From assembly GCA_020137815.1 (NCBI GenBank), contig CM035359.1, positions 7,874,001 to 7,938,000 on the forward strand: a stretch of 64,000 bases of DNA, given 5' to 3'. Each line of letters opens with the position of its first letter. Within the stretch, counting starts at the first letter, position 1. Both the position numbers and the translations under genes were made by a program. Source of the DNA: Hormiphora californensis. Its lineage: Eukaryota; Animalia; Ctenophora. Below the pieces are notes generated by a model, which had not been told where the DNA came from, searched no databases, and was given only the letters and a program-made list of their open reading frames with translations. Below, one piece after another: positions 1-64,000 of the stretch.

Positions 1-84
1 TATCACTGCCAATCTCCCCAGTGTCAGCGTCACACTCATACTGAGGATATCCGACCTGAGTGTACCCGTCAGCACACTTGGTAC
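1..84 (-). CDS. Internal exon (runs off window) encoding a Sushi/CCP-like segment
   Basis: Minus-strand acceptor gtcccctaccAG, then TKCADGYTQVGYPQYECDADTGEIGSD. This fits the C..GY...G.....C...G pattern of Sushi domains. Confidence 0.55.
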
Positions 85-754
85 CTGGTAGGGGACAAGG
101 GTATGTAACAAAATCCGGAGTTGGTGGAGTATTACTTCGGTTGACATGAGCATGAATCTCTTGTTGTTTGTTATTACAAGGGGTTGTTTTGGGAACTTCA
201 GAAGTATTGTTAGGCATTCAAGTTAAATTTGCAGAAGTTATGATAGCTTGTATGTAATGCCAATTGGGATTTCCTATCTTTATCAAGCATTATTGCCAAA
301 GCCTGCATGAACTGACTCACAATTCAGTACTCACTACGAGAGAACTTAAAATATAGAAAATACTTTATTATATGTATAGTGTTCCATGAAAGTGTTTCAC
401 AGTCCCTTAGTTAAACCTACCAAGAGGCTCATCTCGTGCTGAGCTCAATCCTTCGGAGCAAAGCTCCGCGAAATTCCTGGAAAAGAATGAAAAGTTTTAG
501 TTTACTATTCTATGTACTTCAAACAAGATTAATTGCATTATGTTTTATGAATTTCCCTGACATGTAAAGCTAGGAAGAAAGGAAATAATTTATAGAAGAA
601 ATCCCTGTGTTTTAGTACTAATAATAGTAGCACTAAATTATGTACCACACCACTACAATCTACATTGCGTGTCACACATTTCCTGAAAATGTGTCAATCA
701 AGTGGTTTATGAAGGAGCAGTTTGTTGTTGTGTGCGTGGCTCTAGTTGCTAAAT

Positions 755-920
755 GTTGCCCCTCGCAACAAAAGTGTGACCAAAAAGGTCCGTCTACCGT
801 AAACCGTTTTAGTTAGTACACCTAAGTGTCATCTTCGAATTCTAACCCTGTTATGCCTTTTTGCAAGGCAAAAAGGCATCCGGATGAATGCCGAAGGTAT
901 TCATCCGGGCAGGGAAAAAA
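755..920 (-). mobile_element. 5' end fragment of a Helentron-associated (HINE/DINE-1-like) element
   Basis: Homologous to 37510-37669. Reverse complement begins TTTTTTCCCTGCCC, followed by two hairpins and a closing CAGGG. Confidence 0.6.
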
Positions 921-2082
921 TCGAAGTGGTCTGAAAGAATTTTGGGCATTAAAGCATAAACATTTTTGGACTGCGTATGCAGTCTAAAAATGTAGATGAG
1001 TTATAGAATCACCATCGGAGCGAAATAGACTTATAGACGCAGTATTATAGCCGCATCATAATTCATAGCCGCATTTGTTCTTTACTGACGCTCTGCAGTG
1101 TGTCTATAACATTTGCGGTTATACTGCTGCTATAATTGCGTCTATACTGCGGCGTCTATAATAAGACGTCTATAATACGTTTCAATACGTCTTATATACC
1201 GTGTGGGATACTTCCTATACCATTGCAATACCTGCAAATCACAAATTTCTGAGAATTAAAACACAATAAACATCCTCACTCACAAATTGATTTCGTCGGC
1301 AGGGAGATCGTAGCAGTAGAGGTTATCCTCGGCCATTAGGTATTGTGACATGATAGTGATATCACTAGAAAATACACACATGGCCGTCGCCATAGACAGG
1401 CATGTTAACAGTACCACTACACTTCTTATCATCATGTTGTTCAGAGAGAGAAGAGGGACCCTGGTACACCTAGAAACAGTAGTAGTTATAATTTAGATAA
1501 GCTTATATTATATTATATACATTATATATCTTATATAGTAAGATAATTAAAAAAAGTTCATAAATATATGGTATCCATATTCTATATTTTTCTATGCTGC
1601 AAGATGTGTAGCGGTCACTGGAGAATACAGAATCGGCAGATTAATCTAGAGTATCCTGATTTATTTTTAATTTGAGAAATTATAATTAAGGCGGCGAGAA
1701 GTAATTATCAAAACTCTTTAAGGGCAGTTTCAAATAACTGATTGCCAATTTACGATTAAAAGTATGCACAATTTAGGCTACTAACTTTTATAGGCTTCAG
1801 ACCGCGTGACAGCTCACACGTAACAACTGTGTCGCTGTAACTAGTATAATGACACACACACAGGAAACAGGGAAACTGCAGTCACAATCACGATAAGCTC
1901 GCTCAACTTGGTCCTCAGGGAAACAAGGGCAACGTGACCAGGGAGGTAGTCACGTGATATATGTCACGTGCGTGATAACAAGTAGTGCCATTGAGAGAAG
2001 ATGAGCATGCAGTGGTGGAGAGATCGCACATGCTTGGAGCAGTTGCCATAACGCTCCAAACACAGTCGTGTTGTAGTGTGTA

Positions 2083-2302
<220 letters not shown>

Positions 2303-3250
2303 AGGAGAGTGATTTAGAGAGAGTTAGAGAGAGCAGTTTTGTGACAAGTCTATTGCGAGATTTCTTAGAACTGGACAGCTGATGGCGATGGTGGCCACAC
2401 AGATCACCAAATTAAGAGGGTGCATAACAAGGGGAGGGGGCCATTGGAGAGGACATGTGTCGTCAATATCACCCTGAGTGCCAAACAAGCAATTGAAACT
2501 GCACTATGTTAAAGTCGAGTAGCAAAACTACTCCCCCGATACTGCTTTGCAGGTACGCTGCTCCTGCAGGCATACAGATACTAATTGTTGAGTAAATACT
2601 ATCTGGTTGAATAACAATTTCAAGATCTAGATCTAAAATAAACCTCCGATATTTTTTAATCCCTACTACCCTCCACCCGCCCCGAACCGCCCCGCCCACC
2701 ACCAATATATACATACTAAACAAAACTGTGGACTGAGAACACATCCTTGCTAGTTCAGCCTTCTAACCTAATCGGACTTAGTTGGTCCTAATCAGACAGA
2801 TAGGTACGTACAATACCCGTCCTGCCACTTATAATGCAATGTAAACCTACCATTTGCCAGACCAATTCAAGATACTATAATACTATAATAATGAAACCCC
2901 AAACACCTAATATGCGGGTGACCTTAAATCCTAAAAACGGAGGCAAAACCTCGTACAATAACCTATGTAAAACGATAATAAACCACACCGCGGTAGCTAT
3001 CAAGCTAATCGAGACTAAAGAATATAAAGCGACATCCCCTCTTGTCGCAGGGGGATAGAGCCACGGAGCCAAAAATCACAGAAAGAAGAATCAAGATTCT
3101 GCGACTCTCGAAGGAGATCCAAGACTCAGGAAAGAAGAACCAAGATCCTGCGACTCTCTCTAAGGAGTTTAGCCTCCCGAACCCGAAGCCACCTATAATG
3201 GAACCTGTCCTGTGGTCAGTTCCTGATGGTGGGGGAGGGGAGGGGGGCTA

Positions 3251-3571
3251 TTCTCCTAGTGCCGGCGAAATCGCTTTGCGATAGTCCCTTGTGGGCTTGC
3301 CGTTGGCAAGCCCAGGCACTCCGTAGATAGATAGATAGATAGATGTTAAAGTCGGATTTTTTGAAACTGTCACCCCCCTGGGTATTTTCAAAATTCGTAA
3401 ATGACCATAAATCCGGTTCCTGACGAGATAGAGACTTGAAATTTGGAGGTTACGAAGATCTTGCTAAGTTCTTCCAAACCTCCAAATTTCAAGTTTCTAT
3501 CTTATCAGGAACCGGAGATATGGCAAATTTTGTTATTTCAGGGGGGTGACAGTTTCAAAAAATCCGACTTT
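3251..3571. mobile_element. Non-autonomous element: hairpin-rich end, (AGAT)n, then a ~225-bp palindrome (3348-3571)
   Basis: Hairpin gggcttgcc-gtt-ggcaagccc. Arms aaagtcggattttttgaaactgtcacccccctg ... caggggggtgacagtttcaaaaaatccgacttt. Confidence 0.6.
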
Positions 3572-3683
3572 ATGTACTATGAGTTGTGTCGCTGTGAACC
3601 GAAGTTCAAACTCTCAATATTTTTCACTGAGCTGGCGAGCGCAAAGGTTACCATCCCCAAGCGCTGCGAGAAACGCAGTTATA

Positions 3684-5162
3684 CACGGTGTCCTGGAAGG
3701 AGGTTTTACCTCGCCTAGAGTAACCCGAGAAGTTACGGAGCCTACCCCACGTATTTTTTGACGTAGAATCCGAAAAACATAAAATTAAAATCCGGTCATG
3801 TGCCGTTTTTGCGTAAAACGGCAAAAACTGTTATTTTTAGCAATTTTCGACTTTTTCCGTATTTCAGAGGTTCTAGTAAATCCCCCTTAAAAGATACGGT
3901 CTTGAGAATTTTCACAAATAAAAAAAATCAATTTGCTACAGATTGGTCTTGGGTTTGTGTGATTTGGTCAAAAACTCTCGTTACTGTGGCCCCTTAAAGA
4001 TGTCTACTCTGCCAACACGTTTTTGGCTCCTGTGGCCACAGTTGTGGATCAAAATAAGAATTAGTATACACCAAAATTTGCGTCTTCTCAAGGCGAACAA
4101 CCTGGTTTTTACGAAATTTGATTTCATGCAGGCGTTCAAAAATTACAGCCGAAAAACTGGTACAGTAGATTTCGGAAATATCCCTACTTCAACAAACCCT
4201 AATCCAGGTAAGATTTCGGGAAAATACACATTTTCGTACATAAAAATGAAGCTCAGACAAATGCCAACGTGATGCAAAAAACGGGAAGTGTCTAACTTTT
4301 TTGTTTAGACGTTATAGCCAAAATAAAAGTGCTTATATTTGCCTTGAAAACACCCTCTAAAAGCCCTGAAAAACAGCAAATCTGTCTAAAATTGCAATAC
4401 GAATAAAATTTCACCTCTGGTGCACCAACCTAGCCCCCTGTGGACAAAATTTGTTTGAAATTGTCAGAATTTGTCTAAAAGTATGGTTTTTAAAGTGTAT
4501 TTTAAAGGCAAATATAAGCACTTTTATTTTGGCTATAACGTCTAAACGAAATAAGTTAGACACTTCCCGTTTTTTGCATCACATTTGTCTGAGCTTCATT
4601 TTCATGTACGACAATGTGTATTTTTCCGAAATCTTACCTGGATTAGGGTTTGTTGAAGTAGGGATATTTCCGAAATCCACTGTACCAGTTTTTCGGCTGT
4701 AATTTTTGAACGCCTGCATGAAATCAAATTTCGTAAAAACCAGGTTGTTTGCCTTGAGAAGACGCGAATTTTGGTGTATACTAATTCTTATTTTGGTCCA
4801 CAACTGTGGCGACAGGAGCCAAAAACGTGTTTGCAGAGTAGACATCTTTAAGGGGCCACAGTAACGAGAGTTTTCGACCAAATCACACAAACCCAAGACC
4901 AATCTGTAGCAAATTGATTATATTTTATTGGTGAAAATTCTCAAGACCGTATCTTTTAAGGGGGATTTCCTAGAACCTCTGAAATACGGAAAAAGTCGAA
5001 AATTGCTAAAAATAACAGTTTTTGCCGTTTTACGCAAAAACGGCACATGACCGGATTTTAATTTTATGTTTTTCGGATTCTACGTCAAAAAATACGTGGG
5101 GTAGGGTCCGTAACTTCTCGGGTTACTCTAGGCGAGGTAAAACCTCCTTCTAGGACACCGTG
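3684..5162. mobile_element. Foldback Tc1/mariner-type non-autonomous element with ~660-bp inverted arms
   Basis: TA|cacggtgtcc ... ggacaccgtg|TA. Arms ~3684-4345 and ~4497-5162 are near-perfect reverse complements, and the ORF track shows mirror-image ORFs. Confidence 0.85.
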
Positions 5163-5199
5163 TATACGTTTTATGGATGTTTTGGCTGAAACCCCAGAT

Positions 5200-5670
5200 T
5201 TCAGAAGGCTATTATAGCGTCGCTCTCTATTATCCGGGCTGAATTCAGTGTGAATCCGATATCAGGGTGCCTCTCCAGTACTGTCCACATACAGTAATCA
5301 TTAATCAAGCACAATAATAAACAGGTGACGTGTGGCGCTAGAATATCCCCTTGCAACACCCCGGACCTGACTACCTGAGCTCTTGTATTACTGTACATCC
5401 ACTGGATGTGGTCGATGATATTCCCTGGGATGCCATATGCCGGCTTATGGCATGAGGACTTTGATCATGCGCTTCCGGTTAATAGAATCGAAGGCGTTAA
5501 CAAAATCCAAGAAGGCTACTGCCAGTGGTAGTTGTTTGGTTATAGTAGCTCCTTCGATGAGTCTTCTAAGCGTGATGATGTGACTGACTGTGGACCGTTC
5601 CTCTCTAAAATCGTTCTAGGAATCGAGCAAAACAGTCTCGATGTAAGGCCCTATCCGGTGAAGATTCATG
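5200..5670 (-). pseudogene. Decayed non-LTR (RTE-like) reverse transcriptase fragment
   Basis: Translates to FREERSTVSHIITLRRLIEG...AFLDFVNAFDSINRK...MYSNTRAQV...GVLQGDILAP, with stops and frameshifts. Confidence 0.8.
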
Positions 5671-5689
5671 GCAATTTCTCATTTGCCGC

Positions 5690-6707
5690 ATACGGCGTCT
5701 AGACGGTGTCTAGACGGTATACCGTCTGGACGGGTTTCGGTGAAATCAGCTAAAAACGGTACCGAAATTGCTTGAGTCGGGTTATAGACGGTATCAGACG
5801 GTCTCTAGACGGGTTATAGACGGTATCAGACGGTGTTGCGACGGTATCAGACGGTCTCTAGACGGTGTCTAGACGGTACCGTCCCGGTGTCTAGACGGTG
5901 TCTGGACGGTGTCTAGACGGTATCCGTCCGAAGTTGAGACTGAAAATTGTACCAGACGTTGAGACGGACTTTTAGAACTCCGTCTGTATTTCAGACGGAG
6001 TTTTAAAAGTACGTCTCAACGCAGTCTAAAGGAAAATCGATGAAAGTACCGTCTAGACAACGTCTCAACTGAAACCGGTCAACATACCATCTAAACAACG
6101 TCTAGACAACGTCTAAACAGAATCTCGCGATTCAGTTTCAAATACCGTCTAGACAACTTCTCCAGCAATTTCGATACGAATACCGTCTAAACAACGTCTA
6201 GACAACGTCTTAAGCGAATTCGATACAGATACGGAGCAATTCTAATTGGTGATGAATGTGTGCCTTTTTGATAATGAAAATGATGTACAGTTGGACCTCG
6301 ATTTATTTGAAGTTGGGTACGAAAATTACCGGGAGGATAACCCCTTTCCCGTCCCCGAGCATCGCGGTACGACTGTGCTGGTTAAACACATATACATGTG
6401 TAATTTTCATTCAATAGGCACACATCTACCACTAATTCCAACTGGCATGGGTAATCCAGAATGGTCTTCGAAAACGGTCGAGTCTAGACATCATAATTAT
6501 TTGAGACGTTGTCTAGACGTTGTTTAGACGGTATTAGTATCGAAATTGATGGAGAAGTTGTCTAGACGGTATTTGAAACTGAATCGCGAGATTCTGTTTA
6601 GACGTTGTCTAGACGTTGTTTAGACGGTATGTTGACCGGTTTCAGTTGAGACGTTGTCTAGACGGTACTTTCATTGATTTTCCTTTAGACTGAAATACAG
6701 ACGGAGA
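5690..6707. mobile_element. DNA element with many GTCTAGACGG/GACGTTGTCTAGAC subrepeats and a ~190-bp internal inverted repeat
   Basis: About 6022-6210 is the reverse complement of about 6503-6692. Boundaries approximate. Confidence 0.7.
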
Positions 6708-6856
6708 GGTCCCACAAGCACCGCACTACCAAACTTGAGTTCCTCATTTGAAACCCCGTCCATTCCTGGACAAATTAATGACGTCAAAAATGAAATTTTC
6801 GTAATTTTGCGACCGGCTCTACTTCATCTACTTCATATACATCATACTATTATTAA

Positions 6857-7370
6857 GGGTACGCCGACCGAAATTTTTTTTCGAGTGCAGGGAAATCTCT
6901 CACCGTAGGGTTGTAGGCCATACCAAGGAGACCTCAAATATGCAATTTTAGCCCTTAAGTCGAATTCATATTTTTGCTACAGCTGTTTAAAAAATGTCCT
7001 GTAAATACGCTTTTGGCATCTCACAAATTTTTTTTAAAGATAGGAGCATGAAAATTTGGAAAATAGGGAAATCCTGTGTAACGTTTTATACCTTACAGTC
7101 CGTCATACACATTTCTATATGGAATTTTGTGCTCGTATTTTCTGTCAGAATCTGTATAACACGCACGTGAATTTGAGCCGCGGCGCGGCGCATCTGCACG
7201 TGCGGGTTTTCAAGAGAGAGTGAGAGACAAACGTACAACGTTAATGTGCGTCTCTCTCTTTAATCTCGCACGTGAATTTGAGCCGCGGCGCGGCGCATCT
7301 GCACGTGCGGTTCTTCCAGATATAAATTCCAAATAGAAATCCCAGATAGAAATTCCAAATAAAAATGTGT
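6857..7370 (+). mobile_element. Left end of a Kolobok-type element, same family as 24211
   Basis: TTAA|gggtacgc start shared with 24211 over ~200 bp. A 42-bp direct repeat lies at ~7165 and ~7268. Right boundary unclear. Confidence 0.55.
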
Positions 7371-7939
7371 ATGACGCCGTGTTATATGGCGTTTAGCACG
7401 TGCAGGTTTAGAGGTGGACTGTGGAGTACTATTGGAGTGGGGCCAGGGGTCGGAGCCGTTGCCAATGGCTGTAGCTACTATACTGCACGTGCACGTGCAT
7501 TTGATCTTGCTTTAGTTTGTGTCACTGCATTGTTCCAGCTAATATGCTCTCTTCAACAACTGTTGATATACGACAGCGACAATTGGAGTTATTCACGCAA
7601 GATCTCACCGCCATTCTCTACTTTTCCATACACCGAGGGCCGAGGGGTTTAAATGCAGCAACACCAAAAGAAGTGCAGAGAGAACGAACAAGACGTTAGA
7701 GGTTAAACAGAACCGATGATCAATCTCAGAGATTAAGGCAGATGAATACTGCAAACAGACGAAATAGTAAGTTCTTTTGTAACTTTGATCGCCTGATCAT
7801 CATCTGACGTTCTGAAACCAGAAACTCGCAGCGATCCCGCCTGAGCTCCTTCTACGGTACCGTAACTTAAGATGGGATAGTGCATGTCATTAGTTAGACT
7901 GATGATGTCAGTGTTCCCTAATCCAGCTACCAATACCAG

Positions 7940-7978
7940 TTCCCCGAAATTCGCCCGTAGGGCGAACGGGTTTACTAG
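7940..7978 (+). mobile_element. Helitron 3' terminus
   Basis: Hairpin ttcgccc-gta-gggcgaa, then cgggtttaCTAG|T. Confidence 0.7.
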
Positions 7979-8029
7979 TGGGTATTAATGTACCAAAACA
8001 ATTATGCAAATTTTAAAACTAATTGAAAT

Positions 8030-8177
8030 TAGTAGGCCGGAAAGGTTGCCCTATTATTTGAGCTACCTTTGGCACCAGTAAATTCGCTTTTGAAGATAGA
8101 CGAAGCATCAGTTAGGTCCGTGGTTGTCAAGGTGGCAAAGGTAGCTCAAATAATAGGGCAATCTTTCCGGTCTACTA
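8030..8177. mobile_element. Palindromic MITE with TAGTAG...CTACTA ends
   Basis: Inverted arms of ~45 bp: tagtaggccggaaaggttgccctattatttgagctacctttg / caaaggtagctcaaataatagggcaatctttccggtctacta. Confidence 0.75.
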
Positions 8178-8520
8178 ATTTAGTTTTGGCATAACAAATT
8201 TAAATGTTATTTGATAAATTGACATAACAGAACGAGCACACTCTGTTAGGGTTCAGAAGAGCAACTCTAAGTAGTACTACTAAGTATACGAATCTGAGAT
8301 GAACTTTTCAATATTCCACCTAGCTCTATTATAGGTATCTATAATAATTAGTAGCAGTTATGGCAGCAATTATACTTGAGAAGCGATCCAGTGCTTTTAC
8401 ATATTATATGGTGTTTATTTCCCTGAAGTGTGGGACTAGAGAAACGATAATATAAGACTGAAGAAACAATTTCAGATCGACATGTACTTGAACAGATGAC
8501 TTAGTGCATGGCACCGTGGG

Positions 8521-8524
<4 letters not shown>

Positions 8525-8585
<61 letters not shown>

Positions 8586-8586
8586 A

Positions 8587-8642
<56 letters not shown>

Positions 8643-8680
8643 CCCTCTCTCTCTCTCTCTCTCTATCCCCCTCTCTCTTT
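8525..8680. repeat. (CT)n microsatellite
   Basis: Direct read. Confidence 0.98.
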
Positions 8681-8996
8681 CTCCTTGTATCAGATCTGGG
8701 GGATCCTAAAACATACACACACTAATTATTAGACTTCTCATGTGAATTCTAATTCTAGCGTACACGACGTATATTACTATATATATATATATCGTATGCT
8801 TAGGCGTTCGTTTTTAGAACGGGTGTGTGTGTAAGAGAGAAAAAGGTGAGTTCAAACAACTGCCAAGCTTTGAGTAATTATTTCCACACTTTATCACACT
8901 GTTTCAGTAAACCGCCCTGTACAATTCATTAGACACAATTTGTATAGTGGTTAAATTTAACACTTAAAAGTAAAACGGATGAAAAAATATACATAA

Positions 8997-9368
8997 CTAG
9001 AAAGCCCGTTGAAGTAGAGCACCTGTTGACCCGCTGCACCAATCCGCACGTGCAACCTTCAATCACCTGCTGTGTAGGGGCTATGGCACCTCCTTGGTAA
9101 CCCACCTCTATTTGCACGTGTGGATAGGACATCGCCACGACGTTCATTTGCATCTTTTAATTAAGACTAGAAAGCCCATTGGAGTAAAGCGAATCCCCAC
9201 GCTCTCCATCCCCCAGGAGCGACCCTCTCACCCGCTGCACCAACCCGCACGTGCAGCCATCAATCACTCGCTGCGTAGGGGCTATGGCACCTCCTTGGCA
9301 ATCCCTTCTATTTGCACGTGTGGATAGGTCATCACCACGCCACGCATTTGCTACTAAAATATTAAAGA
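8997..9368 (-). mobile_element. Head-to-tail dimer of short non-autonomous Helitrons
   Basis: Minus strand reads A|TC...gggctttCTAG|TCttaattaaaag...gggctttCTAG|T. Junction at 9166/9167. Confidence 0.7.
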
Positions 9369-9583
9369 TTTGTTCTATACTGTTTGAGTGATATATAAAT
9401 GATCCGAAATGTCTGTCCCGCCTTCATGTTAGAAATGAAAGGTTGGCGGGGAAACATAGAATTATGAAACATAATGCAGTTAATCTTGTTAAAAAGGGGG
9501 TCGAGCGAGGCAATCTGATATCGGATGTAACTGCAGATTTTAGCATGACACTTTGATCTCATAAAGATTATATAATCGATTAA

Positions 9584-12146
9584 CCCATTAGTGCCCAGAT
9601 ATCGAAATTTTTGAAGAATTTTTCCAATTTTTTGGGAATAGTACCCTAGTAGCACCAATATGGTAAGTTGAAAAGCAGAAGTCTCTATCTTATCGGGAAG
9701 TGCTTAAAACAACCTGTTGCGAAAACGCATCACTGGTACGTCCCATTTTCGCAACACTTTTCAAAGTCGTTTTACAGCTAAAATTCTAATGCAATCATTT
9801 TAAAATTTCACTTAACAGACTTCAATCTATTATGAAAATAATTTGTGATATCTAGTTTTTGTCTCTGGGCAAGTTTAAATTTCGTTGTGTTTTCGCAACA
9901 ACATTCGGAGCCTGTTTACAGCTAAAAATTCGATAATTTTTTTCCAATTAAGTTATTAATGGCTTTCTAGCAATAGTGGAAATAGTTTGTGATAGTCAGA
10001 TTTAAGCTTGGGGCAGCTTAGAGTTTCGTTGCGTTTTCGCAACACCTCATTCAACAGCAAATCTGGCCATCTCGTACAGTGTTTTTGATTTCTATACTAC
10101 TGAGCAGCACCGTAAAGGTCTTACTACGGTATCTACGGGAAATTTGAACGAAATCAGAAAGGTTGCGTTTCCGCAACATGCAAAAATGTCAGCAAATAGT
10201 GCCACCCTCACACCAATATAATTTCATTATGAAATAACGGATAAATTATCACTAAACTTGATTTGAACAGACATTGGGTGAATCATATCGATGTTGGAAG
10301 GTGGGAGATCATGTTGGATTAGAAAAGAAGGTAAATATTTGTAAATGTGACCGAAAATTTATGAAAATATAGTGTTTGTGGGGGTATAGCCACTTTCAAG
10401 ACCAGTGGGCATGTCCTTAGCCATTCTGTGTGTCACATAATCATTATGTATACTCAATGGGTGCTCCCTGGCACTCACTAGGGCATCCTGAGCACTCTCT
10501 AAGTCGTCCCTGGCGCTCCCTGAGTCTTCCCGATGACACCCTGAGTCATTCCTTGAGCTGTCTAAGGTGTTTCCTGAGTCTTCTTGGATGCTTTTGGCTC
10601 ATCAGGCGTCCTCTGAGTTGTCCCAGGTGCTTCCCAGAGACTCCTGAGAGCTCTCCGAGCCGCTCTAGATACTCCCTGAAAAGTCCTGGATACTCCATGA
10701 AACGTACTGGGACCTTCAAGGTGCTCCCTGAGTCGCCCAAGGCGCTTTCAGAGACCTCTCAAATGCTCTTTTAGGCGTCCTGGATGCCCCTTAAGTCGTC
10801 CTGAGACCTCCCAGGTACTCCCTGAGTCGTCCAGTGTACTCCTTGAGTCCTCCCACGCTCCCCTGGGTTGTTTCAGGCGCTCTCTGAGTTGTTGCTGGTG
10901 CTCTCTGAGTCGTCCCAGACGATCACTGGGACCTCCTGGGTGCTCCCTTTACCGTTTTGGATGCTGATTTAGTCGTCCTGGGACATCTCAGGTGCTCCCT
11001 GAGTCGTCCAATTTGCTCGAGGAGTCCTCCCACGCTCACCTGGGTTGTTTCAGGCGTTCCCTTAGTTGTTGCTGGTGGTCTCTGAGTTGTCCCAGACGAT
11101 CACTGGGACCTCCTGGGTGCTCCCTTTACCGTTTTGGATGCTGATTTGGTCGTCCTGGGACATCTCAGGTGCTCCCTGAGTCGTCCACTTTGCTCGAGGA
11201 GTCCTCCCACGCTCACCTGGGTTGTTTCAGGCGTTCCCTTAGTTGTTGCTGGTGGTCTCTGAGTTGTCCCAGACGATCACTGGGACCTCCTGGGTGCTCC
11301 CTTTGCCATTTTGGGTGCTCCCTAAGTCGTGCCGGGTGCCACTAGCCCGTCCCAGATGTCCCATGAGGTCATAGGTAAGACATATCAAACAATAGAATCG
11401 TCAATAACAAGATAAAAATGGCCCAGAGTCATTTATAGTACTAAATTGTTTACTTTATAGATGTTGCGAAAACGCAACGATTGGAAACGGTTCATATACC
11501 CACTTTCAACCAACCAAAGTTGTAAAATCTGTTTGTTTATTAGCATACTGATGTATAATTTCGCTAAATAACCCACTTAATGACTCAGAAACCGGCAGAA
11601 ACAGCCAAAAAGTGTGTTGCGAAAACGCAACGATAATTTTTTTGAGTTGATTTTTTTGCTTTAATCGTTTTAAAAAAATATAAAAAGGCACCAAAAATAG
11701 TTCTATAATTTTTATTCATTTTAAATTGCCCCTTAACATGCTTTGAACTCCTCCAATATATGCCCCGTGCCAGTGTAGCGTTTCCGCAACCCACTTGTTT
11801 GAGGCTCTACAGGGCCAACAGGAAATCCGTTTGAGATCTAGTTTTTTTACAGAAACATCTCTGAACATTTCTCTAACTGATCAGCTATGTGTCATATCGG
11901 TAACTAGTCGAGATATATTACATAAATGCACATTTATGTGCATTAGTCCGAATGCCAGAAATTAGTACTTTTTGATTGATAATTACGGAAATTAGGGTCA
12001 ATTTAGAAAACTTTTTAATGGCTAAAATTTTAGTTCGAACGATTCTCTAGTGATGTGTGGTGGTTACAGCATTTCAAATGCTCATATCTAGCCGCAGTAC
12101 GCCTTCAAACCTGGGTTGCGAAAACGCGTCACAGGTCACTAATGGG
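9584..12146. mobile_element. Non-autonomous piggyBac-type element
   Basis: TTAA|CCCATTAGTG ... CACTAATGGG|TTAA. Repeated subterminal GTTGCGAAAACGC motifs. No transposase ORF. Confidence 0.85.
10805..11340. repeat. 177-bp tandem repeat (~3 copies) inside the piggyBac-type element
   Basis: cactgggacctcctggg recurs at 10924, 11101 and 11278. Confidence 0.9.
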
Positions 12147-13594
12147 TTAATCGATTCTAGATTGTTTCCTTACATATGATTGCACTTAGGAAAGAATAGC
12201 AGTGGGAGAGGCAAGGTTAAAGGAATTGTCAGGTATAATGTAGGTTTGGCACTGCTCTTACTTGATTTACTTGATTTGTTCATAAAGCATCTTGGTAGGA
12301 CAAAATGCAAATCAGGGACTGTGAATGAAATAGCGGGAATGAGAGGGGTGTCAATAAAGTGGCAAGGTTGAGTGTCGGGCTGAACGTAAGTTTCCCACTT
12401 GCACGTGCACAATGCATAGAAATATTAGAAATATATCGTACTGAAAGAATTCAGCCATTGATACAGTAAACTGTGTGCCTATAAGTACGTACCTAAATTC
12501 ATAATCCCATTGAACTGCTCTCTCCTCCCATAAAATAGCATTTCTCTTTGTTGGCATAATGTCAATTTGATATTGAAGTAAATTTGTTTCGCTTTGTTTT
12601 CCGGTTCTCGGGTTCCCGATAGAGCACTGTTAATGGAATATGATATATTCCTGTATTGGCATAATGTCTATAGCTATCTCCCCAACTTGGTGAGACACGT
12701 GCGAGATGTCTCCCACCTTATCATGATGTGAACGACCCAAAAGGTGAAGATCCAGAGGAAGTAGGTTCCAGGGACGATGCAGTACGGTTTCTTTATCATT
12801 ATCAACCTTTAGTAGATCATGAAACTCATCAGAAGCAATGATAACCTGGAGGAATAGGGTTAGTCCGGGGAAAGATTTTTGGTTTTGACTTTTGTTATGT
12901 ACATACAACCAATTTTTTCCCTGTTCGTGTGGATGAACGCTTTAGTATGCAGTATCCATGTGTTAATTTTTGTTAAAATTGTCCCCTCCATTACTGAGAT
13001 ATTTTTGTTACATTGTGAGAATGACGTCACCATATATCAGCCAAAAATTGATTTTTGAGCACAAAATTGATCAGGAAACCCAGTTTTGAAGTTTGGTCAT
13101 TAGTTTTACATCCGAATCAATACGTTTTACATCCCTTTGTGTCAGGCAAACCAAGCTTTATGTACGCAAATAATTCTTGTTATTTATACACGCACAACAA
13201 TTTTCTGAAGTTTTTACTTTCAGTTTTTTCTGCTCCAACCTGCACCTAGGCCCATTCGAGATTTGTTTCTTGTAGATTTAATGTCTAGAAATCTTCTAGA
13301 TGCATGTGATGACAGACGGAGCTCAGTTCAGAAGCTTGCAAAGAGATTTAATTTAAATTGATATGTTACCAGTCCCATACGAGCTATAAGCTATGATCTC
13401 TCTTATCTCTCTCCCTCACTTTCTCTCTCTATCCCTCTCTCTCTCACTCTCTTTCTCTTAGTTGAATAAAAATTAAGCTTGTTCTTGACAATAGCAAGTA
13501 ACAATTGGAGAAAGCAGGCAGAGAAAACTGAGTTTGCGCCACGGTGATTATAATAAAAGCTCCTACAGCAACATTCTGTCGCTGTCTCAGCAAT

Positions 13595-13825
13595 TAGTAG
13601 AGTCGATAACTACATCGACCCCTCCCAATTGTTTCAGTTTTTGTTACATCTGTTTGGAGCCTCGACTCGACCTCTAAACAGGTGTTACTTTTTCACAAAC
13701 TGTTTTCATCATGGTGTAATCAGCATTTGAAATGTTGCTGATCATAACAAAAACCGAACTATTTTTTTTAACTTGGGGTAAAACCATGGATGGCAAAAGT
13801 TAGCTCTAGGTCTCCTGAGTAACCA
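13595..13825. mobile_element. Single arm of the TAGTAGAGTCG palindromic element (full copy at 28576)
   Basis: Near-identical to 28576-28808. Confidence 0.8.
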
Positions 13826-13827
13826 AT

Positions 13828-14636
13828 GGGTGTGCTATTTTTTCAAATGCCTAATTTAATTCAAAATTTCACTTGGTATCGGGTTAAATGAGCTCCTACG
13901 ATCATTCTAAAACATTTTATCACAAAGTTTTGGCTCTACCATGGCCCAATTACCTTGGCACGAGCTATGCCCATATATGGGCATATTCATTTCAAAAAGT
14001 CTGTTTTAGGGCGTGATTTCGAACAAAACACACATATAAATCGTCTCGTGACAACTTATACAACTGTTACTTTCAGTTTGAGCCTTCAGATATCCACTTT
14101 ATGAACAAAAATAAAAAATTTTCTCCCTTTTTTTCTTGCTAATTTTACCAACTTGCAGAATCGTGGGGACGAATTTTAATTTTTTTTAGTTTTTTCTTGG
14201 TGGAAAGCAAATTTCGGTTGTAATCGACTAATTTTGGCCTGCGGAACACGATCCCGTTCATGAAAAAGCTCTCAAAATTTAAGAACATGTCAAAAATGAA
14301 CATTTTTTGTCAAAAATGAACTTTTTTAGGTCAAAAATGAACTTTAGCATCATTTAATGATGCATATCAATTCTTGTCAGTTTCGAGGTGCTGAACACGA
14401 TCCTGAACATAAAAAGTTGATATCAAGAACATGTCAAAAACTGGTGAAAACCACACATATTTCCCTGTTTTTACCATTTTTCGGTTAAAAACTACACTTT
14501 TTAAATCGCGATGCCAACGTAACTGACAAACACTATCTCAATTCTGTTTTGCTGATGTGATAGAGAATTGTCCATAGTTTCACATTAGCTAGATACTGAA
14601 TGGCCTAGTCAAAAAAATTTGAAATAGCACACCCTG
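13828..14636. mobile_element. TIR element with GGGTGTGCTATTT ends
   Basis: gggtgtgctattt at 13828 and aaatagcacaccc ending 14634. No clear TSD. Confidence 0.55.
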
Positions 14637-14744
14637 TGCACTGTGCACCCCCCTGGAGCCAGCCCTGGCCGAGATGAATCACAAAGCCGGTGCAATGGCG
14701 TCATGAATCCTGAGAACGTTCAGTACTCCTCCAACTTTATAAAA

Positions 14745-15653
14745 CCTCCCGCACCTAGAATACTGTTCGGCACTGTGGTGCGGCCCCATGAAATCGGGCA
14801 AATTGAACAAATAGAGGTTGTTCAAAGAGCATTTACAGCCAACATTGATGGCTGTGATGCAATGAAATACTGGGAAAGACTAGTTCACCTCAACCTATTA
14901 TACTCCCTCCAAAGGAGAAGAGAGAGATTTAAAATAATCTCAATGTGGAAAATCTACATCGGACTAGACCCCAACCACTATAATATCTCATTCCGTCACA
15001 CCGTGAGGCATGGGCCAAATGCAGAAAGGCCAATTGGAAAAGCCTCTCGGAAAGGAATAAATACCAAGATATTCAATGGGTTCACTTCTTCCGCTATTGG
15101 GCTGTTTAAGGGGAAACTCTAACTGAATGGCATCCCATTAATGGGATCCCATCAACAGTAAAACTCTAACTGATAATGGACCACAGTGATGGTTCTTTCT
15201 CTGTATTCTCTCTGTGTGTGCGCCCGTGCCCGGGCATGCCCTATAGTTCTTTCTCTGTATTCTCTCTAGAGAGATCTCTGTAGGTAGTACATTGGTAACG
15301 AAGTTACCCCTCCCTTGCCGGCGCGCGAAGCGCGCCAAACGAAGGCCGCGAACAGAGTGTGAAGTGTCTTGGATACCAAGGTAGTACATAGATGTACTGC
15401 CTACAGAGAGAATACAGCGAAAGAACCATCACTGTGGTCCATTATCAGTTAGAGTTTTACTGTTGATGGGATCCCATTAATGGGATGCCATTCAGTTAGA
15501 GTTTCCCCTAACTCAGTACCGGCAATGATAAAGAATAAAAAGACCCTGGAAGGAATGAAATCTGCCCTGGATAAACACTTATCAGAAATACCAGACCAGC
15601 CTCCGACCAGAGGTTACATGCGAAGGAACAATAATCGCATTCTGGACTGGTAA
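14745..15653 (+). pseudogene. 3' fragment of a CR1-group LINE ORF2, split by a MITE
   Basis: IEVVQRAFT...YWERL...YSLQRRRERF. Removing the MITE restores GLFNSVPAMIKN...LDKHLSEIPDQPPTRGY...ILDW*. Confidence 0.85.
15110..15508. mobile_element. PIF/Harbinger-type palindromic MITE
   Basis: TAA|GGGGAAACTCTA ... TAGAGTTTCCCC|TAA. Arms of ~100 bp. Excision restores the CR1 reading frame. Confidence 0.88.
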
Positions 15654-15789
15654 TACTAAGGCCCATATCTGTAATATATGGACCGAGCGGCGCAACCGCT
15701 GAACCTCCTCCGAGGATCTCGTTCTCTCTCCCACTTTCTCTCTCATTCTTTCCACCTCTCTCTTTCCCCTCTCTTTCTGATTTTCTCTC

Positions 15790-15929
<140 letters not shown>

Positions 15930-16121
15930 GGTTCAAAACAGATTGATATTAACAAAACATGGCAAAATTAATCGTCACTCTAACACTATTGGTTTGTATT
16001 GACGTAGAATGAGTTTAAAAATATGTCCCCAGACAAAACAAATCGATAGCTTGTCCGCCACCTCATCATTTCAGTTTCTTACACCTCTCTGAAACCAAAA
16101 ATTGTTTGCACGTCCTCGACT

Positions 16122-16325
16122 ATGAATTTTCTACCGTTACTTTGCATCATTCTTACTGTGGTGGGACCAAGCTACGCCTACTACTATCCCATTTCGAGAC
16201 CAGTACAGTGTGGAATCGGCTTCGCCGCCAGATCTAGACTAGTGGGGGTGTACTCTCCTAGCAATGTATCACCCTGGAACCGCTATGGGTTTTGGAGTGT
16301 GGAGTATGGAAAAAATGTGGCAATG
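16122..16325 (+). CDS. Exon 1 of a predicted secreted protein (signal peptide MNFLPLLCIILTVVGPSYA)
   Basis: ATG, hydrophobic leader with an S-Y-A cleavage-like site, and phase-0 donor GTAAGC at 16326. An acceptor-like TTTCAG lies ~50 bp upstream. Confidence 0.75.
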
Positions 16326-16633
16326 GTAAGCTTTTTTTTCACTGTCCTTCCTAAGGGCACAGCTGTTACAGTAAACTCTCCCTCGTACATACAAGATGAA
16401 GATTCAAGTTAATTATATTTACTAACTGTTAGGGACCGAGAAGATTCAAATTTAGTATATAATTTACTCTCACACGCCTTTTTTTGTTGACTAATTTCGT
16501 CAAACAAAACTTTTATGGATTCAAAAAAGTATGATCTTTCCGGTGATATGCGGCTTCTTGCCGATAAGTGAGAGCAAGTGGGGGTTGTCACACGGTAATA
16601 CAACGCCGCGCATGAAAGGGGGGGTGACAACAA

Positions 16634-17919
16634 CAAGAATTATTATTGCATGATGTTTCATAATGCTGTGTTTCCCTGCCAACGAATACTCCAACCGATC
16701 ACTGCACAGTGGGTAACGACCCTACAAAGTGGGAAAAAAAGTTGTCTTTAAATTTGCTGAAATTTGGATATCGATTGTAAAAATAATCAAGGTTTCACGT
16801 AAAACAAACCGCATCGAAAAATATTGAGATTTACAGATTTTATGTTTAGTTTGAAGTTGAGGGAAATTGTGGGTTTTCATTTTGGCTGTGAAATTCGCTT
16901 AGATCCATGTGCACACTACTGCAATACCTTTCATTCTTTTTCTTTCATTTCTTTTGTATCGTGATGGTTGTTTTGTGTTCTTTTCAGTGATTAGGGTTCA
17001 ATATGTCTTACTCTAACTATTTTTTCTCGGTTGCGCGTGTCAAATTTAGGCTATTTTTAGGATATGAATGACCAAAAAAAGTTACTTCGCCGCTCGACGC
17101 CACCCCTTTCATTGTGATATTCTGACTCTATGGACAATTTGGAACATTGTAGTGTCGCGGGAATTCCCCACTTTTCCCCTGTTTGAATTTTATAGCCATT
17201 TAAAGTGCGAAATTTAAGCGATTTTTTTCGCTTTTTCGGCTTTTATGTGTAAAATGCCTGATCTAAAATGGCATATAACTCAAAAACGGTTTGATTTAGG
17301 CCATATGTTGCTTCATAAGTCCTATATAAACATGCACATTCCGGACAATTTGCATCAAAAATTGGATCTCTAAGTGGTTCCTGAGCCAAGTTACGTTTTT
17401 ACTTAATCAAGTTATTAATTAGCTAATTAATTTTCTTCAAATATTTCAAAAAGGTGGCATCTAAGCACTCTGAAAAGTGTCTAAATCGCTTTCTAGGCAC
17501 GGTTTTAGTCTAGGAGAGGTCACTTTGGCCCAAAAATATGATTTCTACGGCATATATTTCATTTTGTAGGGTCACACAGGAAAATTACCCACTGTGCACT
17601 GATAAACGATAGATCTGGTAAGCGCCGCTCACAGTCACACCAGACGATACCGTGCAATGTGATCTGATCGTCGTCCGCCAACGCCTAATTACAATGTTAT
17701 GTGAGACGAAGCTATGCATGGGAAACTTCTCACGTTCCCTCAGTCACCATACTAACGAGCTGAGCTTTCAAGGCCTTTTAGTTTCAATCAGATTTACCAA
17801 GAAGTTAAATCCATTCAAGCGCTACGGCGTTGTCCGTGACGGACGGACGGACGGACATTTAGTTAACTACACGATCTGCTGATTTCTAAAACATCATCCC
17901 TGCCCGGACAGGGAAAAAA
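16634..17919 (-). mobile_element. HINE/DINE-1-like Helentron derivative
   Basis: Minus strand: T-run, CCCTGTCCGGGCAGGG, (GTCC)n microsatellite, 3' sub-TIR GGCAGGGAAA, stem-loop GCATTATG..CATCATGC. No TSD. Confidence 0.8.
16705..17596. mobile_element. Non-autonomous Transib-type element with RSS-like asymmetric ends
   Basis: 5-bp TSD CACTG (16700-16704 and 17597-17601). Both ends begin CACAGTGGGTAA. The empty site is present in the paralogue near 22630. Confidence 0.85.
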
Positions 17920-18177
17920 TCCGACTTTTATTCAAGCTCTACAAAAAGTGGTAAGGGTCAATACATACCAGCGGCCGTTAAAATTCCTCTCCCCATTCTA
18001 AAACTAACAATCTCACGCGCGATTTTAACGGCGTGTTAAAATTTTGTCCAATTTTTATCCAATGCGACCGTCAAAATCGTGCGCGATTTGTTAGAAACGT
18101 GCTTTACATGGCGTGCACGTGAGTTCTTGCTAGCAACGGGGCGGGGCGGGGCGAGAATATGTTGCAATGGAGCCAAG

Positions 18178-19566
<1,389 letters not shown>

Positions 19567-19573
19567 AACACCA

Positions 19574-22086
19574 TCCTTATTATAAAGTACAAATGAGTGG
19601 CGTGGTGAGGAGTATGATGGTGACCTATCCACACGTGCAAATAGAGGGGGTTGCCAAGGAGCTGCCTTGGGAGGGGTATTGGAGGTTGTGGGGGGATACT
19701 GCACGTGCATGTTATTGGTTGTTTGTTGCGTGTTCCTGTGTCGTTCCTGTGGTGTTTTGGGATCTACTGCTGGGGCCGCCATGATTGCCAAAGCCTTTCT
19801 ACCTACGTACCCCGTTGATTCTCTACACAGCTACTACAATTCTACGGATCTTTATCACCTCATTCTACATGTTATTCAGCGGGATTTCCCTTGATGTTTA
19901 TCACCAGCGCTCTACCACTACCAACCTTCGTATTCTTTACCCCGACATGGAGAGACGAAGAGTAAGAGGGGGGGGGGCATAGAGACGGGTGGGGGGGCTA
20001 TTGTAGGACTTCAATGGGCTTTCTAGTCTATATTATAAAGCAGAGAACAGTGCAAGACAAAATTTGGGGGAGGAGGGGAGAGGGGGTTTGCACGTGGAAA
20101 ATTGACGTGTTGTTAGGGGTGTTTGGTGGGGTTTGGGGAGTGCACGTGCGAATGTAAAGGTTTTCTAATGTTGGAAATGCATGGCTCTTTGGAAAGAGGT
20201 TGAGTTGATCTTTCCAATGAGCCTTGGTTTTTTAAATTGGTTGAGAAATGACTGAGTTATGGCAAAAATGGTGAAAAATGAGGGAAAATGTGGGGTTCTG
20301 AACTGCTTCAGATCACAGATTGAGAGAGGGGTGAGAGGAGTATTCATTATGGCGTTAGGGGAGTGAATAGAGGGTGAGATGGAGTGATTAGGGGACGATA
20401 TGATTCAATAGGGGCCGAGGGGAGTCAATAGGAATAAGAGGGGTGAGGACTGAGGACTGAGGGGAGTCAACAGGGGGAAGGGGGTGGAGTATGATCTCGC
20501 GACCGGAGGTGCCGCGAAGCGGCGCCGTAGGGAGCAAAGTAGGCATGAGCCAGGGATCGGGATTGAGATGAGTCAATAGGGTGTGAGAGTTTTTTGTTCT
20601 TTTGCCTGGGCTCTCTAGTCCTTATTATAAAGCAGAGAACAGTGCAAGACAAAATTTGGGGGAGGGGGTTTTAGGGTTTGCACGTGGAAAATTGGCGTGT
20701 TGTTAGGGATGGTTGGTGGGGGGTTTGGGGCGTGCACGTGCGTGTGTAAAGGTTTTCTAATCTTGGGGGATAATAGGTCTTTGGAAAGAGCTTGAGATTA
20801 TCTTTCTAATGAGCCTTGGTATTTTGAAATTGGTTGAGAAACGACCGAGTTATGGCGAAAATGGTGAAAAATTAGAGAAAATGTGGGGATCTGAACTGCT
20901 TCAGATCACAGATTGAGAGAGGGGTGAGGGGAGTATTCATTATGACGTTAGGGGAGTGAATAGAGGGTGAGATGGAGTAAATAGGGGGCGATATGATTCA
21001 ATAGGGGCCGAGGGGAGTAAGATGGCCCAGGGGGATAAGAGGGGTGAGGACTGAGAGGAGTCAACAGGGGGAAGGGGGCGTGGAGTATGATCTCGCGACC
21101 GGAGGTGCCGCGCGAAGCGGCGCCGTAGGGAGCAAAGTAGGCATGCACCAGGGATCGGGATTGAGAGGAGTCAATAGGGTGTGAGAGTTTTTTGTTCTTT
21201 TGCCTGGGCTCTCTAGTCCTTATTATAAAGCAGAGATGCTTGCAAGACAATTGGTTTTTGGGGGTTTTTAGGGACTGCACGTGCAAAACTGACGTGTTGT
21301 TAGGGGTGTTTGGTGGGGTTTGGGGAGTGCACGTGCGTGTGTAAAGGTTTTATAAATTTGGGGGATAATAGCTGATTTGAAAGAGCTTGAGATTATCTTT
21401 CTAATGAGCCCAAGATTTTCGGAATTGGCTGAGAAATAACTGAGTAATGGGGGAAATGGTGAAAAATGTGCCGAAAATGGGGACTTTTTAAACTGCTACA
21501 GAACACAGATTGAGAGAGGGGTGAGGGGAGTATTCATTATGGCGTTATATCCTGTGGTGTTTTGGGATCTACTTACTGCTGGGGCCGCCATGATTGCCAA
21601 AGCCTTTCTACCTACGTACCCCCTTGATTCTCTACACAGCTACAATTCTACGGATCTTTATCACCCGATTCTACATGTTATTCAGCGGGATTTCCCCTGA
21701 TGTTTATCACCAGCGCTCTACCACTACCAACCTCTGTATTCTTTACCCCGACATGGAGAGACGAATAGTAAGAGAGGGGGAGAGAGACATAGAGACGGAT
21801 GGGGGGGGGGGGCTGTTGTAGGACTTCAATAGGCTTTCTAGTCCTTATTATAATTTGCAAATGAACGTCGAAACCGTTCGTTCAGTGGTATCTTCGCGAC
21901 AGACTGCTCCTTCATAAAACACTTCATCTGACCAAAGCTTTAAAGCTGTCATTCACACTTTTGGAACTTCCAGTGGAAGTCTGTTAATATTTTCACATCC
22001 CAGTCTCCATAGTTCCCAATTCAGTTGCCATGGCAACCGTGTTATTGATGTTGAAAGGGGCGAAAAGAACCCAATGGGCGCGCTAG
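19574..22086 (+). mobile_element. Head-to-tail array of five non-autonomous Helitron units
   Basis: A|TCCTTATTATAAAG start. CTAG|TC junctions after 20026, 20618, 21216 and 21841. Final CTAG|T at 22086. Confidence 0.8.
22024..22037. promoter_or_regulatory. Perfect X-box (RFX) motif inside a Helitron unit
   Basis: GTTGCCATGGCAAC, with a second copy at 37786-37799. Function untested. Confidence 0.4.
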
Positions 22087-22194
22087 TTGGTGTGAATAAT
22101 GAAACCAAACAGATTCTTGAGTATCATGATCAGGTGGAGCTATGGCCGTCTAATCCGATTTGAAGTTTGCGGAGTAAAATCCGCAAATCTGATT

Positions 22195-22720
22195 GCAAAA
22201 GGCGTTTAAAGCTCAGCACGTTAGTATGGTGCCTAACGGAACGTCACAACGTGAGAGGTTTCCCATGCATAGGCTCACATAACAGTGTGATTACTATAAG
22301 GCGTTGGCGGGCGATGATCAGATCATATCACATTGCACGGTATCATTACTGGTGTGGGCGGCGCTTGACGCTCCAGTTACAGATTTGGAACCGGGCGTCG
22401 GTTTTCTGATGGGAGATTCCTGATGTGAGATTCCTGATGGTAGATTCCCGATTGAACTATGCTGCGCGTCATAATTTACAATGCGCGACTAAATTTACAG
22501 CTAGAATGAATTGGGAGTTGAGCAGGATTCATTGTCAGCAGTGTCCAAAAATTCTTCCATCAGGAAACTGACGCCTGGTTCCAAATCTGTAACTGGTCCC
22601 TAACAGATCTCAATGAGATTTTCATAGCTATCAGTGATCGGTTCACTTTCAGGTATTTGTCGCGTCGGCAGGGTCTAGGGAAACACAGCATTATGAAACA
22701 AATTGCAATAATGATTTTTG
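22195..22720 (+). mobile_element. Decayed inverted paralogue of the 16634 HINE, interrupted by a MITE at ~22373-22600
   Basis: Matches the reverse complement of 17610-17780 and 16640-16704. MITE TIR ccagttacagatttggaacc. Confidence 0.7.
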
Positions 22721-22852
22721 TTTGACTTTATTGTCACCGCCACTTCTCGTGTGCTCGTTTTTGTGCACCTATCAACATTAACGTGAGTTTGGAGTGAGAA
22801 CTTCAAAAGAACCGACTTAATTATCTTTTATCTACATTTAATCCCCCTTCAG

Positions 22853-22957
22853 AACAGTTACGGTGTAACCTATGTTAGCGTTGGCGAACAATCATATGTT
22901 AACGCTGGTGATTACATTTTGATTGAGTGTGGGGAACCCCAGAACGGCTTCTATATG
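22853..22957 (+). CDS. Exon 2 of the predicted secreted protein
   Basis: cccccttcAG acceptor, 35 open codons (NSYGVTYVSVGEQ...ECGEPQNGFYM), GTAAAG donor, phase 0 to 0. Confidence 0.7.
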
Positions 22958-23001
22958 GTAAAGTTACATGTAGGATCTCTCTCTCTCTCTCCCTCTCTCT
23001 C

Positions 23002-23065
<64 letters not shown>

Positions 23066-23639
23066 CCCTCTCTCTCTCCTTCTCTCTCCCTCTTTCTCTC
23101 AACATACTATTTAGCCAGTTAATGGAATGATAGGGGCAAAAGGAGACTCGTTGATTTATTTAGGAAAAAATGAGAGGTTATCCTAAAGGGTACCGGACAG
23201 AAACACGAACGGACGATAACTCGAACTCGAACTCGAAAATTTCGGACTATAACTCACTTTTGTAAATGTCGAATTTAGGTGAGTTACAGTCCGGATCAGG
23301 TGACTTTCTGTCCGCCCCACTGAATACGGGGCGTTATGCCTCCTGCCGGTATGCCCACCAGTGGTGGGCAAACAAGTCAGTAGGCAGAAGGGTACCCTAG
23401 CCGACCGTTATGCCCACTAACCAAATCAGGTATATTGCGGCATAGTGGTGGTGGGCATACCGGTATCCTAGCCGGCCGTTATGCCCACCTGTTATGCCCT
23501 CGTCTGTATGTAATTAATGGCATCACACATCCGGAGATCTACACGCTAAGGAGTGGTACCAATTAGACGCTTAGCCTTCTCGTATCGTATAATCAAAGCG
23601 GGTTTGGCTTCACTTTTCAGGAAGAAATAAAAGTCTTGT

Positions 23640-23965
23640 ATTCAGTATTCACTGCACAAAAATCTAATAATTAATGAATAACCACAGTTGTTTTAGTGTT
23701 TTACTCTTCAAGTTCATCATATTCAAGGTCCAGTAGTATAACCATACTTTCTAAGATACTGAGTAACATCGGTGTTATTATCATACTTTGAAACACACTG
23801 GAAAATCTTCTCTTTTATTCACTGCACAAAAAATAGAATAACATAAGCAAAGATGTACCACTCTTCATCATATTTAAGATCCAGTAATAAAAGCTAACTT
23901 CCTAAGATACTGAGTAACATCGGTGTTATTATCAAACTTTGAAACACACTGGAAAATCCTCTCTT
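23640..23965. repeat. Imperfect ~170-bp direct duplication
   Basis: taagatactgagtaacatcggtgttattatc...tttgaaacacactggaaaatc occurs twice. Confidence 0.8.
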
Positions 23966-24210
23966 CTCTTACACGCCTCTCTTTCTTCTCTCTCGGTGGG
24001 GCAAATGTACCTGCTGACTGCTGTATCAGTGTCAGGTCAGATTTGCTCTGCATCAACCTAAGTTTATCGATACAAGTCCATATAACGGGATTGGATGCAC
24101 CAAATAAAACCCTCAAAGAATTATTCTGACCCTCCTAGAGGGTTATTTTTGGTTTTGAGGGTTTCGTGGCAGCTGTTTGAGTGTCTGCTCATTACAGTTC
24201 CACAGATTAA

Positions 24211-27096
24211 GGGTACGCTAACCAAAATTTTTTTTCGAGTGCAGGGCAATCTCTCACCGTAGGGTTGTAGGCCATGCCAAGGAGACTCCAATATGCAATT
24301 TGAGCTCTCAAGTCGAATTCATATTTTGCTACAGCTGCTTGAAAAATGAACTGAAAATGAGTTTTTGGCATCTCAAAAATACATTTGTAAAGATAGGATC
24401 ATAAAAATTTGTGGATTTGAAGAGGACAAAGAGGTGAGTAGCACAAAAAATTTTTTGAAATCGGAGCTGATTTCCGGTCCTGAGGTGGATTTCTTTTTTT
24501 GACTTTAACGCCATATTTGGCCAAGTTCCGCAAATACGTGGAAACTGTAAATTGGTCAAAAGTTGCGTCTAACGATTCTCTATATGGCCATAAATTTTGG
24601 GCGCGTCCTTATTTGAGGTGTGTCGTACAGATCGAAAAGTGTAAGGCTCGTTTTTATTGAAAATTAGCATTTTTTGTGTAACAGTTTTTTGACGTCTCAA
24701 AAATACATTTTTTAGAGATAGGAGCATGAAAATTTGGGATTTGGAGAGGACATGGAGGTGAACAGCCGCAAAAAATTTTATTTAAATCCTACTGATTTCC
24801 GGTCCTGATATATTGATAATTTTCACTGTTTTTACACCCCATAAAATGCATATAGGTACTTCGTTAGTGATGAAAATTTGTCAAAGTTCCGTCATACCCT
24901 TGCCTACGTACTGCACAAATATTGCGTTACTCTCAAACGATGTACCCTACAGAGCTAGATTTGTGTACAAGTGTTCTGGGAAATCTGTATAAAAACCAAT
25001 GATTCGTGTGTCGTATAACAAAATAGAAAATACTCAAATTACAAACAAAACCAAAAACAATTCAAAAATTTCCACATCAATTCGATATAATTTTTCCTAC
25101 ACATGGTCGATATACACTTGTCGTTTCACTAGCAGGTAATATAAATCTGCCTGTCTGTGGAACATATTATCTATCATTATCATCAAATCTTTAATCTCGA
25201 CTGCAGCGGCAAGTTATATCAGTTGTAGCTTCACCGTTTCCTATCGTATGGATAGTGTACTGGATCTAAGGTCAGCAATGTAGACTATGCATACAGTGAA
25301 GCCAAGCAACAAAATAAAGTTCCTATAAATTGTAATTGGGGGTGTGGCCCCGCGAAGCTATGCCAAAATTTGTAGATGATATAAAAATTTAAATTTGGTA
25401 CTTCTAGGAAATGCATATAATATGTCTACCGATCTGTCACCTGATACTTTGAGCACATTGTTTTTTAAAGCTCTTGAAGAATCGTTAGGAGGCTGTACAT
25501 GTTTTCGTTGTGCTTTTCTATGTCATTTGGTGATCGGTTGGACTGTAAAGCAGATGATCTTGTTGAACTGGTTCTTAGTACCGGTGTAGGTGGTCGAAAG
25601 TTCGCTGCCGCAATGAACTCAGCTAACTGTGCAAGTCTGTGAAAACTGTGGAAATGTGCGGATACCCGGCGCTGTAGACGGAAAGAATCGTATTTTGACT
25701 ACAAGTTGCTTGGTGAGTTGGTATATGATATGAAGTGTTTCCGGGAAATGGAGAAATAAATGACTTCATGGAACTGCAGAGCCAATGAGAGGAAGATGAA
25801 GATGAAGATAAAGATGAAGATGAAAATGAATGAAGATGAAGATGAAGATGAAGATGAAATTTTTTTCTATCTGCAGACGAGGCTGAAGATGAAGATGAGG
25901 TTATGTCCATCATATCGGCAGTGACAGAGTTGTCCGTGGAGGATCTGTATGAGGAAAAACCATCAACCTCCAATGAACCGCAAACTGAAGTATCTTCGAC
26001 ACCGACGGAATTTTTGTCATGGATGTAAACTTCTTTTTAAGGTTTAGATGCACATGTGAGAGGCTTCAGGTTCGACGATGTTAGAGTCACTGTGAATCAT
26101 CTGTGGGGCATCATCGCTGCATCGTGTAAAAAGTGTGGACGGTCAACCAAGATGACCACTATGTCGAACACTTCTGACACCGTCAAAAGATACTGCGCCG
26201 CTGTTGACGCGGTTGGGACAACAGTGGATTCAGCGCGTAATCTGTTCCTTGCAAATGTATTAGGTAATGTCAATGGCCACAACCTTCATGACGCCCTAGG
26301 TGACTGTCATGCTCTTGCTGAAATAGTTAAAAAAGATGCTTACATGGATACATTTATAAGGAACATTGAATCTTTCGAGTCTCTGAGGGTAAGAAACAAA
26401 CCCTCTTCTAAAGGCAGGTTTAGTGACGCAGGCTATAGCCAATAAAATGACTGAAGTTTGTAACTTGCGAGGAATATTTGCATCTAACTGAAGACGCAGC
26501 AGCACTTTGGCTGAAATCCCTTGGTGCAACAGCCAGGCAGATTACCACCGCTTAGTGAAACGACAAGTGTATATCGACCATGTGTAGGAAAAATTATATC
26601 GAATTGATGTGGAAATTTTTGAATTGTTTTTGTTTTGTTTGTAATTTGAGTATTTTCTATTTGTTATACAGCCACAAGAATCATTGGTTTTTATACAGAT
26701 TTCCCAGAACACCTTGTTACACAAATCTAGCTCTGTAGGGTACAATCGTTTAAGTTAACGCTATATTTTGTCAGTACGTAGGCAAGGGTATGACGGAACT
26801 TTTGACAAATTTTCATCACTAACGAAGTACCTATATGCATTTTTATGGGGGTGTAAAACAGTGAAAATTACAATATATCAGGACGGAAATCAGCTAGGAT
26901 TTAAATAAAAATTTTTTGCGGCTGTTCACCTCCATGTCCTCTCCAAATCCCCAAATTTTCATGCTCCATCTCTAAAAATGTATTTTTGAGACGTCAAAAA
27001 CTGTACACAAAAAATGCTAATTTTCAATAAAACGAGCCTTACACTTTTCGATCTGTACGCACACCCTCAATAAGGACGCGCCCAAAATTTATGGCC
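24211..27096. mobile_element. Kolobok-type element with long inverted arms (right end lost) and an internal exonuclease relic
   Basis: TTAA|GGG start. About 24585-25131 is inverted at about 26553-27096. Confidence 0.65.
26056..26445 (+). pseudogene. DEDDh-type 3'-5' exonuclease C-terminal relic
   Basis: NLHDALGDCHALAEIV matches the ExoIII H-x-A-x-x-D motif. The N-terminal motifs are not seen. Confidence 0.5.
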
Positions 27097-27317
27097 TACT
27101 GATGAAATAAATAGAATTCGAGGTCTATAAATATAGTGTGATGGCTACTTTGGTTTCTCTCTGCATCTCTCTCTCCTCTCACTCTCTCTTCTATCTCTCT
27201 CTATCTCTCTAGAGTAGCTCTTCTCTGCTCTGATAGCTCTCTCTCTCTCTCTCTCTCTTCGCGCGCTATCTATGATTTAGATCGCACATCTATCGAAGAG
27301 CGCTCTCTCTCTCTCTC

Positions 27318-27378
<61 letters not shown>

Positions 27379-27380
27379 GG

Positions 27381-27459
27381 TTCGACGTTCGTTCTCTCGG
27401 TGTATCTTTCTCTCCTGATGGAGATCACATCACGCACAGGGTGCACTGCTGGGTGCTAT
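27381..27459 (+). CDS. Probable exon 3 of the secreted protein (acceptor reads TGG, not TAG)
   Basis: Open frame FDVRSLGVSFSPDGDHITHRVHCWVL, strong GTGAGT donor, and phase 0 to 1, which bridges exons 2 and 4. Confidence 0.5.
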
Positions 27460-27722
27460 GTGAGTAGGATAGTGGAGGGATGGGTGATGTGATACGTCAT
27501 GTGACGGGATATTTGCAACACTCAACTATGCACTGGGACCACCATACGTCATCATGGGGCCGGGGGTCACCTATCTAGGCCACCCTTCATTGTATATACA
27601 TAGTAAGATTATAAATAAATCAACGGGCCTCCTTTTGTCCCTATCATTCCATTAACTGATTAATGATGAGACTCATAAATAACGTAGCAACACATGAACT
27701 TGATACTATTTAGCTTCTATGA

Positions 27723-28483
27723 AGGGGTCTAATGTCCTACATGCCGAAGAAATTAGGATGAGATCGCCGTCGGCAGGGAGGGCATTTGACCCCTGTTTCC
27801 TGTCCTCCCTGCCGAATGCCCTCCCTACCGATCGGCAGGGAGGGCCGTCGGCAGGGAGGGCATTTACCCCTCATTTTCACCCGCTCTACCGACGATCGGC
27901 AGGGAGGACATTTTACCCCTCCTTTTACCCTCTGTACCGACGATTGGCAGGGAGGGCATTTACCCCTCCTTTTTACCCTCTCCTCCGACGATCGGTTATA
28001 GGGAGGGCATTGGACCCCCCCTTTTCACCCTCTGTGCCGACGAAACCATAATCCAAACTTAGCCCAAACCATCGCCCTAACCATCACCCTAACCATCACC
28101 CTAACTACTGCCCTAATCATAACCCCCACCACCGCCCTAACCCCTACCCACACCCTAACCCTAACCCTAACCCTAACGATACTCAGAGGAACAATACACA
28201 GTGAACTCTTCGTATTTGGCCTGCCGGCCAAATTCTCGAGCTCACAGAAGGAATGAAATGTCCTCCCTACCGACCGTCGGTACAGAGGGTAAAAGGAGGG
28301 GTGAAATATCCTCCCTGCCGATCGTCGGTACAGAGGGTGAATAGGAGGGGTAAATGCCCTCCCTGCCGAATACTCTCACGGAGTGAGTTATCGGCAGGGA
28401 GGGCGGAATATAGGGGTCAAATGCCCTACGTGCCAACGGCGATCTCATCCCAATTTCGTCGGCACGTAGGACATTATACCCCT
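27723..28483. mobile_element. Palindromic MITE with CCCTCCCTGCCGA subrepeats and an internal (CCCTAA)-like tract
   Basis: TIR aggggtctaatgtcctac / gtaggacattatacccct. Further partial copies at 28485-28575 and 29370-29700. Confidence 0.75.
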
Positions 28484-28575
28484 ATATCCCGCCCTCCCTG
28501 CCGACCCGTCGGCAGGGAGGTCCGTCGGTAGGGAGGGCGGGTACCGTCAAATGCCCTACATGCCGACGGCGATGG

Positions 28576-29368
28576 TAGTAGAGTCGATAACTACATCGAC
28601 CTCTCCCAATTGTTCCAGTTTTTGTCACATCTGTTTGGAGCCTCGACACGACCTCTAAACAGGTGTTACTTTTTCACAAACTGTTTTTATCTTGGTGTAA
28701 TCAGCAGTTGAAATGTTGCTAATCATAACAAAAACCTGACTAAATTTTTTCAACTTGGGGTAAAACCATGGGTGTCAAAAGTTAGCTCTAGGTCCCCTGA
28801 GTAACCATCCGGAGACTCTAAGAGATATTTCAAGCCGTTCTCCCGTAATCATTAATCCCGGTGGAGAAACAAATACAATGCGGACGTACGTGAGCGCTGG
28901 CAGGCTGTTTACATGTTATTGTATGTCTCTCACTCTCTCTGGAAAAACTGCACGTGCGGTTGCGCCGCGCGAGATAACTCTTTCTCAAGGGGGAGAAAAG
29001 AGAGAGACGCACATTAACGTTATACATTAAAGTTGAGGTTGTAGGCAATTGCACGTACGTCCATACTCAAATATGTGCTCTACCGGGATTAATGATTACA
29101 GGAGAACGGCTTGAAATATCTCTTAGAGTCTCCGGATGGTTACTCAGGGGACCTAGAGCTAACTTTTGACACCCATGGTTTTACCCCAAGTTGAAAAAAT
29201 TTAGTCAGGTTTTTGTTATGATTAGCAACATTTCAACTGCTGATTACACCAAGATGAAAACAGTTTGTGAAAAAGTAACACCTGTTTAGAGGTCGTGTCG
29301 AGGCTCCAAACAGATGTGACAAAAACTGGAACAATTGGGAGAGGTCGATGTAGTTATCGACTCTACTA
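28576..29368. mobile_element. Academ-like foldback element
   Basis: TGG|TAGTAGAGTCG ... CGACTCTACTA|TGG. Near-perfect arms of ~290 bp. Confidence 0.75.
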
Positions 29369-30167
29369 TGGTGATGGTTAGGGCAATGGTTTGGGCTAAG
29401 TTTGGGTTATGTTTTGTCGGCACAGAGGGTGAAAAGGAGGGGTCAAATGCCCTCCCTGCCGATCGTCGGTAGTGAGGGTGAAAAGGAGGGGTAAATGTCC
29501 TCCCTGCCGACGGCCCTATTTGCCGACCCGTCGACAGGGAGGTCCGTCGGCAGGGAGGGGGTGACTCGACGGCGATCTCATCCTAATTTCGTCGGCATGT
29601 AGGGCATTAGACCCTTGTATTCCGCCATCCCTGCCGAATGACCTCCCTGCTGACCCGTCGGGCGTCGGCAGGTCCGTCGGCAGGGAGGGCGGGTACCGGT
29701 TTTTAAAGGCATAGTTGCTATATTTTTTGCCACGAATTATATTCGCAAACTAGCACAATCTTTGCACTGGGCCTAGGCAACCCCCTCTATTGATACCACA
29801 TAATCCTCCTCACTATCACGCCACCCATTCCCGTCTTTTGCGAAACAAGTAACTTTTGAGAACTTTAAGTACCGCTACTACTGCAGCGTTCAAAGAATCA
29901 CAGTCATTTCCTCAGAAAAGTGATTTAAAGGCATTCAAGTGCGAAAATATCAACTCCCTACTGTCTGTTTCATGCCAAACCAACAGCGATTTCCTGGAAG
30001 CCCGAGGTATCAAAGTAACTTAGATCTGAATACTGCCAATTTGCATGTATCACTGCGCTGGAAAGCGCAAGGTGGCCCATTGCCCAAACCATCCCCGAAA
30101 AAAGTGGCCCCGCTTGCCAACAGCGTAGATATAACAATTTCGAAGTTTTAGCCCATTTTGGCACTTA

Positions 30168-30424
30168 GGGGAAACTCTAGCTCGATGGACGTGGGGTTCA
30201 AAATGGGGGTTCATAATGGGCAAAAATCTAGCTCGACGAATGCTTCATTACTGAAAACGTGCAACCATGGCTGCGTGTCTGTCATCTCGTGCTACGTAAA
30301 AGCCTCTTTAGCGAGCGGAATGGGGCAAATCATGGCAAGTTCTCAGTGATGAAATATCCATAACGCTAGATTTTTGGCAATTATGAACCCCATTATTGCG
30401 TGTCCATCGAGCTAGAGTTTCCCT
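30168..30424. mobile_element. Harbinger-type MITE (same GGGGAAACTCTA terminus as 15110)
   Basis: ggggaaactctagctcgatggac ... gtccatcgagctagagtttccc, with TWA flanks. Confidence 0.7.
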
Positions 30425-30862
30425 TAACATAGACCTAAAATTAACGAAATTATTACCGATTTCGTTAATTAGAGGTTCCGTTATATAGAGGTAATAAGGT
30501 AGTCTAATTTCAAGTGGCCAGCTCATTCCATTCGCAAGTTATGAAATCACCCCCAAAACAAAAGATTGAGTGTGGGGATATAGTGGTTTGTCCCACTTTC
30601 TGTAGGGTGTCCCAATGTCTTTGCATGACCAGTGATTCTGGGTCATAACTGGGCTCCATTAAATTGGTCAAAACTCATTAGGGGGTATGTATAAACCCGG
30701 ATAACCCGGATAACCCGGATAGTCCGGATAATTGATGTTTTCAAGATATGTATCCGGATAACCAAGCTCAGATATGGGACTCCGGATAACTCGGAAACTG
30801 AAATCCGGATAACTCGGATAACTCGGATAAGGGTCCGGATAACTCGGATAAATGTCCGGATA

Positions 30863-33670
30863 CTTGGTACGGTCTCCTCAATCATTCGAGTGGCCGGCTC
30901 CAAGTATCCTCGCTCGTAATGACGTGAGCTGTCTCCACTCATTTCTGTTCTCTGCAGTGTTAGTAATTGCACGGAGAGACTGGGATTGACCCGTAGCGTC
31001 TCGATAATCATTCAGCACACAGGAGGACCAGGTTTTACGCGGTCTTCCTCTGGAACGTCTCCCATGACTAGGCACCCAGTGGTAGAGTTTGTTGGGCACC
31101 CTACCCTCAGGCATTCTAATCAGGTGTCCAAACCAGCGGAGTCTCCCATTGCCAATGAACTTCGAGATTGGTTCTATCCCCGCCCTCTCCAGTACCTCCC
31201 TGTTAGATACTCTCCTAAACCACTGTATTCTCAGGATTCTACGCAGGCACCGTTGGTGGAACGCCTCCACCCGGCGATCTTGGACCTGAGTAGTTGTCCA
31301 GGCCTCACAACCATAGAGAAGAACTGTCAGAACAGCAGCTCTGTATATCCTGATCTTGGTACAGGTCCTGATGTTACGGTTGTACCAGATCCTACAAAGC
31401 ATACTGAATGCACTGTAAGCCTTCCCTATCCTGATACCAAGCTCCTTGTCGATGGTACCGTCAGAGGACAACGCCGATCCGAGATAGGTAAAACTGGAAA
31501 CCTGCTCAACCGGATTACCCTCCACAGAGATGCTGACCGTATCCGCCTCTGAAAATGGGCGCTGGCTAAGACCCTTTGAAAAAGCCACAACTTTGGTCTT
31601 CTTCGCATTAATCTTCAGACCAGCGTACCCTGCGTATTTTACCAGCAAATCTGTTGACTCCTGGAGCCCTTCCTCAGTATCATCCATTACAGCCATGTCA
31701 TCAGCATAGTCGAGATCCATGATCCATTCCCCACCCTCATCACTCTCAGCGCCGTGAAGAGTGAGACCCCTGGAGACAGTCTTGTTGGACTCAGCAAGCT
31801 GAGCCGCCCAGTTAATCACGATGTTGAAGACTGGTGGACCCTGAATGTCGCCCTGACCGGTACCACTGAGGACACTGAACCAGCTGGAGAGCTCCCCGTC
31901 ATGTTTCACTGCACTCATAGTACCGTCAAAGAATGCTCGAATTATCCGGACATACTTCTCTGGAAGACCATAATGGCGGAATGCGGCCCAGATAAAATCC
32001 CTGTTAATACAATCGAATGCTGATTTGAAGTCAATAAAGTTTATATACAACGGTACATTATATTCTATACACTGATGGATGATGGTACGGAGGGAATAAA
32101 TCTGATCCACACAGGACCGGTTACGTCTGAATCCACACTGATTCTCTCGAAGTGCCAATTCAAGACCAGAAGACAACCTGTTCAGCATAATTATCTGGAA
32201 CAGCTTGGAAGTGGTAGATCGCAGAGTGATGCCCCTATTATTTGAGCACACACTGGCGTCACCCTTCTTGGGAATCACCGAGATGACACCCTTTAACCAC
32301 TCCTCCGGGACCTTCTCCTCCCTCCAGACTCCACCAAACAGATCCACAAGGGGGCCAACAAGACCGGACGAGCCATACCGTAGCTGTTCGTTCGAGATCC
32401 CATCAACGCCAGGACTCTTATGGTTTTTGAGCCTCTTCAGTGCCACTAAAACTTCTCCACGAGAAGGCGGAGGATCATCCTCACCAAGATCCTCAAAGCA
32501 CGGGTCCACTTCCAGACCATCCAGATCCGAGAGCTGTGATGTAGTTACAGGGGGGTTTAGCAGCTCAGAGAAGTGCTCCGCCCAGCGCTCCCGCTGTTGA
32601 ACAGGATCAGCGATGAGTTCACCGTTCCTATCACGAACAGCAGTACCGCCGCGTTTCCTCACACCTGACAGATCTTTCATATGCTGCCAAAGTTCCCTCT
32701 GCCGCCCGTGCACCGCAGCATCCTCCAGATCAGACGCCAAACTATCCGCCCACCTTTCATCGTCCACCCGTGCTGCTTTCTTGACCAGCTTATTAAGCCT
32801 AGAGTACTCAGATCCACCCTCGGGATCATTCTTCTTCAGCTCAGCACGTTGGGCGATGAGGTCTCGAGTCTCCAGAGACAAGTGCTGCTGACGAATCCGT
32901 TTCGGCCGCGCTCCCAGGACCTCCAGTGACACCTCACCGATTACCTCCTTAAGTTGCCGCCACTGACCCTCCAGACTTTCCTCAGGCTCCAGAGATTCAA
33001 ACCTGTTCCGGAGAGAGACATTATATTCCGTGCGTGTCTCATCACACCCCTTCCTGAGATTCTCTATAGCTGGAACCTCCCTGACCGGTTTCCTACAGTT
33101 CTTAGCTGCACTCAGCCGGATCCTAACCTTACCCCGAACCAGGTAGTGATCAGACCCGATGTCTGCACTCCTTAGGACCCTAACATCCAACAGAGAACTT
33201 CGCCACTTGTTGCCGACACACAGGTGGTCTATCTGCGTCACAGTGGTACCGTCAGGAGATCTCCAGGTTCCCTTGTGGTGATCCTTATGAGGGAACATCT
33301 TCCCACCAATAGACAACTGATGAATCCCACACAAATCCTCCAACCGCTCACCGTTGTCATTAGAAACTTGGTGGAGAGAGTGCCCGCCACCAACCCTCGC
33401 GTTGAAATCCCCGCCCAAGAAGACCACGTCCTGCCGAGGAAGCCTATCCAAAACCGATGATAACTGGTTGTAGAACTCCTCCTTGACCGCGTCATCCTTA
33501 TCATTGGTTGGAGCATATGCAATAACAAGGGAGATATTAACATGTTTGGTGTGCAGTCGGGCTGCCATGATGCGCTCAGAGAAGGGACTGTAGGAAATTA
33601 AGGACTTCTTGACAGATTTTGATAACACCAACCCAACACCTTGCCGCCTCAAACCATCTGCCCTGCCAGA
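30863..33670 (-). mobile_element. 5'-truncated RTE-clade LINE
   Basis: Inserted in the 21-bp array with a possible GATA duplication. Very short 3' UTR ending CAAG(TA). Confidence 0.9.
30878..33652 (-). CDS. RTE LINE polyprotein: partial AP endonuclease plus reverse transcriptase (uninterrupted 924 aa)
   Basis: Motifs YAPT, GDFNARVG, QIDH, SDH (APE) and FIDFKSAFD, QGD, YADD, FTYLGS (RT). N-terminus truncated. Confidence 0.95.
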   Translation of the reverse strand: MRRQGVGLVLSKSVKKSLISYSPFSERIMAARLHTKHVNISLVIAYAPTNDKDDAVKEEFYNQLSSVLDRLPRQDVVFLGGDFNARVGGGHSLHQVSNDNGERLEDLCGIHQLSIGGKMFPHKDHHKGTWRSPDGTTVTQIDHLCVGNKWRSSLLDVRVLRSADIGSDHYLVRGKVRIRLSAAKNCRKPVREVPAIENLRKGCDETRTEYNVSLRNRFESLEPEESLEGQWRQLKEVIGEVSLEVLGARPKRIRQQHLSLETRDLIAQRAELKKNDPEGGSEYSRLNKLVKKAARVDDERWADSLASDLEDAAVHGRQRELWQHMKDLSGVRKRGGTAVRDRNGELIADPVQQRERWAEHFSELLNPPVTTSQLSDLDGLEVDPCFEDLGEDDPPPSRGEVLVALKRLKNHKSPGVDGISNEQLRYGSSGLVGPLVDLFGGVWREEKVPEEWLKGVISVIPKKGDASVCSNNRGITLRSTTSKLFQIIMLNRLSSGLELALRENQCGFRRNRSCVDQIYSLRTIIHQCIEYNVPLYINFIDFKSAFDCINRDFIWAAFRHYGLPEKYVRIIRAFFDGTMSAVKHDGELSSWFSVLSGTGQGDIQGPPVFNIVINWAAQLAESNKTVSRGLTLHGAESDEGGEWIMDLDYADDMAVMDDTEEGLQESTDLLVKYAGYAGLKINAKKTKVVAFSKGLSQRPFSEADTVSISVEGNPVEQVSSFTYLGSALSSDGTIDKELGIRIGKAYSAFSMLCRIWYNRNIRTCTKIRIYRAAVLTVLLYGCEAWTTTQVQDRRVEAFHQRCLRRILRIQWFRRVSNREVLERAGIEPISKFIGNGRLRWFGHLIRMPEGRVPNKLYHWVPSHGRRSRGRPRKTWSSCVLNDYRDATGQSQSLRAITNTAENRNEWRQLTSLRARILGAGHSND

Positions 33671-35909
33671 GATAACTCGGATAAATGTCCGGATAACTCG
33701 GATAAGGGTCTGGATAACTCGGATAAGGGTCCGAATAACTCGGATAAGGGTCCGGATAACTCGGATAAGGGTCCGGATAACTCGGATAAGGGTCCGGATA
33801 ACTCGGATAAATGTCCGGATAACTCGGATAAGGGTCTGGATAACTCGGATAAGGGTCCGGATAACTCGGATAAGGGTCCGGATAACTCGGATAAGGGTCC
33901 GGATAACTCGGATAAGGGTCCGGATAACTCGGATAAATGTCCGGATAACTCGGATAAGGGTCCGGATAACTCGGATAAATGTCCGGATAACTCGGATAAA
34001 TGTCCGGATAACTCGAATTTGAGCTCGAATAACTCAAACCTGGCTACATTTAGGTCATTTTTGGGTTATCCAAATCAATTCTTGTTATGTTCTAACTGCA
34101 GAGTGCATGAAAAGAGGGTCGAGCAAGGCAACTCCATTCTAAGCTATTTCTTTATCATTTAGGTCAGCTATAGACCATTTCTGGGTTATTTCTATGTTGG
34201 TTTGTCCAATTTTTGTGCGTTTCTGAAACATTCAGGTCAATTCAAGATACTTCAAGGTCTCAAAAGGCTGAAAGGCCCCCCTCCTCCCACAGAAAATGAA
34301 ATCGAAGTGCCGAAAAGAGCCTATTGAGACATTAAAGTAGATATTGAATTGACCTGAATGTTTCAGAAACGCACAAAAATTGGACAAACCAACATAGAAA
34401 TAACCCAGAAATTGTCTATAGCTGACCTAAATGATAAAGAAATAGCTTAGAATGGATTTGCCTTGCTCGACCCTCTTTCCGTGCACTCTGCAGTTAGAAC
34501 ATAACAAGAATTGATTTGGATAGCCCAAAAATGACCTAAATATAGCCAGGTTTGAGTTATTCGAGCTCAAATTCGTGTTATCCGGACATTTATCCGAGTT
34601 ATCCGGACATTTATCCGAATTATCCGGACATTTATCCGAGTTATCCGGACCCTTATCCGAGTTATCCGGACCCTTATCCGAGTTATCCGGACATTTATCC
34701 GAGTTATCCGGACCCTTATCCGAGTTATCCGGACCCTTATCCGAGTTATCCGGACCCTTATCCGAGTTATCCGGACATTTATCCGAGTTATCCGGACCCT
34801 TATCCGAGTTATCCGGACATTTATCCGAGTTATCCGGACATTTATCCGAGTTATCCGGACCCTTATCCGAGTTATCCGGACATTTATCCGAGTTATCCGG
34901 ACCCTTATCCGAGTTATCCGGACATTTATCCGACTTATCCGGACCCTTATCCGAGTTATCCGGACCCTTATCCGAGTTATCCAAGTTATCCGGATACTTA
35001 TCCGAGATATCCGAGTTATCCGGATTTCAGTATCCGAGTAATCCGGAGTCCCATATCCGAGCTTGGTTATCCGGATATCTCGAAAACATCAATTATCCGG
35101 ACTATCCGGACTATCCGGGTTATCCGGGTTTATACATACCCCCTATTGAAAAAAGCTAAATTATTCAAACCAAAAACAGTGTTGTAGAGACGTGGCTGGT
35201 ACCTTTGAAAAATTTTCTTTTTTTGCAAAATTTTACAGAACGATTGTCAATGCTTTGATCGGTGCTCCCCAAAAATTTTGAGAGAAGAAGTTATTTTGAA
35301 ATTTTGATACTATTTCACAGTCGCCTTTGGGTATCGATTTCCTTTCAAACGCGACTAATTTTAGCTCAATTGGACCACCACAAGAGACAAAGTGGCTAGT
35401 TTTCTAACCCTATGTCTGGTCATGCGACCCCCATTGAGACGCTACTGTCATTACGAAGTGCCAATGCCCAATAAGCAGGTGTAACGGTCGAGTATCACGT
35501 ATCACATCTGCTAATGAGGACGGTGTACCGATACAGCGTCCGTTAGAATGTATGTTCTCTTGCTAACACGCCATAATTTAATGGGGATCACATGACCCAA
35601 CCTAGGCTTGGTAAACTGGTCACTGTGATTCTAGTGGTGATCCAATTAAGCTCAAACTGGTCGCACTCGAAAGAAAATTGATAGCCAAAACAATTTGTGA
35701 AACTTTGGTACCAAAATATGGTCCCGTTTTTTGTTCATTCAATGTTCATTCAGGCGAAAAAAATGAACTTTAATCCAGATGGCTGAAACTCCGGATTCCT
35801 CGAATGAGTAGTGAGTACCCATACAAATATTGTGTCAAAATATCAGAGTGATCGAAGTTAAGATTTGGGAGATATGAGGCTCGGCGTACCATGACTTTTT
35901 TTGGCCCAG

Positions 35910-36367
35910 GTAGTTGTTCAGATATTTGAGGTTAACATATCTCCCAAAAAACAACCTTTTGTTGGATAACTTTAGGTCCACAATTTCATTTTATGTGCCA
36001 CTTCCTGAGAAGATGGCTGGGACCTGGGACTTGAAACTTGGCAGTTATGATCCTGAGATGGTGAACTAAAAATCTGATGTAGCTATTTTTGATTTAGGCC
36101 CTAGTTCCTGAAATATTGAGGTTTATATTTCAAAAAGCATGTTTTTTTTAATGTTAACCTCAATATTTCAGGAACTAGGGCCTAAATCAAAAATCGCTAC
36201 ATCACTTTTTTAGTTTACTATCTCAGGATCATAACTGCCAAGTTTCAAGGCCCAGACCCTAGCCGTCTTCTCAGGAAGTGGCACATAAAGTGGAAAAAAT
36301 GTTTTGAAATGTTCACCAAACGGTTGTTTTTTGGGAGATATGTTAACCTCAAATATCTGAACAACTA
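35910..36367. repeat. Palindromic TE-derived segment
   Basis: About 35910-36125 is inverted at about 36152-36367. Confidence 0.75.
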
Positions 36368-36669
36368 TATGGCTTAATGCTCTGAAACTTTGAACACATG
36401 GTCTCCTTGATAACATCTATCGATTGGTACCATTTTCATCTACGTAAGTGACATAAACACAACCTTTTTTGAGGTTTACATTCATTTTGGGCGAAAAGTT
36501 AACCTTAATTTTCTCCTTAACGTTGTGCGCTAAAACGATTCCAACTATTTCATTTTGTCCGGACCAAACCCCGAAAGTGACTTTTTAGACCCATCGACCC
36601 CCCCCCCTCTGGCCTTAAGTCTTAGTTTAGCATTTTGGACAAAAAATAGGGTTTTATGGGTCAAATATG

Positions 36670-36751
36670 CTTTACCCCGATTTAATGGACACCCCGATTT
36701 AACGGAAAAAACCATATCCCCCGAGGTTGCCGTTAAATCGGGGCCCGACTG
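36670..36751. mobile_element. One end of a pogo/Tc1-type MITE
   Basis: ...ccgttaaatcggggcccgactg|TA, with repeated ccccgatttaa. Confidence 0.6.
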
Positions 36752-36905
36752 TATATACATATATATATATATATATTTATATATATAGCAGCTATGCATA
36801 TACGCTTCACTGTGTAACACTTGTTGCTCGAACCATACTAGCTAAAGACTTGAACCAAATTTTATCCAATAGGTAATCATTCGGGCATGCGCATGCATTA
36901 GTTAA

Positions 36906-38089
36906 AGTGAGAGTGGATCGGATCTGAATTGGACAAGCTTGTTATAATAGGTAGTAGAGATTAGTTTTCTGAGCATGTTGCGTTTTTGCCGCTCAAAATC
37001 GACCCACCCATCACTGAGATATTTTTGTTATGTTGGGAGAATTCCTGCTGGATCAATATTTACCAAACAGGATAGAGGCTAATAAACAGTTATCCGGTCA
37101 CCCAACTGTCAGGATAGAAACAATCCTTGTGTTTTACTAATTGTACATCTCTATTATAATTTGGAGATGTCGCGTCGAAGCCGTTCGTTCAGTGAGTTTC
37201 TACGCGACAGTGCTCCTTCATACAAGAATTATTTGCATTATGTATCCATAATGCTACGTTTCCCTGCCCTCTTCGATTTGCCATTCAACTCGCCATAAGC
37301 TGTCCGCAAAATGGGGATTTGTGTTTTTCGAACTTTTAAAAAAACGCAAAACATATTTTTCAATTTCTCCATTTTCCCCAAAAACGCGCGGCCGATATAA
37401 AACAAATTTTGCCGCGCGTTACAGTTTATAGCCGCGCACGCCTCATAAATTTTCAATAGTTTGTGGGCGCGCATGTTACTCCGCAAACTTCAAATCGCGC
37501 GCGCCGCACGGTTGCCCCTCGCAACGAAAGTGTGACCAAAAAATGTCCCTCTACCGATTAGTTAGTATACCAAAATGTCGTTTTCGAATTCTAACCCTGC
37601 TATGCCTTTTTACAAAGTAAAAAGGCATCCGGGTGGATGCCTTCGGCATCCACCCGGGCAGGGAAAAAATACTTTATGTGCCCAAAGCTGTAAAGCTGTC
37701 ATTCACATTTTTGGAACTTCCAGTGGAAGTTTGTTAATATTTTCGAATGACTTTTAACATGCCAGTCCCCATAGTTACCAATTCAGTTGCCATGGCAACC
37801 GTTTTATTGACGGTGAAAGGGGCAAAAAGAACCACCCGGCATTGTATTGCCCTGCTTCTGTGCATGCACATGTCAACCTCACTGCTTATAATTATATTCA
37901 AAATGTGTTAGTAAAACACCACGTTTGTTCTGTTTTATACATACTGATCCAGCAGGAGTTCTCCCAACATAAAAAATATCTCAGTGATGGGTGGATCGAT
38001 TTTGAGCGGTAAAAACGCAAAATGCTCAGAAAGCTAATCTCTACTACCTACAACAAACTTGTCCAATTCTGATTCGGTCCACTCTCACT
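36906..38089. mobile_element. Kolobok-type MITE containing a nested Helitron and HINE
   Basis: TTAA|AGTGAGAGTGGA ... TCCACTCTCACT|TTAA. Arms of ~200 bp. Confidence 0.8.
37223..37669 (-). mobile_element. Complete short HINE inserted in a Helitron unit (~37147-37832)
   Basis: Sub-TIRs TTTCCCTGCCC/GGGCAGGGAAA and 3' stem-loop GCATTATG-GATA-CATAATGC. The empty site at ~21916 shows no TSD. Confidence 0.82.
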
Positions 38090-38393
38090 TTAAGATTCCA
38101 AGTCAAAATGTCCACTATGACGAGGTTAATGATTTCACAAAGTGAGAGGTCATTGAAAAAAACTCAAAGCCAAATATTTTAAAACGCCTCTATTTTATCA
38201 TCCTCAACTTCAAGACGTATTTATTGACGTCACGACGTCAAAATGACGTCGCATTTTGAAATTTTCTTGTAATCAGTTTCCCATATCCTCATTCCTTAAA
38301 ATACCACCATCCAAAGGAATGTGGTAGGGTGTCACATATCCGTCAAATTTGCATTAGATATACATTTTTCATATCTACTCATCTCTTTTTCAG

Positions 38394-38481
38394 CTGTTAA
38401 TGTTATCTTACCGCAGTTCAGCCCCGCTTTGTACAACTATCATCGCTGTAATGCTCTCGGCGGAAACCTTGCTACAATCAG
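38394..38481 (+). CDS. Exon 4 of the predicted secreted protein
   Basis: ctctttttcAG acceptor, VNVILPQFSPALYNYHRCNALGGNLATI, GTAATC donor, phase 1 to 2. Confidence 0.6.
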
Positions 38482-38575
38482 GTAATCAGCACAAAATATC
38501 ATAGCACTGGCAAGTGCCCCGGGCCCAAAAGGGGGGGGGGTGCGGGGGCGGAGCCCCCACCTTAGAAATACCATC

Positions 38576-39586
38576 GGCAGGTCGGTAGAACTTCGACAGA
38601 ATTTAGGGTAGGTCTGAATTTAGGGTAGGTCTGAATTTAGGGTAGGTCTGAATTTAGGGTAGGTCTGAATTTAGGGTAGGTCTGAGTTTAGGGTAGGTGA
38701 ATTTAGGGTAGGTCTGAATTTAGGGTAGGTCTGAATTTAGGGTAGGTCCGTAACGTATCGTTTATCAAAGCATTGCAAATCGACATTAGATTCTGATTAG
38801 GTCCCTGAACCGCGTCCCGTATCTCGTATCAACTCATTTCAATTCGAGGTTAGACACAAATTAGGTCCCTGAACCGCGTCCCGTATCTCGTATCAACTCA
38901 TTGAAATTCGATCTTAGTCACCGATTAGGTCGCTGAACCACGTCCCGTATCTCGTATCAACTTATTGGAATTCGAGATTAGACACAAATGAGATGGCAAA
39001 CAAATTATTTTTTTTCTTAAACAGGTTTCAACTCAGGATGGAACTCTTAAAATATACGTGCATAAACTTTGTTTTCTTCAAAGGAGGGGAGGAGGGTCGA
39101 ACAAGGCAACATAAACTAAGTGAACAGTCAAACAGTCCTAATTTCATTTGATGCAATACGGAACACAGTCTACCGACCTAACTCAGTTCACCTACTTTAA
39201 GTAGTAATCTCGGTGACTAAGATGGAATTTCAATGAGCTGATATGAGATACGGAACGCGGTTCAGGGACCTAATTTGTGTCTAACCTCGAATTTCAATGA
39301 GTTGATACGAGATACGGGAAGTGGTTCAGCGACCTAATCGGTGACTAAGATGGAATTGCAATGAGTTGATACGAGATACGGGACGCGGTTCAGCGACCTA
39401 TTCAGAATCTAATGTCGAATTGCAATGCTTTAATAAACGATACGTTACGGACCTACCCTAAATTCAGACCTACCCTAAATGCACCTACCCTAAATTCAGA
39501 CCTACCCTAAATTGACCTACCCTAAATTCAGACCCACCCTAAATTCAGACCTACCCTAAATTCTGTCGAAGTTCTACCGACCTGCC
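38576..39586. mobile_element. Merlin-type foldback element with 17-bp and ~62-bp internal repeats
   Basis: TIR GGCAGGTCGGTAGAACTTCGACAG and (gaatttagggtaggtct)n. No TSD, and the right flank starts in the middle of a Helitron. Confidence 0.75.
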
Positions 39587-39702
39587 CGGGGTACGTAGGT
39601 GGGAGAGCTTTGGCAATCATGGCGGCCCCAGTAGTAGATCCCAAAATACCACAGGAACAACACAGGAACACGCAACAAACAAACAATAACATGCACGTGC
39701 AG

Positions 39703-39811
39703 CAGGAACCGACCGAACCAAGTAAACAACCAATCAGAGCTCGTTATTTAGGTCACGTTACTGGTTATCAGCCAATCAAGCGCCAGTATTTCCTGATTCG
39801 GTCGGTTCCTG
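39703..39811. mobile_element. 109-bp hAT-type MITE
   Basis: 8-bp TSD ACGTGCAG and 15-bp TIR CAGGAACCGACCGAA. Confidence 0.9.
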
Positions 39812-40813
39812 ACGTGCAGTATCCCCTCCAATACCCCTCCCAAGCCACCTCCTTGGCAACCCCCCACCATTTGCACGTGTGGATACTACATCACTACGAC
39901 GTTCATTTGTACTTTATAATATAGACATTAGACTAGAGAGCCCGTGCAAAGACCAAAAAACTCCTCTCACACTCTATTGACTCTTCTCAACACCTCCCAC
40001 CCCTCCCTGCACCCTGATCCCATTGATACCCTAGCAAAAGTAAAGCTCTATGGCTTATTGACTCTCATCACCCCCTAATGACTCTCCTCGCCCCCTATTG
40101 ACTCCTGTCGCCCCCACATTATTGAATCCTCATTCCTCACTCCCCCCCCGGCTCTTTTGACTCCCCTCACCCCCATAGAATCATTACCCCCCTATTAACT
40201 ACCCAGTACCCACCCGCTATTGAATCCTTACCCCCCCCTGTTGAATCCTCCGCCCCCTACTGACTCCTATCGGCACGCATTATTGAATCCTCTCTCACTC
40301 CATCTCTTCATCATGTCGATGTCGGGGTTGGTAGAGTGGTATAAGGGATGGTGATGAACATCAAGGGTGATCAGAAGAGGGCCGCTTGAAACGTGTCGAA
40401 TTAGGTGATGAACATCCGTAGAATTGTAGCTGTGTAGAGTAATTATCGGGGGTACGTAGGTAGTAAAGCTTTGGCAATCATTGGGGCAGCAGTAGTAGAT
40501 GGCAAAACACCACAAAACACCGCAGGAACACGCTACATAACATCCAACAACATGCACGTGCAGTATTCACACCCTTGCCCACCCACCATAACAACCCTTT
40601 GATTCGCACGGGCAAATGGAGCAAATTGTTGCACGCTAGTGTTGCACGCTTCTTAGACGACGTTCATCTCCAACTTATAATAGAGACTAGAAAGCCCATT
40701 GAAGTCCTAAAACAGCCCCCCCCCACCCGTCTCTAATCTCTATGCCCCCCTCTCACTCTTTGTCTCCATGTCGGGGTAAAGAATACGGAGGTTGGTAGTG
40801 GTAGAGCGCTGGT

Positions 40814-41253
40814 TGGTGTAAACAAGGGATTGGGCCTGGGGGGAATACCGGGTGACCGGGACGCGAGTGTAGGGGGGCGACTCACCGGGTTGGTTTCGTG
40901 GCGAGCACCGGGGCGTCCAAGGCGTTGGGTGACACAGATACTAGTAGTGAGACAATCAGATAACGGGCCGAGTGTCTGTGGGTGGAAGATTCCTGAAAGG
41001 ATGGCGTGAGTCCTCAGTCCTGTCTGAACCTATGGGGACCTGAGATGCCAAGGGAAAAGTTATGTTGGAGAAGTGGCAATCTCAAGTCCTTCCAGGAGCA
41101 CGAGCATCCCAACCGCTCAGCTCGGCTCGCCAAAGCAAGCCGAGCCGCGTGGCCTGAATGCGCGGCACCCAGAATGCATCGCAGTGTGGCAATCTCCGCG
41201 CGCTACGTAGAAAGGGAGAAAAAAGCGGGGGATTGCCACGCCGCGATACACCA
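40814..41253. mobile_element. Probable solo LTR (440 bp)
   Basis: TGGTGTA...TACACCA with 4-bp TSD TGGT. The sister Helitron unit at ~41700 lacks it. Confidence 0.7.
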
Positions 41254-42351
41254 TGGTGATAAAAATCAAGGGAAATCCCGCTGAATAACATGTAGAATCA
41301 GGTGATAAAGATCCGTAGAATTGTAGCTGTGTAGAGAATCAACGGGGTACGTAGGTAGAAAGGCTTTGGCAATCATGGCGGCCCCAGCAGTAGATCCCAA
41401 AACACCACAGGAACAACACAGGAACACGCAACAAACAACCAATAACATGCACGTGCAGTATCCCCCCACAATCTCCAATACCCCTCCCAAGTCACCTCCT
41501 TGGCAACCCCCCACCATTTGCACGTGGGATACTACATCATCCTCACCACGCCACTCATTTGCAAATTATAATAAGGACTAGAAAGCCCATTGAAGTCCTA
41601 CGATAGCACCCCCACCCGTCCCCATGTTTCTCTCTCCCTCTCACTCTTCGTCTCTCCATGTCGGGGTAAAGAATACGGAGGTTGGTAGTGGTAGAGCGCC
41701 GGTGATAAACATCAAGGGAAATCCCGCTGAATAACATGTAGAATTAGGTGATAAAGATCCGTAGAATTGTAGACATGTGTAGAGAATCAACGGGGTACGT
41801 AGGTAGAAAGGCTTTGGCAATCATGGAGGTCCCAGCAGTAGATCCCAAAGCACCACAGGAACAACACACAGGAACACGCAACAAACAAACAATAACATGC
41901 ACGTGCAGTATCCCCCCACAATCTCCAATACCCCTCCCAGAGCACCTCCTTGGCAACCCCCCTATATTTGCACGTGATGATACTACATCATCCTCACCAC
42001 GCCACTCATTTGTACTTTATAATATAGACTAGAGAGCCCAGGCAAAAGACCCAAAACTCCTCTCGCCCCCTACTGAATCCTCCCACCCCTATCGAATCCT
42101 CTCAATATCTATTGACTGCTCTCGTCCCATATTATTCAGCACCCTCCCTCCCCCGCCCCCGGGCTATGTTGACCAACTCACCCCATAATCCCCTTACAGC
42201 CAGTTGGAGTCCTACAACAACCCCCCCCCCCCCCCGGTCTCTATGTCTCTCTCTCCCCCTCTCCGTCTCCGTCTCTTTCCCTGTCCCCTCTCCAATGGAT
42301 AGTCTCCATCTATCCCCTTCTCTCTTTATCCCTCTAACCCCATCATTCCCT

Positions 42352-42481
<130 letters not shown>

Positions 42482-42841
42482 CCCCTCATATCTGGCTGGT
42501 GAATATAATGGAAGCTGGAATCAGGTGATAAAGATCCGTAGAACTGGAGCTGTGTAGAGTTATTAAAGCTGGGATACGTTGGTAGAAAAGCTGTGGCATT
42601 CATCGGGGCCGCAGCAGCCAAGCACCACAAAAAACCACAGGAACACGCAATACAACACCCAACAACATGCACGTGCAGTATTAACACTCTTGCCCACCAT
42701 CATGGCAACTCCCCAAACCCCACCAAACACCCCTAACAACACGTCAATTTTCCACGTGCAAGCCCTAAAACCCCCTCCCCCAAATTTTGTCTTGCAACCA
42801 TCTCTGCTTTATAATATAGATAACCCTAACATTCTTCATAG

Positions 42842-42890
42842 CACTGATGAGCGGAATGTTACATTCTGTGAAACATATGTTTGTAGTTAG
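42842..42890 (+). CDS. Candidate terminal coding exon 5, ended by a TE-supplied stop
   Basis: ctaac branch point and ttcttcatAG acceptor. Phase 2 gives STDERNVTFCETYVCS*. The TAG lies inside the element starting at 42884. Confidence 0.5.
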
Positions 42891-45181
42891 GGGCAGTAGT
42901 CGAGTGACTGGGAAAAAATTTGTGACAAGCTGATTTCTTCACAAACGTGTCCCAATGGGTCCCCTCTAGCCCTCCTGAGTTTTTTCAAACTCGGGATGGG
43001 GTGCAACATGTTCATTTCCGGGTTTACTTTTTACCTGTATTTCTAGTCTGACGCCAAAAGCGTAACTACCCTTAGGAAAGGAGTAGAGACAAAATCGAGG
43101 GCACTAAAGTGATCAGCGTCCTCGCATTAGTGGGGGTAGGTGCCGGAATTAAGTCTCTATCTCATCTGGTTAATTAGATAATTGGATAATTAGGTTTGCG
43201 CACAACCGTTTGTTGGCTATATGGCTATAGCCACTTAGGAAAGGAGTAGAGACAAAACTGAGGGCACTAACATGATCAGCGTCCTCGAATTAGTGGGGGT
43301 AGGTGCTGAAATTAAGTCTCTATCTCATCTGGTTAATTAGATAATTGGATAATTATGTTTGAGCATAACCGTTTTTTGGCTAATATGGCTATAGCCACTT
43401 AGGAAGGGTTTAGAGACTTTTCATTGGAGCCATCTTGTTCAGAAAAAAATTTTAATCTAAAAGTTGTGGAAAAATTTAGGGCCTATCTCTTACCGTTTTG
43501 GCGTTATAAGCGGTCAAAGTAGGCCAATTAACTCATTTTTTGGCATTTTCGACTAATTTCCCCCATAGAAATTTCGCGCGGAGGAACATGCATCCTCCAG
43601 CCTTTTCGTCACCCGAATGAAGGTGATTATCCAAGAAGAAACTAGCTAAAGTCCTGGAGAAAACAGGCATTAGTGCAGTCATTGTCTACTGCCGCGTTCC
43701 CCCTTTCAACTTTGTCTGGTGTATCTCAAAAAATATTTAACTTACAGACTCCCAAAAAACGGGAGGTAACATAATATTGTAGAAAATATAATACTATCTG
43801 GGTTTTATTTAGATTAATGCACAGATACATAGCTATAGTTAGTGACACTTGGTGTCATAATTTTCTCCCATTGTTGTAGGTATTCACTTGACAGCTACCC
43901 CCTCTTTCTCTCCCATTCTCGCCCCTCTCCAGTCAGACAGTGTTGACAGGGGGAACGCGGCAGTAGACAATGACTGCACGAATGCCTGTTTTCTCCAGGA
44001 CTTTAGCTAGTTTCTTCTTGGATAATCACCTTCATTCGGGTGACGAAAAGGCTGGAGGATGCAGGTTCCTCCGCGCGAAATTCCTATGGGGGTTGGCATA
44101 CTTTGACCGCTTATAACGCCAAAACGGTAAGAGATAGGCCCTAAATTTTTCCACAACTTTTAAATTAAAATTTTTTTCTGAACAAGATGGCACCAAGGAA
44201 AAGTCTCTAAACCCTTCCTAAGTGGCTATAGCCATATTAGCCAAAAAACGGTTATGCTCAAACATAATTATCCAATTATCTAATTAACCAGATAAGATAG
44301 AGACTTAATTTCAGCACCTACCCCCACTAATTCGAGGACGCTGATCATGTTAGTGCCCTCAGTTTTGTCTCTACTCCTTTCCTAAGTGGCTATAGCCATA
44401 TAGCCAACAAACGGTTGTGCGCAAACCTAATTATCCAATTATCTAATTAACCAGATGAGATAGAGACTTAAAGTCCGTTTCAAGCGACTTGAGCTCACGC
44501 GCAAAAACAAACGCTGCGCGCACGCGCGCGACGCAATTTCAGAGCGAAAAAACGTCCATAGCCGAGCTGAACCAGAAAATTTTCATTTCCACTGCGGTGG
44601 ATTTTGAGAGGTTTGATCCGGACGCTCTTCGCAATTTTTTTGCGATTTCGGTGTTTTTCTTTATATTTTGTTTTTTTCGTGCCGTATTTGATTCCAAACT
44701 TATGCAATCATCTTTTACTGTAATTTGACTACTTTTCCGATGATTTTGTTGCACGACGATTTTTGATTAGCCTTCGCCAAATACTTGGATGAACAACTTG
44801 TGAAAGTTCACTACGTTTTTGCTTGTTGTTTTGTATGCAGTGCTCTCAGTAGGTCATATCTTTGATTCTTCTATTGTTTACAGTCTTATTCAAACGCCTA
44901 ACATCACCTAAATTTTGGAACACTGCTGTTGGCAAGATTATTTTATGAAACTTCATATTTGGACTATTCTGTGCCTTGTTTTGTTCAAACAAGGCAATCT
45001 GTGCCCTCAAGGCAATCTGTGCCCTCATTCCAGAGGGGAGTCTGTTAGGCGTTGTGGGCTTACATGTGTATTGTGTCTGCTACTTCTAGTTGTGACTGTC
45101 TGGATGGGTGGTTCTGAGAGTAATAGCATGATATATTTCTACCAAGTTTTAACCTTTATCTCTCCTGCTAGATCGTTTCAG

Positions 45182-48100
45182 AAGAGGTTCCAGAATCCAG
45201 TTGAGCACGCTGCACGAGGCAGTTATTGAGATGTACGGTAACCAACAATCTACTGAACTACCCTTGCTGTTCGAAACGGTACGTGAATCAGACATCCAGC
45301 GTTCCTTTAAATCCGGTTTTCATAACTTGCTCTCATCTGGTTGAGGAAGATTTTTAAAGGGTACCTAGTCCCCTGGCAATTCATCAAGTCTCTCCCCCAA
45401 ATACAGGTACAGTTGAGATGCACGATAAAGAGATGACTCCGATATTGAGGGAGCTGGGAGACTCGGCTAATGCTGGGGATACACAGATTAGTGTAGATCG
45501 AAAAACCAACTGAACCAAGGTATAGACAGCTCTTACATTTATCCCGCTATTCACCAGACAATATTGAATATTCCTTGCTGGAACCTTCCTAGCTAGAACC
45601 TTCTTACTATAGTATATACCCTGCTAACTTAAATAACCCGCCAGTGGCGAGAAGTCCCACTGGCGCGCTCTCAATATACAGCCAGTCCAGCGGCAGATTA
45701 TTTCCCACTGGCTGGCTGTTTATTATTAACTCCTATGTTACATTCAAAGTGTGTGTAAATGATCAGTTCTTACTGAAATACAGAGGGAACACTGTTTGCA
45801 AGAGTTACACACTGCATTGGAGAGAAAGAAACAACACATTCCGTCAATTTCTCTCTCTTTATCTCCCCTTTTGTTTCACTATCTCAATTCCTCTGTGTTA
45901 TGTCTGGCATGCCCCATATCTTGTTATTTCTTTCTCTCTCTCCTTAGTAACTGTTACCAAACAATATACACTCAATTGAGAGATGTTTTTGACTGTTTCT
46001 CAGTTCTCTTTGTGTGTTTTGATTAGTGTTTTCTCTCTTGTTAGTGTGTAATACTTGAAACAAACAACTAAAGCAGGGTATATAACCCATAAACTCTGAC
46101 CAATGGCACGTTATTGGTTTAAACCCCTCCGCCTCTCCCTCGGCTCCGCCTCGGGATCGTCGTCGTGATTTAAACCAGTTTATCCGCCACTGGCGGATAA
46201 ACTACAGCTACCTTCTCCCAGCGGCGCGCTGGGAGAAAGGTATCTGAAATAACGTGCCAGTGGCCAGAGTTTATGCCTCATATATATTCCCCATCCACTC
46301 TCAACTCTGTTCATGTATCTTTTTCTTAAATTTATTCTCAATTATCTCTTTCTCAACCACTGCCTCTGTCTAAACCACTCTATCTCTCTCCGCTCTCGAT
46401 TTAGCCACCCCCATTATTTCCAGGTGGATGACCATGTTGCCATCTCTTCCTCCTCGTTCTCTCCGAAAAAAAAACGAGGACTTCTACATTACCGCCGTGA
46501 GCACAGTTACAACAGTGCAACCAACAAGACTCCAATAACTCTACACACAGCTTAGCTCTGCAGTTCAAGCATTAGTCCTACCCAGAACATTCGGGGTCAT
46601 TCTATCCGTACATTTGTAAGTTAAGGAGGAGTAATCATAATGCATGAGTTGCTGGACTGTTGGAATCACATCTTTTGCGGAATTATAGCTCCCTGGAATC
46701 TTTCCAAACCCCCAAACCAATTTCTAATTTCCCCCTCTTCCCTAGATTGGCTACCTGACCCATAATGTCAAAATTATTGATAATTTGAATACGGAACATC
46801 TAGATTTTACAATGGTCTCAGATCGTGTTCCACGCTGCTGCCATTTACACCAGGGCTGTAACAGTACGGTGTGGATAATCTACTGGTCCAGGGTAACGTG
46901 GCCTACCATAACATGGTCATTGGGTCATACATTATTTCTGGAGTATGGGGAGAGGAACGCGATATATTTAATGGGGACCAGGCTATCTTTACAATGAGTA
47001 GTTCTTCTCTATTGATACCAGGTAAGTGGCTGTATTAGCAATAAATTGATGTTGATAATTATTATTAGGCACGAAAGTCATGGCCATGCATGAGTTATAC
47101 ACAAATATGACCCACCCAGGCACTGTTAGAGAAGCCCGAACACTAACAAAACCACTAACAAAAGCACTGACAAAAGCACTAACAAATTCTAATAGGGGAT
47201 GGATAGTATGTGATCCGATTCTGGGACGCCTTATTGGCAGTGGGAGACAATACGGGATATGAACCATGTGATTCGGGGAAGCTTATTAGCAGCAGGAGAC
47301 GATACGAGATACATGGAACATGATTCGGGGAAGCCAATCAGGAGTGTTAGATATGAGACACGATTCGGGGAAGGTTTCTATCGCTTTCCGTCCCTATGAC
47401 CCTATCCTATCCCTCTCTCTGTGTCGCTCTGTCTCTCTGTCACTTTCTCTGAGGGAGAAAGAGAAATATGAAGAAATAGAGATACCCATAACCGAGACAG
47501 AAAGACAGTTCAGCTCCGTGGAAATGAGTTTTGCCGCTTTCCCAGCAGGTAGATGTAGGCGGCTCTCAGGTTGAAGGTTGACGGTCTATAGTTAGAGAAA
47601 CCGGGTTGGAGGACGGAGGGAGGTGGCGGCATTGAAGGACTAGTGGTCAGTGAGGTCAAGAAGATATTCATTTCGCATGGCTAAACAGTGTCTTTTCTTT
47701 CCCTCGGTAAAAAGTTTAGGGTATCTCTCTTTCTCCATGTCTCTTTTTCCCCTCGGATAAAGTGAAAGAGAGAAAGAAAGAAAGAAAGAACGACACTGAG
47801 AGGGGATAGGGACGGAAAGCAATAGGAACCTTCCCCGAATCGTGTCTCATATCGTCTAACACTCCTGATTGGCTTCCCCGAATCATGTTCCATATCTCGT
47901 ATCGTCTCCTACTGCTAATAAGCTTCCCCAAATCACATGGTTCGTATCCCGTATTGTCTCCAACTGCTAATAAGGCGTCCCAGAATCGGATCACATATAT
48001 CTATCCCCCTCAGTTTGTTAGTGCCTTTGTTAGTGGTTTTGTTAGTACATACTTTTGTTAGTGGTTTTGTAGGGCTTTTGTTAGTACATACTTTTGTTAG

Positions 48101-48927
48101 TGCTTTTGTCAGTGCTTTTGTTAGTGGTTTTGTTAGTGATCGGGCTTCTCTAACAGTGCCCCCACCCAATTCTATCCATCTCCTTCTAATTTCCTCTTGC
48201 TATCTCAGCATCATTCAGGATAGCGAACCCCAAAAGACCTTCACTAAATATGTGACCGCTGGATCCACCCACATTGGGTTCTAGTTAAATATACCCTAGA
48301 ACCCTGAGCTGGTGGCCCATCTCCTACTACCACGGCGTGTTCAAGAACAACTCGAGGCTCATTCCTGTGGACGATAGTATCGTCACGAGACGGTGAGAAG
48401 ATAGAAGATTAGGGATTCACTTTTAAATTGTTAGAATCAGATACAGAATCGTGGAATCTACATTTAATATATTTCAACAAGAACAGGGTGAAATGTGTTT
48501 AAATTAACACAATGACACCTCCACTATATTAGTGCACTACTAGTTACTACTTGCAGGTATCTGGGTGTGGGAAGCTGGGGTGCTACCGGTAACAACATGA
48601 CAACAATGTATGATTTCCATGGATCGCACAACCTCAGGGGTTTGAGGTCGAGGGTGGTAAGTACATAGTAACAACACCGATCTATTCATGTTGACACACC
48701 TTAAAATCTCTTTTCTTATCCCCTTCTTACTTACCCCCTTCTTATTCCGCCTAACCCCATGCTCATTTCAGATTTACAAATCTGTTGTGTTTTCTAAAAC
48801 AGCCTCCTGTGGTGGCCTCTCTTTGGGGCCTTCTCTTTGGGGCCTTCTCTTGTCGGTGTTCTTTCTAGATGTTCATTTACTGTCGATAATGAGGAGTTCC
48901 ATGAATTCACATCCTGCCCCGTTTTGA
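45182..48927 (+). pseudogene. Chain of exon-like segments (cargo) with disrupted upstream frames
   Basis: AG/GT-bounded blocks at 45182-45278, 46424-46615, 46746-47021, 48209-48392, 48557-48656 and 48772-48927. The last three are phase-consistent and end in a hydrophobic tail. In-frame stops occur in the middle blocks. Confidence 0.45.
47119..48160. mobile_element. Merlin-type foldback MITE
   Basis: 8-bp TSD CCCACCCA and TIR GGCACTGTTAGAGAAGCCCGA. Confidence 0.88.
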
Positions 48928-49092
48928 GGGGCGAGTAGGATATTCAATTCTAAAATAAGAGGTAAGCAGATGTATGTACATTATAAGTACAATGTATAAT
49001 ACAGAGTATATTGCAGCAGATGTGTGTTTCTCATTTTAATCTCGAATTATATTAAATCTGGCACTCCCTTTGGTTACGAAATCACCCCTATT

Positions 49093-52000
49093 CTTCTTCT
49101 TCTTCTTCTTCGTAGAGGCTGTCTCAGCCCCGTGAGGGGCTGAGATGAAGGGATGTAGCACAATGGTTACGTTCCCCAGCCTTGAGGTACCCCGACCAGA
49201 AATTCTAGATTCCTGGGGTGTACTTCTTGGAGTCGTGGTGTTTTCTACCTAGAGGACGGGTGAGGGTCCTCGGGGTGTAGTAGTTTCTCCGCCCTTCGGT
49301 AAAACGTGACGGTTTTTTGGAAGGGCAGGTGGTGTCTTATGTCGTCCAAAGTCACGCACAGCTTATCGAATACTTCTTGTCGAAGTTTCCACAGTAGTGG
49401 GCATTCTGTGAGTACGTGTTTGACAGTTTCGTCCTCCATCCCACACAGGTTGCAGGTTGTGGTTTTGACTTTTTTCAGTTTTTTCATATGGTAGTTTAGA
49501 TTGCCATGTCCCGTGAGAAGGTGCGTGGCAGCTCTTAGATTACTTCTAGTCATGTTTTTCAGAGATTTCCCAAATCGGTCAGCCCATATCATATCCATGT
49601 GGTTTGATATTTTCCTGTTACCGGTTTTAATCTTGTTCCTTAGGGCTGCGTATGCTGCAGCTTTGGGGATTGGGATTAGGGTTTCTTCTGAAGTATTTTG
49701 AGCACCCTTTTTGGCCAGAGCGTCAGCAAGTTCGTTCCCGTGATGCCCTTGGTGGGCTGGGATCCATCTTACTGTGACGTTGTTCCAAATTGATAGGGTG
49801 TTGAGGTTTGATATTGTTTTCAGAGTGGTTTTTGACCTGGACGTGGTGGTGTCTAGGCTTTTTATGGTACCCTGGCTGTCGCAGTTTATTAGGACCCGCT
49901 CATTTGCAGTTCCACTGTCCAGCAGGGTTTGTGTTGCTTGTTGTATGGCAAACATTTCTGAGGCTGGCACTGATATGTGCGGGCCTAGGTTAAATGACTT
50001 TTGGGTTGTTTCTTCTCCATCTTTCCAGATGGTGAGTCCAGCTCCCGCATTGTCGTTTATTTTAGATCCATCCGTGTATATAACAGTGGTAAACTCACTT
50101 TCCACCTCCTTGTAACTCCCCCTGTCCGGGATCTCCGTTAGGAAATCCCTGTCTAGGGAAAGCACAGGGGTGGTTAGATCGTGTGTCCACTCAGACGGTA
50201 AGGTTCTTAGTGTTTTGTTCACAGTGTTGGCGTGGGATGTGAACTTCTTGGGGTTTTTCAGGTCTGATTTTACTGGGCCTTCCCACTGCCCAGTGGCCAT
50301 CAGAGTGTATGCTGTTTTCACCGCACAGAATCTAAGATGTTCTGTTATTGGTGTCGTGTTTGTAATCTTGTCCAATGCTGACGCTGGGGTCGTGGGGAGG
50401 GCCCCCGTAACCATCTTAAGCGCCATTCTTTGGAGTTTGATCATATTGTCTTGGTTGGTTTTTGTAAGCATGGCGTTTGCCCATACCATTGCTCCATAGG
50501 AAAGAGCTGGTCGGACTATTGTTGTGTATATCCAGGATGCGGTCTTTGGGTTAAGTCCCCACGTGGGGCCTACAACTCTTCTACACTGCATTAGGATGTT
50601 TTTGCATTTCTTTATTTGTTTCACTATGTGCTCGTTCCAATTCAACTTGCTGTCTAGGGTAAGACCAAGGAATTTGGTGGAGCTCACGGTGTTTATGGAG
50701 TTTCCCCCGATTTTGATCGGGTCATTGATTTTAACGTTTTGCCGATGGGTGAAGATAACAATATGGGACTTTAGAGCACTAAGCTTAAGTCCCACTGTCT
50801 TGCACCACTTATTGATTGCCGTCAAGCCCTTTTGAGTAGCGTCCCTTAGTGGAAGAATATCCACCGAGGGGCCTGCCTTGGAGGGGGGCATTGTTGTTGT
50901 TACCAGGAGACTTAGGTCATCGGCGAATCCCTGTAGGTCACCTGGTATTTCCTTTTTACTGTGGTTGAGAAGATCATCCATGACTAGGTTCCATAAGAAT
51001 GGAGAGAGTATGCCGCCTTGGGGGCACCCTCTCGTTACCATGATCGTTAATGATTCTCCCAGCAGTTTTGTTGTTACCTTTCGGTTGGTGATTGTGAACA
51101 TTATCCAGTCAACTGTCCGTTTATCACGGAGTTTGGCGTGGAGTGCTCTTTCGATAGCTTTAAAGGCAACGTTGTCGAACGCTCCCTCGATGTCGAGGAA
51201 AGTGCCCAACGCTATGCCTTGGTTCATTAGGGTCTTCTCAATTTTCCTTACTACTTTGTGGAGGGCTGTCTCGGTAGAGACCCCCCTCTTAAAGCCGTAT
51301 TGGGATTTATTGAGTTTTTTGTGGACTTTTTGATCCGCTTCGATGTGCCATAGCACCAACCTTTCAGCAAGTTTCTGGAGGTTGGATGCCAGGGTTATCG
51401 TTCGGAATGATTTTGGCTGGCGGTAATCTCCTTTCCCTGGTTTGGGTAGGTAGATTGCTTCCGCTTCCTGCCATAGTGTTGGAGTTTTTCCTAGTTCATA
51501 AGATGCTGTTACGATTTTTGCGAAGTATTTCGCAAAAGTATCGGCTATTTTCTGCATCATTATTGGCCTTATGCTATCCGGGCCCGCTGCAGTTAGGGGC
51601 CTGAATTCGCGTAGGGCTTTAATGATGCGTGTTGTTGAGAATGTTCTTTCATTAGACCATTTCCCGCGACCGATCTTATCATAGTCTTGGGTTGATGGTC
51701 TTGTGATGTTGTGGTCTCCAAAGTGGACGTCTGCCATTGCTAGCAATGTTTCCTTCGGAGAGCTTGTTATGTTGCCGTTTTTGTCGTTTACACAGTTCAG
51801 TTTACAACCTTCACTGGTTTTAATGACATGGCTTATTTTTTGTGCATCAGAGAAGGCGTCGAGTTCTTCCGTCCATGCTTTCCAGCATTTTCTCTTGGAA
51901 TATACTCGTATCTTGCTGTGGCTGTTTCTAGCAGCTCTGGCAAGGGCCCAGTCTTTTTGCATTTTGGTGTCTTGAGCTATCTCTAGTTTATCTAGCATTT

Positions 52001-54955
52001 CTAGTCTCGCCTTTTCGACCTCCTCCGTGAGCCACGGCGGGTCTTTAATTTGAGATGAAACGTATGTTGTCGGAGTGGTTTTTTGGTATGCCGTTATCAT
52101 GATTTCAGTTATGGTTTTGGTAGCCTCTTCTAATTCTTCCATCGTATTGATTTCTGAATTTAGAGTTTTACTTTTCTCCATTTCACTGATTGCTATTTCA
52201 CGATATTGGCCCCAATTTGTTTTCTTTATGTTTTGAAAGGTGCGAATGTCTCTGCCGTCCATGTCGCCCATGACGAATGTGATGGGGATGTGGTCTGACC
52301 GACATGCTCCTTTGATGGTTTGCCATTCTCTTATAGAGTCGACTGCTGAGTTGTTTGTTATGGTTAGGTCGATTACGTTCTCCCATCTGCCATTATCAAA
52401 CGTTATTGCATTATTTACATTCGAGATATGCAAATCTTCTTGTATTATTTTGTCTAGGAGAGCTTCACCTCTAGTTGTTCCTTCTGGATCGAATCGCACA
52501 CTCCCCCAGTCTGTGCTGTGGGCATTTACGTCTGATCCTAGGACTAGGGCGTGGTTGTTTATCTTTGCGTAATCAACTATCTCTTTGAACTTAGGAGGAG
52601 GGCATTCCATTCCTCTGCCCATATAAATGGAGCTGAGAATAGAGGCCTTATTTCCCAATTTCAAGAGAATTGTGACTGTGTCTCCATCAGTTAGACTGTT
52701 TAGGAGGAACACATGCTTAGATATGTTTTTGTGAATCATAATCCCTGCTCTGGGCCTTTCAGCGGTCTTGTCATAGACCGCCGTGTACCCATTGCTAGAT
52801 TTTATTCTCTTTTGTTTTCCAATCAAAGGTGGTTCTTGGACCAGAATCACTTCGGATTGGGTTAGTTTTGAGGATATGATGTCATCCCACGCGTCAGGAC
52901 CTTTGTTTAGGTTGATTTGAGTCACCCTAATCTGTCCCCGTTTCCGGGTGTCAGAGGAAGTCTTTGGCGGAGGATTTGTTTCTACCGTTTTTGCACCGTT
53001 TCCCTTTTGAGCGTTTCCGGTTGGGGCGGAATTCTCTTTCGGTTTGCGGGCTAGACGATTTTGTGTTGTTTTCCCTTTCCGAGCACCATTTCCTGCTTCA
53101 GCGTTTCCGTTTTGGACGGAATTCTTAATTAGGATTTGGGCTGGGTTTCCATTATGAGCGCCATTACCTGCTTTAGCGTTTCCGTTGTGGACGGAATTCT
53201 TAAGTGGGTTTTGGGCTGAACGGAGGGGTTGTGTTTGAGGTTGTGGGGAGAGTGCTCCACCTGTATCTTGATGTTGAGTAGAGTGAGAGTTCTCACTCGG
53301 AGTGGAAATAAATGAGAAACAATGATCACCCATAGAATACGGTGGGAGCAGGAGCAGTAATGAAATGCCCTAACATAAAATGGAAATATGAACTGCCTCA
53401 TGGTCATGGTATTAAGGCTCCGTGACCTGGGGGACGACAGTAAATCACCCCTACAGCCTAAAAGTATAAGTAGTAATACTGACTGTCCGGTGGCTACCAT
53501 ATTTCTACTCCTCCTTCCCACTATCTTCCCATGGGGCAGATAGCGGGGATGGTGGTGTTGAGATGTGTAGAGACCTGTATAGAGCTAAAGCTTGAGAGAT
53601 CGTGCCTTCTCCTTATCCTTCTCCTCCTTCACTCTTTATTGCTCTCCCCTCTGGAGGAGGGGACAGGTTAGAGAGATAGAGGAGAGGATCAGACAAGGTG
53701 ACATGGTGTTATCAATGTAGTGCGCGCTCAGCTAGCGCCATAACCAATCCTATTTGGTAGTAGGGCGGTCATGGCGCGTTACTGCACGAACCCTACTGTC
53801 GTGATAATTCACTATTGGTTCTACCTCGTTTGGTTTGTAACTAGTGTTCCACGAGCGTGTACCACTGGGTGGCATTACTCTGGATCCTTGTTACTGGCCA
53901 AGAGGGGGTGGTTTTGTCATTCCGGTAGCAACCAGTGTTCCTATGTGAATGTAACTTCACATTGGATCCTTGTTGTGTACCGGGTGACTTTGGTTTTGGT
54001 CATGACTATTGCCAGCGTTCCTGTGAGAGATTCTCACTGAATTCTTGCTCTAGTCGTTAGTTTTAGTTGAGTCTATTGCCAGTGTTCCTGTGAGAGATTC
54101 TCACTGGATCCTTGCTCTAGCCATAACTATATTGTTTTAATGGGTTTGGGTGTGTACCTGTGTTGACGGTTCCCTGGACTGACCCCGTGGTATGCTCCCG
54201 CGCCAAGATTGCTCCCACTGGCGTCACTGGGGGTACCTGATCTCTCACGGAGTCCTGGTATCCCACTTGGTCGCCTGAGGGTGCCTTCTCTGCGCAGGTG
54301 CCGCCACTGGGCCTCGTCCCGGGGCCATCTCCACTGGCCACGCCCAAAGTGTCGGTTTGTGGAGTGCCTGTGGTGGTCTGTCTCTCACCGGCCCTACAGT
54401 ATGCCCCTGCCTCAGATTTGTCCCCTCTGGCCTCTCTTGGGGCTCCTGGCCCCCCCTCTATTGCCAGTGTTCCTGTGAGGGGTACTCACTGAATCCTTGC
54501 TCTAGAGGGAGGAGACCTGGTGCCCACTTGGAGGCCTGAGGGAACATCTCCGTTGCTGGGGACACTACGGGACCATGCTCGAGACCAACTCCACTGACTT
54601 CCAGGTATAGTTGTTGGTATGCCTGTGGGGGTCAGCCTCTCACCGGCCCCGCAGCGTGCACCTGCCTCAGATCTGTCCCCCTGGCTTCACTTGTGGCTCC
54701 TGGCCCCCCCTCTATTGCCAGTGTTCCTGTGAGGGGTACTCACTGAATCCTTGCTCTAGAGGGAGGAGACCTGGTGCCAGCTTGGTCGCCCAGGGGACAT
54801 CTCCGTTGCTGGAGACACTACGGGACCATGCTCGAGACCAACTCCACTGACTTCCAGGTATAGTTCTCCGCATACTGCAGTCTTTAGACACTAATGCTCC
54901 TTTTGAAGGGAGACATAAGCCCCGGCCCAAACTATAAAAGGCGTAGCAAGGATTC
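49093..54955 (-). mobile_element. TSD-bounded LINE (LOA/R1-like, I group) with (GAA)n tail
   Basis: 11-bp TSD TCACCCCTATT (49082-49092 and 54956-54966), (GAA)n 3' tail, and 3' UTR hairpin tctcagcccc-gtga-ggggctgaga. Confidence 0.88.
49245..53333 (-). CDS. Intact LINE ORF2-type protein: AP endonuclease, RT, RNase H, CCHC knuckle (1362 aa)
   Basis: Motifs LVQEP, SDVNAH, SDH; FLDIEGAFD, GCPQGGILSP, FADD; YTDGS, WIPAHQGHHGNELADALAK; CNLC...H...C. Confidence 0.95.
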   Translation of the reverse strand: MGDHCFSFISTPSENSHSTQHQDTGGALSPQPQTQPLRSAQNPLKNSVHNGNAKAGNGAHNGNPAQILIKNSVQNGNAEAGNGARKGKTTQNRLARKPKENSAPTGNAQKGNGAKTVETNPPPKTSSDTRKRGQIRVTQINLNKGPDAWDDIISSKLTQSEVILVQEPPLIGKQKRIKSSNGYTAVYDKTAERPRAGIMIHKNISKHVFLLNSLTDGDTVTILLKLGNKASILSSIYMGRGMECPPPKFKEIVDYAKINNHALVLGSDVNAHSTDWGSVRFDPEGTTRGEALLDKIIQEDLHISNVNNAITFDNGRWENVIDLTITNNSAVDSIREWQTIKGACRSDHIPITFVMGDMDGRDIRTFQNIKKTNWGQYREIAISEMEKSKTLNSEINTMEELEEATKTITEIMITAYQKTTPTTYVSSQIKDPPWLTEEVEKARLEMLDKLEIAQDTKMQKDWALARAARNSHSKIRVYSKRKCWKAWTEELDAFSDAQKISHVIKTSEGCKLNCVNDKNGNITSSPKETLLAMADVHFGDHNITRPSTQDYDKIGRGKWSNERTFSTTRIIKALREFRPLTAAGPDSIRPIMMQKIADTFAKYFAKIVTASYELGKTPTLWQEAEAIYLPKPGKGDYRQPKSFRTITLASNLQKLAERLVLWHIEADQKVHKKLNKSQYGFKRGVSTETALHKVVRKIEKTLMNQGIALGTFLDIEGAFDNVAFKAIERALHAKLRDKRTVDWIMFTITNRKVTTKLLGESLTIMVTRGCPQGGILSPFLWNLVMDDLLNHSKKEIPGDLQGFADDLSLLVTTTMPPSKAGPSVDILPLRDATQKGLTAINKWCKTVGLKLSALKSHIVIFTHRQNVKINDPIKIGGNSINTVSSTKFLGLTLDSKLNWNEHIVKQIKKCKNILMQCRRVVGPTWGLNPKTASWIYTTIVRPALSYGAMVWANAMLTKTNQDNMIKLQRMALKMVTGALPTTPASALDKITNTTPITEHLRFCAVKTAYTLMATGQWEGPVKSDLKNPKKFTSHANTVNKTLRTLPSEWTHDLTTPVLSLDRDFLTEIPDRGSYKEVESEFTTVIYTDGSKINDNAGAGLTIWKDGEETTQKSFNLGPHISVPASEMFAIQQATQTLLDSGTANERVLINCDSQGTIKSLDTTTSRSKTTLKTISNLNTLSIWNNVTVRWIPAHQGHHGNELADALAKKGAQNTSEETLIPIPKAAAYAALRNKIKTGNRKISNHMDMIWADRFGKSLKNMTRSNLRAATHLLTGHGNLNYHMKKLKKVKTTTCNLCGMEDETVKHVLTECPLLWKLRQEVFDKLCVTLDDIRHHLPFQKTVTFYRRAEKLLHPEDPHPSSR

Positions 54956-55399
54956 TCACCCCTATTATAACACGTGTTTTCCCTTCCTCTCAGGACTTCA
55001 TACAGGCGACTGTGTGGCTTATTATTGCCGAGATGTCAAAGTGGTCCTGTTAAGAAACACCACGGCCCAGATTGAAGAGTTTAGGTGTAAATTTATTGTT
55101 TGTGGAGGTCTCATCTGGAGAGAGGTGATGTGGAAATTATTGAAAGTAAGTTCATGAATGATTTCGTTCCCTTAACGTAACGCGCGAGGATGTTCTCACA
55201 ACTAGAGTGTCGACCGTCGATCTCTGCGAAATGCATCTTGCGCGAAAACCACACCAATACATGATAGCAGAATCCTGCAGTAGGTTTGTGTGCACAGGGT
55301 GTGTAGTATGTACAGGGTGCCGGTCCCTTGTAAAAAACAATATTGCACAAGTCTCTCTTTCTTAAACTGACAGGTGCACAGTTGATCGACGGTCAGCAG

Positions 55400-55515
55400 C
55401 CCTATTTCTGGCTGCAGAGTCTGTTTCTGGCTGCTAGACCCTATTTCTGGCTTCAGAATCTATTTCTGGCTGCTAGATTTAGCAGCCAGAAATAGGGTCT
55501 AGCAGCCAGAAATAG
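55400..55515. repeat. ~20-bp subrepeats (tatttctggctgctag) with an inverted pair
   Basis: Direct read. Confidence 0.7.
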
Positions 55516-58029
55516 ATAGTAACTTGTATCAACTGTTTGGATTTCTGCCTACTCTTGTCTGTCTGTGTAGATTGTAAATACGTTTTAATCTTTAAAACAG
55601 ATTACATTTTACAGGAATTTTGAATGCTGGGATGAAGTAGAAGTACATAGAAGGGAGATGTCAGATGGAGTCTATATTTCTTTCGGGGAACGGTATCAAT
55701 ACGAGGTGAACCAACAAAGATACTGTCATTACATTTTGTACCATTTTGATGAATAGACCCCATTTAATTCTTTCTAAAACTCCGCAACACCCGGCTACCA
55801 TATCCGTTTACTCAGGATCAGCTGTGTGGTGCTGATAGCAACTTCCGCGGTAGATACATATGGAGGCCGAGGGGTGGGGTGACCCCTGTGCATGTGGTGA
55901 ACATGAGTCATCTGAGGTACCGCCCTGAAACACAATGAAAGAACAATTCATGTGCTTTTTGATCTCGGGATATCCAAAGTGTGAGTACACATTTCCGATG
56001 TCATATGTGTGGATGTCTAACCGTGACTGACCGTGTAAAACTAAAAAAGTTACAATCTGAATACACTCGACTCTTTTATTACCGATTTTATATCACAGGA
56101 AAGTTTGAGTGCTGGGATGATCAGAAGTAGAAATCGAAGATGGGTCAACAGCATCAAGGTGAACCAAGAATTGCTGTCATTACATTTTATACCAGGTATT
56201 GAAGAATCGACCCCAGGCCCATTTCGTTCTTTCTAAAACCCCAGAACGATACGTGTGCGTAGTACACAGTACACACACTTATGACTTATCGTTCGATTGT
56301 ACACGCTGTGTACATAACTTGCACAACTCACAATACAAGGTGTGCCTGTGACTTGTGTAGTGTGTACATTATATCTCACGATGTACCACTACCAACACTA
56401 TACTATCTGGGCCCATATTGATTTCAGCAGCCTGTTCTACTCTGATCTATCCCCCTTTCAATTTCAGGAGCAAGATGTGTGATGGACGAGGAAACTCAGA
56501 CACAGGGGTATAACAAAAGATACAAATAGAATGGTGATTTGTGTGTTTTTTCCCGATCTGGATTGATCTCTGGTGACTGATAACGCCTATTAATACGACC
56601 CGTACCAGCTGTTTATGTATTCCAAGACTTCAAAAAGACAATAGAAATAAGGGATAGTGATTGTGATGATATTCTGAAGTGATAAACAGTAAAACTATGT
56701 TTGTTTTTGATTTTTGTTTAATCAACATTTCTTAAAACATAAATTCCCACGAATTCTTGCATCTATTAAACATGAGACCTACTTTACTTTGTTCAGATTT
56801 ATCTCCCGAATCCAACGCAACCGGAATTTTGAAAATCGGAGCAGTTTTACTTTTTTCATAAATTCTCACTCTCGCTGGGAACGCTGGGTCCGCGAGTGTG
56901 TGTAACTCCAGATCACGTGACCTCGCGCGCGGTCATGTGGGGGGCACGCGCGGTAAGTGCTGACGCTCGTCGCGGCTGAGCGCCCGCCGAACGGGAAAAA
57001 CGTGCAGCTCAAGTCGCTTGAAACGGACTTTAATTCCGGCACCTACCCCCACTAATGCGAGGACGCTGATCACTTTAGTGCCCTCGATTTTGTCTCTACT
57101 CCTTTCCTAAGGGTAGTTACGCTTTTGGCGTCAGACTAGAAATGCAGGTAAAAAGTAAACCCGGAAATGAACATGTTGCACCCCATCCCGAGTTTGAAAA
57201 AACTCAGGAGGGCTAGAGGGGACCCATTGGGACACGTTTGTGAAGAAATCAGCTTGTCACAAATTTTTTCCCGGTCAAGGCAATATTCGGTGTTATTACC
57301 CCTAACTATTGCGTAAATCTCTGTGTTTCATTTCTACTAATAGGTACAGCTCCCGTGACAAGGTTGAGCACTTTCGGTGGCAAGTGCAACGTCATACTAT
57401 AGACCAGGGACATTTATTGCTTTTTTCACCATGTCAGAACTCTGAAACTAAAAGAGATGGAGACTTGCCCTTTTAAACTCCAGTAGTTCTAGTCTACGTG
57501 ACACTGTATACCAAATTTCAGACCGATTTGTGCAGTGGGGGCTTCGCTATGAGCGTGGCTAAAACCTAAAAAAAACTTATTACTGCTTTCTGGCACACGC
57601 GGCTGGGGGGAGGTGGTGGTCACCTTTACGCTTGCCAGCGCAGTGATAAAAATCCGGCTCCAATAAGACTCGTAGTAATACTACTAAAAGTGAGACCTAA
57701 ACACAACTGGCGTACGGAAAATAAAATACAATTTCAGCACTGTAGAGATCTCGAATTATCGCGCCCTCCGTCAAGTCGAGATTGGGATCTAATTGGGTAC
57801 ACTCACACATCTCCGCTCCCCTATCCCTGTGATCCGCTGACCGGGCTCTATATTCTCCTTGAAGTTGGCTTAGCCTGAGCCCTGATCTTGAGAAGGATTC
57901 TCTTTAGTTTCATTCATTATAATCATGATAGGTTCCTTTATAATTTTCTCTCATTTTATGCTGTAAATCTCTTTTACAATCACCCCCATCTCTCCTTTTC
58001 TCTCGCTCACTCCCTTTTTCTCTCCCTGT

Positions 58030-58500
58030 CTCTCTCTAGTCTGCCATGAACTCTAGGTCTTGCAGTTGGAGAAGGGAAATGAACACAAGCTAGTTTTTGA
58101 AATTAAAGTAAAGAAATGAACACAAGCTAGTTTGCCAGGACCTCTAGGTCTTGCAGTTGGGGGAGGGAGAAATGAACACAAGAGCTAGTTTACCAGGAAC
58201 TCTCTAGGTCTTGTAGTTGGAGGAGAGAAATGAACACACGCTAGTTTACCAGGAACTCTAGATCTAGGTTTTGAAGTTAGGGGCGGGGGGATGAACACAA
58301 ACTAGTTTGCCAGGAACTCTATAGGTCTTGCAGTTGGGGGAGGGAGAAATGAACACAAGCTAGTTTGTCAGGACCTCTAGGTCTTGAAGTTGGGGGAAGA
58401 AAACAAGCTAGTTTACCAGGAATTATAGGTCTTGAAGTTGGGAAGCCGGGGGAGAAATGAACTCAATCTAGCCTGACAAGAAATCTAGATCTTGCAGTTG
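58030..58500. repeat. ~60-bp minisatellite, about 8 degenerate copies
   Basis: ctctaggtcttgcagttgg...aatgaacacaagctagttt recurs. Confidence 0.85.
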
Positions 58501-58702
58501 GGGGGGGGGGGGGGGGGTAAATGATGACATGACGACACTGAAAAGAGCAGTCACTGATGCAAGAGATTGTCACTGGAGATGACAGGGCTGGAATAGGGCT
58601 TGGTCAATTGTATATTTTTGATTTGTGATTAGGGGGCAATTTTAAAGTGAGAGGGTGGGAACTGAGAAGGATAGAATCGAAGGGAGATGGGGACAAAGAG
58701 AG

Positions 58703-58704
<2 letters not shown>

Positions 58705-58794
<90 letters not shown>

Positions 58795-58801
58795 GAAAGA
58801 G

Positions 58802-58900
<99 letters not shown>

Positions 58901-58954
58901 CTGACAGAGATAGAGACTGACTGAGATAGAGATAGAGATAGAGAATGAGAGAGA

Positions 58955-58996
<42 letters not shown>

Positions 58997-59125
58997 ATGG
59001 GAGAGAAAGAGAGAGAATGAGACTGAAAGACATAGAGAAAGTCAGAGAGATCATAGACAACGATAGATAGAGATAGAGATAGGTGCATTGTAATTATGGG
59101 ATTATATGAGAAAGAAACTATAAGA

Positions 59126-59164
<39 letters not shown>

Positions 59165-59165
59165 T
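58705..59165. repeat. Compound (GA)n/(GATA)n microsatellite
   Basis: Direct read. Confidence 0.95.
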
Positions 59166-60325
59166 GAACATTGAACAAAGAAATGGAGAGAAGGGGATAG
59201 AGGGAATAAAAAGTACAATCAATGCATTATAAGCATACAACTCATTGAACAACACAAGCAGAAAATGTTCACTTTACGGTTACTTCATTTGAGATTTAGG
59301 TGAAGTCCAGAAAATCTAGGTAACATGAAGCCAGCTTCCGTACTCGGAAGGGTGTACAGTGTACCTCTTTGTCACCCCTGACCCCATTAGCAGCCCCGGA
59401 AGTCACCTGATACCGGCTTCCGTACCAGGATCAATAATATAAGGTCGTCTTGTGTTTCATATATCTCTTTTTTTGCAATGATAAGTAATATAAGTTCAGT
59501 TGGTATTTGTGGAAAGTTTGATTTGTCTAAGAAGTTTTGTTGACTCCGTCTACGAGTAGAAGAGCGCGGCTCAGTCCCCTGAGCGCGTTACGCAGCGCCC
59601 TCGTGCTGAAATTGTTTGCTATTTTCCATACGCCAGTTGTGTTTAGCCGAGACTAGAACATGCCTACAAATTTTCAGTTCGATATCTCAAAAAATGTGGT
59701 CACAATCGCTGCCTAAAATTTGCCACCCCCCCCCCCCCCCCCAGAAAATTCACTCTTCCGTGTAAGTAATTAGTGAGGGCCGTCACTTTTTGGATTTTGG
59801 TGCAGGGGCAAAATTTTTTTTGTTTTTTTCTGTTTTCTTCGGGTCGGAGGTGCCTGCCGACAACAACAAATATATATTTTGACCAATTTTCACGGTCTCT
59901 AACCTCTCTACCTTCCTCGGCAGGAATCCATTCGATAACATCCTACTCTCTAAGACCATGATGATTCGAAGCTCTGTTTACCAAACACCTGACTGCGTCT
60001 TTATTGGTAAGCATTTTTGATACTGAGCCGCCATGAGAGTATGAGGTTGTTTGTGAGACGCTGGTATAGTGGCCAGTGGGGTACAATTCACCACTCATAA
60101 TTTAAGCTGTTCCTCGCTATCTTTTACCTGTCCTGGTCAGCTGTCTTTCCCCTAGCAATTTTTTGGTATTTTCTTACAAGGTGAACCGTGAAGGTACTCA
60201 ATGTGAAATATAACAGCCTTGTAACCGATTTAGGACATCTCTGGACAAGGAGGGAGGGGGTTGACGCAATTCGGACTGTCCCAGGTTTTGAAGAAAATTT
60301 TTTACTGATTTTACTAGATCTATAG

Positions 60326-60435
60326 TAGTGGGAGACACTAGCGTGGTACGCGCAAAAAAATGTGCGCCACACACCTGTTATTTTAGGTATGTGGCGCACA
60401 TTTTTTTGCACGTACCACGCTAGTGTCTCCCACTA
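60326..60435. mobile_element. 110-bp Academ-like palindromic MITE
   Basis: TAG|TAGTGGGAGACAC ... GTGTCTCCCACTA|TAG. Confidence 0.8.
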
Positions 60436-60490
60436 TAGGTGGACGAAACTCAGACAGGGGAGGGAGGGGGGGGGGTAGTATGGTAGTTAA

Positions 60491-60950
60491 GGTCGTGCGC
60501 ACTTTTTGGCGCCAAATGGCGCCAAGTTGGGTAAAAGGGTCATGACCCTAAGTGACCAATTTTTGGCGCCAATTTTTGATTTTTTGGCGCCAAAAACCAT
60601 TATTGGTGCCAAAATTATCGCCAATAAAAAATACTGGCGCCAAAACGCGATTTGGCGCCACTTTTTTTGTCGCCTACGCTCTTTTTGGCGCCGGTTTTTG
60701 GCGGTTCACTTGGGTGACCCCTAAAAAATTGGCGCCAATTCTGAAATTGGCGCTACCCATCCTTGACCCTAAGTTTTTGGCGCCAATTATTCATCATGTG
60801 CCCCTTTTGTAATAAAATCGGTGCCAGAAACTCGTTGGCGCCAATTATATATAGCGCCAATTTTTGGCGCCAATTATTCATCCTGTGACCCTTCGTAACA
60901 AAATATTGGCCCAAAATGATGTAAATTGGCGCCAATTTATGGCGCCACAT
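60491..60950. repeat. TE-like segment packed with TTGGCGCCAA palindromes
   Basis: Starts after TTAA|GG. About 20 exact or variant copies of TGGCGCCA. Confidence 0.7.
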
Positions 60951-60984
60951 GAAGTTTTTAATTTGCGTTTATAAGCGTTCAACA

Positions 60985-61300
60985 CTAGCGTGCAACAATT
61001 ACCACTTTTGCCCGTGCGAATCAAGTGGTTGTTATGGCGGGTAGGCATGAAGGTCAACGGCGTGAATACTGCACGTGCATGTTGTTGGATGCGTGTTATG
61101 TGTTCGGGTGTTCCTGTCATCTACAACTGGGGTTCCCATGATTGCCAAAGCTTTCCTACCTATAGGTACGTACGCACGTACGTACCCCCGATACAGCTCC
61201 AGTTCTACGAATCTTTATCACCTGATTCAATATATTTGAAGGGAACCTCTTCCTCAATCCTTATCACCATCCCTACCACTCTACCAACCTTTATATTCTT
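60985..61300 (+). mobile_element. Helitron-family fragment
   Basis: Reverse complement of ~40440-40645. Confidence 0.65.
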
Positions 61301-61339
61301 CATGTCTCGAAAACCCCCAAATGGGGATAAGAGAGGAGT

Positions 61340-61521
61340 GGCGAAGAGAGAGGAAAGAGAGAGAGAAGAGAGCTGAGAAAAAAGGGGGAGAGAGGGACAG
61401 CGAGAGGAGAGAGATAGAGAGAGAGAGAATAGAGAGAGAGAGTGAGAGAGAGAGAGCGAAGAGAGAGATAGAGAGAGAGAGAGTAAGAGAGGAGAGAGAG
61501 AGAGAAGAGAGAGAGATGAGA

Positions 61522-61556
<35 letters not shown>

Positions 61557-61679
61557 AGAGAGAGGAGAGAGAGAAAGAGGAGAGATAGAGAGCTGGAGAA
61601 AGGGGGGAGAGACGAGAGAGAGAGTAGAGAGAGAGAGAGAGAGAAGAGCGAGAGGAAGAGAGAGAGAGAGACTGAGGAG

Positions 61680-61727
<48 letters not shown>

Positions 61728-61788
61728 AGGGGGAAAATGAGAGAGAGAAGAGATAGAGAGGAGAGAGAAGAGGAGAGAGAGGAGAGAG

Positions 61789-61830
<42 letters not shown>

Positions 61831-61872
61831 AAGAGAGGAAGAGAGAGAGCGAGAGAGGAGAGAGAAGAGAGA

Positions 61873-61909
<37 letters not shown>

Positions 61910-61931
61910 AAGAGAGAGAAGATAGAGAGAG

Positions 61932-62005
<74 letters not shown>

Positions 62006-62065
62006 GAGAGAGAGAGGAGCGGGACAGACAGAGAGGGAGAGAGAGAGAGAGAGAGAGAGAGGAGT

Positions 62066-62118
<53 letters not shown>
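61340..62118. repeat. Degenerate (GA)n tract
   Basis: Direct read. Confidence 0.95.
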
Positions 62119-62122
<4 letters not shown>

Positions 62123-62129
62123 GACCCGA

Positions 62130-63983
62130 GTGGAGGAAAGGTGGTCAAAGACAACCTACCCTTCCAAGACTGATGACCAGCTTAGATCCCAACTGAGATC
62201 TATAACTCAGTCGGGACTCCTTTCACCACAGAAGCTGATGGAAATCAGAACAGCGGCCGTAGCCGACCGTGAAGCAACTGAATCGGCACGACAGGCTGTG
62301 GTAGAGGACAACCCACCCCCAGAAACTATTGAACCCCCCACAAACCCAGTGGAAGAGGAAGAGGAAGAGGAAGGGCCATCACCGAACCCTGAAATCGTGG
62401 AGCAGTTCAAGAAACTACTCGAGGAACCAAGCTCCATCAAAGTCACCGACTTGAGGCATGTCCCCTGGGGGAAGCTACGAGTGGCAATTGACCGACTCAG
62501 CCCGGTAATCAAGTCCTTTGAAACTCCAGACCTTACCACACTGAACACGCTACTGATGGCCGTAGCCCATGTGGTCCGAGAACAGATGGGCGTGAAGGCA
62601 CCAAGCGAACCCACCAACATCACCCCCAGAAGGAATAAACAACCTATGTGGCTGCGACGACTCGAAGAGAGTGTCGCCAAGCTTCGCTCAGACCTCTCCA
62701 GGCTGACCGAAATGAGCAGAGGTGCCACCCACAAGTTCCAAACTATAGATATTATCTATAGAAGATACCCGCTGCTGCCCAAGAAGGGCTATAAACAAGT
62801 TATAGAAGAAGTGAAGCAGAGACTGCTAGCGAAGGCCGGAAAGATTAAGAGATACAAAAAGAAGCAGCAGACATTCGTTGACAACAACCTGTTCCAGAAC
62901 AACCAACGAAACTTTTACCGGAAACTGGAGAAACGTGGATCGGACCCCACGCCACTCGATTGTACTCCAGAAGACCAGAACAGGACGCTTAACTTCTGGA
63001 AAAATATCTGGGAAAACGAGGCTGGTCATAACACTGAAGCAGAATGGTTTGACGGAGTCCAGGAGAACTTTGAAACAGTCAGCCAACAGGAAGAGTTTCA
63101 GATCACCACGGAAAGAGTTGCAGCCCGGGTGAAAGGAATGACCAACTGGTCAACCCCAGGTATAGATGGTCTCCACGCCTTCTGGATTAAACACACGACT
63201 TGCCTCCATGGTCGGATAGCTGAGCTACTCAATGACAGTCTCATTACGAGTCAAGTCCCGGCATGGATGACTGAAGGCAGGACCTTCCTCCTGATTAAAG
63301 ACCCCAAGAAGGGTATGTCAAACCCGGGGAACTTTAGACCCATAACCTGCCTTCCGAACCTCTGGAAGCTGTATACAGGAATATTATCAGAGGACATCTA
63401 CCAGCACCTCGATGTAAACGGGCTCTTTCCGGAAGAGCAGAAGGGGTGCCGCAAAAAGAGTCGAGGATGTAAAGAACAACTAGCAATTGACAAACTTATC
63501 CTACGTCATTGCAAACGCTCAAAGTCTTCCTTGTATATGGCTTTCATAGACTACCAGAAGGCATACGACTCGATCCCCCACTCCTGGATCCTTAAGTCAA
63601 TGGAGATGTGCGGGATAAACCCTCAGATAATCCGACTATTCGAGTCATCATTCCAGCAGTGTATTGTCAACATCGTCCAATCTGGGTCAGACTTAGGTAA
63701 AATACACATCAAGAGAGGCCTCTTCCAAGGAGACTCCGTCTCCCCTATTCACTTTATTATAGGCCTGATCCCCCTGTCCATGCTCCTAGCTGCCCAAGGA
63801 AGAGGCTACACCATATCTAACCCAGTAGCTCCAGATCCAGATATTAGTATCAACCACCGCCTATACATGGACGATCTTAAGCTGTATGCCAGCTCGAAAG
63901 AGGACCTTCAGCAGCTCTTAGCAGTCACTGAGAAGTTTAGCACTGACATCAACATGTCCTTTGGTCTATCCAAGTGCGGATAG
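62130..63983 (+). CDS. R4/NeSL-like (RLE-type) non-LTR retrotransposon ORF, incomplete at both ends
   Basis: Motifs PMWLRRLE, LFQNNQRNFY, NWSTPGIDG, FRPITCL, EQKGC, IDYQKAYDSIPHSWI, GLFQGDS, YMDD, FGLSKC, then a premature stop. No APE domain. Confidence 0.88.
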   Translation: MEERWSKTTYPSKTDDQLRSQLRSITQSGLLSPQKLMEIRTAAVADREATESARQAVVEDNPPPETIEPPTNPVEEEEEEEGPSPNPEIVEQFKKLLEEPSSIKVTDLRHVPWGKLRVAIDRLSPVIKSFETPDLTTLNTLLMAVAHVVREQMGVKAPSEPTNITPRRNKQPMWLRRLEESVAKLRSDLSRLTEMSRGATHKFQTIDIIYRRYPLLPKKGYKQVIEEVKQRLLAKAGKIKRYKKKQQTFVDNNLFQNNQRNFYRKLEKRGSDPTPLDCTPEDQNRTLNFWKNIWENEAGHNTEAEWFDGVQENFETVSQQEEFQITTERVAARVKGMTNWSTPGIDGLHAFWIKHTTCLHGRIAELLNDSLITSQVPAWMTEGRTFLLIKDPKKGMSNPGNFRPITCLPNLWKLYTGILSEDIYQHLDVNGLFPEEQKGCRKKSRGCKEQLAIDKLILRHCKRSKSSLYMAFIDYQKAYDSIPHSWILKSMEMCGINPQIIRLFESSFQQCIVNIVQSGSDLGKIHIKRGLFQGDSVSPIHFIIGLIPLSMLLAAQGRGYTISNPVAPDPDISINHRLYMDDLKLYASSKEDLQQLLAVTEKFSTDINMSFGLSKCG

Positions 63984-64000
63984 CCTCATCACAGCAATCA

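Follow-up and report, generated by a model that had tools for sequence, protein, structure and literature searches.

A small mobile element in the window examined here, a stretch of 64,000 nt, bears on the question of whether the 12/23 rule dates back to the ancestral transposase with its single gene or arrived only with RAG2. RAG1 alone loses the 12/23 rule (PMC4840297), yet models hold that the first RAG-like (RAGL) transposons inherited their asymmetric ends from Transib (PMC9435367; PMC10629977). The initial annotation of this locus described a Transib-type element with ends that mimic a pair of recombination signal sequences (RSSs), and drew from it a RAG1-like transposase with a 12/23-like rule in what may be an early-branching animal.

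The element is 892 bp long (16705-17596, 35% GC) and non-autonomous. We assigned it to the minus strand by analogy, because in published ctenophore Transibs the transposase gene has the long end on its 5' side and the short end on its 3' side. Its termini form a perfect 12-bp inverted repeat that starts with the RSS heptamer CACAGTG, at 16705-16716 on the plus strand (short end) and at 17585-17596 on the minus strand (long end); positions 8-10 of the ends read GGT. An 11-bp inner box, GACCCTACAAA, begins at 16718 on the plus strand (16718-16728, 1 nt past the 12-mer) and again at 17573 on the minus strand (17563-17573, 11 nt past the 12-mer), and is absent elsewhere in the window. The displacement of the box between the two ends is therefore 10 bp, as had been annotated. 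Written out, the left end reads CACAGTG, 12 nt and ACAAAGTGG on the plus strand, and the right end reads CACAGTG, 22 nt and ACAAAATGA on the minus strand; these are the very letters given in the initial annotation, and the spacers between the heptamer and the leading A of ACAAA (12 and 22 nt) fall within 12/23 ± 1. Behind the short-end box, GGG and an A-run (16731-16740, plus strand) stand in the same place as in the 3' end of the published element PbaTransib_0868 (compared by eye). The interior (16741-17558) is non-coding, with a longest stop-free stretch of 61 codons, and the region 16000-18300 gave no Rfam match; the part at ∼17292-17335 is common to a far more abundant repeat. A perfect inverted repeat of at least 12 bp that starts with CAC and is accompanied by a 5-bp direct repeat (ends 80-6000 bp apart, a criterion chosen after the element was seen) was found once in the window and in none of 300 dinucleotide shuffles. 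When the same test was relaxed to 10 bp, the 300 shuffles yielded 3 matches. The window contains no further CAC-ended element with a target-site duplication (TSD) of 5 bp.

The TSD is CACTG, present on the left at 16700-16704 and on the right at 17597-17601 (both plus strand) and single at empty sites, which confirms the 5-bp TSD for this copy. One such site had been noticed near 22630, and the host repeat indeed has a diverged paralogue in which the target 5-mer stands once, at 22632-22636 (minus strand), with homology on both sides (16632-16677 at 89% and 17636-17795 at 76%). Counting the 5-mer, the exact letters extend 12 positions leftwards and 8 rightwards when matched exactly. Empty sites were also detected in public contigs: those of runs X2, X5, and X13 part from the reference after 16704 and run on into right-flank letters, and X7 contigs make the same left-flank to right-flank passage as a joint. 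The host repeat itself (about 16540-16704 and 17597-17800, with the paralogue at 22185-22722) is very abundant, with summed contig depths of up to 10^5, and the paralogue bears its own inverted-repeat insert at 22373-22596.

Other copies of the element were surveyed in contigs from 4 of the 16 runs with sequence matches (X2, X5, X7, and X13), the runs of small share (X8-X12 and X14-X16) lying outside the survey. Sampled words were present at 71-76% in six runs of organism A and at ∼10% in runs of organism B. At the left end, where 32 of 2472 pieces were listed, 16705 is reached by three of the contigs in the list, two of them from organism B and the other from organism A, and each of the three shows 1-2 gap letters across 189-342 bp. 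With so few gap letters in each, none of the three can carry a left spacer that is 10 bp longer. The organism B left-end copies differ from the window element at about 9-11% of letters, and the X2 left-end contig begins exactly at 16705. The right-end survey comprised 59 contigs, with 32 pieces listed and a complete indel table. The long end (17563-17596) is gap-free in 9 of the 11 covering contigs among those listed, one partly covering contig being left out of the count, and the gap-free contigs include all four from organism B as well as relatives with 11 and 18 differences. The offset is thus no private indel of one copy among symmetric relatives, the case that the initial annotation had named as fatal to its reading: it is kept in organism B and in diverged relatives, and it recurs at 10 bp in three published ctenophore families for which both ends are printed.

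Two kinds of deviation were observed at the long end. In the remaining two of the 11 contigs (from X2 and X5), part of the box is repeated by an insertion of 7 nt, which brings the spacer to 29 nt. Their differences are identical in X2 and X5, they look like one older locus, and nothing shows movement of this variant after the insertion arose. The relative with 18 differences has two substitutions in the box, one of them at the first A of ACAAA, and the same flank in both samples. Unlike flanks begin at 17597-17604 in all four runs, which indicates several insertion sites; a single flank is visible per contig for these other copies, so that the 5-bp TSD is seen for the window copy alone. A 507-bp X5 contig, in which a 95-letter left side ending at 16799 is joined to a gap-free right end and which appears to enclose another interior between the two ends, likely represents a second small family. 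In X2 the depth is ∼330 inside the element and ∼60 on unique flank; depth is no copy number, and these values hint at a handful of near-identical copies. The family of the element is likely young.

The published ctenophore Transibs supply the closest comparison. Tao et al. (2022; PMC9435367) described six ctenophore Transib proteins and defined a Subgroup I, whose members all combine asymmetric ends with a CTT1 tail and an equivalent of the nonamer-binding domain (NBD); the alpha11-12 region is a further feature of the Subgroup I transposases. We compared the ends of the window element with the supplementary sequences of that paper, by eye except for the subterminal motif. In PbaTransib_0868 from Pleurobrachia bachei the terminal 12 nt match the element's letter for letter at both ends, the gap before the inner box is likewise 1 versus 11 nt, and a 5-bp TSD is present; the 3' ends of both PbaTransib_0868 and PbaTransib_8175 are identical to the first 15 nt of the element's short end. 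A motif printed near the 3' end of PbaTransib_8175 has a single match in the window, the subterminal motif at 16806-16823 (minus strand, 17/18 identical), and none in 100 shuffles. There are also differences: PbaTransib_0868 and _8175 hold a predicted transposase (within ∼3.6 kb in PbaTransib_0868), whereas the window element is gene-less at 892 bp, the inner box of PbaTransib_0868 has ∼6 of 11 letters in common with ours (by eye), and ACAAA stands in the box of the window element only, not in the printed boxes of PbaTransib_0868 and _8175. Because the inner box differs, we regard the element's family as distinct from PbaTransib_0868, and it probably has its own transposase.

MleTransib_2823 and MleTransib_3931 from Mnemiopsis leidyi (PMC9435367) have ends that start with CACAGTGGG and a box common to both ends that lies 10 bp deeper at the 5' end (by eye), but other box and spacer letters, and a transposase gene is present. 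As printed, the boxes of the published families differ from that of the element, and the box of MleTransib_2823 also differs from the other published ones, each being near-identical at the two ends of its own family. The four families represent two or more genera; within each of them the two ends carry like boxes, most families differ from one another in the box, and the offset is always 10 bp. This constancy with differing boxes suggests that the offset reflects a real geometric constraint. The end plan itself had already been published for the ctenophore lineage in 2022, and the family of the element differs from it in the letters of the box. Its exact family was not found in the literature, where the terminal 12-mer led to unrelated papers only (Repbase lay outside the search). 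The box motifs gave no match in the supplement of Tao et al., a weak absence, as DNA is printed there in blocks of ten and a known motif was also missed.

Taken together, the ends, the TSD, the empty sites, the sharp boundaries of the copies, the spacing, and the published relatives agree, and we concluded that this gene-less, multi-locus DNA transposon is very probably a family of ctenophore Subgroup I Transibs. CAC heptamer-like inverted ends, a 5-bp TSD, and dispersed copies with sharp boundaries are features of Transibs; asymmetric bipartite ends and an end sequence related to published ctenophore members are those of Subgroup I. Absent from this copy are the RAGL features, namely RAG1L and RAG2L genes between the ends and AAA at positions 8-10. 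The Transib-type label of the initial annotation is upheld by the CACAGTG ends, the 12-bp inverted repeat, the 5-bp TSD, and the sequence ties to the published ctenophore Transibs.

A source of the transposase was sought in the window and in other genomes. No RAG1 or Transib Pfam match was found in 149 of the 202 filtered open reading frames of the window; the same scan returned three reverse transcriptases and faint sub-threshold matches only, and the 53 filtered frames outside the scan are mostly antisense to LINE frames or located in repeats. The two-block end pattern was found neither in viral contigs nor in prokaryote genomes. Metagenome contigs gave one match, in contig L001, which we dismissed as a coincidence: it falls within a bacterial primase-like frame of 870 codons, its gap is 6 nt long, and it lacks a second end, and the contig bears no other likeness to the element or the window. 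The frame in question (4782-7394, minus strand) is presumably, by its motifs, a primase/helicase of the satellite-phage type beside an AlpA-like regulator.

Other mobile and coding sequences surround the element. A LINE at 49245-53369 (minus strand) has an intact-looking frame of 1374 codons with endonuclease, reverse transcriptase, and RNase H domains. The best named matches of its reverse transcriptase region are from Mnemiopsis leidyi (53-56%), and 313 of 321 residues (98%) of the protein are identical to a Pleurobrachia bachei proteome entry in the nearest cluster. By this near-identity, the basis of which is a mobile-element protein, the host is likely a ctenophore of the Pleurobrachia group, in agreement with the early-branching animal host that had been proposed. 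A second LINE frame with endonuclease and reverse transcriptase is located at 30878-34033 (minus strand); a 21-bp tandem repeat lies on both sides of it and again, inverted, at about 34554-35127. The third reverse transcriptase frame (61926-63983, plus strand, 685 codons), near the window end, is of another lineage by its look. Long fold-back stretches of up to 1.5 kb with 86-92% identity occur at 3680-5166, 28576-29368, 33671-34918, and 35911-36367, and the genome seems rich in palindromic elements. A 120-codon frame at 16050-16412 (plus strand), with a signal-peptide-like start and no Pfam match, ends ∼290 bp before the element and is possibly an exon of a secreted protein. A frame of 134 codons at 26041-26445 (plus strand) is likewise without a Pfam match; its end motif resembles those of DEDDh exonucleases, and it is possibly a mobile-element remnant.

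The reading of the inner box as an RSS nonamer, also part of the initial annotation, was not supported. At the short end, the candidate nonamer (16724-16732), which is opened at 16724 by the last five letters of the box, matches ACAAAAACC at 5 of 9 positions and fails at position 6. The long-end candidate (17567-17559, minus strand) matches at 6 of 9 and has A at both positions 5 and 6, the key positions of the RSS nonamer (Kapitonov and Jurka, 2005; PMC1131882). Within the element, at least 5/9 is reached within three neighbouring offsets at 17.5% of positions, and 6/9 at 6.1%. The two ends are moreover not independent tests of nonamer likeness, the letters ACAAA being common to both, and the short end also scores 6/9 at a spacer of 22 via its A-run. 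In the same register PbaTransib_0868 reaches 3/9 (by eye). ACAAA as a conserved nonamer was therefore rejected: the match is weak and near chance, and the box differs in the published relatives, where it is not nonamer-like. The case for asymmetric ends accordingly depends on the shared box rather than on any resemblance to a nonamer, and ACAAA itself is most plausibly the form that a variable box takes in this particular family.

Our explanation of the locus as a whole, to which we give a probability of roughly 0.85, is a non-autonomous Subgroup I family that is moved in trans by an enzyme reading the terminal block and the inner box. Transib and RAG-like enzymes cleave by nicking and hairpin formation at CAC and insert with a 5-bp duplication (PMC10629977). 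A RAG1-core-like transposase encoded elsewhere would act in trans on the element, and would likely read the terminal 12-15 bp plus the inner box of each end. Its catalytic core and C-terminal tail would grip the terminal block, and a dimeric equivalent of the NBD would bind both inner boxes and accommodate the difference of one helical turn by tilting, in the manner of the RAG1 NBD (PMC10629977). A short and a long end would then, as a consequence of this tilt, be the favoured pair. The pattern of boxes and offsets makes it probable that the inner box is bound and that its phase is under selection. A preference for the short-long pair would have slightly less than an even chance, and a strict RAG-like 12/23 rule would be improbable.

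Three other accounts were weighed against this one. An enzyme of the same family might need the terminal 12-16 bp only, in which case the boxes and their offset would be inherited but weakly used and any pair of ends would serve equally. Such an account fits the proposal that the RAGL enzymes of invertebrates depend on the terminal 15-17 bp and respond rather little to asymmetry (Martin et al., 2020; PMC7204232), the cleavage by lancelet ProtoRAG in vitro, which is barely affected by deletion of the inner element (PMC8289069), and the indifference of RAG1 alone to the 12/23 rule (PMC4840297); loci with a 29-nt spacer or an altered box also exist. The exact 10-bp offset, however, is found in the element and in three published families from two genera, with the box changed at both ends together, and drift alone would hardly keep the offset. 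The two deviant loci are diverged, apparently have the same flank in S1 as in S2 (two samples), and are possibly old copies that no longer move. We consider dependence on the terminal block alone possible but doubtful.

The opposite extreme would take the ends as true equivalents of 12- and 23-spaced RSSs, with a real nonamer and a cognate enzyme that cuts the short-long pair only. It accords with a heptamer that is perfect on either side, with the placing of ACAAA exactly 12 and 22 nt away, with the spacing kept in a second species, and with the NBD equivalent reported for Subgroup I transposases (PMC9435367). It has little chance of being right, since 5/9 is near chance in an AT-rich element, the short end fails at position 6, PbaTransib_0868 reaches only 3/9 in this register (by eye), the first A of ACAAA is altered at a diverged locus, and the strict rule in vertebrates needs RAG2 (PMC4840297). 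A third account would derive the element from a two-gene RAGL transposon (RAG1L plus RAG2L) and not from a Transib. CAC ends, 5-bp TSDs, and gene-less derivatives occur among RAGL transposons too, at times together with an asymmetry of 10 bp (PMC7204232; PMC10629977), but in its terminal and subterminal letters the element agrees with Transibs from the same group of ctenophores, it reads GGT at positions 8-10 in place of the AAA of the protostome RAGL consensus (Martin et al., 2020; PMC7204232), and the ctenophore entries encountered in Tao et al. are all Transibs (PMC9435367). An origin from RAGL is thus very improbable, and the Subgroup I family moved by an enzyme that reads both the terminal block and the inner box is the reading we retain.

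The literature searched contained no functional test of a Subgroup I Transib. The family described here is an apparently young example from two species that exchanged its inner box and kept the offset of 10 bp, and its ends happen to lie close to real RSSs, which makes them a convenient substrate; the published Pleurobrachia and Mnemiopsis elements, which have genes, already permit the same experiment. The boldest claim would be that a recently mobile ctenophore Transib is served by a RAG2-less transposase that reads the ACAAA box via its NBD, cuts only a short and a long end together, and accepts RSSs in exchange for its own ends. We think this decidedly unlikely. If true, a working 12/23-type rule would have existed without RAG2 in a very early animal lineage.

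RAG1 without RAG2 has no strong 12/23 preference, and Hztransib without RAG2 handles the 23RSS poorly (PMC4840297). ProtoRAG prefers unlike ends, like-end pairs lowering recombination moderately only (PMC8289069). The ends of PflRAGL-A from Ptychodera flava and the vertebrate 12/23 RSSs are similar to those of the element in the heptamer, the conserved adjoining letters, the 10-bp spacer asymmetry, and the 5-bp TSDs (Martin et al., 2023; PMC10629977). Among insects, RSS12/RSS23-like ends were reported for five families of Transib, along with 5-bp TSDs (Kapitonov and Jurka, 2005; PMC1131882), and a later hypothesis was built on these insect ends (Yakovenko et al., 2021; PMC8355894). The novelty of RSS-like ends as such is low, 12/23-like Transib ends having been published in 2005 and asymmetric ctenophore Transib ends in 2022. 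The insect elements Transib5, Transib2_AG, and TransibN1-N3_AG resemble ours in the heptamer-like terminus, the bipartite ends about one helical turn apart, the 5-bp TSDs, and the existence of non-autonomous families, and CACTG fits the target CASTG reported for TransibN1_AG (PMC1131882). They differ in that their short end is the 5' end and their A-rich nonamer is conserved across families (PMC1131882), whereas in the ctenophore Transib group the short end is the 3' end and the box is family-specific.
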